A DNA stretch of 64,000 nt from Squalus acanthias. Taxonomy: Eukaryota. Under the pieces are notes generated by a model. It made no database searches, had not been told where the DNA came from, and saw only the letters and a list, made by a program, of their open reading frames with translations. Made by a program: the position numbers and the translations under genes. Below are positions 1 to 64,000 of the stretch, one piece after another. The stretch lies in contig CM059432.1 in NCBI GenBank assembly GCA_030390025.1, positions 63,056,001 through 63,120,000 on the forward strand. The letters run 5' to 3'. Numbering within the stretch: position 1 is the stretch's first letter; each line of letters begins with the position of its first letter.

Positions 1-232
1 AGCTTCTCCTCATTTCTCTCCCAAAGCATTAATCCTGGCTTCACTATTGCAGAGTGCTGGTCCCAGCTTCTCCCCCTTATAGGAATGTACAGGATCAGAA
101 TAAAAGCATTGCAGTCCAGCTGGCCCATCCCAGAAAAGCTCATGGCTACTCCCCCCTCCCCCCCCCTCAAAGTGCCACTCCTAGTTTCTTTCCTCTTCCC
201 ATTGTTCCCTCCCTCTTCACTTCCCCCCCTCC

Positions 233-610
233 TAGAGTTGCCAATCCTCCAGGATTGCGCTAGTGTCTCCAGGAATTAAGGACTAGTCTCCAGGACACTG
301 CTATGAGCAGCCCCAGTGAAAAACAATGGCGGCATTAAAAAATGTGTTTTTAAAAAAGAATTCTTTGAACACTTTGATTGTTGGTTATAAAAATATTTGA
401 GATGAGAAACAAGGCTGTTTGCGAGTCAAAGAGCATCCAACCGGGTAATGAAGTGTCTGTTCACTTTCAGATTGGTGTGGGACGGCAGTGCGTCGTGAGG
501 ATGGACGTGTTGAATGACCAATGGCAGCAGTGTGGAGGTGGGGCGGTTCGAGGCAGGAGGTCATGTGATGACACCTCCAGGAATATGTCCAACCAGAGTT
601 GGCAACCCTA
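233..610. mobile_element. Non-autonomous hAT-superfamily MITE (Blackjack-like TIRs)
   Basis: Terminal inverted repeats TAGAGTTGCCAA (233-244) and TTGGCAACCCTA (599-610). Perfect 8-bp TSD CCCCCTCC at 225-232 and 611-618; 8-bp TSDs are typical of hAT. Confidence 0.85.
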
Positions 611-3148
611 CCCCCTCCCCTTTAATTCCCCCTTCCTTCTGCCCCCAGTGCAGGAATTCCTGTTCTAGTGTGAATTTTCACCCATACATGCCTATAATCA
701 CTTCCAGTAGCAGCAGGAGTCGGGCAGGAGAGGGGAAAGAGACATTCATTCATAAACACAGACACATGGACCACAGTGGCCTCCAAAACATCAAACACGG
801 ATGCTTGGCACGTATGAATCGCCATCTTTTCACCTTCATCTCCTGCAAAGTGCATAGACCCAAGGATTGCAGATATGCCAATTGTGGTATTGCTACCGGA
901 TCAAATATAGCCTTGTGCTAAGCTCACACACTCACTTCAGATAGATGGAAAATATTATAGGATTCAGCAGACTCAAAAACAACTAATCAAATACATTTAC
1001 AAAATCAGATAGAGTAAGAGAATGCAGTAAAACAGTTCAATACTAGAGCAGTAAGATTTATAACACAGAGTGCTCACCAGCCCTCGTCCAGCAGTTAGAA
1101 TGGACTCTTGGAATTAAAAGGGTCTCCTGGAATTAAGCAAAGTTCTGAGAACTGGCACAGTGAAAGTTAACAGTCTTCTTCCTCTTATTGCCCTTGGAAA
1201 CAGACTGTTGTCTTGCTTCAGGTAGGAAGTTTCATGCTCACCATGTACTTTTGACTGAACGGTTTCCATGAACCAGCAAAAACTAAATAATCTACAAACA
1301 GAGCCTGCTTTTCACCACTTTATTTATTTGAAGAAGGAAAATAGATGAATTTGAAAGATATTACCAAACCAAACTGTAATGTGACTTTAAGACAGTCCAT
1401 GGCCACTTTCACAAAAATCAGTTAGCCAGTCTTAACAAGGAACCACAACAAAATCACCATTTGAGTCCGGTTTTACATAATGATGAAATTCATAGGGCAA
1501 ATTTAGTGAGGGGTGCTCACAGGATAGAGCCTAGCTAGACAGGGGCATGAGTCCAAGATAGATTCATGACACTACAGCCTTGATTTTCTCATTCATGCTC
1601 CCCATTCAGTAAGGATAATATTTGGGAGCATAACTTCGCTAAATAACCCTCATATAAACAATTTCTTATCCTGAATTGGATGAATTTACAGAACTCCCAC
1701 CTATTAATACCTGCAAATTGTCGGAGCTGGCATTTACATTTAACATGTTAATTAATTAAGGTGGCGCCCCAGGGTTATAAAGGCAAACCTTCTATGACGT
1801 AAAAGAGAAATCACCATTTGATTCTGGTTTTACATAATGATGAAATTCATAGGGCATACCCTTTGCTTTTAACTCTTGGAGGATTGTTGCTTTTGTTACA
1901 TGCACTAAAAATAAACAGCACAATTTTCACAACACGTGACAGTCAAAACTTAAAAATCATAGGATTTCTCTTTGGATTTCAATATATTCATGAGGGGCAA
2001 TTTCATGAGCTCAGGCATCTGGAGCAGAGCCTGCACATTCACCTCCATTGATGGATAATCATGGGAAGTGTGTGCTCAAATTCCCAGTAGGCGCTCCCGG
2101 CAAGCGATGCCCCATACCGGGAGCGCAAAATCGTAAAATTACTCCTAAAGTGTAAATGTGAAATGAAAATTCGCATAGGATATATACACCGCACAGTACA
2201 CCAATCCATTGACAATGTGCATTCACAAATGTAACTCCCAAGAACTATGTGCAATGTGAAATCTGCATTTATTTCACATGAGAAAATAACTGGAAGCAGT
2301 TCACTTGAGAGAGTTTCATTTTTCCTTAGTTCCCACTTGAGAGATGGATTCACACAGACTACAGTGGAAGTGCTTCATGGGACATATCGCCTTCCAACAC
2401 AGCAGTTCTGTTCCCACACAATCAGTTGAGGCGGGGAGTGAGATGGAGGAGGGATGAAATCTGGGGGTGGGGGGAATAACTTTCTTAAAAACAAGCTACT
2501 TCCCTAAAAATTATTGTTTCTAAAAATAAAATAAACACTGAAATCTTTTACGTGGTAAAATGGTTTTTATTCTGACTCTTGGAACAGAAAAATTCTGAGA
2601 AAGAGCAGCAGGTTTTTTACAGAGTGTACACCATTAAAGTGACATGAATCACAATTTTTCTAACCTTGTCTGAGGAGCTTCTAATGCTGCATAGTTAACT
2701 ACATTCATATATAATAAGATCCATGCCTGGCTCAGAATCACTGTCTCACCTTTGAATTTATATCGGTCTTTTCTGTCCACAGAGGAGATTAGTAATCAAG
2801 TGCACACTAATATTTAATTGTCATATAAACATAGACACCAGACTGATAATTAGATAAAGAATTGGAGAAATCCTTTGCACGGGGAATGCAGCAACAGATG
2901 TGCATGGAATCTCCTGAGGAAGCAGGTGGTTTGAATTCCACAGACAGGTGCTATCTGCTTCCTGTGTCAAGGGCACAGTGCCGTCCACCTATGGGAGAAC
3001 TTTATAGAAAATGTTTCCTCTGCATAAACCATGTAACTGGAAAGCTTACTTTTCACCATGTGGAATGAGGACTGAGGAGGTTGTTGCCTATTCCATGGTG
3101 ATATCACATGGACTGCCTCTTTCCCTAGAAATTGCTGTCGGATTTATG

Positions 3149-3392
3149 GGGGTAGATCTTGGCTTTGTGCGATTGCGTAAAATGAATTTATACCGGTCTT
3201 TTCTGTCCACAGAGGAGATTAGTAATCAAGTGCACACAAATATTTAATTGTCATATAAACAGCCGTTTTACATCTCTTAAGATTTTTAGTTCCATTGACT
3301 TCAATGGAAATAAAACTCGGGAGAAATGTAAAATGGGCTGCTGATTCATTATCACCCATTTTAGACTATTGTACAACGCCAAGATCTACCCC
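3149..3392. mobile_element. Harbinger-type MITE (244 bp) containing a captured 79-bp copy of nearby DNA
   Basis: Perfect 15-bp TIRs GGGGTAGATCTTGGC/GCCAAGATCTACCCC, 3-bp TSD ATG on both sides, internal palindrome CATTGACTTCAATG. Confidence 0.85.
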
Positions 3393-4497
3393 ATGGTATT
3401 TTCAGGTTCAGCATTAAATTGCTTTCTTGCACCGTTTGCCCACATGTGATATAATTGATTGAGAACATGATAATGCATTTTTTTTAGTTCTTCAGTGCTG
3501 ATTTACTTTATCTTCCCTTTTTTAGGTTCTTCCCTACCCACCCGCACCCCGGCCATGCTAACTGCCCATCCTCCGCTAAAATTGTCCTCAAACCACTGCA
3601 ATGCTGCTTTTTAGCCAGCCACTAAAAGGTGCATCGAACAGGCCTCTGTACAATGGAAGGGATGGAGGGAAACACTGCCTTCCAATGTTCTGTTCCCATG
3701 TGTGGGAAGACACCTATACTCTACTCCTCCCCTTCAACCTTGCTGAGCTCAGGAATTTGTCCTATGGTTTGATGTATTTCTGATTTTATTCCTGAAGATG
3801 TTTTAAGGTAGTATTTGCATTGCTGTCAAATTCTTTCCCACTAAGAATCACTCAAAATGCCTGTCACACAGTTCCTAACAGATTCAATTGGGCCATTTTT
3901 CATTTTGGATCAAACACAAAGAGGTTTGAACTTTGTAATATTATACGATACAGCTTTGTTCACGTTATTAAAACTGTATGGCCTATATTTTATACTTATT
4001 TTCAATTTCAGGGAACTCATTAAAATAACCAGCTCCTGAAAAATAGTTAGATAAATCTCTTCAATTTCGACAATAAAGGATTTAAAATATAAGTTTGCTT
4101 TATTCATGGATCAGGCTAATAATACCCATCCTAACTGAATGCAGGAAAGTCTAATCCCACACCACTACTCCTACATCTACAGATGGCTGTGGAGATTATG
4201 GGAGGAACCATCCAAGCATTGATAAATTCTTAGCCTGTTTTCTGCCAGAGGAAAATTATGTTTTGGGTGGAAATCTGGTTTTGGCCGAATTCCTCCGAGT
4301 CTGAATCATCCACCCACCTGCAAGGCAGAATGGAAAAATATTTGTTTTCAGAAATATAATCTTACATTCGTAACGAGGCATTGTACAATTTTTTCCCCGC
4401 AGTATTTAGTGTGCTAAAGCAATGGCTCTTGCATACATTGCTGAATGTTAAGATCTTAGAAGGTAAGCTATGTTACTGCATGTGTGAACAGAGAACG

Positions 4498-6263
4498 GGG
4501 CTGGAATTTTCTGGGGTGGTAGCGGGCGCGGTCGGTGGCGGGTCGGGTGGGAACCTGTTGTCATCCCGCCCCCACGCGCCTTTCCCACAGGCACATCTGT
4601 CATTGCGGAGCTGACCCGACCGGCAGTGGCGGGGGACCTAATTGAAATCATTATCAGGTTTACAGGCACTTAAGAGCCTTTTTCACTTACTTTTTAAATT
4701 TCCCTGCATGGCCACAGGATTCACGCGGCTCGGGAACCACGTCTGTCAACCTGAGGCGGGAGTTCCGTGGCCGTTGCTCCAGCTGATTACTTGACAGCAT
4801 GAAATGTACAGTAAAAGCTCCCACCTGACAGATCACTTTCCTCAGGCAGAAGCTGTTGCTCAGTCCATTTCCAGCACAGATTCTGCAGGCTGCATGTCTT
4901 TCCAGCAAAGTCTCCATCCAGTCTCACCTCATTGGAAGAACTCTCTCACCACTGACAGAATGCTTCTGTCATCTGTACTCCACCTGCCATCTATTCCACC
5001 AGCATGGGTGCCGTTTATACTGTCTCAGCTTGGTCCTCAGAATTGGAGCACGATGAGCCCCAACACCAGCAGCACCAGGCACACCAGCAGCCTCAACAAC
5101 ACCACCAACCATCTCCGCAATCACCTGATGCTGCACTGGACACAGGGCATCAGCATCTGAGCATATTGCTGCCCGGGAGGCCAGGGATGGCCTCATCATG
5201 GCCAGATTTACTTCACTTGATGCTGTACACCCAGACTGCCACATGATGCGCCAGGTTGGCACCACCCCACACCAACACCATAAAGCATCCCTACAATGAC
5301 CAAGCCATTCCTTTCACACTCATCACCATTGGGGGGGGGGGGGTACCGTTATGTCTCACCATTCACTGCAACTCACTAAGCCACTTCCAAAGGTGCACAC
5401 AAATCTGTCCAATACCAGCAAGTGTTGAAAATAAAGATTTTTATGTTTGACTCCACATTAACAGAAACTTTACATAAACATTGGATAAAACACCAAAGTG
5501 GCTACCCTTGTATGCTGTTAGTTGGTATGATTGCACTAGGATGAGGGTGAATGTGAGGGGTGGCTAGTGAGATGGGGATGTGATAATGTAGATAGAGAGA
5601 GAGGGATGGGTGGAGGTGCAAGGTAAGTTGGTGTGAGTAAGGATGTGCAAGAGTAGGGTAGGGAAGGCAGAGTGATGGGAATGTGATGAGAGGCACAGCA
5701 GGATGAGGTTGAGTGTGACTTTGTACTAACATTTCATGATCTAATGAGATAATTGAAACATTTGCAGCGCTGCACCCAGGTCCTCCTGACCACATCCCTG
5801 CTTGTGACTTCCTCTGCAATCTGCGACAAGGCTGTTTTGGTCTCCTGGGGAGGTGTCTTCTGCCCATCGGAAGGGAAGAGGACCTCCCTGCGTGCTCTGA
5901 CTCCCTCCATAAGCATATGGAGGGAGTCATCGGAGAACCTGGGTGCAGCCCTCTGCCTCTGTGCAGTCATTGTCAGTGTTTGCAGCACGCCAATGCTGTA
6001 GTGCACTGACAGCACTATGTTAGATTAAACTTCAAATCTAATCTGGCCCTGGTCCGTTTAAAGATCCCGGCTGAAAACACATCATGAATGACGTCACCAG
6101 ACCCGCTCCATCTCATTGGGCTGGGTAATGTGCTGGGCGGGCTTAATAGGCTCCATTAAGGTAAGTTGATTTTCAACAGCGGGATGGAGCCAGCAGCGGG
6201 GATCGTGACCCCCCATAGACCCTGCCCGCACCGGACTCGCCCAGGTAGGCAAAATTCTGGCCC
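4498..6263. mobile_element. Internally deleted, non-autonomous PIF/Harbinger transposon
   Basis: Ends GGGCTGGAATTTT and AAAATTCTGGCCC, flanked by ACG/AAG. Keeps the transposase C-terminus on + (EHIAAREARDGLIMARFT, ~5157-5215) and Myb/SANT exon 1 on -. Confidence 0.85.
5734..5970 (-). pseudogene. Harbinger ORF2 Myb/SANT-like DNA-binding domain remnant
   Basis: RAAPRFSDDSLHMLMEGVRARREVLFP...RTWVQRCKCFNYL aligns by eye with exon 1 of the ORF2 at 60966-61205. Confidence 0.8.
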
Positions 6264-8089
6264 AAGTGTTCGCATAATTTATTATTATGACAAAAATGAA
6301 TTTGTAGCCGTGAACTGGTACACTCCGAACCACCTGCTTTATTAATATGCAAATGAGGGCATTACCCACAGGATAAAAGAGAGCCAGATAGGGCCGATGA
6401 TTCCTGAAGAACTTCAACTACCAGCTCTCAGGTTGCAATACCTAGTCAGCAGATAACATGGAAAAGAAAAATGGCCAATGAAATAAAAGATGCAAAGGAC
6501 TGAGAAGTGACCAAGTCCAATTTTTTAACCCAATCACAGAAAACTTTTTATGGTAGCTGGAAAATCCTTAGATTATGAACATTCTGAAAGTTAAATGATG
6601 ATGTGTTCACCATGTGAATTTTAAGCTTAAGGTGTGCATAAATAATAACCTGAAAATGTATATGCATATCCACAAAAATGGAATACAATATCATTACTTT
6701 AAGTGCTAAAGTACTACTGAATTAATCAGTGAAATATTCAAGCTGAAAATATATAACTTTAAAGGTAATCATATAATATCTATGAGGTACATAAGTGATA
6801 ATATTGAGAAACTCAGATTCCAACATACATTTTTTTGATTGTTTCTAGATTTCAGATCTCTCTATATAATGGTTGGGACAATCCTGAATGGCAATGGGCG
6901 AAGTGTCAACATTTCCTTAAGCTGACTCTTAGCCAATTCTGTGGAGGTCTCACTGGTGATATGTTGGTTTGGTGAGAGAGGAGCACTAAAGGAGTCTGAC
7001 CAATGCCCATCACAACATTCAGAGAAATTACATTCTGCAACTGAGCCCTGTAATACAGTAATGCAAAACATCTTGTAATGTATTTGTATTTTACACAAAG
7101 ACCACAGGGCCAATTTTACTCTGCCTAACGATCCCTCTGTGCAAATTCCTAGGGCATCGGAAGAGGAAATGGGAGCGCAGACCCATAATGCTAGGTCTCC
7201 ACCCTGTTTATACTTTACGTGCTTTTCTGGGGATAACACCGGTATGATCAGGGGCATTTTAATTGTTTGTAAATGATGAGTGAGCGGTTTCAGAATGCTT
7301 CCCAGGGGTTCCAATGGGTGTATACCTGTTCTGAAGACCACCCATGGAGGGGTAGAGGCTGCAGGACTGCTTCTTCAGATCAGAGGATCTGCAATGCCAC
7401 TGTGGGATTGGAGGCCATTTGGCTGCTGTTTCTCATAGTAGCCAGCAGGTCAAAATACCACCAAGAATTTACGCTGCTACAGGCCAAAGACCTCGAGTAG
7501 CCCACAACTTCCCTCCTTCAATTTGGAGTGATCACCGATTCCCAAGCAGTAGTGCTGTCAGCAGAAAATAGATAAACTGTCTGGATTCAACCTAGGTTAA
7601 TTTGGACATGTACAAAACACACACCATCTAACTTACGCTGGGGCGAGGGGGATGGGGGAGGAAGATTGACTCCCTACCAATAAATCTAGCCCTTGGCAGG
7701 TGGATCTAAATCCCCTATTCTGCAGGCGATGAAACTGGAACACAGGAGAGGTGGGCTCTGGCTGATGCGCCCTTCTTACTCCACTGCCCAACCATACATT
7801 CCAGAGCCTGCTCTCCACATGAATGTTTTTACATATTTTCTATTTCCTCAACCTTCCTTAACTAAACCAGATGCATTTTTATCCGAGATCATGATAGCTT
7901 GCTGTTCTTCTCATCCTAATGGTGTAGAATCATCTCTGGTGATATAAAAAGAAAAGTTTTGTTTAAATTTATGTTTGACTATACACAAACTATGTGACTG
8001 AGATTAATAAGTTACATCCACCCTGACTTACTTAAAAATACATATAATTTTTATGTTTTTCCATCCAATTTTCTCTCTTTATCACCCTG

Positions 8090-8425
8090 AAGATGGTAAC
8101 ACCTGTTGGGGTGCAACTCCACAGATGGTCATGGTCTTCCAGTACCTCACCCACATGCTCAAACTGCACAGGTCAGCCTGGACAGTGAGTGTTGGTGGTT
8201 TATTCAAAAGGATCCTCATAGGCAGATTGAGTTCTGTTCACATATATAGAGAACACACACATCTACACTCCAGCAGGGGTCAGGAACAGCAACCCATGAT
8301 CATTTTTACCCTTTCTCATTAGAACTTCCTGGTGCCAACTGCGGGTCCCTCTGTTGCCTCAACTGGAATTGAACAAGAGACTTGTCTGCATGGCTCAGTA
8401 CCACAACATTTAGCCACTGAGCCAT
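8090..8425 (-). mobile_element. Decayed tRNA-headed SINE (unclassified family)
   Basis: Box A-like TGGCTCAGTGG on the minus strand at ~8414-8424. Body similar to copies at ~22300-22690 and ~38820-39115. Confidence 0.55.
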
Positions 8426-8763
8426 GCATTAAAGATTAGATGGCAGAAATTGTGCAATGTTTTTGTTTCAGTAACAGCAGAAATCCAACACACAGTTTGA
8501 AAAACAGGTTGGATTTCTGGCCACGTAAGTTCTGATTGGTTGGGGAGAAGGGAGAGGGCTCTTCTTCTGCCTGCTCCACTTACTTCCTGCCAGTAGTTTG
8601 GGGGCATATCTGGAGGTGTTCCTGAGCTACCCTGGCTAGATATTCTCCTAGATATAATTCTGCTAGATACGCTCCTGATAGGCCCAGCAGTACCTATATC
8701 GACTGAAAGCAGGCATAGGTTCTGTTCTGGGCTGAATAGAAAACTGAAGGTAGCTTGAAGCAT

Positions 8764-9225
8764 CATCCTTGGCTCAGTGGTAGCACTCTCGCCTCTAAGT
8801 CAGAAGGTTGTGGGTTCAAAGCCCTGCTTCAGAGACTTGAGCACATAATCTGTGCTGACATTCCAGTGCAGTACTGTGGGCGTGCTGCACTGTCAGAGGT
8901 GGTGTCTTTGTGATGAGACACTAAACCGAGGCCACATCTGCCCTCTCAGGTGATGTAAAAGGTACCATGGGAATATTTTGAAGAAGAGCAGGGGCGTTTT
9001 CCCTGGTGTCCTGGCCAATATTTATCCCTCAACCAACATTACTAATAAACAGACTATCGAGTCATCATCTCTGTTTTGTGGGACCTTGCAGTGTGAAAAT
9101 TGGCAGGCGCGTTTCCTACATTACAAAAGTGACTTCACTTCAAAAAGTACTTCATTGGCTGTGAAGCACTTTGGGACATCCTAAGGTTCTAAAAGACGCT
9201 ATACAAATGTGAATTCCTTCTTTCT
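8764..9225 (+). mobile_element. tRNA-headed Deu-domain SINE (SacSINE1-like)
   Basis: Pol III box A TGGCTCAGTGG and box B GGTTCAAAGCC. Deu-like core (GAAGAAGAGCAGGGG...GTGTCCTGGCCAATATTTATCCCTCAACCAAC). L2-like 3' tail. Confidence 0.8.
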
Positions 9226-9743
9226 TAGTCGATCCGAGGGAGGTTGATTACCATTCCGAATTGACCTACTGTCTTAAGATATAAGCAAACATTTTGCTCA
9301 CCTTGTTCTTCAGCCTGACCCGGCCTCTTGCTATCTCTCTTGGAGCTGCAGGCTATCTTTCGAAGAGCACGCCAGCCCCATGGGGCGGGTATTCTACAGG
9401 TGCAGATACCCACCTATATCATGTAAATGATCCCTTCCCTGGGATTTGGGACAGGGTCCTGATGGGATGAATACGACAGGCGGATGTTTTGCCTGGCCAC
9501 ACCTCTGCCTGGGCAACGACTGTATGGAATGTTTAAGCTCAGTTGTTAGAGGGATATTCTCAATCTTTAAACTGATTCACAATTTAGTTAGGCCTAGCGC
9601 ACGAAAAAACCTTCTTCCTTTAGCATTTAGCATTTGTCGATAGATATGATTTGTGATTAAATTATGTTTCTGGGGATGGGGAGAAGGGTGATTTGATGCT
9701 TGGTGTGGGGCACCTTTCGTTGGGACACTGTACTGGTGAGGTG

Positions 9744-9925
9744 ATCTGAAATAAAAACAGAAAATGCTGGAAATACTCAGCAGGTCAGGCAGCACCCTTC
9801 GTCATCGACCTGAAACGTTAACGATGTTTCTCTCTCCACAGATGCTGCCTGACCTGATGAGTATTTCCAGCATTTTCTGTTTTTATTTCAGATTTCCAGC
9901 ATCCGCAGTATTTTGCTTTGTGTTG
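9744..9925. mobile_element. Penelope-like element terminal fragment with an inverted partial copy
   Basis: Arms ~9744-9792 and ~9844-9892 are near-perfect reverse complements. Flanked by a 15-bp duplication TGGTGAGGTGATCTG (9734-9748, 9926-9940). Sequence matches the 3' end of the Penelope element at 52117-52260. Confidence 0.8.
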
Positions 9926-10079
9926 TGGTGAGGTGATCTGTAGCTTTGCTGTCAAACTACTTTTGTTTTTCTTAAATCAGGATTTTAGGTTGCTGGATCC
10001 TGCTCTGCTTTGCCAGTTTTTCATGCTTCCCTATCTACCCACCTATTCCTCACCTCTTTAAATGATTCACATACTCTCT

Positions 10080-13000
10080 GGCTGCGATTTCGCCAGCCGT
10101 GGTGAGCCAGTGTGGCCGGAGCAGACAGTGGCCTCAAACTCCGCTTCCCTCTTCACCCCGCCTCCTCCAAGTGATTTTGCCCTGATTGGGCTTGTTAAGC
10201 CCGCCCTGCAAGGTTAACCGGCCAATTAATAGGAAGCGGGTCTGATGACGTCATTTGATGACACGTCATCAGCTGATTTCCTTATAGGGGTCATATCCAC
10301 ATTCATTTTGACAGTTCTGCTGTCAGTGTTCTACAGCATTGAGTTGCTGCAAACACTGACAAGCACTGCACAGAGGTGCACAACTGCACCTGGGCTCTCC
10401 CATGACTCCCTCCATATGCTTATGGAGGGAGTCACAACACACAGGAAGGTCATCTTCCCTTCCAATGGGCAGAAGAGACCCCAGGACACCAACACAGCCT
10501 GGTTACACATTGCACAGGAGGACACAAGCAGGGATGTTGTCAGAAGTACCTGGCTACAGTGGCGCAAACCTTTCAATGATCTCAGTAGATCACGAAACGT
10601 TGCTGCAAAGCCACACTCAACCTCATCCTGCTGTGCCACCCATCACATCCCCATCACTCTGCCTTCCCTACCCTACTCCTGCACATCCTTACTCACACCA
10701 ACTTACCTTGCACCTCCACCCATCCCTCTCTATCTACATTATCACTTCCCCATCTCACTAGCCACCCCTCACACTCATAAGAACATAAGAACATAAGAAA
10801 TAGGAGCAGGAGTAGGCCAATCGGCCCCTCGAGCCTGCTCCGCCATTCAATAAGATCATGGCTGATCTGATCCTAACCGCCAATCGACTATCACAGAACC
10901 ATCTCCTGAACCTAACAGAATTGGACACACAAAATAGGAGCAGGATCAGGCTACACGGCCCCTGGGCCCACTACGCTACCCACAGGGCCATGACCGATCC
11001 GAACCTAGACTCATGTCCAAATTCCTGCCCGCTCCCCGTAACCCTTAATTCCCTTTACTTCTAGGAAACTGTCTATTTCTGTTTTAAATTTATGTAATGA
11101 TGTAGCTTCTACAGCTTTTTGGGGCAGCATATTCCATGGACCTACCACCCTCTGAGTGAAGTAGTTCCTTCTCATCTCAGTTTTGAATGAGCAGCCCCTT
11201 ATTCTAAGACTATGCCCCCTAGTTCTAGTTTCACCCATCATAGGGAACATCCTCCCCGCATCCACCCGATCCAACCCCTTCACAATCTTATATGTTTCAA
11301 TAAGATCGCCTCTCATTCTTCTGAACTCCAATGAGTAGAGTCCCAATCTACCCAACCTCTCCTCATATGTCCATCCCCTCATCCCCGGGATTAACCGAGT
11401 GAACCTTCTTTGTACTGACTCGAGAGCAAGTATGTCTTTTCTTAAGTATGGACACCAAAACTGTATGCAGTATTCCAGGTGCGGTCTCACCAATACCTTG
11501 TACAACTGAAGCAATACCTCCCTATTTTTATATTCTATCCCCCTAGCAATGAAAATAGCCTGTCTATGTCCCCTTGCAGATTTTTTATGTCCTCCTCACT
11601 CACTACTTTCCCTCCCATCTTAGTATCATCTGCAAACTTTGATATGTTACACTCGGTCCCCTCCTTCAAATCGTTAATATAGATTGTAAAGAGTTGGGGA
11701 CCCAGCACTGACCCCTGCGGAACACCACTAGTTACTGATTGCCAGTCTGAGAATGAACCATTTATCCCAACTCTCTGCCTTCTGTTAGATAACCAATCCT
11801 CTATCCATGCCAGAATATTACCCCCAATCCCGTGATTTTTTATCTTAAGCAATAATCTTTTGTGTGGCACCTTGTCAAATGCCTTTTGGAAGTCTAAATA
11901 CACCACATCCACTGGTTCCCCTTTATCCACCCTGTGTGTTACTTCCTCAAAGAACTCCAGCAAATTTGTCAAACATGACTTCCCCTTCATAAAACCATGC
12001 TGACTTTGTCCTATTAAATTATGATTATCCAAATGTCCCATTACTGTCTCCTTAATAATGGACTCCAAAATTTTACCTACCACAGATGCTAGGCTAACCG
12101 GTCTATAGTTTCCAGCCTTCTGTCTACTGCCCTTTTTAAATAAGAGTGTTACATTAGCAGTTTTCCAGTCTGCCGGGATCTTTGCTGAGTCCAGGGAGTT
12201 TTGGAAAATTATTACCAATGCATCCACAATCCCTACCGCCACTTCCCTCAAGACCCTAGGATGTAAGCCATCAGGTCCAGGTGATTTATCCGCCTTGAGT
12301 CCCATTATTTTACCGAGTACCACTTCCTTAGTGATTTTGATCATGTTTAGCTCCTCCCCCCCTATAGCCCCCTGTTTGTCCAGTGTTGGGATATTCTTAG
12401 TGTCCTCTACTGTAAAGACTGATACAAAATATTCATTCAGTGTATTTGCCATCTCCATATTTCCCACCATAATTTCCCGGTCTCATCCTCTAAGGGACCA
12501 ACATTTACTTTAGCCACCCTTTTTCTTTTTATACAACTATAAAAACTCTTACTATCTGTTTTTATATTTTTTGCTAATTTACTTTCATAATCTATCTTCC
12601 CTTTCTTAATCAATCTTTTTGTTATCTTTTGCTGTCTTTTAAAGTTTTCCCAATCCTCTATCCTCCCACTAGATTTCGCTACCTTAACCCCCCCTTGTTT
12701 TTAGTTGAATACTATCCTTAATTTCTTTACTTAGCCACGGATGACTGTCTTTTCTTTTACACCCTTTTCTTCTCAGTGGAATATATATTTTTTGGAAGTT
12801 GTAAAATAACTCCTTAAATGTACACCACTGATCATGTATCGTCTTACCCTTTAATCTATTTTCCCAACCCACTCTACTAAATTCTGCTCACATACCTTCA
12901 TAGTCTCCTTTATTCAAGCTTAGCACGCTTGTTTGAGATCCAACCTTCTGACCCTCTAATTGAATATGGAATTCAACCATGTTATGGTCACTCATTCCAA

Positions 13001-14708
13001 GGGGATCCTTTACTAGGACATTTGTAATTAAGCCTGTCTCATTACACAGGACCAGATCTAAGGTTGCTTGCCCCCTGGTCGGTTCAGTTACATACTGCTC
13101 AAGAAACCCATCCCTAATACACTCAGTGAACTCATCCTCAAGGCAGCCCTGCCCAATTTAATTTGTCCAATTAATATGATAGTTAAAATCCCCCATAATT
13201 ATAGATGTTCCCTTATTACAAGCCTCAACTATTTCCTGATTGATACTCCGTTCAACAGAGTTGCAACTGTTCGGAGGCCTATAGACTACGCCCACTAGTG
13301 TTTTTTTTCCCCTTATTATTCCTTATCTCCACCCAAACTGTTTCATTATCCTGATCTTTTGACCCAATATCATTTCTCTGTATTACAGTGATTCCTTCCT
13401 TTATTAACATAGCCACCCCACCTCCCCTTCCTTCCTGCCTGTCCTTCCTGATCGTTAAATAACCTGGTATGTTTAATTCCCAGGCATTGTCACCCTGCAG
13501 CCATGTTTCTGTAATGGCCACAAGATCATACCCATATGTAGTTATTTGTGCCATTAACTCGTCTATTTTGTTACGAATGCTACGTGCATTCAGATAGAGA
13601 ACTTTCATCCTTGTCCAATCATTCAAACTAGCAACACACAAGGGTAGGCACTTTTGTGCTTTAGCCAATGTTCATGTAAACGTTCTGTTAATGTGTTGTC
13701 AAGCATTGAAATCCATATTTTCACCACTTTGCCTTCTTGGACAGATTTGTGTGCACCTTTGAAAGTGTCTTCGTGAGTTGCAGGGAATGGTGAGGCATAA
13801 CTCCACCCCACCCCCAATGATGATGAGTGTGAAAGGAATGGCTTGGACATTGTAGGGATGCTTTATGGTGTTGGTGTGGGGTAGTGCCAACCAGGTGCAT
13901 CATGTGGCAGCCAGAGTGTACAGCGTTAAGTGAAGCAAATCTGGACATGGTGAGGCTATTGCTGGCGTCCCGGGCAGCAATGTGGCCGGGTGCTGATGTC
14001 CTGTGTCCTGTGCAGCATCAGTTGATTGCGGAGAAGGTTGGTGTTGTTGTTGGTGCTGCTGGTGTGCCTGGTGCTGCTGGTGTGCCCGGTGATGCTGGTT
14101 TTGGGGCTGATCGTGGTGGGATTCTGATGACCAAGGTGAGATTTTTCAAGGGCACCGATGCTGATGGAATAGATGGCAGGTGAGGATGAGATAACAGAAG
14201 CAATCTATCAATGGTGAGAGAGGTTGTTCCAATGAGGTGACACTGGATAGAGAGTTTGCTACAAACACTTGCTAGCTTCATAAAGCTCAATCTATCTTCC
14301 AAATGCAGTAAGCAACAGCTTCTAACCTTGGAAAGTGAAGACCTATGAAATGGGAGCTTTTATAGAACATTTGCAGCTGTCAGGTTAGTAAATCATCCCA
14401 TGCTGACACAACACCCGACCTCCTTACCTGACGTGATCCCTGCGCACCGGGAAATCCATGGAAAAGCTGGTAAAATGGTAAGTACATGGGAAAATGGTGC
14501 TTAACTATCTTTTAACAAGCTTTTAAGTATCTAAATTGGCTGACCCGCCGCTTGGTGTCGGGTCTGTTCAGGGATGACAGACCCGACACTTGGGAAACTG
14601 ACACGGAGGCGGGTTTACAGCGGGATACCGACCCGCTGTCAATCTTTTTGATTTTGACAGCGGACCCACCTCCAAACCCGCACTCTGAGCGCCAGCAAAA
14701 TTCAGGCC
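10080..14708. mobile_element. Non-autonomous Harbinger element (relative of 4498-6263, opposite orientation) interrupted by a CR1 LINE
   Basis: Ends GGCTGCGATTT and AAAATTCAGGCC with TSD TCT/TCT. Myb/SANT remnant on + at ~10356-10590. Sequence on either side of the CR1 is collinear with the reverse complement of 4498-6263. Confidence 0.85.
10776..13604 (-). mobile_element. CR1-clade LINE, 5'-truncated at the start of ORF2 (APE endonuclease + RT), decayed
   Basis: KVLYLNARSIRNK...AITETW (endonuclease); [33 protein letters not shown] (RT, 11535-12470); CR1 C-terminus (11011-11514). (TTCTTATG)n tail at 10776-10799. Frameshifts and a ~0.2-kb deletion near 11555. Confidence 0.95.
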
Positions 14709-14959
14709 TCTGTGCCTGCTATGTAATTTATGTCTTTGATTTCTTTCATTACGCCTCCTATTGTCTCATGCTAATATTGATTCTGCCATTTAACCATCTC
14801 CTGTTCTCCACTTAAGCACTTAACAGGGCATTATAGTCCTTTTCCTGTGTTTGTGTGTGTGTGCCTATGTGGGTGTGCATGTGTGCGTGCGTGCGTGTGT
14901 GTTTCCCCCCCTTCTCTTTTTTCTGCTCCTTTTCAAATGCTGTTCAGCTGTAATATCTT

Positions 14960-15285
14960 CCAGTTCTGATATAGAGTCGAGATCTGAAACGTTAACTCAT
15001 CTGTTCTCGCCACAGATGTTAGAGGTAAAATTCAACTTTGGTGAGGGTGCAAAACGGTCGATAGCAGATCGGCCGCCTGTTATACAATATGCCCGATTAT
15101 CCTTCCTATTGACTTCACTGAAAAACAATTCAGGCGGGCGTATAACGGGCGTCCGAACCGTAATCGGCCAAGTTTTCACCCCCACCGAAGGTGAAACTTC
15201 TGCCTGCAGACTGACCTGGTGAATGTATCCAGCATTTCTGTTGTTGCTGTTTCAGATTTCCAGCACCTACAGTATTTTGCCTTTT
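14960..15285 (+). mobile_element. Decayed Penelope-like terminal fragment interrupted by a small palindromic MITE (~15022-15204)
   Basis: CAGTTCTGA...CTGAAACGTTAACT...TTTCAGATTTCCAGCA motif, split by an element with a CTATTGACTTCACTG core like the MITE at 3149. Confidence 0.6.
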
Positions 15286-17396
15286 TGAAATCACCAATAA
15301 TATTTGGCTCCTCTCTTACTTCAAGTTAAAACAAACCGAAGTTCAAGTTACGACAGCTTGAGCTCAAACAAACTCATCGGCCAATATGAAGGAATTTGAA
15401 CTAAGGTTTTGGAGTAGACTTTTGCTCGCTGTTCCACAACTAATCTGTTGATGATGCTAATGCAGAGAACAAAACCCTTTACTTTCCACCCCCTAACAAG
15501 GGGAGGGATGGAAGAAAAGAGTTTTGTCCTTTTAGATACACGTCCTCACCTGTTCTTGGCGTGTAACCGTGTAGCAATTCCAAAAGAATGAAATATTGGT
15601 TGAAGCATCATGTGCTGACTCACCCACTCTGACTTTTGTGTAAAAATTATTTCTACTGGTGCTGTACTTTCCGAATATTCTGTGCAGAATACAATTTGTA
15701 TTAGAACAAAACAAAACTAGGCTTAAGTTTTGCAGCAATTCAGCACAGACAAAAAGGGCTGACTGGCTTCCTCTTGTGTTAAAAAATATCTATGTGGTGA
15801 AATTGGTCTTGGGCGGTCGCGGAAAACGGGCAATAATGAATCGGCAGCCCGTTTTACGTCCCGCCTGATTTTCTTTTCTATTAACGTCAATGAAAATTGG
15901 GCAGGGAGTTAAAGGGACTGCCAATTTGCTACCACCCATTTGCGCTGCCACCATAAGAATATATTCACTCCTTATGTTTCTATGTACAACCCAATGCAGC
16001 ATGGCGCTATACAGACATTTCCAAGTTGAATTCCTGGGTGATGCTGGGATAGCTGAGATCAGGTGTCGGAGGAAGGAACTACCTCCTGACCACTATCTCC
16101 CTGGTGAGAATGTATGTGTATGAGAGTAGGGTGAGATTAGGATGGAGCTCAGCTGGGATACCCCCTGCTGGCACTGCGTGTGCAGGTTCACAGGCGGAGG
16201 ATGCCCAGGTGGGAAAGATTACGGAGATCTGCCAATGTAACAATGTCCTCGTACAATTCACTGCCTTCAGGAGGAAAGAAGGAAAAACGTTAAGTTAAAA
16301 GAAATCTGCAATATATACGTTTTGAAGCCGCATCCTTATGAATTAATGAACATTTTGGACAAATAAAAACAATTCCCAAAATGTGGGCTCCAGCTGATTA
16401 TATTTAGGCATAGAAATGTAGTCCACAAAGGGTGAAAGTAGAAAATAATTTGATACACGACGCTAACAAATATCTCCTTTAAATCACATACCAACCAAAC
16501 ACAAATTGCAGGCAGGCATGTGAAAGGGGACCTTTTTGGTGCAGCAAGGAATTTTGTGAAGAATCTATGGCAGCTAATTGCAAACAGGTGCATGTTTTTC
16601 TGCCAGACGCCAACCTGCCAAAACACGTCATGGCTCCATGCTTCGGGTGGGCCTGACCTACACATAGGTGTGATATGTGTCTGGCAATCAAAAGCCTCCA
16701 GCAGACGCTAAGCTCCACGATATTGCGTCTTCAGATCACTCACAGAGTTACAAAAACACAAATTGCTCTACATGATGTGCCTCGACATGCTGTAAGAATT
16801 ACAAGAACTGATTTATGTCTTTAGTAAAGGTACTTAATCCCTGACTTATTTTCCACCTGAAAGTGCAGCAGCATGCTTTCTGTCACAAAAAATGTCTTGG
16901 CATATTCACCATCATTAATTTTAAAACTGAAAGCTGAATTTAGAAGTGTGGTACAAATCGCTCTGAATAAATAAGAAATTGTTAACTTTTGCAAAGCCAT
17001 ATAAAAAATATGGAGAAATAAGAGTCGGCAGCAACTATTTAATTAACACGGCTACATAAAAATAATGGGCATTTCTGGAATATGCCTTCTTTTCTGAAAC
17101 TCAGAAAGTAGATGATGAAGTTGAGTTATTTTTGAGTTGAATAAAACCTCCAATCTGCATTGCTCCATTAACTGTTCCGTTTCTGGCCTGTGCTGAGAAA
17201 CAGTAAGGTAGGAGAAAAAAAAAAATCTTCAAATCAACTTTTATAATGTGAAGGGACCTGGTGGGTTAGTATATTGGTGGATTTAAATGCTGAACTGTGA
17301 ATAGTGAGGGTCATGTCAAATGGAAGTGGTTGCTTTCCCACCAAGAAGAAAGAAAAATCAGGGAGCACGCCACCTTGCAGTGCTGTTGTACTCTCA

Positions 17397-18075
17397 GGGC
17401 TGGATTTTGTCAATGGGGGCGCGTTGGGGGCGGGACTGCTGGTTGTCGGGATTCAGTCCTGCCCCCAATGAGAAGCTGTCAAACACTGACAATCTCTGTT
17501 CTAAGGTGAGCCCTTGCACAAAGACTCACCAAAACCTCTTTCCTCAGCAGAAATCAGATGGCTGCTGCATCTGAGAATGCAGCAGCCATACTGTCATCTC
17601 TGCTGTTGAGATGAGGCACCTCCGGATCCCCAAGGGTTGAAGCCTGCAGGAAGAAACAAAGGTAAGGAAACTTTTTCTAACACTTTACACTCACCTCTCA
17701 TACTTACCTCTCCATACTTGCACCCATTACTCACCTCCACAGCGGACTTTTCGATCCCTCTCACCCTCGCAGACCCATTGCTCGCCTCGCTGACCCTGGC
17801 GAGGTTCGCAGCCGTCGGGAAGCCCGCACTTGCAGGGGTAAAATGGGGATAAGCCTCAAAACTGCCTGTTAACTACCTGTTAACAGGCACTTAATTGGCT
17901 CTAATCCCCTTCCCGCCTCGAGGAGACGGGTCCTTGCGCGAGTCAGGGACCCCCCTCCCGGGAAGATGGCACGGAGGCGGGTTGGGAGTGGGTTCGGTAC
18001 CTGCTCCCAGTTTCTGCCATTTTCCCGGATGTTCCGCCTCCATACCCACCTCCCCAGGGCTGGCAAAATTCTCCC
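17397..18075. mobile_element. Harbinger-type MITE (679 bp)
   Basis: Ends GGGCTGGATTTT and AAAATTCTCCC, TSD TCA/TCA, subterminal GGCGGG motifs. Confidence 0.8.
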
Positions 18076-18591
18076 TCAGAGTGACTGTTTAAGAAAACCA
18101 TTAGCAGAGGCCTGGGAACAGGCTGCCAGTTTACTTTCTGAGTCAGAGAATGTATGTGCAATATTGTAGGGACAGGGCCTAAAGAAATGGGGGAATAAAT
18201 ATAATTCATAAAGTGATTCGGCAAAAAGAAACTTGAACGTGAGGAAGATATTAATGAAATTAAGAGTAGGAGCTGTGAAGTGGAAGTGTCTTTTCAATAT
18301 CAATAAAATAAATGTCTCAAAATGCTTCACTTAAAATGAATTACTTTAAAATGGCAGCGTCTATTGGCAAACCTCACAGTAATATTCCACAAACATAATT
18401 TTATTGAGTAAGTGAGTACATGTGGTATTTCAGTGCCTGGTATGTGTCTTTGTGTGTTTTTCTAAGGTGTTTACCCCTTGTGGATTATCTACGTATGACT
18501 TGTTCAAGTGCCCTATTCCAAATGCTCCCCTAGCCAAGAAGATTTCTGTGTTTATATACTGTGTAATATTGTAGATTCCTTCATTGCACCT

Positions 18592-18629
18592 TTACCTGAC
18601 GAAGGGGCGACAGCTCCGAAAGCTTGTAA
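18592..18629 (+). ncRNA. Minimal type I hammerhead ribozyme motif, family B (stem III palindrome AGCU)
   Basis: TTAC-CTGACGA-A-GGGGC-GACA-GCTCC-GAA-AGCT-T-GTAA: complete catalytic core, stem I TTAC/GTAA, 5-bp stem II. AATAAA follows ~6 nt downstream. Probably a solitary Penelope-like terminus (inference). Confidence 0.7.
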
Positions 18630-19107
18630 TTTTAAATAAATCTGTTGGACTATAACCTGGTGTTGTGCGACTTCTCATTTTTAGCCAAGAAGATAACAGT
18701 GGTGGTTGACTTCTGAGCCAAATGGCCAGCTGCTTTTTGTTCTGCAGGCCTGTGTGACTGACACTGATGTATCTGCAATGGTGCATGTAATGCTGTGCTC
18801 AGGGGGATTAATGTTTTCTGAGGTGATGCCTGTAGCCACTTGTGCAAAATAATGTAGTGGCCAAAACTGCTGCTGATATTATTGTCAATTGACTGCTCCT
18901 GTGCTTCTCATTCATACAATTGGTGGAGGTCATTTCCTCAGGAACTGTAATGATCTGGCTGAACGTAGAACAGTGGGTGTCAATAAGGTATTTGAATCCT
19001 TTCTAGATGGTTGTCTGTAAGACTGTGCTAATGACATCATAGGATCCCGATTTGCATGTATTAATGATGCTTCCCTCTAAGTCAGGCGGGTGCCTCAGCC
19101 GCCTAAC

Positions 19108-20394
19108 AAACAACAACTTGTATTTATATAGTGCCTTTAACGTAGCAAAATGTCCCAAAGCGCTTCATAGGTGCGTTATCGAACAAAATTTGACACCGAG
19201 ACACATAAGAAGATATTGGGACAGGTGACCAAAAGCTTGGTCAAAGAGGTAGGTTTTATGGAGCTTCTTAAAGGGGGAAAGAGAGGTAGAGAGGCGGAGA
19301 GGTTATGGGAGGGAATTCCAGAGCTTAGGGCCATGGCAGCTGAAGGCATGGCCGCCAATGGTGGAGCGATTAAAATCGGGGGGTGGTGGGGGGGGGGGGG
19401 GGGTGGTGCAGATATCTCGGATAGGTTGTAGGGCTGGAGGAGGTTATAAAGATAGGGAGGGGCGAGGCCATGGAGGGATTTGCAAACAAGGATGAGAATT
19501 TTAAAATCGAGGCGTGCTGGACCGGGTGCCAATGTAGGTCAGCGAGCACAGGGGTGATGGGTGAATGGGACTTGATGTGAGTTAGGACACAGGCAACAGA
19601 GTTTTGGATGACCTTAAATTTATGGAGGTTGGAAGATGGGAGGCTAGCCAGGAGTGCATTGGAATAGTCAAGTCTAAAGGTAACAAAGGCATGGATGAAG
19701 GTTTCAGCAGCAGATGAGCTGAGGCAGGGGCGGAGACGGGCGATGTTATGGAGGTGGAAGTAGGCAGTCTTAGTGATGACGCGGATATGTGGTCAGATAC
19801 TCATCTCGGGGTCAAATACAACATCAAGGTTGCGAACAGTTTGGTTCAGCCTCAGACAGTTGCCAGGGAGAGGGATGGAGATGGTGGCCAAGGAATGGAG
19901 TTTGTGGTGGGGACCAAAGACAATGGCTTCAGTCTTCCCAATATTTAGTTGAAGGAAATTTCTGCTCATCCAGTACTGGATGTCAGACAAGCAGTCTGAC
20001 AATTTAGAGACAGTGGAGGGGTCGCGAGAGGTGGTAGAGCTGGGTGTCGTCAGCGTACATGTGGAAACTGATGCTGTGTTTTTGAACGATGTCGCTGAGG
20101 GGCAGCACATAGATGAGAAATAGGAGGGGGCCAAGAATAGATCCTTGGGGGCACCAGAGGTAATAGTGTGGGAGCGGGAAGAAAAGCCATTGCAGGTGAT
20201 GCTCTGGCTACGATTAGATAGATAAGAATAGAAACAGGTGAGTGTAGTCCCACCCAGCTGGACGACGGTGGAGAGGTGTTGGAGGAGAATGGTCTGGTCA
20301 ACCGTGTCAAAGGCTGCAGACAGGTTGGGAAGGACAAGGAGGGATAGTTTACCTTTGTCACAGTCATATAGAATGTCATTTGTGACTTTGATAA
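19108..20394 (-). mobile_element. L2-clade LINE 3' fragment
   Basis: Peptides IQYWMSRNFLQLNIGKTE and DFKILILVCKSLHGLAPPYL on -. L2 tail CTATATAAATACAAGTTGTTGTT on -. Frameshifted. Confidence 0.9.
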
Positions 20395-21234
20395 GAGGGT
20401 CAAATTAAGCTGGTGGTGGGCGGGCATGGAGTGGTAAGTTTGTGGAGGCGGTTTTAACTGCGTAGCCGCCCTATACAGGCTGGGTGGGTTAATAATGTCC
20501 CCTAAATCACGGAGCCTTCCCGATCCTGTACTGGCCTCCCTGACACACAACCAGGAAAAACGACAGGTTTCATGCTCCCCATTATCATTAAAAGACTGAA
20601 CAACACATAGAATATATATCATAGAAAATGAAACTTAGTCCAGTTAAAGGCAGTAACTTCAACTTGGAATTCAGATGGTGCTCATTAACAGATGAAACTG
20701 CGCCCTAACCTTTTAAGTTGCCATATTCACCTCAAGATGTAATTACTACCTTGCAACTCATTCCCAGGTGTCTTATTTTTCTGTGCAAAATGCATCGGAA
20801 CCACTGTTTTAAACACTATTTACATAATGAATTATTTATGTATAACTACGTTATACTATGTTTTACTACCTTAAAGGCACAATATAAATACAAGTTGTTG
20901 TTGCTGTTGTGCCATTAGAAATTATCAGTGGTAGGACAGCATAATATACAAGTACCACAAACATGTATCAGATTCAGAGTATGTGTGACACAGCTCTTTA
21001 ACCTTTACTCCACAAACTGAGGATATATGTTATACAGCAGTATTCTGTATACCAGATAGAATGAAATAATGAATATTAACAGTTGTTAAGAGCATTGTAC
21101 CTTGATAAATTCTAAATATTCTTGGTTCTGTACTTGAAAATACTGTAATCAGAGCAACCCTCTTCATGGGTTTTGGAATAGATTTGTAAGACATTAAATG
21201 ATTTATGATCCTAGACATAAATGATGTTTTTCAG

Positions 21235-21396
21235 GTGGCCCTGTGATTATTTTTGTCATCGGTTTTCCACAGTTGGCATACTTAACACCCACTTCGAGTG
21301 CAGAAGAAGTATAGTTCCAGTCGTAAACGTTCTGTTTATAGGAAGTGTGAATCAATGACTGATATCCATATGGAGTCAAAGATTCCATGCACGGAG
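21235..21396 (+). other. Possible host exon (5'UTR plus MTDIHMESKIPCTE), unverified
   Basis: Non-repeat sequence bounded by TTTTTCAG and GAG|GTAAAG. The ATG-initiated frame is open to the donor. Peptide not recognised. Confidence 0.25.
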
Positions 21397-21759
21397 GTAA
21401 AGAAATTTTACCACTGCATCCTGGCATTTATCATTTAAATTGACATAAAAATTACAAAATTGTTAAAAAAACAAGCAGGAAATAATGAATGCTAAAAAAG
21501 AGAAAACATAAAGCAAAGGAATGGAGATCCAAAATATTTCATGCTGATGTAAATAAGTATTAAATAGGGGCCATGATAATTTTATTGAATTTTTTTACGA
21601 CGTGTTATAGGATTTTATTGGATCCAGTGGGACAACTTCAACAACCTACAGAATTTTTAATAACAGTTGTTACCTCTAACAGGCAGCAGTACTGGCTGGA
21701 ATAAATACAATAATGATGATTTTTAAAAAACTTTATGTGCAACATTTCATTTTTTGTTG

Positions 21760-22065
21760 CAGGTGTAGAGAAGATGTTTCCACTTGTGGCCATAAATATA
21801 AGATAGTCACTATTAAATTCAATAAGGAATTCAGGAGAAACTTCTTTACCCAGAGAGTGGATAGAATGTGAAACTTGCTACCACATGAAGTGGTTGAGGC
21901 GAATAGCACAGATGCATTTAAGGAGAAGCTAGATAAGTACATGAGGGAGAAAGGAAAAGAAGGATATCTTGATAGGGTGAGATGAAGCAAAGTGGGAGGA
22001 GGCTCGTATGGAGCATAAACACCGGCTTAGACCTGTTGGGACGAATAGTCTGTTTCTGTACTGTA
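21760..22065 (+). mobile_element. Old CR1 3' fragment
   Basis: AGGAGAAACTTCTTTACCCAGAGAGTGG corresponds to the CR1 RRNFFTQRV motif; 3'UTR-like end. Confidence 0.7.
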
Positions 22066-22299
22066 ATTAGAGTGTCAAATATATTTGCAGAAGGAGTAGT
22101 GTGCTTTGATCATTTGACTAACAATGTTTTATGAGGGTTATTTTATAAAAGCTCTTCACAAGCCCTGTCACTGTTGAGGCCATGGCAGGCCCAAGCTCCC
22201 ACAGCCATCTTGGATTGTATGAATAACTTAGGCTTTTTATTTTATTTTTCCCCAGTTTTCTCCTTTCCTCTCCTGAAGATTTTCTTTCTTGCCAGGGCA

Positions 22300-22690
22300 C
22301 AGTTCCATGGGCACTGGGCAACCGCCAGTACCTCAGCCAAAGTTGTCATTTATCAGCATAGATGGCAAGTATCGGCAAGCTATTCAACCGAGATGGCATC
22401 ACTGCTCTGCGCAGCCCAATCCTGTCTTCATCTGATTTTCAGACAAGTGCAATTTTCAACAGAGTCACTGACTTTCAAACAAAAGTAGGAACTTTGGCTG
22501 ATTCCGCTCCCCCCTCCAACCCCCCCCACCCCCGAGCCCTGAGGTGCCGCAGCCAATTGTAGCACCTCAACTGCAGTCCTGGCTGAGATCAGCTAACTCA
22601 GTATAGACTGGGGATCAAAGCTGGACCATCTGCTTTATATGGTTTAGTGCCAAACTGCTCAATGTCTTAAATCACTGTGTTATTGAGGGG
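22300..22690 (-). mobile_element. Decayed tRNA-headed SINE (same family as 8090-8425)
   Basis: Shares CAGTACCTC...CCAA and GCTGAGATCAGCTAACTCAG-type segments; degenerate tRNA head at the right end. Confidence 0.5.
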
Positions 22691-23112
22691 GATTTCACGT
22701 CTGAATACTTAACACACTTGTGCCGTATTCTTGTAGCTCTGGGAGTTTACACATCAGACTCTGCTAAGTTGTTACCAAAACACATTCCCTGGGTAATCAA
22801 GCAAGACACCGTGCTATTATAATTATTTAAAAAAAATGTCTCTAACTTTTTCTCAAAGGAGGCAGCAATGTTAAATGTCTGAAGCAATGGAGGTCATAGA
22901 AAGATTGGGAATTCCTATCCTGAGCTTGTGAACAGCCAGATTTCCCTCCCTATAACTTAAAAGGGTTTAATACACAAGTGTAAAACTTCTGTTCATGTAT
23001 GGGTACTTAATTCAATTGTATTACATTCATGTATGCACTATTTCTATGCAGATATTAACCCATTTAAAATAAGCAGGATAATGCCTGTGTAAAAATAGAG
23101 CACAGGAATATT

Positions 23113-26100
23113 AAGAACACAATAAGAAATAGGAATAGGAGTAGGCCATTTGGCCCTTCGAGCCTGTTCCGTCATTCAATAAGATCATGGCTGATCTTCT
23201 ACCTCATCTCCACTTTCCTGCAGTATCCCCATAGCCCTTGATTCCCTTAATATCCAAAAATCTATTGATCTCTGTCTTGAATATACTCAACGACTGAGCC
23301 TCCACAGCCCTCTGGGGTAGAGAATTCCAAAGATTCACCACCCTCTGAGTGAAGAAATTTCTCCTCATCTCAGTCCTAAATGGCCTACCCCTTATTCTGA
23401 GACTGTGACCCCTGGTTCTAGACTCCCCAGCCAGGGGAAACATTCTCCCTGCGGCTACCCTATCAAGCCCTGTAAGAATTTTGTATGTTTCAATGAAATC
23501 ACCTCTCATTCTTCTAAACTCCAGTGAATATAGGCCCAGTCTACTCAATATCTTCTCATAGGACAATCCCCCCATCCCAGGAACCTGTCTGGTGAATCTT
23601 CATTGCGCTACCTCTATGGCAAGTATATCCTTCCTGAGGTAAGGAGACCAAAACTGTACACAATTTTCCAGGTGTGGTCTCACTAGGGCCCTATATAATT
23701 GCAGTAAGACATCTTTACTCTTATACTCAAATCCTCTTGTAATAAAGGCCAACATACCATTTGCTTTCTTAATTGCTTGCTGTACCTGCATGTTAACTTT
23801 CAGTGATTCGTGTACAAGGACACCCAGGTCCCTCTGAATGGCAACATTTCCCCAAAAATACTCTGCTTTTCTATTTTTCCGACCAAAGTGGATAACTTCA
23901 CATTTCTCCATATTATATTCCATTTGCCATGTTCTTGCCCACTCACTTAGTCTGTCTATATCCCCTTGAAGCCTCTTTGCATCCTCCTCACAACTTACAT
24001 TCCCACCTAGCTTTGTATCAGCAGCAAACTTAGATATATTACATTTGGCCCCCTCATCCAAATCATTGATATAGATTGTGAATAGCTGAGGCCCAAGCAC
24101 TGATTCTTGTGGTACCCCACTAATTACAACCTGCCAACCTGAAAATGACTTGTTTATTCCTACTCTCTGTTTTCTGTCCATTAACCAATCCTCAATCCAT
24201 GCTAGTATATTACTCCCAATCCCATGAGCCCTAATTTTGTTTAATAACCTCTTGTGTGGCACCTTATTGAATGCCTTCTGAAAATCCAAATACACTACAT
24301 CCACTGGTTCCCCCTTATGTATTCTGCTAGTTACAACCTCAAAAAACGTGAACAGATTTCTCAAACATGATTTCCCTTTCATAAATCCATGTTGACTGCT
24401 CAATCCTATTATTATTTTCTAAGTGCCCTGTTACCATGTCCTTAATAATAGATTCTAGCATTTTCCTTACTACTGATGTCAGGCTAGCTGGTCCGTAGTT
24501 CCCCATTTTCTCTCTCCCTCCTTTCTTAAATAGTGGGGTTACATTTTCTACCTTCCAATCTGCAGGAACTGTTCTAGAATCAATCAAATTTTGGAAGATG
24601 ACAACCAATGCATCCACTATTACTATAGCCACCTCTTTCAAAACCCTAGGATGTAGGCCATCAGGTCATGGGGATTTATTGGCTTTTAGTCCGATTAATT
24701 TCTCCAGTATTACTTTTTTACTAATACTAATTTCTTTCAGTTCCTCATTCTCGCTAGACGCTTGGTTCTCCATTATTTCCAGGAAGTTTTTTGTGTCTTC
24801 TTCCATGAAGACAGACAGAAAGGCCGGAATTTTGCCAGTGCTCAGGGGGCGAGTTTGGAGGCAGGACATCTGGCAAAATCGCAAAGATTGATAGCGGATC
24901 GGAAACCCGCTGTCAACCCGCCTCCAATCAATCTTCCCAAGTGTCGGATTCCCGATTTGCGCATAGACCCGACACATAGCGGCGGGAAGAGGATTATAGT
25001 CACTTAACTGCTTGTTAACAGGTTGTTAACAGGCAGTTAACAGGCTTTTTCCAATTTTGACACTTCTGCTGTGGGCTTCCCGATGTCCGGACACCACGCC
25101 AGGTAAGTGTGGCGTGTTGTGAGTCTGCTGTAATGTTTCTGCATTGATGACAGCTGCAGAAGTGTTGTGTTGGATCCAATGGTGCACTGGTGAGTTTCAG
25201 AGGTAAGTAAATGTTGGGAAATTCATTTGTACTGCATTTAGACTTTTCTGTAGGTAACAAGTTTTGAATTGTATGTGTAGTCCCACCTCATTGGGAGAAC
25301 TTCCCTCACCAGTGACAGATCGCTTCTGTAACCTCACCTGCAGCTGCCATTTGTTCTAGCCTAAGGAGGGAGTCACTGGAGAGCCTGGGTGCAAGAGCTC
25401 ACCTGTGAACAGTGATTGTCAGTGTTTGCAGCACCTCAATGCTGTCAAACACTGAAAAATCAACTGTCAAAAAAAATTGTGTGTGGTCCCTTTAAGAAAA
25501 CCGGCAGTTGGCGCGTCATCAAATGATGTCATCTGACAACGGCTTCCTCTTAATTGGCCGGCAAGCCCGCACAGCGGGCTTAACAAGGCCAATTGATGAA
25601 AAATTACGTCTGTGGGCCGGATGTAGTTGGGGGCGGGACTGGAACCCGGAAGCCAGCTGACCCGCTCCCAAGCTGCCTCGAAGCAGAAAATCGCGGCCAA
25701 AGTATTTGTTTAATTTCTCTGCCATTTCCTTATTCCCCATTATAATTTCTCCTGTCTCAGCCTATAAGGGATCCATATTTACTTTCGCTAATCTTTTCCT
25801 TTTTACATACATAAAGAAGCTTTTACAGTCTGTTTTTATGACTCTCGCTAGTTTACTTTCATTCTATTTTCCCTTTCTTTATCAATTTCTTGGTCCTCCT
25901 TTGCTCAATTCTAAAAATCCTTCCAATCCTCAGGCTTACTGCTCTTTTTGACAACATTATAAGCCTCTTCCTTTGATCTAATACTATCTTTAACTTCTCT
26001 TGTTAGCCATGGTTGGACCACTTTTCCTGTGGGGTTTTTGTGCCTTAAAGGAATGTATATTTGTTGTAAATTATGTATTAATTCTTTAAATGCTAGCCAT

Positions 26101-26772
26101 TGCTTGTCTATCATCATACCTTTTAATGTAGTTTCCCAATCTACCTTAGCCAACTCGCCCTCATACCTACGTAGTTTGCTTTGTTTAGATGTAAGACCCT
26201 AGTTTCGGATTTAACTAAATCACTTTCAAACTTAATATAAATTCTATCATATTATGGTCACTCTTCCCTAAGGGCCCATTTACTACAAGGTTATTAATTA
26301 ACCCTTTCTTATTGCACAATACTAGATCTAAAATAACTTGTTCCCTAGTTGGTTCCTCAACATACTGATCTAGAAAACTATCTTGCATACATTCCATGAA
26401 TTTGTCCTCCACACTATTACTACAAATTTGGTTTGCCCAGTCTATATGAAGATTAAAATCCCCCATGATTACTGTATTACCCTTGTTACATGCACCTCTA
26501 ATTTCCTGATTTATACTCTGCCCTACATTACAACTACTGTTTGGGGGCCTATAAACCACTCCCACCACTGTTTTCTGCTCCTTGCTGTTTCTTAGCTCCA
26601 CCCAAACTGATTCTACTTCTTGATTTTCAGAGCTAAGATCCTTTCTCTCTACTGTCTTTACCCCATCCTTTATTATCAGGGTTACCCCTCCTCCTTTTCC
26701 ATTTTGCCTATCTCTTCTAAAAGTTAAGTATCCTGGAATATTTAGTTCCCAACCTTGGCCACTTTGCAACCA
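23113..26772 (-). mobile_element. CR1-clade LINE, 5'-truncated within the endonuclease, decayed, interrupted by a Harbinger MITE
   Basis: Endonuclease GVVYRPP, MGDFN, SDH (26215-26769). RT LDFQKAFNKVPH, GVPQESVLGP, FAAD (23600-24403). C-terminus 23204-23575; CR1 3'UTR at 23125-23205. Confidence 0.95.
24822..25698. mobile_element. Harbinger-type non-autonomous element (877 bp) inserted in CR1 ORF2
   Basis: Ends GGCCGGAATTTT and AAAATCGCGGCC, TSD AAA/AAA. Removing it restores the CR1 peptide (NKYF-LSVFMEED). Contains ORF2 5' region homology (GAGTCACTGGAGAGCCTGGGTGCA). Confidence 0.9.
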
Positions 26773-27324
26773 AGTGTGTTAATATTAAGTGTGTTAATAT
26801 TAAGTGTATTAAGCATTCATATGTGAACTTCACTGATCAGAAAGTTCTTCCCTACAAACTCACATAGTTGCCCCATAATCAGTGCATGAAAGCTTTCTGT
26901 TCCTCAAATCGGTATGTTTTGAAGATATTTAATATTGTGGAGTGGAGATGGATATCAACACTTGTGGTTTATGTAGTCAGGACTTGTACCCCACATCCCT
27001 GTGCTCTGCTTTTCATTGGCAGGAACCCAAGAGGTGAGAGCTGTGTGTACGTTCACAAGTCAAACATTATTGACATCATTCTTTGCTGCAAAAAGTTGAT
27101 ACCTTCAGAACAAATGGCATGTTGTGTTCAGAGAAGGACATGGGATATTCTAATGGAGACATTGTAGATCACAAAAATAACAAACTTCTTCTCAAAATTA
27201 AAGTGCTAGCAACAAGATGTTACTGCTGATATCCACATTGTATCCAATAAATCTTCAAAACCTAACATCTGCTGTAGTTTAAATGTTGGACGGTAAAACC
27301 TAAGGGAATTACTTTAATACTAAA

Positions 27325-27680
27325 GAAAGGTTTTGCATTTATATAGTGCCTTTCATAATCTCAGGATTTCCCAAAGTACTTTACAACCAATGAAATATTT
27401 TTGAAGTGCAGTCACTGCTGTAGTGTAGGGAAACACAGCAGCCAATTTGCGCACAAGGTCCCACAAACAGCAATATGATAATGACCAGATAATCTGTTTT
27501 AGTGAAAAATATTGGCCCCCGCCTTTCTTAGAACAGTGCTATGGGATCTTTTACATTCACCTGAGATTGTTTAATGTCTCATCCAAAAGAAAACACTTCT
27601 AACAACTGAAGTGTCGGCCTAGATTTTGTGCTCAAGTCTCTGAGTGCAATCAGTGTGCTACCACTGAGCCACAGCTGACA
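27325..27680 (-). mobile_element. Deu-domain SINE, decayed
   Basis: Reverse complement of the 8764-9225 SINE with internal deletions; box A as CCACTGAGCCA on + at ~27661. Confidence 0.75.
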
Positions 27681-28735
27681 CTAAATTAAAGAGAGGCTTG
27701 CACTTCTTGACAAGTTCAAAAAGTTAGTCCTGATTCCTCTATTAAGGACATATTAGACTTTGTAATATTGGATGTGCTCTTCAGTTAGCTGTTAGTACAC
27801 TGAGGTGTCCAAGAGCACACATGTGAAAATACTGCTGACAGGTCTGGTAAATGCCTGGGAGCTACACTTCCTGGGGTTAATTAGGTGATTAAGTGATCAG
27901 GTACAGACTTACTAAAGTGCATTGTAATGTTTCTGCGGTGACAGTGAATTCACAGACTCAGCTCATTCTTTCTAGGTGGCAAATGGTGGAGCCGTTGACC
28001 TGTGTTCCAATGATGTGATGATTTGAGGCTCAGCACAGTGGAACCATTTGACATCTTCTCACCTGTAGGCTTTAATAACTGCTTCACAGAGCAAGGGTCT
28101 TGATGACAGTGACTGACCCAAAGAACAACTGTCTCTTAGTGACTTCTGATAACTGCAGCCTCTTGCCGTCATCTATCAGGATGTTCAAATCACAAATATT
28201 GTGGGAACTAGCTAGAGTCAGAACGAATGAAGCACAAATTAGTCATAAATGTGGTTGGTTGTTTTTGTCTGTCAGTTTAAACTACTTTTGTGTAAATAAG
28301 CTTCTGTGAGCTGTCACATCCAACAGGAATTTTACTCGGTGAAGCCTAATTTGCCTGTAGGGTGTTTTCTAATTCAGAAAAGCTGAACATTAGGAGTGTC
28401 CCTGTCATTCAGAGTGGAATGAGTCTGGTTTGAAGATTCTAACTTGACGTGTTTGAGAAGGAGGAGAGAGAACAAGGTGCAGAGATATATAACACTTAAG
28501 GACAGCGTGGGAATGAAATTACTCATTAAGGTGCCTAACATTCCTGTTTTTGTTAATATTAGTGAAGAAGTAGGTGTGAGTAAAAAGTGGTACAATGGTG
28601 GTAGAAAGTGCCAACGGACTATTTGACCATGCTAAGTGCTGATCTGAGGATTACTCTTCAAAAAAGAGACCATATGTGAAACATAAGTAAAAAGTTAAGG
28701 TCTTGCAAGTTGCACAGCCAAATTTAAAAGTATGC

Positions 28736-29130
28736 GGGCTAAAAATCCACGGCTGTTCCGAGCACTTCAGCCATAATTCCAGCAGGGGGTGTACCGGAAG
28801 GGCTGGAATTAAGGCATGGCAGAGAGATGAGCTGGTGTCCTGGACTGCCCACACCCACCATTGTATTAGAAACTGTATCATCAGTACCTGCCACACCTAC
28901 CTGACAACGACTGAAAGGAACTGCCTCTTCAGGCTCAGGATAAGCACGGAGGTAGTTGCAGAGTTGTATGATCTGCTGTAAGGCCATCGGCAGGAAACCT
29001 GCACCACAGTGGAAATTGAGGTCATCTCCCTCCTCAATACTTATGTCTACACATTCTTTCAGGTGAGGAGAAGGATCACCTGCAATATCAACCAAATGGC
29101 TAAAGCATTATTCAGTACAGCCAATACTTA
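28736..29130 (+). pseudogene. Highly decayed Harbinger left end and transposase N-terminus
   Basis: TERNCLFRLRISTEVVAELYDLL resembles [23 protein letters not shown] of the transposase at 57756. Confidence 0.55.
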
Positions 29131-30470
29131 CGGCTTCTTTTACATTCTTTTACAGTTAGAAAGAAAGAAAAAGAACGAACTTGCGTTTATATATAATGCC
29201 TTGCACATCTTCAGGGCATCCCAAAGCAGTTCACAGCCGATGAGATATTTTTGAATCTACTCTGAAAGACGACACCTCCTACAGGGCAGCATTTCATTAG
29301 TATTGCCCTGAAATGTCCACAGCATAGCATAGCTGCCAAATTTCTTTGCATTGCTGGATTCTCCAAAGTCTAAGGGGGTAATGATGGCACCCATTAGACC
29401 TACTGGACACAAAGATATAAGTCCTGGCCTACGTAAACATTTCATGGCTACACAACCTTACTTCTTGTTGTCATATTTTTGTCACACTCTTGTCTCAGCT
29501 CTTTCCATTATAATTTCCTATGTCCACATTTATAATGGGAACTCCCTATGTAAACTGGTCACGCTGTAATGGCACTCTCCTGCTAGTGGTAGTGCTGTAG
29601 TGTCTCAGTTTTGCAATGCCCAACTTCCCAGCCTGTACTGCAGAGAAACTCCTATGCTCCAATAAACTTTACCTCTCTGTTTCTCAAATTGCTGTACTTG
29701 TTAACTAGAAGAAAATATAAAATCAAAATATTGTGCAAAAATGAGGACAGAATGTATGACTTTAAAAAGGGGACTGAACTATATCTGCAAGCCCTGGTCC
29801 AATTATCCAAAGCCTCTAACCTTGCTTGACCTGTGGACTACACTGGATCTTGACTCCCAATGTGCAATGCTACAGGAGATCGACGAATAGAAAGACAAAG
29901 GTTAACTTTGTTTCTCTGTTTTGTGATATGTGTATGTTATTTTGGTGTTTTGTGCCCTAGTGCCTCTTCTTAGTGAAAATGTATTGTGTGTGCCTTTTTC
30001 CTCTTAATCTGTGAGTTCTTCTAAATGACCCCAGTGAAAGGCCTAAGTGTGGTGGTTCGGTGCTGGGACTCAGTGGGACCCACTTGGATATGATACGGCT
30101 CTGGAGTTCCTTGTGCTGAGTCAGCCCAAGAAACCAGCAGCATTAAAATGGCTGCGGGGTGGAAGATGAGCGGTATGTGTACTGCTTGGATTTTACTTAC
30201 TGTTAACTCCAAGCGGTGAAAGTTAAAATTTACCCTAAAGAGTTCCTTCCTACAGTACATTCAATTCCCATCATGAATGTACGCAATTTCCAGAATCCTT
30301 CTATTTTCATGACTAAAACTTTAATTTTACAACCTTCCTAACATTTCTCTGCATCAGTACAAAATTTGTGCGCATTAACGCTGATAAAAATAGACTGTGT
30401 TAAACAGATGAGAACATTTTTATTAATTAATGGTGCTTGGGTGCCCTTTGGAGCAGTCACGGGTCAGGAC

Positions 30471-30748
30471 AGGCTCTGCAATATGCTCCAGCTCATGTGC
30501 CCTGTAAAGTTTAAACCTGCTGTGTTGCACAACTTTGTCCTCCAAAAAGGCCTGTAAAGGCCTCCAGAAAAGAGTCCTTGGTTTGACAGTCATCTTGATG
30601 CTCTCCTCCATGTATTTCTGCCTTGAAAGCAACTAGGGCCACCTCCCCAGGACTATCCATTTCCAGGCCTTTTTGGAGGGCAATGTTGTACAGGACACAG
30701 CAGGTTAAAACTATGCGGGACACATGAGCTGGAAATATTGCAGAGCCT
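30471..30748. repeat. Inverted duplication of a Harbinger transposase C-terminal fragment
   Basis: Arms ~30471-30555 (+) and ~30662-30748 (-) are roughly 80% reverse-complementary by eye. The minus arm encodes RIVLTCCVLYNIALQKGL (CxxLHN motif). Confidence 0.75.
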
Positions 30749-32628
30749 CTCCTGATGTTTTAAGGCACACAGGGAGCACACATCAGGGCAATAACATGAT
30801 CGCATCCATATAGACATTACCATATACAGAAAAGATAACTATGAATACATCACAAAGATAAGCACAGTTGAGTGAGCCCATTTGGCTCATCCAACTCATC
30901 CTCTGTAGGAATCTACAGTCACCACACCACAGCCTCCAAACTGCCTCTTGATTGCCACCTTCCCCTTCACAGAATTTGGTCAAATTGAACTACCTCAAAA
31001 TCATGTGAACTCCTCAGGTAGTGTGTATTAATGTGCATGGTTTTGAGTTGTTGCTTACATACTATCCGCACATTCAGAGAGTCTAGGGATTTCCTATGTT
31101 CTTGGATTATGAGATGGTACATTAATGACAATATGGGAACAGTCAGTAATGCCCTGCACTTTGAGGAAGTGGGTCAGCTGCTGGAAGCCAAGCTGTCTTT
31201 GCTTCTGCTGCTGGTTGCTGCTGATCTCATTGAACTGGCTCACCTTTAGTCATGTTACAAACGCAGGTGCTTTCTGCATAGTGGCTGCTTCCTGTCAAGT
31301 CTCTGGTGGTGTCTGGAAGGTGACAGTGGCTCCCACTGCAGATTTACCCTCAGTAATCGGCATAACTCAATGATAGCTTCTTTGCTGAATCACAGCTTCA
31401 TCAAGTTCTGCTCCTTGGTGGGTTCGAACCTGACTCCAGAGCTATACTGTCACATTTGCATCTCTGCAAAATGGAAGCTGCTTCACAGCAAAGCAAAAGT
31501 GGCAGTCTCACTGCATCTTTAAATATCTAAACCAACAGTTAGCATGCAGAAGAAGGACTGAAGAAACAAGCACGTTAACTTCAGATGTACAGTGCAATAC
31601 TGAGAGCTGTGATTCATGTCTAAGACTGTTTTGACTGGCCCTCCCTATATATGGTAATAGCTAAGTGCTTGTTACAAGGGGCGTAACACAACTGAGTGAT
31701 CCAGAAAATGTCATAAACCACACGAGGGAAACATGAGCAGTTTGTGAAATCATTTGAACCCCTAGATATTTTGTTACAGCTGGGAACATGGTGAATTGTT
31801 CTTTTATACAGTTATGTTGTGATTAGGTTCTTTTTGTACTTACCAGCGGTTACAGTGCTGGGATACAGCATCAACCACAAATGTACGCAGCGATGGTCTA
31901 CTGAAGACAGTGGCAATTTTCTCAGCTCACGATGAATTGTCACTGATATCGTTGGAACCAAATCCCAGAATGAGTCAGTTCCCTCAAGGAAGAAAACACA
32001 TGAATTGCTGAAATTTAATTCATTGAAAATTATATAATTGCCAATGTCTAATCTTGCTAACAAAGGCCCAAACATTAAAAGCAGGGTTATCGCCTGGCCT
32101 GAAAAAGGCCACTAAATATACCCTTCAAAAGGATTAACAGAAGAAACTAAACAAACTAAATTACTACTCATTCTAAATGTGTGTTCAGATGTTTAGAATT
32201 CTTTATTTTTCAGCTCTTGAAATTGTTTGCTTCTTATATATGACAACACTGCCAAGGCACTGCAAAATATCTGTTTGCCCCAGCATGTATTTAAAATGTT
32301 TACGTTCCAGAATTCCTCTTCTGTTGGATCTATTTTGTTCTTTTTACAAAATAGTGCACAAGTACCAAGGCAAGAAAATGAATGCAGCCCTTAAAAGAAA
32401 TCTATATTATTATTTGTAGTAGCTTAAATATTTTGTTGTTGTCTATTAGCCCAGTTACCTCAATTTGAGGATCTGAATTCAAAAGATTTTCAATCAAAGT
32501 ATAATATCGTTAGCATAGATAAAACCTTACAGACAGCCTGCAGTGTCAGCCTTGACTCACTGGTAACACTCTAACCCTTTGTCAGAAGGTCAGGGGTTCA
32601 AGCCTGACTCCAGAGACATGGACACATA

Positions 32629-33372
32629 GGCCCAGAAATTGATCTCGCTCTGTTCCCGCGGGGGTAAGCCTTCCCCGCGATGTCTCACCTCGCTTATGCT
32701 TTTTCTGATCCAGCTCGCACGAACTTGATGTTCCAGACATCAGCTGTGCTGGGCTTGCGTATCCCAGCGGCGTAGTGAATTCGTGCGAGCTGTGGGATCA
32801 CGTGACTCAGTTAGAGCCAATGGCAGCACACCATCTTCCATTCATAAGTCTCACAGCATGGCTGTGAGACTTATGAATCTTACACCCCCCCAAAATAACA
32901 GCTAAACCTCAATTAAATTTTAAAAAAATACCATCACATTAATAAAATAAGTATAGTTAATTAAATTAACCATTTTAAATAAAAAATAAAATTTTTGAAA
33001 AAATTTAAAATCTTTTAAAAAGTTATAAAAATAAACTTACCTGTCTTTAAAGTCTATAAAAAAGATATACCTGTAAAAAAAAATTCAAAAAAATACTTAA
33101 TTCACTACTTACCTTCTTAAAAGCGGGTCTTACTCCTCCTTTTTACATTTCCAAAATCTTCCCTACTTACCTGCGCGTCCAAAGCATGAAGTGCACAGCG
33201 TGCGTGCAGCCTGTAGCGCACACGCGATGCACCCAGGCCCCGCCCCCTTTTCGGAAGAGCAATTGCCGGTTTTCAGCGCATGCGCAGGGCATGCAGAAAA
33301 CCGGCAATTGGAGTGGGAATACGCGAGAGTATGCAGTGCGTACTCTCGCGTCCCGGGATCAATTTTCGGCCC
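32629..33372. mobile_element. Harbinger-type MITE (744 bp; GC-rich ends, very AT-rich core)
   Basis: Ends GGCCCAGAAATTG and CAATTTTCGGCCC, TSD ATA/ATA, inserted in a SINE. Confidence 0.85.
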
Positions 33373-33757
33373 ATAATCTAGGCTGATGTTTCTGTGCAGT
33401 ACTAAGGGAGTACTATACCTTTGGAGATGCTGGGGGCTAAATTGGATAGCCCTTGAAAATGGGCGCAGGGATCGTGATGTGCGATTACTCCGCGCCCGTT
33501 TGATGTAATGCAGACAGCACGGTATCTTCATGCTGCCTGCTCATTATCATGATTTCTGTGTACAGCCAGCGCTAACCATGCTGTTGATTGGCTGCACACA
33601 TCAGGAGGGGTCCAAAATTTTAACTTGCTAGCACTAGTTAAAGCTAGCCTGCATTGCTTAAAGCTAACCTGCACCTCTTAAAGGTGAGGTGCATTGTGAT
33701 TGGAGCAGGTGCTGGAAGTCCTTTATAAACTGAATCTGATTTGGGAAAGAGAGAAGA

Positions 33758-34530
33758 TTGGCTGAACATGGGAGAGAACGGGCACCCAGGTTTTCCAACG
33801 CTGCACTGGAGGTCTTGGTGGAGGAGGTGGATAGGAGGAGAGACATCCTGTATCTGCAGGGGGCCAGGAGGCTCTCCAGACACACGATGAGAAGACAATG
33901 CCAGCTATTCAACCATGACAGCCACATCACCCAAACATATTGCACGACACTCACTGACACAGTTCCCTCTCTCTTGCACAGGGCTTTGTGCAGAGCTTGG
34001 AGCCCATCCTTTCCAGCATGGAACTGGTGGCCAACTCCATCAACACACTTGTGGACGCAACCACGATGCAGCGTCTGATGGCCAATGTCTCAGCTTCCAT
34101 TGCAGCACAAGCAGCTTCCACCAAAAGTCTGAGTGCTGCAGTGGAAGCTCAGACTGAAGCCATGCAAACTCAGACTGCTGCCATTGTGGCTGCGGATGCT
34201 AGTGTTCAAAGGGACTTGCAGGGTGTCGCAGCAGTCCCGCAATTTGTCCTCCAACAGATTACTATGATTGCTGAGTTGTCGCCCCGGTGGAGTGGCAGTA
34301 GCTCCATGGAGCACAAGCCTGCTGTCCTTTCTCAGGATGACAGCATTCATGCTCCCATCCCTGCCACTCTGCCAGTGCCCTTGCTGTTGCCTGTCAGCCA
34401 GACCTTCTAGGCCCAGAGGTACTTGAGGTTGTACTGCAATCTGCATCTGCAGTCTCCCTCACTGAAAGTCAGCAGCCTTCTGCCAGCCACTGGGGTAGCA
34501 CTGCATAGGAGTACTAAAACAGGCAAAGGC
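33758..34530 (+). pseudogene. Harbinger ORF2 (Myb/SANT plus coiled-coil-like region) remnant
   Basis: RERAPRFSNAALEVLVEEVDRRRDILY, then a deletion, then the Ala/Gln-rich helical segment in ORF 33988-34410. Confidence 0.75.
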
Positions 34531-34769
34531 ACATGAAAGACAGGCACTAAGGGAATGCACAATGATGATTAGTTTAAGTTTGGATGCTATATGGCATGAT
34601 TTCATTTATAAATTTAGTTTGGAATGTTTATTTTGTGTTGGCTTTTATTTTTGCATTGTACCAGGAGGACAAAGTGATGGTCAGTGACAGAGGGAAGGTA
34701 AGGAGTGTGGGCTTGTTGGTGAATAGGGCATTGGGGTTCTTTATGTACAGCCCAGGCAGAAAGGGGCTG

Positions 34770-35900
34770 TCTAGGTTGCCATCTCCCTTCCTCTTCCTCC
34801 TCTTCCGCCTCCTCCTCTTCAATGTCCTTCGCTTCCACCGCCTCCTCATGCTCCTGCTCCTAAGCTTCTCGCCTGAAAGGTGGTGGCAAGGGCTGTTCTC
34901 TCATAATGGCAAGGTTGTGAAGCATGCAGCATACCACCACAAATCTTGAGACCTGCTCACCCGAATACTGCAGGGCTCCTCCCATGCGGTCCAGGCAGCG
35001 GAATTGTTACTTCAGCATGCAAATGGTCTGCTCTATCACATTTCTTGTGACAGCATGGCTCTCATTGTATGCATGCTGCGCATGTGTGCGTGGGTTGCGA
35101 ACCGGAGTCATGAGCCATGTCGTCAGCGGATAGCCCTTGTTGGCCAGTAGCCACCCTTTGTTTAGTCATAATGGCTGACATGCAGCTGGCACAGTGAACT
35201 GACGCAAAATGAAGGCATCGTGATTGCTGCCAGGATACCAGGCATTGAACTGTGTGATGTGCTGCCTATGGTCACACACAAACTGCACGTTGAGGGAGTG
35301 GAATCTCTTTTGGTTCCGGTACATTGCAGAATTGACATGCGGCGCCTGCAAAGCAATGTGCATGCAGTCAATGGCACCCTGCACCATGGGAAAGTCTGCA
35401 AACCTTGCAAACCCTCGTGCTCGCTCCGCTTGCTTGTCTCTGGCAAGAGGGAATGAAATGAAATTCTCTCTTTGACTAGAGAACCTCAGTGACCTCCCTT
35501 ATGCAACAGTGGACTGCAAACTGAAAGATGTTTCTAATATCTCCAGAACCAGCCTAGAATGAGCCAGACGCATCAAAGTTCCTCGCCACGGTCACTTTCA
35601 CAACCACTGGCATTGCAGTCCTTCCCCTGCTCTGAGGTTGGAGTTGTGGCTGCAGCAGTTGGCAGATTTCAGTCACAACCTCCTTAGTGAAGCGGAGACA
35701 TCTCAAATATTGGTTGTCACTGAGGTTCGGGTAGGAGAATTGCTCCCTGAACACCCTGGGCGGATATGACCACCTACTGAGAGCCCTTCTTCCCCTCTTC
35801 CTCCTCCCTCTTCTAGCAGCTTGTCCTGCTCTGCTAGGCCTCTGCTCATTCTCCCAGTCATGCTCAATTCCAAGAGGAAGGCCTACTAGGCACTGATGTC
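34770..35900 (-). pseudogene. Harbinger DDE transposase pseudogene (HARBI1-like)
   Basis: LRFTKEVVTEICQLL, KVTVARNFDASGSF, VQGAIDCMHIAL, FHSLNVQFVCD, YPGSNHDAFIL and an acidic tail, spread across several frames. Confidence 0.9.
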
Positions 35901-36860
35901 TGGGAGCAACTGGATTGTGCAGAAGCCTTGAAGTCAGCAAAAAGTACTTCAACACCTGCCACACCACTTCCTGTAGACTTTTGAAACTTGAATTAACTAT
36001 GTAAAGCACCAAAAACGTATAGAATTGTAGCAACAGCCAGAAGCAATAAACCAGTAACTACCCTGTAAATAGCGCTGGTGGTGGGGTGGGTGGGTGGGGG
36101 TCCTTCATGCTGCTTAACATAATATTCAGCTGTGCGAGGTTAAGAGAGAGTGTTGGCTGGAGCGTGGAGCTCCAAAGTGGCAGCGCTGGTGTCAAATCAG
36201 CATTCCAAGCTGATTGACGTCATGATTTGCCTGCTCTGCATACTTCCGACGGTCATTTGCTACACGTGCCCTGATGCCTTCACCAAGATGGCATCTGGCA
36301 TGCTTTGCATCAGAAGTGTGAGCGTGCGCTGTGGATGTCATTTTGGATCTTGAACGGCGCTACCAAGCCCAATTTCTCACCCGCACTCTTTTGGATGTGA
36401 CATTAAATCGAGGCCCTGTTAGGTGGATGTAAAATATCTCAAGGCACTATTCGAATAAGAGCAGAGGAAGTCTCTTGGTGTCCTGGCCACCATTTATCCA
36501 TCAATTAACATCACTAATACAAATTAGCTGGTCATTTATCCCATTGCTGTTTGTGGGACATATCTGTGTGCAAATTGACTGTCACATTTCCCTATGTTAA
36601 AACAGTTATTACACTTCAAAAGTACTTCAGAGGATGGTAAAGGTGCTATATAAATGCAAGTTCTTTCTTGCATTTTTTTTTAGTCATATATGTAAACTAG
36701 GAGTACAGGCCTAAATAGTCCTTGGGGCACAAAGTATGGAATACTTTTCAGCCTCAGTTACAAAGCTAACTTTATTATAGCTATCTGACGTATAAAATGA
36801 CAACTATAGTTTAGAGGTATTATTAAAACTAAATATATGAAGCATAAGATGTAAAATATT

Positions 36861-37543
36861 GAGCTGTAATTTGCGGCCCCTACGGGTGTGTACGAGGTGT
36901 GCACACGCCCGTAAGGGCCGCGCAAGTTCTGGGTTTTGGCATGCGCTGCGCACGCGCTAAAACCGGGAACTTGTGATGTGTCAAGAATTCTCTTGACACA
37001 ATCATCCGCATCCCCGGGAAAAGGGCCTCCGCGGGCGGAGGATTCTGCCCAGCGAATGCCTGTGAAATTCTTATGCTAGGTGTAAGAGTTTTAAAAAACA
37101 GAAAAATAAAATTTGATCAGTAACAATACATTTAAAAACCTGTGAAATAAGGTAAGTTTATTTTTAGCCCCTTTAAAACATGTAAATTTATTTTTCCAAA
37201 AATTTAATTTTTGTTTTAAATATTTAATTAAATGCCATTTTAATTCATTTTAAATATGTGATTTTTATTTTATTTATTTGAAGTGTAGAGGTATTTTTTG
37301 GGGTCTTCCCATTCATACTTATGGGGTTTCCATACATATAAATATGAATGGGGATTCCCTCCTGTCATTCGTTGGTCCGGCCCACATGATCCCAGGGGCG
37401 CTCACAAACTGCCTGTGCCCCTGAGATACGTGGGCCTCTACCCGGAGAGGCCCAGGTCCACGAGTCTCCGTGGTCCCGAGGCCCCAGGTATGCGGGCATT
37501 TTATTTGCAGATTGGAGGCATTTCCGACCGCAAATTCAGGGCC
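36861..37543. mobile_element. Harbinger-type MITE (683 bp; AT-rich core family)
   Basis: Ends GAGCTGTAATTTGCG and CGCAAATTCAGGGCC, TSD ATT/ATT. Collinear with ~44750-45439. Confidence 0.85.
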
Positions 37544-38819
37544 ATTATGATTCAGGTATCTAAGGCCACTCTGAAGTCCAGAAAGATTCTTGTGAGCGAA
37601 GGCCCTTGTGAAAGGCAGTGTAAATTCTTCATTGAATTTAGTGAATGCTGAAAGGGTTGAATGTTGCAGTTGATGAGCCTGGAAAAAACTCAATTAGATA
37701 CATTTTAGATACAACAATAGTTGGTGGAATGGAGCCAAAATCATTATAAGGACCTGTTTTAAGAATAGGTCAAACCTTTATGTCCTTTAAATGCCATCGA
37801 AACACTGTTTGGTATTAAAATTAAAAACATAAAGCAATTGTGACGATATCTAGTGGGCTGCCAGCTTTAATATTTTGATACTTAAATTGTATAAATCCAG
37901 GATGAGTAAATAGTTTTGAGGTCACATTCCTTTATTTCACATTACTTGTTCTACACTAACACAATGGGTGGGAAAGTGTTGAATAATAAATTGGCTGACA
38001 TGTCACTTATTTTAATTAAAAAATTATTGAGGGAAATCCCTGATCTCTGATTCATGTCCTGTAATAATGAAATGGGTGCTAAACGTACTTGCCATACTTT
38101 AGTGTCAAAGGTTGCACTTTCTTTAGTTTATTGACTTGTTCACTAAAGTAAATTAGAGGAAAAGAGCAGATGCAGGTAAATATTCTGCAATTCATGACTT
38201 TTCTATAGTTTGGTTTGATTTTTTTCTTAATCGAAGTTTGCCTTGGTTTTCCAGGTTTGGTCAATGAAGGAATACCTCAAATTAAGATACTTTGGAGTTG
38301 AAATTGCACTCAGAGATCTCAGCAATGAATGTGTTAATGCATCTGTCTGCCTTTGGTAAAACAGTGGACAAGAGGAATTTCATATGACTGTGCAAATTGG
38401 TCCATTACCAATGTAGCACAGCATGATTTCAACTCTTAAGCTTTTAAACTTTCTTTTGGCTATTTAAATTTGTAACATTTCTGTTTCCAAAAAATAGTTG
38501 GGTGGTGCAATTGGTTAGCAACTCTCCTTTTATCCTCTGGGATCTGAGATAAATCCAATCCAGGTTGATGGGGTGAAAGTCTCCACTCGGCCAATTTGGG
38601 CAATTTTAATCTAGTTTTAATCAGTGTGGGTCCACAGATTTGTTTCTGAATTGACAATCTTACTCAGAGATGTATTAAGATGTTTTTCTGGTTAAAGCAA
38701 ATTGTTGGGATAGAGTAGAGGGAGCTTTACTCTACATATTGCCTTTCTGCATTGGACCTGAGAATGTTACATACTGATAATGAGTACCAGAAACAGATTT
38801 CTCCCTTTTTCTTTCTCCA

Positions 38820-39115
38820 CTTGAAGACAGTGACTCATACTTGGGTATGATTCCACAGTTGTTGGCAGCCCTCTAGAACCTTGCGCAAGTGACCATTCTT
38901 TATGTGTCAACCTAGACGGCGAATGATGATGAATATTCAGCTGTGGGTGTGAAGGGGGTCATCGACCTGAAACGTTAATTCTGTTTCTCTCTCCACGATG
39001 CTGCCTGACCTGCTGAGTATTTCCAGCATTTTCTGTTTTTATTTCTGGGAACTTTCTGGTTTGTATAAGCTCAATACCATATTGGGTGGCACTGTTACTC
39101 ACTGAGCCATTGGAG
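38820..39115 (-). mobile_element. Decayed tRNA-headed SINE containing a + strand Penelope terminal fragment (~38955-39046)
   Basis: SINE body like 8090-8425. The insert GGTCATCGACCTGAAACGTT...CTGTTTTTATTTC lacks the CTGA half of the hammerhead. Confidence 0.6.
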
Positions 39116-41673
39116 CAATGGGGGAAATATTCAATCCCTCACCACGTTGAACGTAAACCTTTACAAATAAAAATGAAATCTAAAATCTCACTATTAATAA
39201 AAAGGACATGGCTGTTTTTATCTATCTCTTATGATGGGTTTACTTAGCATCTTCAAAGGCCCTAAAATGTGTCTATTTGTGAAGCTGAAGCTTAAAACTC
39301 ATCTACCTGGTACACAAGCATGTCTATACCCAGAGAACGTGGACATATTCCTCTTCCCTCAATATAAGTGCCCTGAGACTGAGTGTGAACTGACTACCAC
39401 AATCCCACCCAAACCATCTATACTGTCAAGAACCCCAAGTTCGGCAAGATCATGAAGCTGCAGATGCATATCAGGAAGCAAATCACTAAGAATTCAATGA
39501 TCAATAGTTGACTGTTAGGTGTAAAAATGTGGGTGTAACATCGTGATTGGCACCTGCCAATCACCATGGTGCTGGGGAAACTTGTAGGATGTACAAAATG
39601 TAATTTTTTATGTGCTAACAGATTTTGTTCTTTTGCTCACACATTCTCCAATGGGAAGGAATGGAACTTGGTGCCGTACATACATAGAAATATCCTTTAT
39701 AATTTCCCTTAAACAGACAAGCAGAGCCAGTGGTTTAAAATGGATGACATTTGGGCATATGTGAACAAATTGCAAATGGTCCAATTCAGTTTCTCTGCGG
39801 ATCCCTAACAAATTATTTTGAGTAATCTTGTATGTTGCCTGCTTTGTTTGTGTTACCACAAGTTATATCATACTGTAAAGGAGAACACATTTCATTTCAA
39901 TCACTACTCCTATGATGAAATATTCAACGATCTGCATAGGTAATAGCATGCATCATAAGTGATGGAAAGTAATGATTTCTCTCATTAGAGCAACATGAGG
40001 GGAAATAAGGAAAGGCTTATCCAGGGAAGAAAACCTTGGCTTTGGTTGTGGCCCTGAAGGGATGTAGTAGAAAGTAATCTGTCAACAACTTTTCCTGTTA
40101 TTTCCCCAAACACCTAGGAAGAAGTTTTTTTGAAAATATATATGTTCAAATGAGAAGTTTTAAACATAATTTAACTTTCTGCCAGAACTAGAGGGAAACA
40201 GTATCATGCACTCCTCCATGTACTTCTGCTTCGAAATAATAACATGAACAAGTACAGTTAAAGCCGTATGGTCCCAAATCCAAAAAGAATTAAAATGTTA
40301 GATTGCAACACCCAACACTGCATCCCGTTTGTTTGGGGAGTTTCCACCACTATCAGTAACCCCTCCTCCCCCTACCCATGTCACAGTATTTGTATGCTGG
40401 TTAAAAGTTGAATATAAAGAACAACCCCTTAGCTATTTGTTGGCTGTTGCTTCTCCTACTTCTTCAGGTCTCTGCTGATTGACTTTGACTTAACCCAGAA
40501 AGGATCAGCTCTCCATTAAAGATATATGATAAGTGAAGGAAAAAACAAACAAATGACACTGAAATATGTTAGGAACAAAATTCTACTTTTATGATTCAAT
40601 CGTGTTTTTGGATAGAGAAGTCATCGGAAATACTCAAGAGACAATTCTCATGCCCTTGTACAAGCTCTGTGCAGTAAATCTCCAGATTACACAATGTGAA
40701 TAGTATTTGTTCCTTTGCAGGCACACTCAGCACATTGTAATCTTACCACATCTTTAGCAAAAAGAAGACATCCAGCTGCGGTGTTTGGGTGGATAGACTG
40801 CACGCTGTATTGCATTGGTTTAATGGAACAGACTGACCTTCTTACATTCCTATGCCTTAACTCACAGGCAATATCCATTAACAAATACTGCACTGGAGTT
40901 TTTTTCCTTTATTGTTGAGGTTTATTTTCTAAATTTTCAGCCTTTTGAACAGCTGTATACTGCATTTACAGCAACCAAATTGGCATCCAGCCATTGATAA
41001 AAGTTTTAATTATTGGCAGATGTGAAGATTTTTTAAAGGAACAGGATCTCAACTTTAGTATGAGTGGATCATGATTAAAAAAATGTCTTGTCCACTGAAT
41101 ACATAGGGCTAGAAATAGTGCTCCCTTACACCAGCTGAGCACATGCAAGTGATGAAAAGGGAGCGGAAATTCAGGATTTTGATCCCTGCATCAGTTCTGT
41201 ACCCGCACCTGGTATTGCGCTGGGTTTGTGCTAGCAGTAAAAGAGGCTTGCGCTACTTCATGTTATTATATTAAATGCACTGGGGCATTCTGGAGAGGTG
41301 TCCTGTCTTCTCTGGAAATTGCTGCATGTATCAAAATCGCTGGAACAGACCGTAGGCCTCACGGTGCACAGCCGCAGGAGAGGAGGACAGGTTATGTGGG
41401 TCAGAGAATTGGGATTACGAGGTTCAATCTCTGACCAATGCCCCCTGTGAGTACGGCTTCCCACAAGGAGCACGGGTATCATGGAATCACACCTAGTGTC
41501 AGCATGAGTTAAGATAGTCAGGAAAGGAGAGGAAAAACCAAGAAAATTGGGGAAAAAAGCCAAATGTATAGAGGACACTGTTTTACAAACGCCTGCCTTT
41601 TTTATAACATTGAAATAAGGTACTTCAAGAATACTACAAAACATAGATCTAATATTTGAACACAAAGGATATC

Positions 41674-42396
41674 GGCTCGGAATTTCCTGAAAACTCATGC
41701 CAAAACAATGGCGTAAGTACGACGTACTGCCGATTTTCAACACAAAAGATTGTGGAAATTCGGGCGTTAATGACTTACGCCCCTTTTGACACTGTGGCCG
41801 AGTTTCCTCCATCTTTTGTGCTGATTCAGTGAAACCTCTGCCGAAACCCTTCATCGTTCATTAATACAGCCCCGACATAACAGTAAAAGACCCGAAAACA
41901 CGAGTTTCTTGCAATTATGTCAGTTCTGACCCGACGTAAATTTACCCATAAAAGTTGAGGTGCTGCAGGGCTCAAAGCCATATTGGTGTTTTATAGTGAT
42001 TTTGTAATTTCTCCTGACTGAGATCTGCACTTTATTTTCTACATCTTTGAATGCTTTTTTATGGCATCAGAATCTGTTACATTATAAAGAGAAAAGGTTC
42101 CACAAATACATTTTCTTAAACATGCTGTGCCTAATGTGCATAAATGATGGTTTGATGGCTTCAAACTTTAATTTTCATACATAAAAGAAGGAATATGGTG
42201 CAACTTCTGTGCTTTCCTTGGTGCTAATTGTTTTCACTGATTTCTTCTTGTTTTATATTGGTTTTTATGTTCTAAAGCATCCTAAAGATATTCTCAGGAA
42301 ATTTCGGCCTAAGTCGCTGACGGCAAGTTTGCCATAAAGGTTGGTATAAATTTTGACGGAACTTGCCGGTTACGCTGTTTGAGGAAATTCCAGGTC
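41674..42396. mobile_element. Harbinger-type MITE
   Basis: Ends GGCTCGGAATTTCCT and AGGAAATTCCAGGTC; CpG-rich ends, AT-rich core; TSD not resolved. Confidence 0.65.
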
Positions 42397-43626
42397 GATT
42401 GGCCCAGGTCTTCCTGAAAGCCCAAGATCGGCGACATAGGACGTGATCTCACTGTCGATAACTTGCTCTACATTTACCTGAATTTCTAATTAGAATATGC
42501 TGCAGCGAGCAAGGCGGTGAATTGTAAGCGATGCGGCCATTTTCTTCCAGCGATTCGACAAATACATTAAACAGGGGGGCAATGTAAAGACTTAAAACTG
42601 ACTTGTTTGCAAAGCCAAAGTTCAACGTTCATCCAAATGTGCTACTCCGAGCAGGCCGATCTCTTCTTGGTGGAATCGGTCGGCCTGCTTCCGTTTAGAC
42701 CACGTTGTTAAATTAATCTGAGTCCTGAGATACAATGGGTCTGCTGAGCTGCAGGTGATGATGATTGGCATGGTCATGTAGGGGCAAAGAGGGCTTCTTC
42801 TCCCCCTCTTTCAAATAAAATGTCAGTCCCTCAAACAACTACCCATCCTTTCACAGACTGGCCCACGTGTAAGCTAATGCAATGGTTTTCTACAATCGTG
42901 TGAGGAATTTTTAAAGAAAACTATCTATGATCAACAAATCAGGCCACTGCCAGGCCTCCAGCGCCTTTATTTTAAAGTCTAAGTTGCAGCACCGTGAAGA
43001 CTGCCGACAATCCAGCAAAATCGCAAACGCCATTGTTTTTAATGGGGGCACAGCTATAAAAATGACCTTCCAACTGTTTTTTCCAAGGGGTAATGGTGGA
43101 TTGATGCAAAAGTCCCAGCAAAATATGGAGCGCAATAGGTATTGGCTTAAGTTGCTTACTCCATAATTTCCTGTCTTTTGCACCGTTGTAAAGTCCCGAT
43201 GATGTAGATATAACCATTACAATGGTGCAACTCCCCCAGGAAAATCTGGCCCAATGTGAGATTGATGCAAAACTAAAGAGTTGACAAATGTGAAAATCTC
43301 TAGCGATTCATATACTACATTTTTGATCATTCCGTGCAAAATAGTGGCTCAAACTAATGTTGAAAACTAAAATAAATCACTATTTTCATTTTTATTTATT
43401 TCCCTGTGGACATAAGTTCAATGCATAACCCTGCTTATAACTTGGGATCATACTTACAGACATCTAAATTAATCCTGCTGTGAGTCAGTACAAATTATTA
43501 CACAAATCTGAATTGAGAGTATGAGTGACAGCAGCATGCCCAGTATATGGTAATATAGGTACACGTCCTTGGGGAAAAGATAATTTGAGCCCAGAATTTA
43601 CACAATATGGTGTACTCTCATTTTCT

Positions 43627-44135
43627 ACCCTCTGTAAACTTGAGGTCTTCCAAAACTCTGCTGCCTGTGTCCTAACTCGCTCCAAGTCCCATTTACCCAT
43701 CACTTCTGTGCTCACTGACCTTTATTGGCTCCCAATTAAGCAACGTCTCAATTTTAAAATTCTCATCCTTGTTTTCAAATCCCTCCATGGCCTCGCCCCT
43801 CCCTACCTCTGTAATCTCCTCCAACCCTACAACCCTTTGAGATAGCTGCACTCCTCCAATTCTGGCCTCTTGCGTATCCCCGATTTTAATTGCTCCACCA
43901 TTGGCGGCCATGCCTTCAGCTGCCATGGCCCTAAGCTCTGGAATTCCCACCCTAAATCTCTCCGGCTCTCTCTACCTCTCTCTCCTCCTATAAGATGCCC
44001 CTTAAAACCTACCTCTTTGACCAGGCTTTTGGTCATCTGCCCTAATATCTCCTTATGTGGCTTGGTGTCAAATTTTGTTTGATAACACTCCTGTGAAGCA
44101 CCTTGGGACACTATATAAATACAAGTTGTTGTTGT
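43627..44135 (+). mobile_element. L2 LINE 3' fragment
   Basis: QNSAACVLT...WLPIKQRLNFKILILVFKSLHGLAPPYL and tail CTATATAAATACAAGTTGTTGTTGT. Confidence 0.9.
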
Positions 44136-44749
44136 ACTCCTGATAATTCAAAGTTGCCATTTACACAATCATTTGAATTAAGAAAATTTGAATTAAGAGG
44201 AGAAGACTGTATACTCAATTTGTCGGAAAATATTCTAGCAATGCTGAGTGGATGGGAAGACTTTAAGGCCTAAACAACATATTAATTTGAGCTAAGGGAG
44301 AAGATTTAGTGTGTGGGGATCCTACCACAGTTAGTGCTAGGAGGAGAAAAAGGCTGAGGAGAAAGAAAGCAGGTCTAGGTGATGCTCCCAGCCAGAACAT
44401 TACAGGCTGCACAGAATTCTGGCCAAGTGCCAGAGTAAACATTAGTAATAACTCAAGAAAGTCAAAACTATCAGGAGTCAAAATGAGAAAGCAAACACCA
44501 GCTTAGGAGAATGCGAGAGTTAGTCAGAGCCAGTTACAAATTAGAACTTTGAGACTAGTTCTGGGCAAGGTGAGGACAATGCAAGGATTGCAGACTTCAT
44601 TGAAGCGTGTAGAATTAAATGGACAGAGAAGGGAACACAAACTGAGGAGTGGAACAGAGAGACAGTGAGGGAATTAAAAGCACTGAGGTAAAAGACAGTG
44701 AGCAGCAGGTTGAAAGATTCTCTGCAGCAGAATAAGGTCATGAACCAAG

Positions 44750-45439
44750 GTACATACCCGTAGGGACATCGGAAATGCCGGTTTCAGGTATGCGAACTGG
44801 CATTTCCGATCTGTCAAGAACCCTCTTGACAGATCGGACGCCTGCCCTGGAGAAGGGCCTCTGCAGGTGGAGAGTTCCGCTTTCTGCAGAACCTCCGCCC
44901 GCTGAAATCACTTAAAAATCTTACGCCTGGTAAAAGCAGGCATAAGGCCTGCTTTTACCAGCATAAGAGTTTAAAAAAGTAAAAAAATTTATAATTTAAA
45001 AATACTTTTAAAAAAGGTAAGTTTATTTTTAGCCCCCTAAAAAACTTTAATTATTCTTTTCAAAAAATTAAATTTTTGTTTAAAATATTTAATTTAATGT
45101 AATTTTAACTCATTTTAAAAACGTGATTTAAAAAAAAATGTATTTAATGTTTTAGTGTCTTTTTGGGGTGATCTCCATTTATACTTTTTTGACAGGTCTA
45201 TCTGTCAAAAGTATGAAGGGGGAATTCCCTTCTCCCATTGGCTCGCCTGACCCACGTGATCCCAGGGACGCTTGCGAACCGCATGCACCCCTGGGATACG
45301 TGGGCCCTGCGCATTTCGACTGTGGAGAGGCCCAGCAGCGGAAGTGTCCTGACTTCGGGAGCCCTCAGGTAAGAGCGTAGATTTTTTTCCGATAGGAGGC
45401 ACCCGCACGCAGGAAGCCTCCTATCGGAAATTATGGGCC
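44750..45439. mobile_element. Harbinger-type MITE, left end missing (family of 36861-37543)
   Basis: Shares AAGGTAAGTTTATTTTTAGCCCC and CCCACGTGATCCCAGGG segments; right end GAAATTATGGGCC. Confidence 0.75.
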
Positions 45440-46119
45440 AATCTCTTTGAAAGTTTCTCTAATGTCTAGTTGTTGTAACTGTTTCTTACAGATTGTGCGT
45501 GTATACATGTTGCAAAGATTATGGTGATGAACTTCCTGGCCATTTTCAGCCCATTAACAATCTACAATCTACGGATTCTTTTTAGCGAGGAAATTCAGGT
45601 GGAAGTTGTTTCTGCCATTTGTGCATCTTTAAAAAGCTTCCCGGAGTTGCTTCCGGCTTTTTAACCTGTCCCGTGATCCACCCATTGAGCCATCACTGAC
45701 TCATTTGCATATGTCAGAGTGAGCGCCAGTGGTGTAACAGCTGTGAGTTTCCTGGGTTTGCACTGCTAATGCACTCTGGCTAAATTAGACTGCGATTTAT
45801 CAGGCACAGCAACTGCCAGCATCAGCTGATACAGGCGGACGTGAGGAGTTCCTGACATAGATATTGAATACAGATTTCTGCAGTTAGGAAATGCTTTGAA
45901 AGTTTTTTTTGCCATTCCGCCTACACACACCTGGACTTGCTTCTCACTGAGTCAGACCACCGGTATATGTTTGGACCCCAAAACCTCCCCCCCACCCCCA
46001 GCAAGGCTTCTCAGGAGCAGGTATTCTATTATCATTGCTGCAATGATGTGTAGCGAGCAAGCAGCTCCTCTTTGTGGCTGCAGCCTCAGTGGCAGTTGCT
46101 ACATGCTCAGTACATATAA

Positions 46120-46325
46120 GGTCCAGTGGTCTGGGGCAGAGACGGCTAAGAGGACATCTAATAGAGGTTTGTAAAATTATCAAGTGTTTTGATGGAGTGA
46201 ATAAGGAAAAATTATTTCCTCTTGTTGAGGAGTCAGCGATGAGGGATCATGAATTGAAAATGATCATTTAGAGCGTGACGAGAGACATTAGAGGAAATTT
46301 CTTTAACGCGAAGGGCAGTTGGAGT
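46120..46325 (+). mobile_element. Old CR1 fragment
   Basis: RRLRGHLIEVCKIIKCFDGVNKEKLFPL matches the CR1 ORF2 C-terminus. Confidence 0.7.
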
Positions 46326-48149
46326 ATGATATGCAAGAAACATCTCTTGTAGACAACATCAAATTCAAATTTTTGAAGGCATATCTTGCTACTAATTAGT
46401 CTCTTTCAAAATGGTTTCAAGCAGTTTGTGGTCTCTTTCCTCAGTAATTTTCTTTCGAAGAACATACCACTCAAATTTCTAAAATAAAAATTAATGAGCT
46501 TTATTTTACCTCCCGGGTGGGAGCGCGACAAATGGGAGTGTCCGCCCCCTGCGGCCCGTCCAGGAGTGGTAGGTAGGCTCGGCCAATTAACATGTTGCTT
46601 GCTGACTTCCCAACCAAAATGGCTGGGAAGTTGGAGGGAAGTGGCTGCCCGACCGTTAAAATCGGGTGACAAGGGGCCACCGATGGGGACCCAGGGGACA
46701 GTCCCCCGCACAGGGTAAGTGCTGCGGGGAGGGAAGCGCAGTCAGGGCGGAGTGGAGGGCGGTGGGTGGGAGGCCCAAGGTTTCCTTGTGGGACCCGGAG
46801 GAGCTCTCCTGCTCCTCCTGGTCCACAAGTATACAGCAGATCAGGCCCCGATGATATCATCAGGGCCCAATCTGCATACTTAAAGATGAACCCATCAGTT
46901 TGGGGCGGGTGTCCTCTCCGTCTGTAATTTGAAATTGCAGTCGGGCAGATAGGGGCGGGAAAGAAATGGGTATTACTTCAAAATGTCTCCCAGTAGATCA
47001 GAAAACCAACCACATGTGTCAAATTTCAATTCTGCCTCCTAATACTATCAATAAAGACAGTTGTGTTTAAAATGAACAGGCAGCAGTTTGGAGTAAGATC
47101 AACAAAAGGGAAAATACATCAGCAGCAGAAACAAGCCGTTCTTCTCATCTCTCCACCAGCTGGAAACTGTAACGAGCTAACTATCAACAATACTGCCCTT
47201 CATTGTCAGACTCTTTCTCTTATTTGGCCTGTATTAATGGACTACTTAGTATATTAAATATTCAGTTGTAAATAATGCAATGCATTGACTACAGGCATTC
47301 ACTAGTTAATTTAAAGCATGAGATGATGCTTGAGCTTTAAGAACTGCATTCTTTGGATTTAACAGTTTACTTTTAGTTTTCTCTGCCTACCTGACATGTT
47401 TACAACAAACCTTTTTTTTGATTTGAGCTCATGCTCAGAATTTCTGACACGAACTGACTTGCTTGTTTACATAGCTACTCGGGCTCTGATTGTATACATA
47501 GTTCCATTTACAGGTGCCTTGTGGGTGTTCAGTGTTCAGTGCGGAGCTTTAAAGGCAACAACAGATCGAAACCTCAACCAGAAATGGTTTAGAATTAATT
47601 GATCACTTTTTCTTTTACAGCACTTGCTTTTGTATCAATGATTTGTTGTCTACAGAATTATTAACTGGAAGCCTAATGTTCACTTTGAGAATGTTTTCAA
47701 TCATTTATTTCACTCCAAAAATACATTTTTCCCAGTTTGGATTTAGAATAGTGTACTGTGAAAAATATACAGGGAATGTAGTATTTGTGTAACCCTGTTG
47801 TACTTTTGGAAAAGGTATACAAGTGTTGGTAAAGATATTTTAGCATTTAGGACGCTACAATCTCCTAGACAGGCAATAAACCTTCACCTAAAGAGATGTT
47901 GGAAAACAAGCAGCTTCCCAGCCTTGAAACTTGTCTGAACAACTCCTGCAGGTAGGCAGCTTTTAGGGCAATTCAAGGCACTGCCTTCTCCTGCACCTGC
48001 CACAGGCAAGTGTCTCTGTCATTCAGAGAAATAACTTCATGCTATTGCAGGCCCTGACCTGCTGCTGCTTTACACAGATGATTATATCATCTTTCCATCG
48101 CCAGCATCGGCAGTTTTCAGCAGATGGGATAAAACAGTGCCACGCTTAC

Positions 48150-48259
48150 GTCTGCCATTGAGAATGCAGGGGGAGGGCTGAGAGGCCGACAGCATGATCC
48201 TGCTTGCAATCGTCCCCAGCTTTGTTTAGGTTGAAAGGTTGTTGTTTAAAGCAACGGAC
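48150..48259 (-). other. Possible host exon (110 bp), unverified
   Basis: Acceptor CCTGTGTTGCAG and donor GAC|GTAAGC in a ~1.8-kb stretch with no recognisable repeats. ATG at 48195 gives MLSASQPSPCILNGR, or a later ATG gives MAD. Peptide not recognised. Confidence 0.3.
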
Positions 48260-50377
48260 CTGCAACACAGGTAATTTCGGGATAGATCTACGGGGGAAAA
48301 AAACAGCACTCAAGAGTCTCCACCCATGATCTGACATAACATGAAGCTTGTAGTGTACACCTGCGGCAATGGAACAAGTGTATGAGTGCCTCGGTCTCTG
48401 TCTGAGCTCGTCCAACCTTGCTCAGCCAGCTGCAGATAGACAATCAGGTGTACAAGGCGCGTGGCACTTTCTGCGAAGATGCCAAGATAGCTCTACTGGT
48501 TGCTGCCAGAGGCATGTTGAGTCACAGTCTTTTTTTTAATCTGCTTCCAAAACTTCCTATTATTAATGTTTACTGGATAGTACATGTTGTTAGTCGTAAT
48601 TTTACACCAGCTCAATTGAAATGCAGGCAGAACACGGGCTCACTAAAGCTTTACAAACGTTCTGAAGTACAGTGCCGGACAGCAATAAAAAGGCTCAAAT
48701 GTGACAAATGACAAACTGTGTTTAAATAAAAATATGCTGTGATAGCTTTTAAACATGTTTCTGTGCTAGTTTTATGTTGTCGCTTTCAGTTCATCTTATC
48801 ACATCATCATTGCACTGGAGCAGAGCCCTGCTTGAAACTAATGAAACAGAGCAACCAATAGAGTGCAAAGCCATCCTACCTCAATGCACGTAGCAAGGCT
48901 AGGCACTATATCGAATACATTTTTTATATTTTCCCTCCCTGAATAGGAGATCGCTCCCACGCACCCAGTTATTCTAATGTGATGGAAATAGATGTACACA
49001 ATCCTTCGTAGAGTTGGTATATTGGGGTCGATTTTCATTTCTGGCATGCATCAGGCACGTGGTAGGTGTGGTGTCTCCTCTGCCTGCTTCATATCTTTGG
49101 CAGGAGGTCCGATCGATTTTTGTGATCGGGCCTTATTGAGATACAGGAGGTTAGCGAACAGCACTAATCACACCGTTTATAGGCAGCTCGCCATTTGAAA
49201 GGGCGGGAAATCCGATGGGGCAGAGACTGAAGTGGGCCTACAGCAGCACCTTAAAGAGGAGGGCTGAAAAGATCGGGGTGGGGGAGTCAACGGAGCAGTA
49301 GATTGAAGAAAGCAGGGAAATGTAAAGAGCACATCACGGAGCAAGCCGTTGAATTTATGAGAGCTTTTAAGGCTTAAAAGTCCCAAAAGTAATGAGGATA
49401 AAGTCTTACTTAGCTTACTAGATTCAATAAAGAAAAACATCTTCCCAACTAGTTGGAGGCCACGGCCTTGTCAGCCATTGAGATTTGTAGCTGATGATCT
49501 CATTCACTCCTCAATCAATACTTATGCTGCTGATGTTTACTTATCAATTATCTTGAGATTGATCCACCACCAGAATGAAAATCAGCCATGACTATGCATA
49601 ATACTGTATTCTGTCAGACTACAGACTGCACAGACTTGCTTAAGGATACCTCAGCTTGATTAGGATCTTTTGTGAGTTAGACTGGGGCTGTGCCTTGCGC
49701 TGCACTCTTCTCAGCTGAAACTAAAACTGGTAATATTTTGAAATACAAAATGTACGGTGAGTTTCATCATCAAAAGAGTTATTTCCTTCAACATTTTGAA
49801 GGCATGGTTGAAAAGCACTAGGCTAGGGGGGAATTTTAACCCACCTGCATTGGGGTGGTTGTGCAGTTAAAATAGCTGTGCAAAGAGCAGTGCCTGCTTG
49901 ATTCCCGCCTGCCGCCATCTTAACCGGACCCATTTTTTAGGCAGTCGAGGTGCCTGCCTTACTCAGATGGGAGCCTCATTAATACATGCAAATCGGGGGG
50001 TTCTATGATGCCATTCGGACCCCAATGACATTTTAATGGCCTATTGAGCGGGGTGCTGAAAGCCTCTGAAAACAGTCAGCATTTCATTTATGTCTTCTGA
50101 TTGCAGGACAAGGAAGCCCATAAAAGAAGGACATTGACATGCTATGAAGAGCCCGCCCTGGGAGTAGTGGGCTGCCTCTCCATGGTCCCCATTGGAGAGG
50201 GGCATGCAGGTGGTGGACCTGAATTTGTGGGATCCTGATATTAGGGGTTGATCATATGGTGTGTCAGGCCAGGGGGAATCTTATACATGTGTGGAGGGCA
50301 ATAATATGTTGTTGGTCATGGGGTGTTGGCAAATCTGCATGCTGGGTGTCTTGATCTGGTTCATCTGCACTTCCTTC

Positions 50378-50557
50378 AACAACAACTTCCACTTATATAG
50401 CACCTTTAATGAAGTAAAATGTCCCAAGGTGCTTCATAGAAGCGTAATCAGACAAAAAGGAGACATTAGGACAGGTCAACCAGGTAGGTTTTAAGCAGAG
50501 TCTTAAAGGAGGAGAGGGAGGTGGAAAGGCAAAGTGGTTTGGGGAGGGAATTCCAGA
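50378..50557 (-). mobile_element. L2 LINE 3' tail fragment
   Basis: CAACAACAACTT...TATATAGCACCTTT and GGAGGGAATTCCAGA match 19108-19320. Confidence 0.75.
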
Positions 50558-51117
50558 CCAGCTGAGTATTTCCAGCATTTTCTGTTTTTTGTAGGCTTCG
50601 CAAAATCCCCCAGAAACTCGAATAGGACCCTAAAGGGGGTGAGTTTTGGATCTTAACACGAATTTGGAATGGTGGGACCAAAATGAAAGAATTTGAGGTC
50701 AAGGCCTCAGTTTTGAAGACATTTTGACGGGAATCAAGGAAGGAAAATAAAGAACCTGAGGAAAATGACTTTGGATGATAAAGATACCTTTTTAAAAGGG
50801 CCATTGGGAAAACCTGCAGTCACAGAAACACAGGCTGCGGGAAGGGGTGTGGTAAGGCAGTGGACAGCTTTTGGATTTTGGGACCAAGCCAAGCTGTCTG
50901 GGAGATGTTTGCACTGCAATCCAACCAAGGAGGAAGAGCCTCATCCAAAACCTCACAAACACATTCAAAAATAAATAAACCAAGACCCCTTTTGAAATCC
51001 CCAGGTCCAGACAGAATGCTGGAAGTCTGAAAACAATAAAACTGCCAGTATACAGTTTCATAGCCCATCATCCCATCAAAACCCGATTAGCCAAGTATCG
51101 ACAGGAACAGTTTAACA

Positions 51118-51299
51118 AGCCCGCCAAAAACCTAAGACAAAAGAAGCGAGATTTGGCGGGTAGATAGAGGCCCTGTCTCAATGGAAGACATCGGTAGCCA
51201 TCAGGACAAGTTAACACTAAGTTAAAGTCATCAGACTTAATGAGCCCGCCAAAAACCTAAGACAAAGAAACGAGATTTGGCGCGAAGATAAACAGGCCT
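51118..51299. promoter_or_regulatory. Tandem ~55-bp LTR repeats, each with an inverted pair of E2F-like sites
   Basis: CCCGCCAAA at 51120 and 51245; TTTGGCGGG at 51152; TTTGGCGCG at 51276. The E2F consensus is TTTSSCGC. Confidence 0.5.
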
Positions 51300-52216
51300 C
51301 AACTGAAACCTAAATCACTTTAACACGAAAACGATTAGTAAAGCAGTTTTGGTGCGCAAAACACAATAGACCTGAACAGTATAATTGGGGGCCTATTCCC
51401 CCCAGAAGAAGGACGGAAGCGAAGAGGAGCGAAGAAAGAGAGCCACACAGGTTCGACACCAGAGCCAAGCAACAAGGAACCTTCGGAAGGCAGGCAGGCC
51501 TAAAGCCACGGGCAAGAAGACACGAGGAACCCGAGAGACACTGTGGTGGTGTCTGTTCAAGCCGTACGGTTTGTTACAACACTATACTTAAAGTTAGTTC
51601 AAGGCTGTCCAGAGAGGCAGTTTAAAGTTAGTAACAGTACCGAGGCACGCAAGGACAACACGCCACAGTAAGGGGGGGTCATCGACGGACCCGACTGGGA
51701 AAAAGGTTCCCAAACGCCTCGCAGCAATCAAGGCCCCATGAACCAACCAACACAACGCCACCGACCAACCAGGTGCGAACCAGGCCATCGCGACCACCGA
51801 AAGACCAACGCCAGGAAAAACCGAAGACACGCAAGTTTCCACACTACAAACTATTCCTGACTTACCCTTGGGAAAGATTTTCCCTAAAAAAGCTCTAAAC
51901 CCTACCTCTAACAAAGAAAAATTGGGTACTCATCTGATACAATCCAATACGCACCTTACCGCATCAGCAGACAGACCCAAACTGACCTGGAGTGCAGCTG
52001 AAGTCTTCCACCACGTCCGAGGTACGGCAGGCCCCAACAACCAAAAAACCCCAGTGAACCCCGAAATCGCGAAATACTTCAACTGTCAAGAACTGTCAAG
52101 GAGTGGTGAGCATTATTACGATAGCAAAATACTGCAGATGCTGGAAATCCGAAATAACAACAGAAAACGCTGGAAAAACTCAGCAGGCGAGGCAGCATCC
52201 ATGGAGAGAGAAACAG

Positions 52217-52253
52217 AGTTAACATTTCAGGTCAAAGACCTTTCGTCAGAACT
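52217..52253 (-). ncRNA. Minimal type I hammerhead motif, family A, with stem III variant AUGU
   Basis: AGTT-CTGACGA-A-AGGTC-TTT-GACCT-GAA-ATGT-T-AACT on -, inside the Penelope 3' end. Confidence 0.6.
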
Positions 52254-52528
52254 GGAAATAGCAGGAAATCAAATAGATTTAAGGCAAGGATAAAGCTGGG
52301 AAAAGGGGGAGGGGATGAAAGAACAAAAGGAGAGATAAAGAGACATTAAGAGATATTCAAGGCAAGAGGTGGTGTTAATGTGACAGGTTAAGGCTAAAAG
52401 AAGTGTGAAATGCACTGGCAGAATGAAGGACAGCTGCCAGCTTCTAGGAGGGAAAAAAAAGGGGGGGGGGGGGCGGGCAAACAAAAGGGTGGATGAAAAA
52501 ATAAAATATAAATGTGATGGGGCTAAGG

Positions 52529-53665
52529 TTATGATCTAAAATTGTTGAACTCAATATTGAGTCCAGAGGGCTGTAGCGTGCCTAAACTAAAGATGAGGTG
52601 CTGTTCCTCGAGCTTACGCTGCGCTTCCGTGGAACAGTGTAATAGGCCGAGGACGGTGAGGTCAGAGTGGAAGTGAAGCGGTGAATTAAAGTGACAGGCG
52701 ACCGGGAGCTCGGGGTCCCCCTTACGGACTGAACGGAGGTGTTCCGCAAAGCGGTCACCCAATCTACGTTTGGTCTCCCCAATGTAGAGGAGACCACATC
52801 GTGAGCAGCGAATACAGTATACTAAATTGCAGGAAGTACAAGTAAATTGCTGTTTCACCTGGAAGGGGTGTTTGGGGCCCTGGACAGTGGGAAGAGGGGA
52901 GGTATAAGGGCATGTGTTGCATCTCCTGCGCTTGCACGGGAAGGTGCCGGGCGAAGGGGAAGGGGTGCTGGGGGTGGTAGAGGAGTGGACGAGGGTGTCG
53001 CGGAGGGAGCGGTCCCTGCGGAATGCTGAAAGGGGAGATGAGGGGAAGATGCGTTTGGTGGTGGGATCACGCTGGAGGTGGCGGAAATGGCGGAGGATGA
53101 TCCGTTGAATGTGGAGGCTGGTGGGGTGAAAGGTGAGGACAAGGGGAACTCTATCGTGGTTCCGGGAGGGAGTGGCAGGGGTGAGGGCAGAAGTGCGGAA
53201 GATAGAACGGACACGGTCGAGGGCCGTGTCGACCACGGTAGAGGGGAATCCTCGGTTGAGGAAAAAGGAAGACATGTCGGAAGCACTGGTATGGAAGGTG
53301 GCATCATCAGAGCAGATGCGGCGGAGACAGAGAAACAAGGAGAATGGAATAGAGTCCTTACAGGAGGCGGGGTGGGAGGAAGTGTAGTCCAGGTAGCTGT
53401 GGGAGTCAGTGGGCTTGTAGTGAATGTTAGTCAATAACCTATCCCCAGAGATGGAGATGGAGAAGTCGAGGAAGGGAAGGGAAGAGTCGGAGATGGACCA
53501 TGTGAAGGTGAGGGAAGGGTGGAAATTGGAAGCATAGTGAATGAAATGTTTTAGTTCAGGGCGAGAGCAGGAGACGGCACCGATACAGTCATCAATGTAC
53601 CGGAAAAAGAGGTGAGGGAGGGGACCCGAGTAGGACTGGAACAAAGAATGTTCCACATATCCCAC
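52529..53665 (-). CDS. Penelope-like RT C-terminal half plus GIY-YIG endonuclease (uninterrupted, lacks its N-terminus)
   Basis: FFRYIDD, LPFLD, YKPTD, Cys linker PCKRRRCNTC, LVYCIRCSRCGLLYIGETKRRLGDRFAEH, and C-terminal GLN. Confidence 0.9.
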   Translation of the reverse strand: MGYVEHSLFQSYSGPLPHLFFRYIDDCIGAVSCSRPELKHFIHYASNFHPSLTFTWSISDSSLPFLDFSISISGDRLLTNIHYKPTDSHSYLDYTSSHPASCKDSIPFSLFLCLRRICSDDATFHTSASDMSSFFLNRGFPSTVVDTALDRVRSIFRTSALTPATPSRNHDRVPLVLTFHPTSLHIQRIILRHFRHLQRDPTTKRIFPSSPLSAFRRDRSLRDTLVHSSTTPSTPSPSPGTFPCKRRRCNTCPYTSPLPTVQGPKHPFQVKQQFTCTSCNLVYCIRCSRCGLLYIGETKRRLGDRFAEHLRSVRKGDPELPVACHFNSPLHFHSDLTVLGLLHCSTEAQRKLEEQHLIFSLGTLQPSGLNIEFNNFRS

Positions 53666-54039
53666 GAAAAGGTGAGCATTATCCCTGGTCCTCTGGAATC
53701 AAACCTAGCTAGGCAGTGGGATTGGAGGAATAAGGGGTTTTGTGTACTGTAATTCTCCCTCGCCTGTACCGTGTGTTCCCCAACCTGTGTTTAAGTATTA
53801 AGTATGTTTTAAGATTGTTTGTGTTGTAGTTACCTTTTCTTGAATAAAAGTTAAAGTTCTTTCATCAAAACCTGTCGTCTACTGCACCTTTTGTTCACGG
53901 TCCCCAAATAAGTCCTAGGTCTAGAACCAGGGGCGTGGGAGCGATTCGAACTGCTCACTGACCCTACCACACCACCCCCTACATTTTATTTCAGATTTCC
54001 AGCATCCACAGTATTTTGCTTTTGTGTAAGTACATTTGA

Positions 54040-55005
54040 AGCGTAGTGCAACAAAGCTTGCCATTGCCTTCAATTTTTATGCTACTGGTTCTTTTCTAAG
54101 TGCCACAGGGAATGTCTGCCAAAGAAGTCAGCATACAGTGCACCGCTGCATCCAACAGGTACTGTTTAAAAGGTAAAACAAACTCATCACTTGCTCTAAG
54201 GAGGAGCTGCAGTGGCAGGAATCCTACAGATTCAAGGCCTCATCAATGCCACTTTGCTCACATGGGCTCCTTACACTAATGCGGTAGAATTAATCAAAAG
54301 GAAGGAGTTTCACTCAGTAAATGTCCACAATAGGGTTGCGGAGCAAAGGGTCCATAGCCCGGTTTGGTTGGAAGGTATCCTAGTATTCCGCCCAGCAAAA
54401 ATCAACAAAACGCTAGGGAGAAAAATTGAGTTGCGCCCCCTTCAGGACGCTAACTTCGCCGGGTTTTAGTGCCCCAAAGAAATTAGCGCCCCTGCGGCAG
54501 AAATTGACCGGTAGCGCCCCAGGAGGGAAGCCGGGCTCACGAGCGCAGCCGGCACTCCACGGGAGGGCTGCAGAGGAGGCCGGGGACAGCAGAGGGGGCA
54601 GGTGCTGGCAGGCGGCCAGCAACAAAAATGGCCGCCCGGCACCTCCCCTTTAATTTGCACTGCCCCGGCCGCAGGTAGGCCCCCCTGACCCTGTCGGACA
54701 TAGCATCAGGCAGTAAGTCAGGGGGCGCTACCGAAGATCGCGGCTGGGGTGCGAGCGGGGCTCTGCGCACGGCGATGATGTCATCGCCGGCGGTGCAGCA
54801 CCGCAGGGCGCTAACAGTTACTGCCGCTGCTAACCTCCTGCTGAATTTTGCGGGAGGCGTTGGCGGCACCGCGCCCAGGCGCTAGTTGCTTTGCGCCCCA
54901 TTAGCGCCCTAGGGCGCTAACGGGAGGCACAAAGCAACCGAATTTTTAGGCCTTGTGGTTTTCTATATACTTCATAGCTTTGCAGCTCAGAGAGGCATTG
55001 CAGGA
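54040..55005 (+). pseudogene. Highly decayed Harbinger transposase fragment interrupted by a MITE
   Basis: KLAIAFNFYATGSFL...HRCIQQV and KRKEFHSVNV before the MITE; VVFYILHSFAAQRG after it. Confidence 0.7.
54416..54952. mobile_element. CpG-rich Harbinger-type MITE
   Basis: Ends GGGAGAAAAATTG and CGAATTTTTAGGCC; repeated (TA)GCGCCC/GGGCGCTA motifs; splits a transposase remnant; TSD not resolved. Confidence 0.7.
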
Positions 55006-55024
55006 GGGGCAGGTGGAAGCTACT

Positions 55025-55270
55025 TGCACCAAGTCCCGTTCACTCATCACCTCTGTGCCAACCTACATTAGCTCCTGAGCCATCAATGTCTACATTTTAA
55101 AATTCTTACTCTTTGTTCAAATCCCTCCATGGCCTAACCGCTTCCTATCTCAATAACCTCCTCCAGCCCAACAACTCTCTGAAAAATCTCCATTCCTCCA
55201 ACTCTGTCCTCTTGTGCATCCCCCACTTCCTTTGTCCCACTATGGACGGCCATGCCTTCAGCCGTCTAGG
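55025..55270 (+). mobile_element. L2 LINE fragment
   Basis: FKILTLLFKSLHGLTASYLNNLLQP. Confidence 0.75.
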
Positions 55271-55707
55271 TGGTGCAAGGCAAAAGGAGATGGTAATGGG
55301 ACAAGTTAAGAAACAAAAGATGGCTTTTTTCTTTCTTAACTTGTCCCATTACCATCTCCTTTTGCTTTGCACCATCTCTTAATGTCTCTTAATGTCTCTT
55401 AATCTCTCCTGCCTTCCATCTAGAGCCATCTTTTGTTTCTTAACTTGTCCCATTACCATCTCCTTTTGCCTTGCACCATCTCTTAATCTCTCTTAATCTC
55501 TCCTGGCTGCCATCCTATCACAGACCTTCCCATTTGTTCTTTCCTCCCCTCCCCCCTTTCCCTGCCCCTGCACTTGCTTAAAAACCTGTTCAATCTCCAG
55601 CTTTTTCCAGTTCTGACGAAGGGTCATCGACCTGAAACGTTAACTCTGTTTCTCTCTCCACAGATGCTGCCTGACCTGCTGAGTATTTCCAGCATTTTCT
55701 GTTTTTA
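55271..55707 (+). mobile_element. Penelope-like 3' terminal copy with inverted and duplicated 5' junction
   Basis: 55271-55325 is the reverse complement of ~55423-55478; 55331-55420 is duplicated at ~55436-55513; ends in the shared Penelope terminal sequence. Confidence 0.85.
55609..55645 (+). ncRNA. Minimal type I hammerhead ribozyme motif, family A (stem III palindrome ACGU), intact core
   Basis: AGTT-CTGACGA-A-GGGTC-ATC-GACCT-GAA-ACGT-T-AACT. Confidence 0.7.
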
Positions 55708-56527
55708 CTTCAAATGTACTTCATTGGCTGTAAAGCGCTTTGGGATGTCCTGAGGTCATGAAAGACGCTATAGAAATGCAAGTCTTTTTTTATAGGCACA
55801 GTTGTGCCCAGGACATGGCCCCAAATTGTCCCAACTCCATATGTTGCTGAGGCTTGAACCATAGAGCACCACAAGCCAATTTGGCTCCCAGCACAGGCCC
55901 CAGTGGAAAACCCAGGATTGGTGAGAAAATTGCTCCAAGCACAAAATTCCTGGCTTTCTGTCACCTCAGCATTTGCTGCATGACTTGGACTTTGGCAGAA
56001 AATTCTATCTGCATTCTAATGGGCTACGTCACTACAGTACAAAATAATAAAACAGAATCTCCTCCAAACAGTTTAAATAAGCTTGAAGATTTACAACCTC
56101 AGGGTGGAGCTGAGACCCCTCCCCCCTTTGTCCCCCTCCCCATTTTTATCTTTACTGAATAATTTGAAATCAAGAAATGCTGCTGGAAGATATTGGTTGC
56201 AGTAAGCAGGTGGAAGTGAGCAGATTTTAGGAGCAAAGCCAAGCCCGGTAAAATTGGAAGTTTTCCAACGGGTCTCAGACACTCCTATAAAAAAGAAGAG
56301 AAGCATTGAAGGAGAACCTGTTATGATATTGAATTGTAGCCAGCAACATCATCAGGGAGTCAGCACTTTCAGTAGCTTCCCTAGAGAAAATTTTGCAGTG
56401 ACATGGGACAAACGGAATGCCTTCAAGCTATTGTGGTCAGGAGAGATCTACTGGAGAGAATAGTAATAGACTAGCAAAAAGGTTTGCAAGAGATTTTGAT
56501 GAAAAGTACAGTCAATATTACAAATTA

Positions 56528-56989
56528 CAACAGAAAACGCTGGAAAAACTCAGCAGGCCAGGCAGCATCCGTGGAGAGAGAAACAGAGTTAACGTTTCAG
56601 GTCAAAGACCTTTCGTCAGAACTGGAAAAAAGCAGGAAATGAAATAGATTTAAAGCAAGGATAAAGCTGGGAAAAGGGGGAGGGGATGAAAGAACAAAAG
56701 GAGAGATTAAGAGACATTGAGAGACATTAAGAGATATTCAAGGCAAGAGGAGGTGTTGATGTAACAGGTTGAGGCTAAATGAAGTGTGAAATGCACTGGC
56801 AGAATGAAGGACAGCTGCCAGCTTCTGGGAGGGAAAAAAAAGGGGGGGGCCAAACAAAAGGGTGGATGAAAAAATAAAATATGAATGTGGTAGGGGCCGA
56901 GGTTATGATCTAAAATTGTTGAACTCGATGTTGAGTCCAGAAGGCTGTAGGGTGCCTAAACGAAAGATGAGGTGCTGTTCCTCAAGCTT
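56528..56989 (-). mobile_element. Penelope-like 3' fragment (last ~25 codons plus 3'UTR)
   Basis: Near-identical to 52157-52615. Confidence 0.9.
56587..56623 (-). ncRNA. Minimal type I hammerhead ribozyme motif, family A, intact core
   Basis: AGTT-CTGACGA-A-AGGTC-TTT-GACCT-GAA-ACGT-T-AACT on -. Confidence 0.72.
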
Positions 56990-57755
56990 TAGTCCATGAC
57001 CTATTTGGATAGTTGACTGGAAAATGAGAAGTCAAGAAATGAGTGAAGGTCACATTGCAGCACATAGACCTTCCTCAAGTTGTCAGGATCCAGTATCTCC
57101 TATTACTTCAGTAGATCATTTAGACTCTTGGCAATCTACAAATACTTTCAAATATGATCAAAACAGAAAATGATGGAAACACACACAGCACGTTAATCAG
57201 CATTTTTGGAGACAACAGAAAAGTCAATGGGGGTGATTTTCCTAGCCCTGAGGAGGCGGGTTTGGAGGCGGGACAGTTGGGAAAATCACAAAAATTGAGG
57301 GCGGGTTCGGAACCCGCCTCCAACCCGCTTCCGCGCAATTTTGATGGAGGCGGGCTTCATGGGTGCGATTCAGTCCCGCCTCCATGAGTCGGGATAGGCA
57401 GTTAAGACCCTTAACAAGCGGTTAAGGGCCTCTCTAATCCTATTTTGCCAGGCCTATGTTATTTTACCACATTTTCAGTGTGTTGCACAGCCCTCCTAAA
57501 CCACGCCAGCTAATCCTGGCGGCTTGACAAGTGGGTGGCCTCCTCACAGCTGCAGCTCCACCATAAAAACGGAGCTTTCAACAGGGATGAGTTGCAGGTG
57601 GCAGATTTTTTTCCCCACAGGTCTTTGAGCACTTTTTCCAGGCCTACTGAAGTCGGAGGTGGTGCAGCTGAGATCTATCAACTTTGGGACTTCCTGGGAA
57701 ATCCCTCTCCCCACTTGGACTGAGCGCTTCCCCAACGGAGGTATCTGCCAGCAGC

Positions 57756-58970
57756 ATGGGAAACATTTATTTCCTTTCATCATGGACCTCCGATTCGGAC
57801 GAGGAGCAGCCACGGCAGCAGCAGAACCAGGCAGAACAGCAGCAACAGCAGCAGGAGCACCAACCACCTGATCCTGCACAGGGCAGAAGGCACCAGCGCA
57901 TGGCAGCACGTCGCCGCAGGAGATACCCTCATCGCAGGGTTTGCAGACAGAGGATGAGCTTCCTCAACATGAGTGAGCAACAGTGCCAAAGGAGGCTGAG
58001 ACTTTCGCGAGAGGTAGTGGCTGACATCTGCGCAGTGCTGCACCAACACCTGGAGCCCAGAGGATCCGGTGGACACCCCTTACCAGTGGCTGTCAAAGTC
58101 ACCACCGCACTCAACTTTTTTGCCTCAGGCTCCTTCCAGGGATCATCAGCAGACATCAGCAGCTTCTCCCAGTTGGCCGCCCACAGTTGCATCATGCAGT
58201 TTACCGATGCCCTCTTTGCAAAGGCCCACAATTACATCAACTTTTCAACGGATCAAGCAAGTATAACCGCGCGTGCAGTTGGATTCTCAAATATGGCAGG
58301 CTTGCCAATGGTGCAGGGTGTCATACACTACACACATGTGGCCCTTAGGGCACCCCATCACAACCCAGCTATTTTTGTCAACTGCAAGGGCTTCCACTCC
58401 CTCAACGTACAGCTGGTGTGTAACCACAAAAAGGAGATTTTGCATGTTTGCGCCAAGTACTGTGGCAGTTGCTATGACTCATTCATCCTGCGGCAGTTTA
58501 GTGTGCCTCCGCTCTTCCAGCCGCCAAACCAACTTAACGGATGGCTACTTGGAGACAAGGGCTACCCCCTGAAGACGTGGCTAATGACACCGATCAGGAG
58601 GCCAGCAAACGAAGCTGAGGAGCGCTACAACGCCAGCCACATTTTGACCAGGTCCATCATCGAACAAACTATCGGCTTGCTGAAGATGCGATTCAGATGC
58701 CTTGACCGATCAGGTGGAGCCCTGCAGTACTCAGCAGCCAGGGTCTCCAGAATGGTCGTGGTCTGCTGTGTGCTGCACAACATCGCACAGCATCGTGGCT
58801 TGCAGTTGCCTGAGGGACAAGTGGCTCAGCGCATAGCCTCCTCAGATGAAGAGGAGGAGGAGGAGGAGGATGACTGAGTGGAGGCGCATCAATCAGCAGC
58901 AGCAGCAGCACACGAGCACATTGCTGCCCAGAATGCAAGGGATGCACTCATCTTGGCCAGATTTGCTTAG
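57756..58970 (+). pseudogene. Harbinger DDE transposase (HARBI1-like), near-intact
   Basis: ATG at 57756; [55 protein letters not shown]. The first catalytic Asp is replaced (GVIHYTH vs GAIDCxH). In-frame TGA at 58875-58877 precedes the conserved HIAAQNARDALILARFA-TAG (58970). Confidence 0.9.
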
Positions 58971-59228
58971 GCTGCTCATTCTAGCACATGTGCTTGGTTC
59001 CTTCTTAGCACAAGATAGACAATGGACATGATTCTCTGGCTTCCTCTCACTCTGACCACCAACCTGACCAAGCAAGTCTCGCTGAGGCCGCAATGTGGTA
59101 ACTTCCAAAACCAAAATCACAGAGGCCATAACGTCAACATTTTGCCATCAGCAGAGTTTAATACATTCACAAAGGGATGGCATTTAATTATTAAACACAA
59201 AAAAACACCCAAGTGACTGCCCGTGTGA

Positions 59229-61205
59229 CTAATTGTGCTTTATCTTCCTCTTACGCGTGCTTCTACATGGTGCTTCAGCAGAAGTGGAGGCCCCTTGCTC
59301 ATTTTCATGCTGCTCCTGCTTGAACACCTTTGGCAGGCATCCTCTGGGTTTGCAAGCCTGTGAGGGCTCGACAAAAGTCTGCTCCTCCTGCGGCTGTACA
59401 GGGGCTGAGACACCCATCTCAGTTGGGTGAGGACTCTGGTGGGGCTCTGACCGAGGGCAACGCAGTGGCATGGAAGTGTGAGCGCTTGGAGAGGAGCCCC
59501 CACTTCCTTGTTCTCTGCCACCATCATCCCTCTCATGGGTCAGCCCCACCTCAGTGCTAGCAAGTGGCTTGCGAGCACCTTGCTGCACATCAGGGGGGCC
59601 ATGAGGACCCGTGTTTGCACTGGCAGTCCTACTGCTGAGGACTTCCATGAAGCTCTGGTCTCTCTGATCAATAGCTGGCCATCGCTCCTCCAGAGATGTC
59701 AGTCTATTCTGAACATTGACCATGTTTTCAACACTCTGGCGACTTATCTCCTCCATGGCCCTGGCCATCGCCTGCAGAGAGGCAGCCATCGATACCACGG
59801 AGGTAGACATCGCTTCCACGGAGGTAGCCAACTTTTCCGAGGAGATGCGCTCATGCACCAATGATTCCACAAAGCCTCTGCTCATATTCACGCTGGACTC
59901 CTCCATCCTCTCCACACACGCAGTGACCCTGGAGACAAAACTTGCCAGAGACTCCTGCACCTGTTCCTGGAGTTCCAGCACCGCTCTCCTTCTGGATGGA
60001 CCCGGAGGTACAGGGTCTACATGCAGCTGAGCAGAGCTAGGAGAGTCCTGCGACCTCCGACGAGGCCTCTCCACTGCTGTCCCTGTCTCCACCACCTGCT
60101 GATGCTCACTTGTGAGCTGTGATCCACCAGGTGACAACACTACTCTATCTCTCGAAGGTCCCACCGAGGTGTGCGTATCTGCACTGGTGCTGGGTGCGCT
60201 TACATCTGCTAACGCTGCGTCCTCAGAGGTTGCAGGTTCCTCTGAGGTGTCTTCTACCTCAGGCTCTTCCTCCTGGACACTGGGGAGGGGGGCTGTTGAT
60301 GGTCCTGTGGGGGAGTAAAGGAATGAGTTAGAGATGTGACGGTAGTGTGGCATGCACATGCAATAGCGCAGATGATCAATTGGCATTCTATAAATTTACA
60401 TTCGCAGCCATTCTAGTGACTCCTGCAATGTAAAAGAGAGAGAAGCAAAACTATTCTGTCACCAGTTTGCTCTGCTGCACCCATCTGTCCATCCCCCCAC
60501 TTCCACCTCCACCTCAGCGCCAATGATTTCTAGGGCTGCCTCTTCAGCATTGGTCAAATGGGCGAGAGAAGGTGGCCCTCCTCCAGTCTTCGCCATTTCC
60601 CTTTTATTGTGGGCTCTCTTTTCCTGCAATGAGGGAGACAAGTGGAGGTTGAGTGAGAATGATGGAGTGATTATAGAGAGTCCAGAGCATAGATGCTTAG
60701 AAGGCGACAAAGATGGTGTGAGATTCCATGTCCAAGGGCCCTCCCTGTGTGTTGTTAGTCGTTGTCATTGCATAACATTGAAAGGGAGTGTGTGGGCAGC
60801 ATAGTCGAATAGTGAAGTGATTGTGTTCATAGAGTGAGAGGGATGGTTAAGGGTGCAAGGTTTGTAAGGGTAAAGTGGGATGTGTAGGAGGAGGTTGACA
60901 ATGCAGAGTGCTGGTGATGAGAGGAGAAGGGAGCAGAATGAGGGTCAAGCTGAAGGTCGACTCACTCTGGCTGATCTTACAAGGTCATTGAACCTCTTGC
61001 GGCACTGCAGCCATGTTCTGCTGCGCACAGATCTGGAGGTTACATCCCGTGCCAGCTGCACCCACACAGCCTTGGTTTGTTTGGGAGGCTTCTTCCTCCC
61101 AGATGAGGGGAAGAGCACCTCCTTGCGAGCTCTCACCCCCTGAACCAGAATACTCAGAGACTCAACGGAGAACCTCGGGGAGGCCTTGGCTCTCAAGTTG
61201 GCCAT
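59229..61205 (-). pseudogene. Harbinger ORF2 Myb/SANT-like DNA-binding protein, three exons (61205-60966, 60623-60463, 60304-59229)
   Basis: Exon 1 is 80 codons (PRFS...W...RTWLQCRKRFNDL) ending AGA|GTGAGT. Exon 2 follows CATTGCAG| and encodes EKRAHNKREMAKTGGGPP. Exon 3 follows CCCCCACAG| and has a helical region and basic C-terminus RSTRKRKIK. Phases fit only if one G is removed from the run at ~60493-60498. Confidence 0.8.
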
Positions 61206-62588
61206 TTCTTCTCTGCGAAGTGTTCAGCAGCCACAAAACAGCAGTGAAATGAGGCAAGGAAGCAAGCAGCCCTTAAATGAAACTGCATAAGTGGAGTCAG
61301 CAGAGACGAGTTTCAGTCCCAAAAGAGTAATTGGCCCAGGGGAACCCACACGTCTGGAATTAATTGGCCAATTAGGGGAAAATCCCAACTTTTTCCCACC
61401 TGACAGTGAAGGCGGGTTTGGAACCCACCCAAACCGAAACCCGCTCCCAACCCGCCTCCAATGGGAAAATCGCCCCCAATGTTTCAGGCTGGGCCCTTCT
61501 TTCGAACTGAGAAATGAAAGATGTAGAAGCATTTTAATAGAATCAGAAAAAAGGGGGAGGGATAAAACAAGCAAACAAACAGAGAAAGTATCAGTGAATG
61601 ATTGCTGGATGATGTAAAAATGTATCTCAGTCAAGTAATGGGACAGAGTATTAAAAACATTAAAGATATTAAAGAAACAAAAAATGTGTGAGAGGCACAC
61701 CCATGGATAAGGCAAGAAAATGGGAGAAATTGAAAACAGTAAGCCTGTGGATTAGATTTGAAATTAAAATCAGAAAATGCTGGCAAAGTACAGTAGATTT
61801 AAAATTCCCTGGGATGACCACAGGTCTCCTGCTGAAATTCCAGTGGGGGACTGGCAGAAACTCCAGATAAACAGTGTAAATGGCTGAAAACGTCATTGTT
61901 CCAGGGGTTCTGCTGAATTCCTGGATCGGGAGAACCCCGTGGAAATTCAAGGCCAGTAAGTCTGCCAGCTGAGAGAAAGGAAAGAGTAGGTCAACACTGA
62001 CAATGCAGCGCCCCTCACAACAACAATGCTGATCTGACACAGGCGCTGCTCCCCTTAAATGCCAAACCTTCTCTCCCCCCTCTGGAGACTGACAGGCCCA
62101 CTCCACATCACCAGCATCCCCGGCTGGACAGAAAATGGAGAAGGTAGCTAAGATCTGAAGCTACCCAAGGCAATGTTCAGACGAGAGGGCTGAGAAGTGT
62201 TCAAATGAGAAACGAGATGCAGACCTGAAATTCCCCGGATGCTTTTAAAAGGGATGAAGTGTGGTAGGGAGGGTCTTCCACCTGCAAATTTACTCTGCTG
62301 TTGGCCTCATCCCAAATTGTAGGTACAGAGTCATTTGGATAACTGAGGCGATGGCCCACGTCTGAGGTGGGGCAGCGAAAGCACCCAGCCCAATGAGGTA
62401 GCAAAACTTAGAGTGGTGCTCAAGGCCCTTATTAAGCCAAAGATGAAATAAGCAAAAAAGGAACTTTATTCCTCACAGGGTGGCAGGCTTAGGTAATCGA
62501 TCTCTTTGGGATTGATTACCTATGAGGTCTTTAGTGTTCGACTTCCGTAAGCCCAAAACAGAACCCATATCTGTCCTCAGCAGACGTA

Positions 62589-63158
62589 GGGCTGGATTTT
62601 GATACTGGGGCGGGTTGGGGTCGTGTTATCCACTTTTCGTGTTATCAACCCGACTGCAATTGGATGTGGGAGATTGATGCGATTTTCACCTAATTGGGCA
62701 ATTGAGTTCCAGCATGTGGGAACCCATGACCCAAGGACCTGAAGGCAAAATGAGCAGCAGCAGCCCTAAGTCTGCTCCCAGATATTTTTGTACCACCACC
62801 ACCCCCAACACCACCACCACCACGCAGTAATAGTGGACCTGATAGTCAGCTATCGAAATGTGCTCCCGCCAGGTTTCACATTCGTGGTTCAGAACAGGCG
62901 TGCTTCACGTAGAAAAAGGTTAAAATCACAAAGGCCTTTCAAAATGGCATTATAGAGCCAATTTAGTGCTTGTTAAGGGCCTTAACAGCCTATCCCGCCT
63001 CTTAGAGGCGGGACGGAATCGAGACCAGCAGACACGATTTAATGAAAATTGCGTGGAGGCGGGATGGAGGCGGGCTTGTGCCCGCCTGCCAGTTTTCGCA
63101 ATTTTAACCCCCCACACGCCTCCAAACCCACCTCCACGGGTCAATGAAAATTCTGCCC
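62589..63158. mobile_element. Harbinger MITE (570 bp) related to the full-length element
   Basis: Ends GGGCTGGATTTT and AAAATTCTGCCC, TSD GTA/GTA. ~62970-63158 resembles the reverse complement of 57229-57430. Confidence 0.85.
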
Positions 63159-63504
63159 GTAGTGTCCACTGGTCATTCCAGGGCGAACTGGGCAGAATTC
63201 TTGGGATCACCTGGCAACACACCAAGACACACTCTTGAAGTCAGTGCTAAATGTAAAGGGAGCAGGTTTAAGAAGAGCTCGCTCCTCTGGTGTCCTGAGA
63301 AACTTGCATGGGGCAGAAACCTGGTAGATTCGGCTCCCACTGCAAATTGTAAACCCCCAGGATGGCATTCTCCTGTTACAGCCCCTTGAATTTTGGCTGA
63401 CAGATGATCTGCAACATTATCTAACAATCACTGCATTGATATTCCTCTCTGTTTGTTTTGCTCCTTCCCCTTTTCCTGATGTTAATAATATACTTGTTCA
63501 TTTT

Positions 63505-63632
63505 TCAGTTCTGAAGAAAGGCCCAGCCCGAATCATTGACTGTTCTCTTCACAGTTATTGACACACCTGCTGTGTGTTTACAGCTTTTTCTGCTTTTGTT
63601 TCAGATTTCCAGCATTTGCAGTATTTTACTTT
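63505..63632 (+). mobile_element. Old Penelope-like terminal fragment with a degenerate hammerhead
   Basis: AGTTCTGAAGAAAGGCCCAGCCCGAATCATTGACT...TTTCAGATTTCCAGCA. Confidence 0.6.
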
Positions 63633-64000
63633 TTATCCACATATTATCGCTGAGATGAACCATAGAACCACAGAAGGAGGCCATTCGGTTCATCAAATCT
63701 CTGCCAGCTCTTTGGTAGGACAATCCTAAACTTATCCCAAACTCAACTACTGCTCCATTGATCCAAGCTTCTGTAGGATTACTGCTGGTACTGATGGATT
63801 TTGTAGCTACTGCTATTGGGGAGAATTCTAATGCACTATCCTTTTGCAACATCTATGAGATTAAATAGCTGACTGAACTGAGCTCAGTGTGAGGAAGTAG
63901 CAAATGGGACCTTGTGTTTGCAAACTGGTTGCTAAATCTACCTGCATAACAGCAGTTCATAGTTATATGTAAGTGCTTTGAGATGTGTTAAGGAGCTAAA

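Follow-up and report, generated by a model that had tools for sequence, protein, structure and literature searches.

Minimal hammerhead ribozymes (min-HHRs) were described by Cervera and De la Pena in 2014 (PMC4209133) in the pLTRs of metazoan Penelope-like elements (PLEs). The pattern set out in that report consists of CUGANGA followed by one base, helix II, GAAA, a palindrome, an NUH site and a short helix I. Most of the copies presented there were single motifs on truncated elements, some of them lying close together on opposite strands, as in Schistosoma. The monomer was reported to remain uncleaved, and dimers and trimers to be cleaved weakly; dimer cleavage was addressed by Lunse et al. 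in 2017, as summarised in PMC6765202. According to Craig et al. 2021 (PMC8557442), a CX2-5CxxC linker marks the Neptune and Nematis clades of PLEs, and PLE repeats are reported to retain introns. A report by Li et al. 2026 (bioRxiv 10.64898/2026.07.22.740005) states that vertebrates carry Neptune and Poseidon elements, and describes PLE-derived non-LTR retrozymes in one chondrichthyan genome. In PAc, a Poseidon element of Anolis, Frangieh et al. 2024 (PMC11167929) reported a hammerhead that cleaves only with the element's protein, is dispensable for insertion in vitro and leaves no RNA-seq read ends. Our literature search, the results of which were partly swamped by the hammerhead shark, found no paper dealing specifically with PLE hammerheads of sharks. 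Similarly, no shark row occurs in the part of the PMC4209133 alignment that was covered, nor did its supplement file 2, searched by terms, yield one.

Here, both strands of the window, that is, the whole 64-kb stretch of DNA analysed, were searched with a minimal-hammerhead descriptor (helix I of at least 3 bp, CUGANGA, 0-1 extra base, helix II of at least 4 bp, GAAA, pairable positions 15.2/16.2, UH). Four complete motifs were found, as opposed to none in 500 dinucleotide shuffles (copies A to D; see Table 1). Copies A, B and C are members of one repeat family, hereafter the main family, and copy D represents a second, independent one. All four share CUGACGA, GAA, a helix I of 4 bp, a helix II of 5 bp, a palindrome of four bases and a U at position 17, and in all of them one extra A stands unpaired between positions 9 and 10.1. 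The core CUGANGA...GAAA, together with an NUH site, is present in these four copies and fails in five broken ones (see below). The palindrome at positions 15.1-16.1 has no loop and includes a wobble in copy B.

These features are shared with the min-HHRs of PMC4209133, which likewise display CUGANGA with an extra base, a 4-bp helix I, helix II, GAAA, a palindromic 15.2-16.2 region without a loop, an NUH site with H=U, a U-rich 5' flank and an occurrence mostly as single motifs on truncated copies, some of them neighbours on opposite strands. In contrast to the G-C consensus (>80%) reported there for the helix II closing pair (10.1-11.1), which is found in copy D only, this helix closes with A-U in copies A and B and with G-U in copy C; both pairs are represented among the members listed in that study (Latimeria 1 and 2). 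The original prediction had placed three motifs, one of them an AUGU variant, at the coordinates given in Table 1 for copies A, B and C. These coordinates hold, and all three motifs match the descriptor, which also recovered copy D, absent from that prediction. The stem II loop was correctly described as varying (ATC in copy C, TTT in copies A and B) with pairing kept, the closing pair being G-U in one case and A-U in the other. The proposed check with the Rfam Hammerhead_1 model was negative, since none of the 18 Rfam matches obtained over the whole window at E<=10 belonged to a hammerhead family. The top matches were miRNA models on an inverted repeat at 55268-55377, all of them under their gathering scores.

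Copy D has the same layout as copies A, B and C, although the letters of helix I, helix II, the loop and the palindrome differ. Judged from the letters, nothing in the window is stronger structural evidence than a layout kept in this way. No stretch similar to copy D was found elsewhere in the 64 kb, and its surroundings contain neither a reverse transcriptase (RT) or EN remnant nor any ORF; from its architecture we infer a link to a Penelope element. The motifs are new members of the PLE minimal-hammerhead class and fall into two families.

Table 1. Hammerhead motifs, carrier insertions and interrupting elements in the 64-kb window
Feature	Position	Strand	Description
Copy C	55609-55645	+	Helix I 4 bp, CUGACGA, extra A, helix II 5 bp, GAA; G-U closing pair, loop AUC, palindrome ACGU, site GUU; predicted cut after 55641
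Copy A	56587-56623	-	Complete motif; A-U closing pair, loop UUU, palindrome ACGU; predicted cut after 56591
Copy B	52217-52253	-	Like copy A, with AUGU replacing ACGU (C to T at CpG); predicted cut after 52221
Copy D	18592-18629	+	Helix I UUAC/GUAA, G-C closing pair, loop GACA, palindrome AGCU, site CUU
B insertion	52117-53670	-	5'-truncated, Penelope-like; RT C-terminal half (YIDD), C-x4-C-x2-C linker, GIY-YIG, 3' UTR, hammerhead, tail
B target-site duplication, left	52105-52116	+	12 bp
B target-site duplication, right	53671-53682	+	12 bp; overlaps last codons of RT homology
A fragment	56522-56989	-	3' end; last 28 endonuclease codons, 3' UTR, hammerhead, short tail
C fragment	55439-55715	+	3' end; sister subfamily, 84-85% ungapped identity to A and B
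Fold-back insertion	9749-9925	+	Inverted tail, then copy starting inside helix II (9801); hammerhead incomplete
Tail fragment	38956-39045	+	Truncated at helix II start; no CUGANGA
Decayed motif	14962-14997	+	G8 and A9 changed (2/11 core positions); tail interrupted by ~185 bp of other DNA
Old diverged copy	63507-63541	+	CUGAAGA and GAA kept, A15.1 changed
Old copy, damaged core	61478-61508 (5' part)	-	Last four bases at 57222-57225, past the Harbinger-type transposon
Harbinger-type transposon	57229-61477		Terminal inverted repeats, 3-bp duplication
Transposon ORF, DDE_Tnp_4	57672-58877	+	
Transposon ORF, second	59229-60395	-	

Copies A and B lie on the same strand as, and after, the end of an ORF, and copy C is homologous to both. 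In the B insertion, the open frame 52529-53698 on the minus strand (homology 52547-53677, stop codon 52529-52531) ends about 280 bases before the hammerhead. This frame has 77 longer relatives at E<=1e-20, most of which contain an RT (PF00078), and the relative of highest identity is a protein of the shark Chiloscyllium punctatum (66% over 59% of the query), which suggests that the DNA is of shark origin. The YIDD motif, the C-x4-C-x2-C linker and, at the C-terminus, a GIY-YIG-type endonuclease motif are visible in the alignment with these relatives. Pfam detected GIY-YIG under the cut-off (E 4.4e-4; 20.9 bits against 22.6) and returned no RT family match for this truncated ORF, which is devoid of the first 420-510 residues of the full-length relatives and has thus lost its N-terminal half. 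The 12-bp duplication that flanks the B insertion occurs twice in the window, against 0.02 occurrences expected. The descriptor, the RT/GIY-YIG frame and the published pattern agree with the earlier proposal of Penelope-borne minimal type I hammerheads with a palindromic helix III.

The carrier element of copy B is probably of the Neptune type, the choice between Neptune and Nematis being based on the CX2-5CxxC linker and on the report of Neptune and Poseidon in vertebrates, and not on a tree. Like the Neptune-clade EN+ PLEs described in PMC8557442, the elements of the window are characterized by an RT, a CX2-5CxxC linker, a C-terminal GIY-YIG, truncation at the 5' end, 5' pieces in inverted orientation and a tail of 30-40 bp that is optional; in contrast to those elements, all the window copies are fragments. 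The A fragment (ca. 470 bases) is of the same subfamily as B, the two agreeing at 433 positions, with 23 mismatches and 20 gap columns, and no target-site duplication was seen around it. An inverted and duplicated piece at 55268-55430 precedes the C fragment. The unique stretch 55766-56523 is spanned by single contigs of two related genomes; these extend a further 268 and 283 letters without a match to A among the matches listed, which hints that the site at 56523 may be empty in these genomes and that A may be a later insertion.

The B insertion itself lies inside another GC-balanced stretch (51500-52104 and 53683-53980), which has no Pfam match and occurs as a single copy in the window. Tail-only fragments of the main family, without a hammerhead, are located at 53984-54027 and 50553-50589, both on the plus strand. 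GGTGAG is found at or next to the plus-strand start of the two clear duplications, namely those of the B insertion and of the fold-back insertion, two cases that may be due to chance. The tail of the main family (55646-55715 on the plus strand, 52120-52216 on the minus strand) contains two pyrimidine tracts ending in AG and resembling 3' splice sites. The first AG precedes an ATG in copy C, and CGG and TGG replace the first CAG in copies A and B.

Based on these data, the motifs are very probably minimal hammerheads in the terminal repeat of Penelope-like retrotransposons, likely selected in active parents, and the window copies, likely inert, each represent a truncated insertion of their own, inertness being a prediction. 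In active parents, the literature suggests that tandem pLTRs would supply adjacent copies, with the element's protein at hand, and that the motif would cut the precursor RNA. The tail immediately downstream of the motif would be where reverse transcription starts, with the result that even short insertions would carry all or part of the motif; two copies (9801 and 38956) have their start within helix II. Following integration, the loss of the partner, a neutral decay of CpG sites, the interruption by other elements and the presence of antisense neighbours would likely leave the motif inert.

Five of the eight copies of the main family are decayed. All the broken copies announced by the original prediction (~9800, ~14962, ~38958, 57225/61481 and ~63506) were confirmed, 57225 and 61481 being the two parts of one split copy. 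The latter was interrupted by a Harbinger-type transposon inserted exactly at the cleavage site of the old hammerhead. In the old diverged copy, helix II exhibits one mismatch and one U-A to C-G change. The fold-back insertion is flanked by a 15-bp direct repeat (9734-9748 and 9926-9940), and it changes strand at a TGAC/GTCA inverted repeat located between core and helix II. Opposite-strand joints of this kind (55628-55630 to 55662) occur in 3-7 contigs each in two related genomes, and may reflect a recurrent template switch or an amplified derivative. Other mobile elements populate the window: a second, decayed Harbinger-type element at 33740-36057 (DDE_Tnp_4 at 35169-35498, Myb/SANT at 33740-34075), and RT-bearing LINE remnants at 11011-13671, 19370-20404 and 23204-26778 on the minus strand, with RVT_1 at 11535-12482.

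Comparison of copies C and A revealed differences at 3 of the 37 motif positions, as compared with 18/81 upstream (Fisher P=0.07) and 7/65 in the tail (P=0.74); the better conservation of the motif over its flanks is not significant, and the 66-nt tail is conserved as well as the motif. Two of the three motif differences are in loop II and the third is an A-U to G-U change, and the 11 core positions of C are all identical to those of A and to those of B. When all eight copies are aligned, 89.7% of the cells pair, a proportion that drops to 10-49% upon sliding the partners. The covariation score, computed from eight copies only, was reached by 176/500 shuffles, with a change on both sides in a single pair out of 11 (U-A to C-G, in two old copies). 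Among the variants listed in the related-genome runs, only one lies inside motif C or A, at 56604, the third loop base of A. Evidence of selection for the motif in the window is weaker than the original prediction implied.

The palindrome variants, ACGU to AUGU in copy B and ACGU to ACAU in the 61481 copy, are both outcomes of CpG deamination, and the CpG observed/expected ratio of the window is 0.39. A tuned AUGU variant was considered and set aside, as C has likewise become T at a neighbouring CpG of copy B, 23 bases further on, and the mirror change is seen in the 61481 copy. The AUGU of copy B would most simply represent CpG decay.

When copies A, B and C are considered alone, the predicted fold joins the core UGACG to CGUUA, or in copy B to UGUUA, across the cleavage site. 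This alternative hairpin (55614-55642 in C, and the same positions in A and B) depends on the C at position 7 and has pair probabilities in context of 0.35-0.84. The predicted ground state, in which the core is paired with the cleavage site, has an energy of -9.1 versus -5.9 kcal/mol. Helix I has pair probabilities in context of 0.01-0.04 in copies A, B and C, as against 0.45-0.62 in copy D, the only complete motif whose predicted in-context fold keeps helix I, together with helix II. The core-to-cleavage-site hairpin may be a built-in off state.

The Penelope terminus is extremely abundant in two related genomes. Contigs on 55521-56720 numbered 143,833 and 164,350, a count that includes the neighbouring repeat tail, and the summed contig depth, which is not a copy number, was 0.66-8.0 million over or beside the hammerheads versus 5-15 in the unique bins 55801-56480. 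Of the 16 listed runs, four were compared; two of these, guessed to be RNA, cover the repeats and not the unique bins, and are neutral on transcription. A tail-pattern scan of viral contigs yielded no copy. Ten tail-pattern matches in metagenome contigs were dismissed as chance, with a GC content of 0.51-0.67, only 21-31 bases matched and a hammerhead in none of the ten.

Such abundance, with the repeat end well represented in the two runs guessed to be RNA, raises the alternative that some copies cut read-through or host RNA, either by pairing in trans with abundant Penelope RNA or after refolding by a Penelope protein. Copy D would be the best candidate given its helix I probabilities, and the protein dependence of the PAc hammerhead (PMC11167929) is in line with such assistance. 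The resemblance to PAc extends to a minimal hammerhead located in a pLTR, near the tail where reverse transcription starts; unlike the window family, which is known from sequence alone, PAc belongs to another clade and was assayed. Two observations argue against this alternative, which we regard as unlikely. In the Anolis RNA-seq data reported in PMC11167929, no reads began or ended at the hammerhead site. Moreover, no host gene was found in the window when 351 of the 438 stop-free frames of at least 55 aa were searched with Pfam, since only transposon-type domains (DDE, Myb/SANT) reached the cut-off; this search left out 87 frames inside recognised transposons, and exons in frames of less than 55 aa would escape it. 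A PH_BEACH match at 40824-40994 was rejected as a host exon, being weak (E 0.0033), with no PDB relative and no exon look.

It is very unlikely that the motif of the main family has ceased to work as a ribozyme and is retained only as part of a conserved terminal signal, for protein binding, the start of reverse transcription or the splice signals of the tail. This reading would account for a tail as conserved as the motif and for a predicted ground state that occupies the cleavage site, and it is consistent with the hammerhead mutants that left PAc insertion in vitro unimpaired in PMC11167929. However, the unchanged core in the C-A and C-B comparisons, with the C-A differences confined to loop II and a wobble position, is at odds with it, as is the unrelated family of copy D, which keeps the architecture with other letters.

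Minimal hammerheads in the terminal repeat of PLEs, carried by separate insertions, also remain the preferred reading when copies A and B are taken together. The original prediction had proposed that these two copies pair in cis on a minus-strand transcript, with release or circularisation of the ~4.4-kb RNA between them. Its geometry stands: 12 nested A-B base pairs, including one G-U wobble, make the pairing topologically possible, the predicted cuts are 4,370 nt apart, and GUU is given in PMC3138052 as one of the active NUH sites. Circularisation after double cleavage was proposed in PMC4209133 for true PLE tandems. Its occurrence in the window, however, is not borne out. Copies A and B are not the two pLTRs of one element, because B has its own target-site duplication and the DNA separating the two contains no coding remnant; a tblastn search with all 77 relatives detected no Penelope coding sequence between 53677 and 56906. 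An intact PLE (pLTR-ORF-pLTR) bounded by A and B was rejected likewise, there being no continuous element between them. The A-B interval is made up of other repeats and of unique DNA shared with two related genomes. A non-LTR retrozyme was also discarded. The retrozymes reported by Li et al. 2026 resemble the window motifs in that their type I hammerheads derive from PLE ends; in contrast, they are head-to-tail tandems with a hammerhead per unit, and the window copies are dispersed, A and B being 4.37 kb apart with unrelated DNA between them.

On a minus-strand RNA, copy C would be antisense to A and B, ca. 0.9 kb after A and ca. 3.4 kb before B, a point that the original prediction missed. 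As C is nearer than B to A, the A:C duplex would form first. Predicted energies are -284 kcal/mol for the duplex of A with antisense C, -7.9 for the A-B double hammerhead and -16.5 for two separate monomers. In the minimum-energy fold of the 4,600-nt RNA, A is paired with C over 35 of its 37 bases, and imposing the double hammerhead gave -1585.7 versus -1672.0, i.e. 86.3 kcal/mol worse. These fold energies are predictions, because nearest-neighbour values omit the tertiary contacts of the hammerhead core, Mg2+, protein, editing and splicing; the A:C duplex is likely to be far larger than such corrections. Upon minus-strand read-through, A is predicted to be captured by antisense C.

A broader scheme, for which we see hardly any chance, is that same-sense pairs of minimal hammerheads in host or read-through shark RNA, turned off by the core-to-site hairpin and on by a Penelope protein, would excise and close into circles kilobase stretches of RNA foreign to the element, the 4,370-nt one for instance, with antisense copies acting as blockers. 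That a minus-strand transcript actually joins A and B as a double hammerhead, with cleavage at both GUU sites and release, perhaps circularisation, of the 4,370-nt piece, is likewise very improbable, given the separate insertions, the capture of A by antisense C, the cost of forcing the double hammerhead and the weak cleavage reported in PMC4209133 for dimers even when adjacent.

The motifs described here add shark-type Neptune-like families to the hammerhead class described in 2014, a finding that carries little weight as it stands. Its importance would grow if dispersed copies were able to cut host RNA or turn it into circles, given that their copy number is very high. The predicted off-state hairpin may also offer a simple way to ask why such ribozymes need a partner or a protein.
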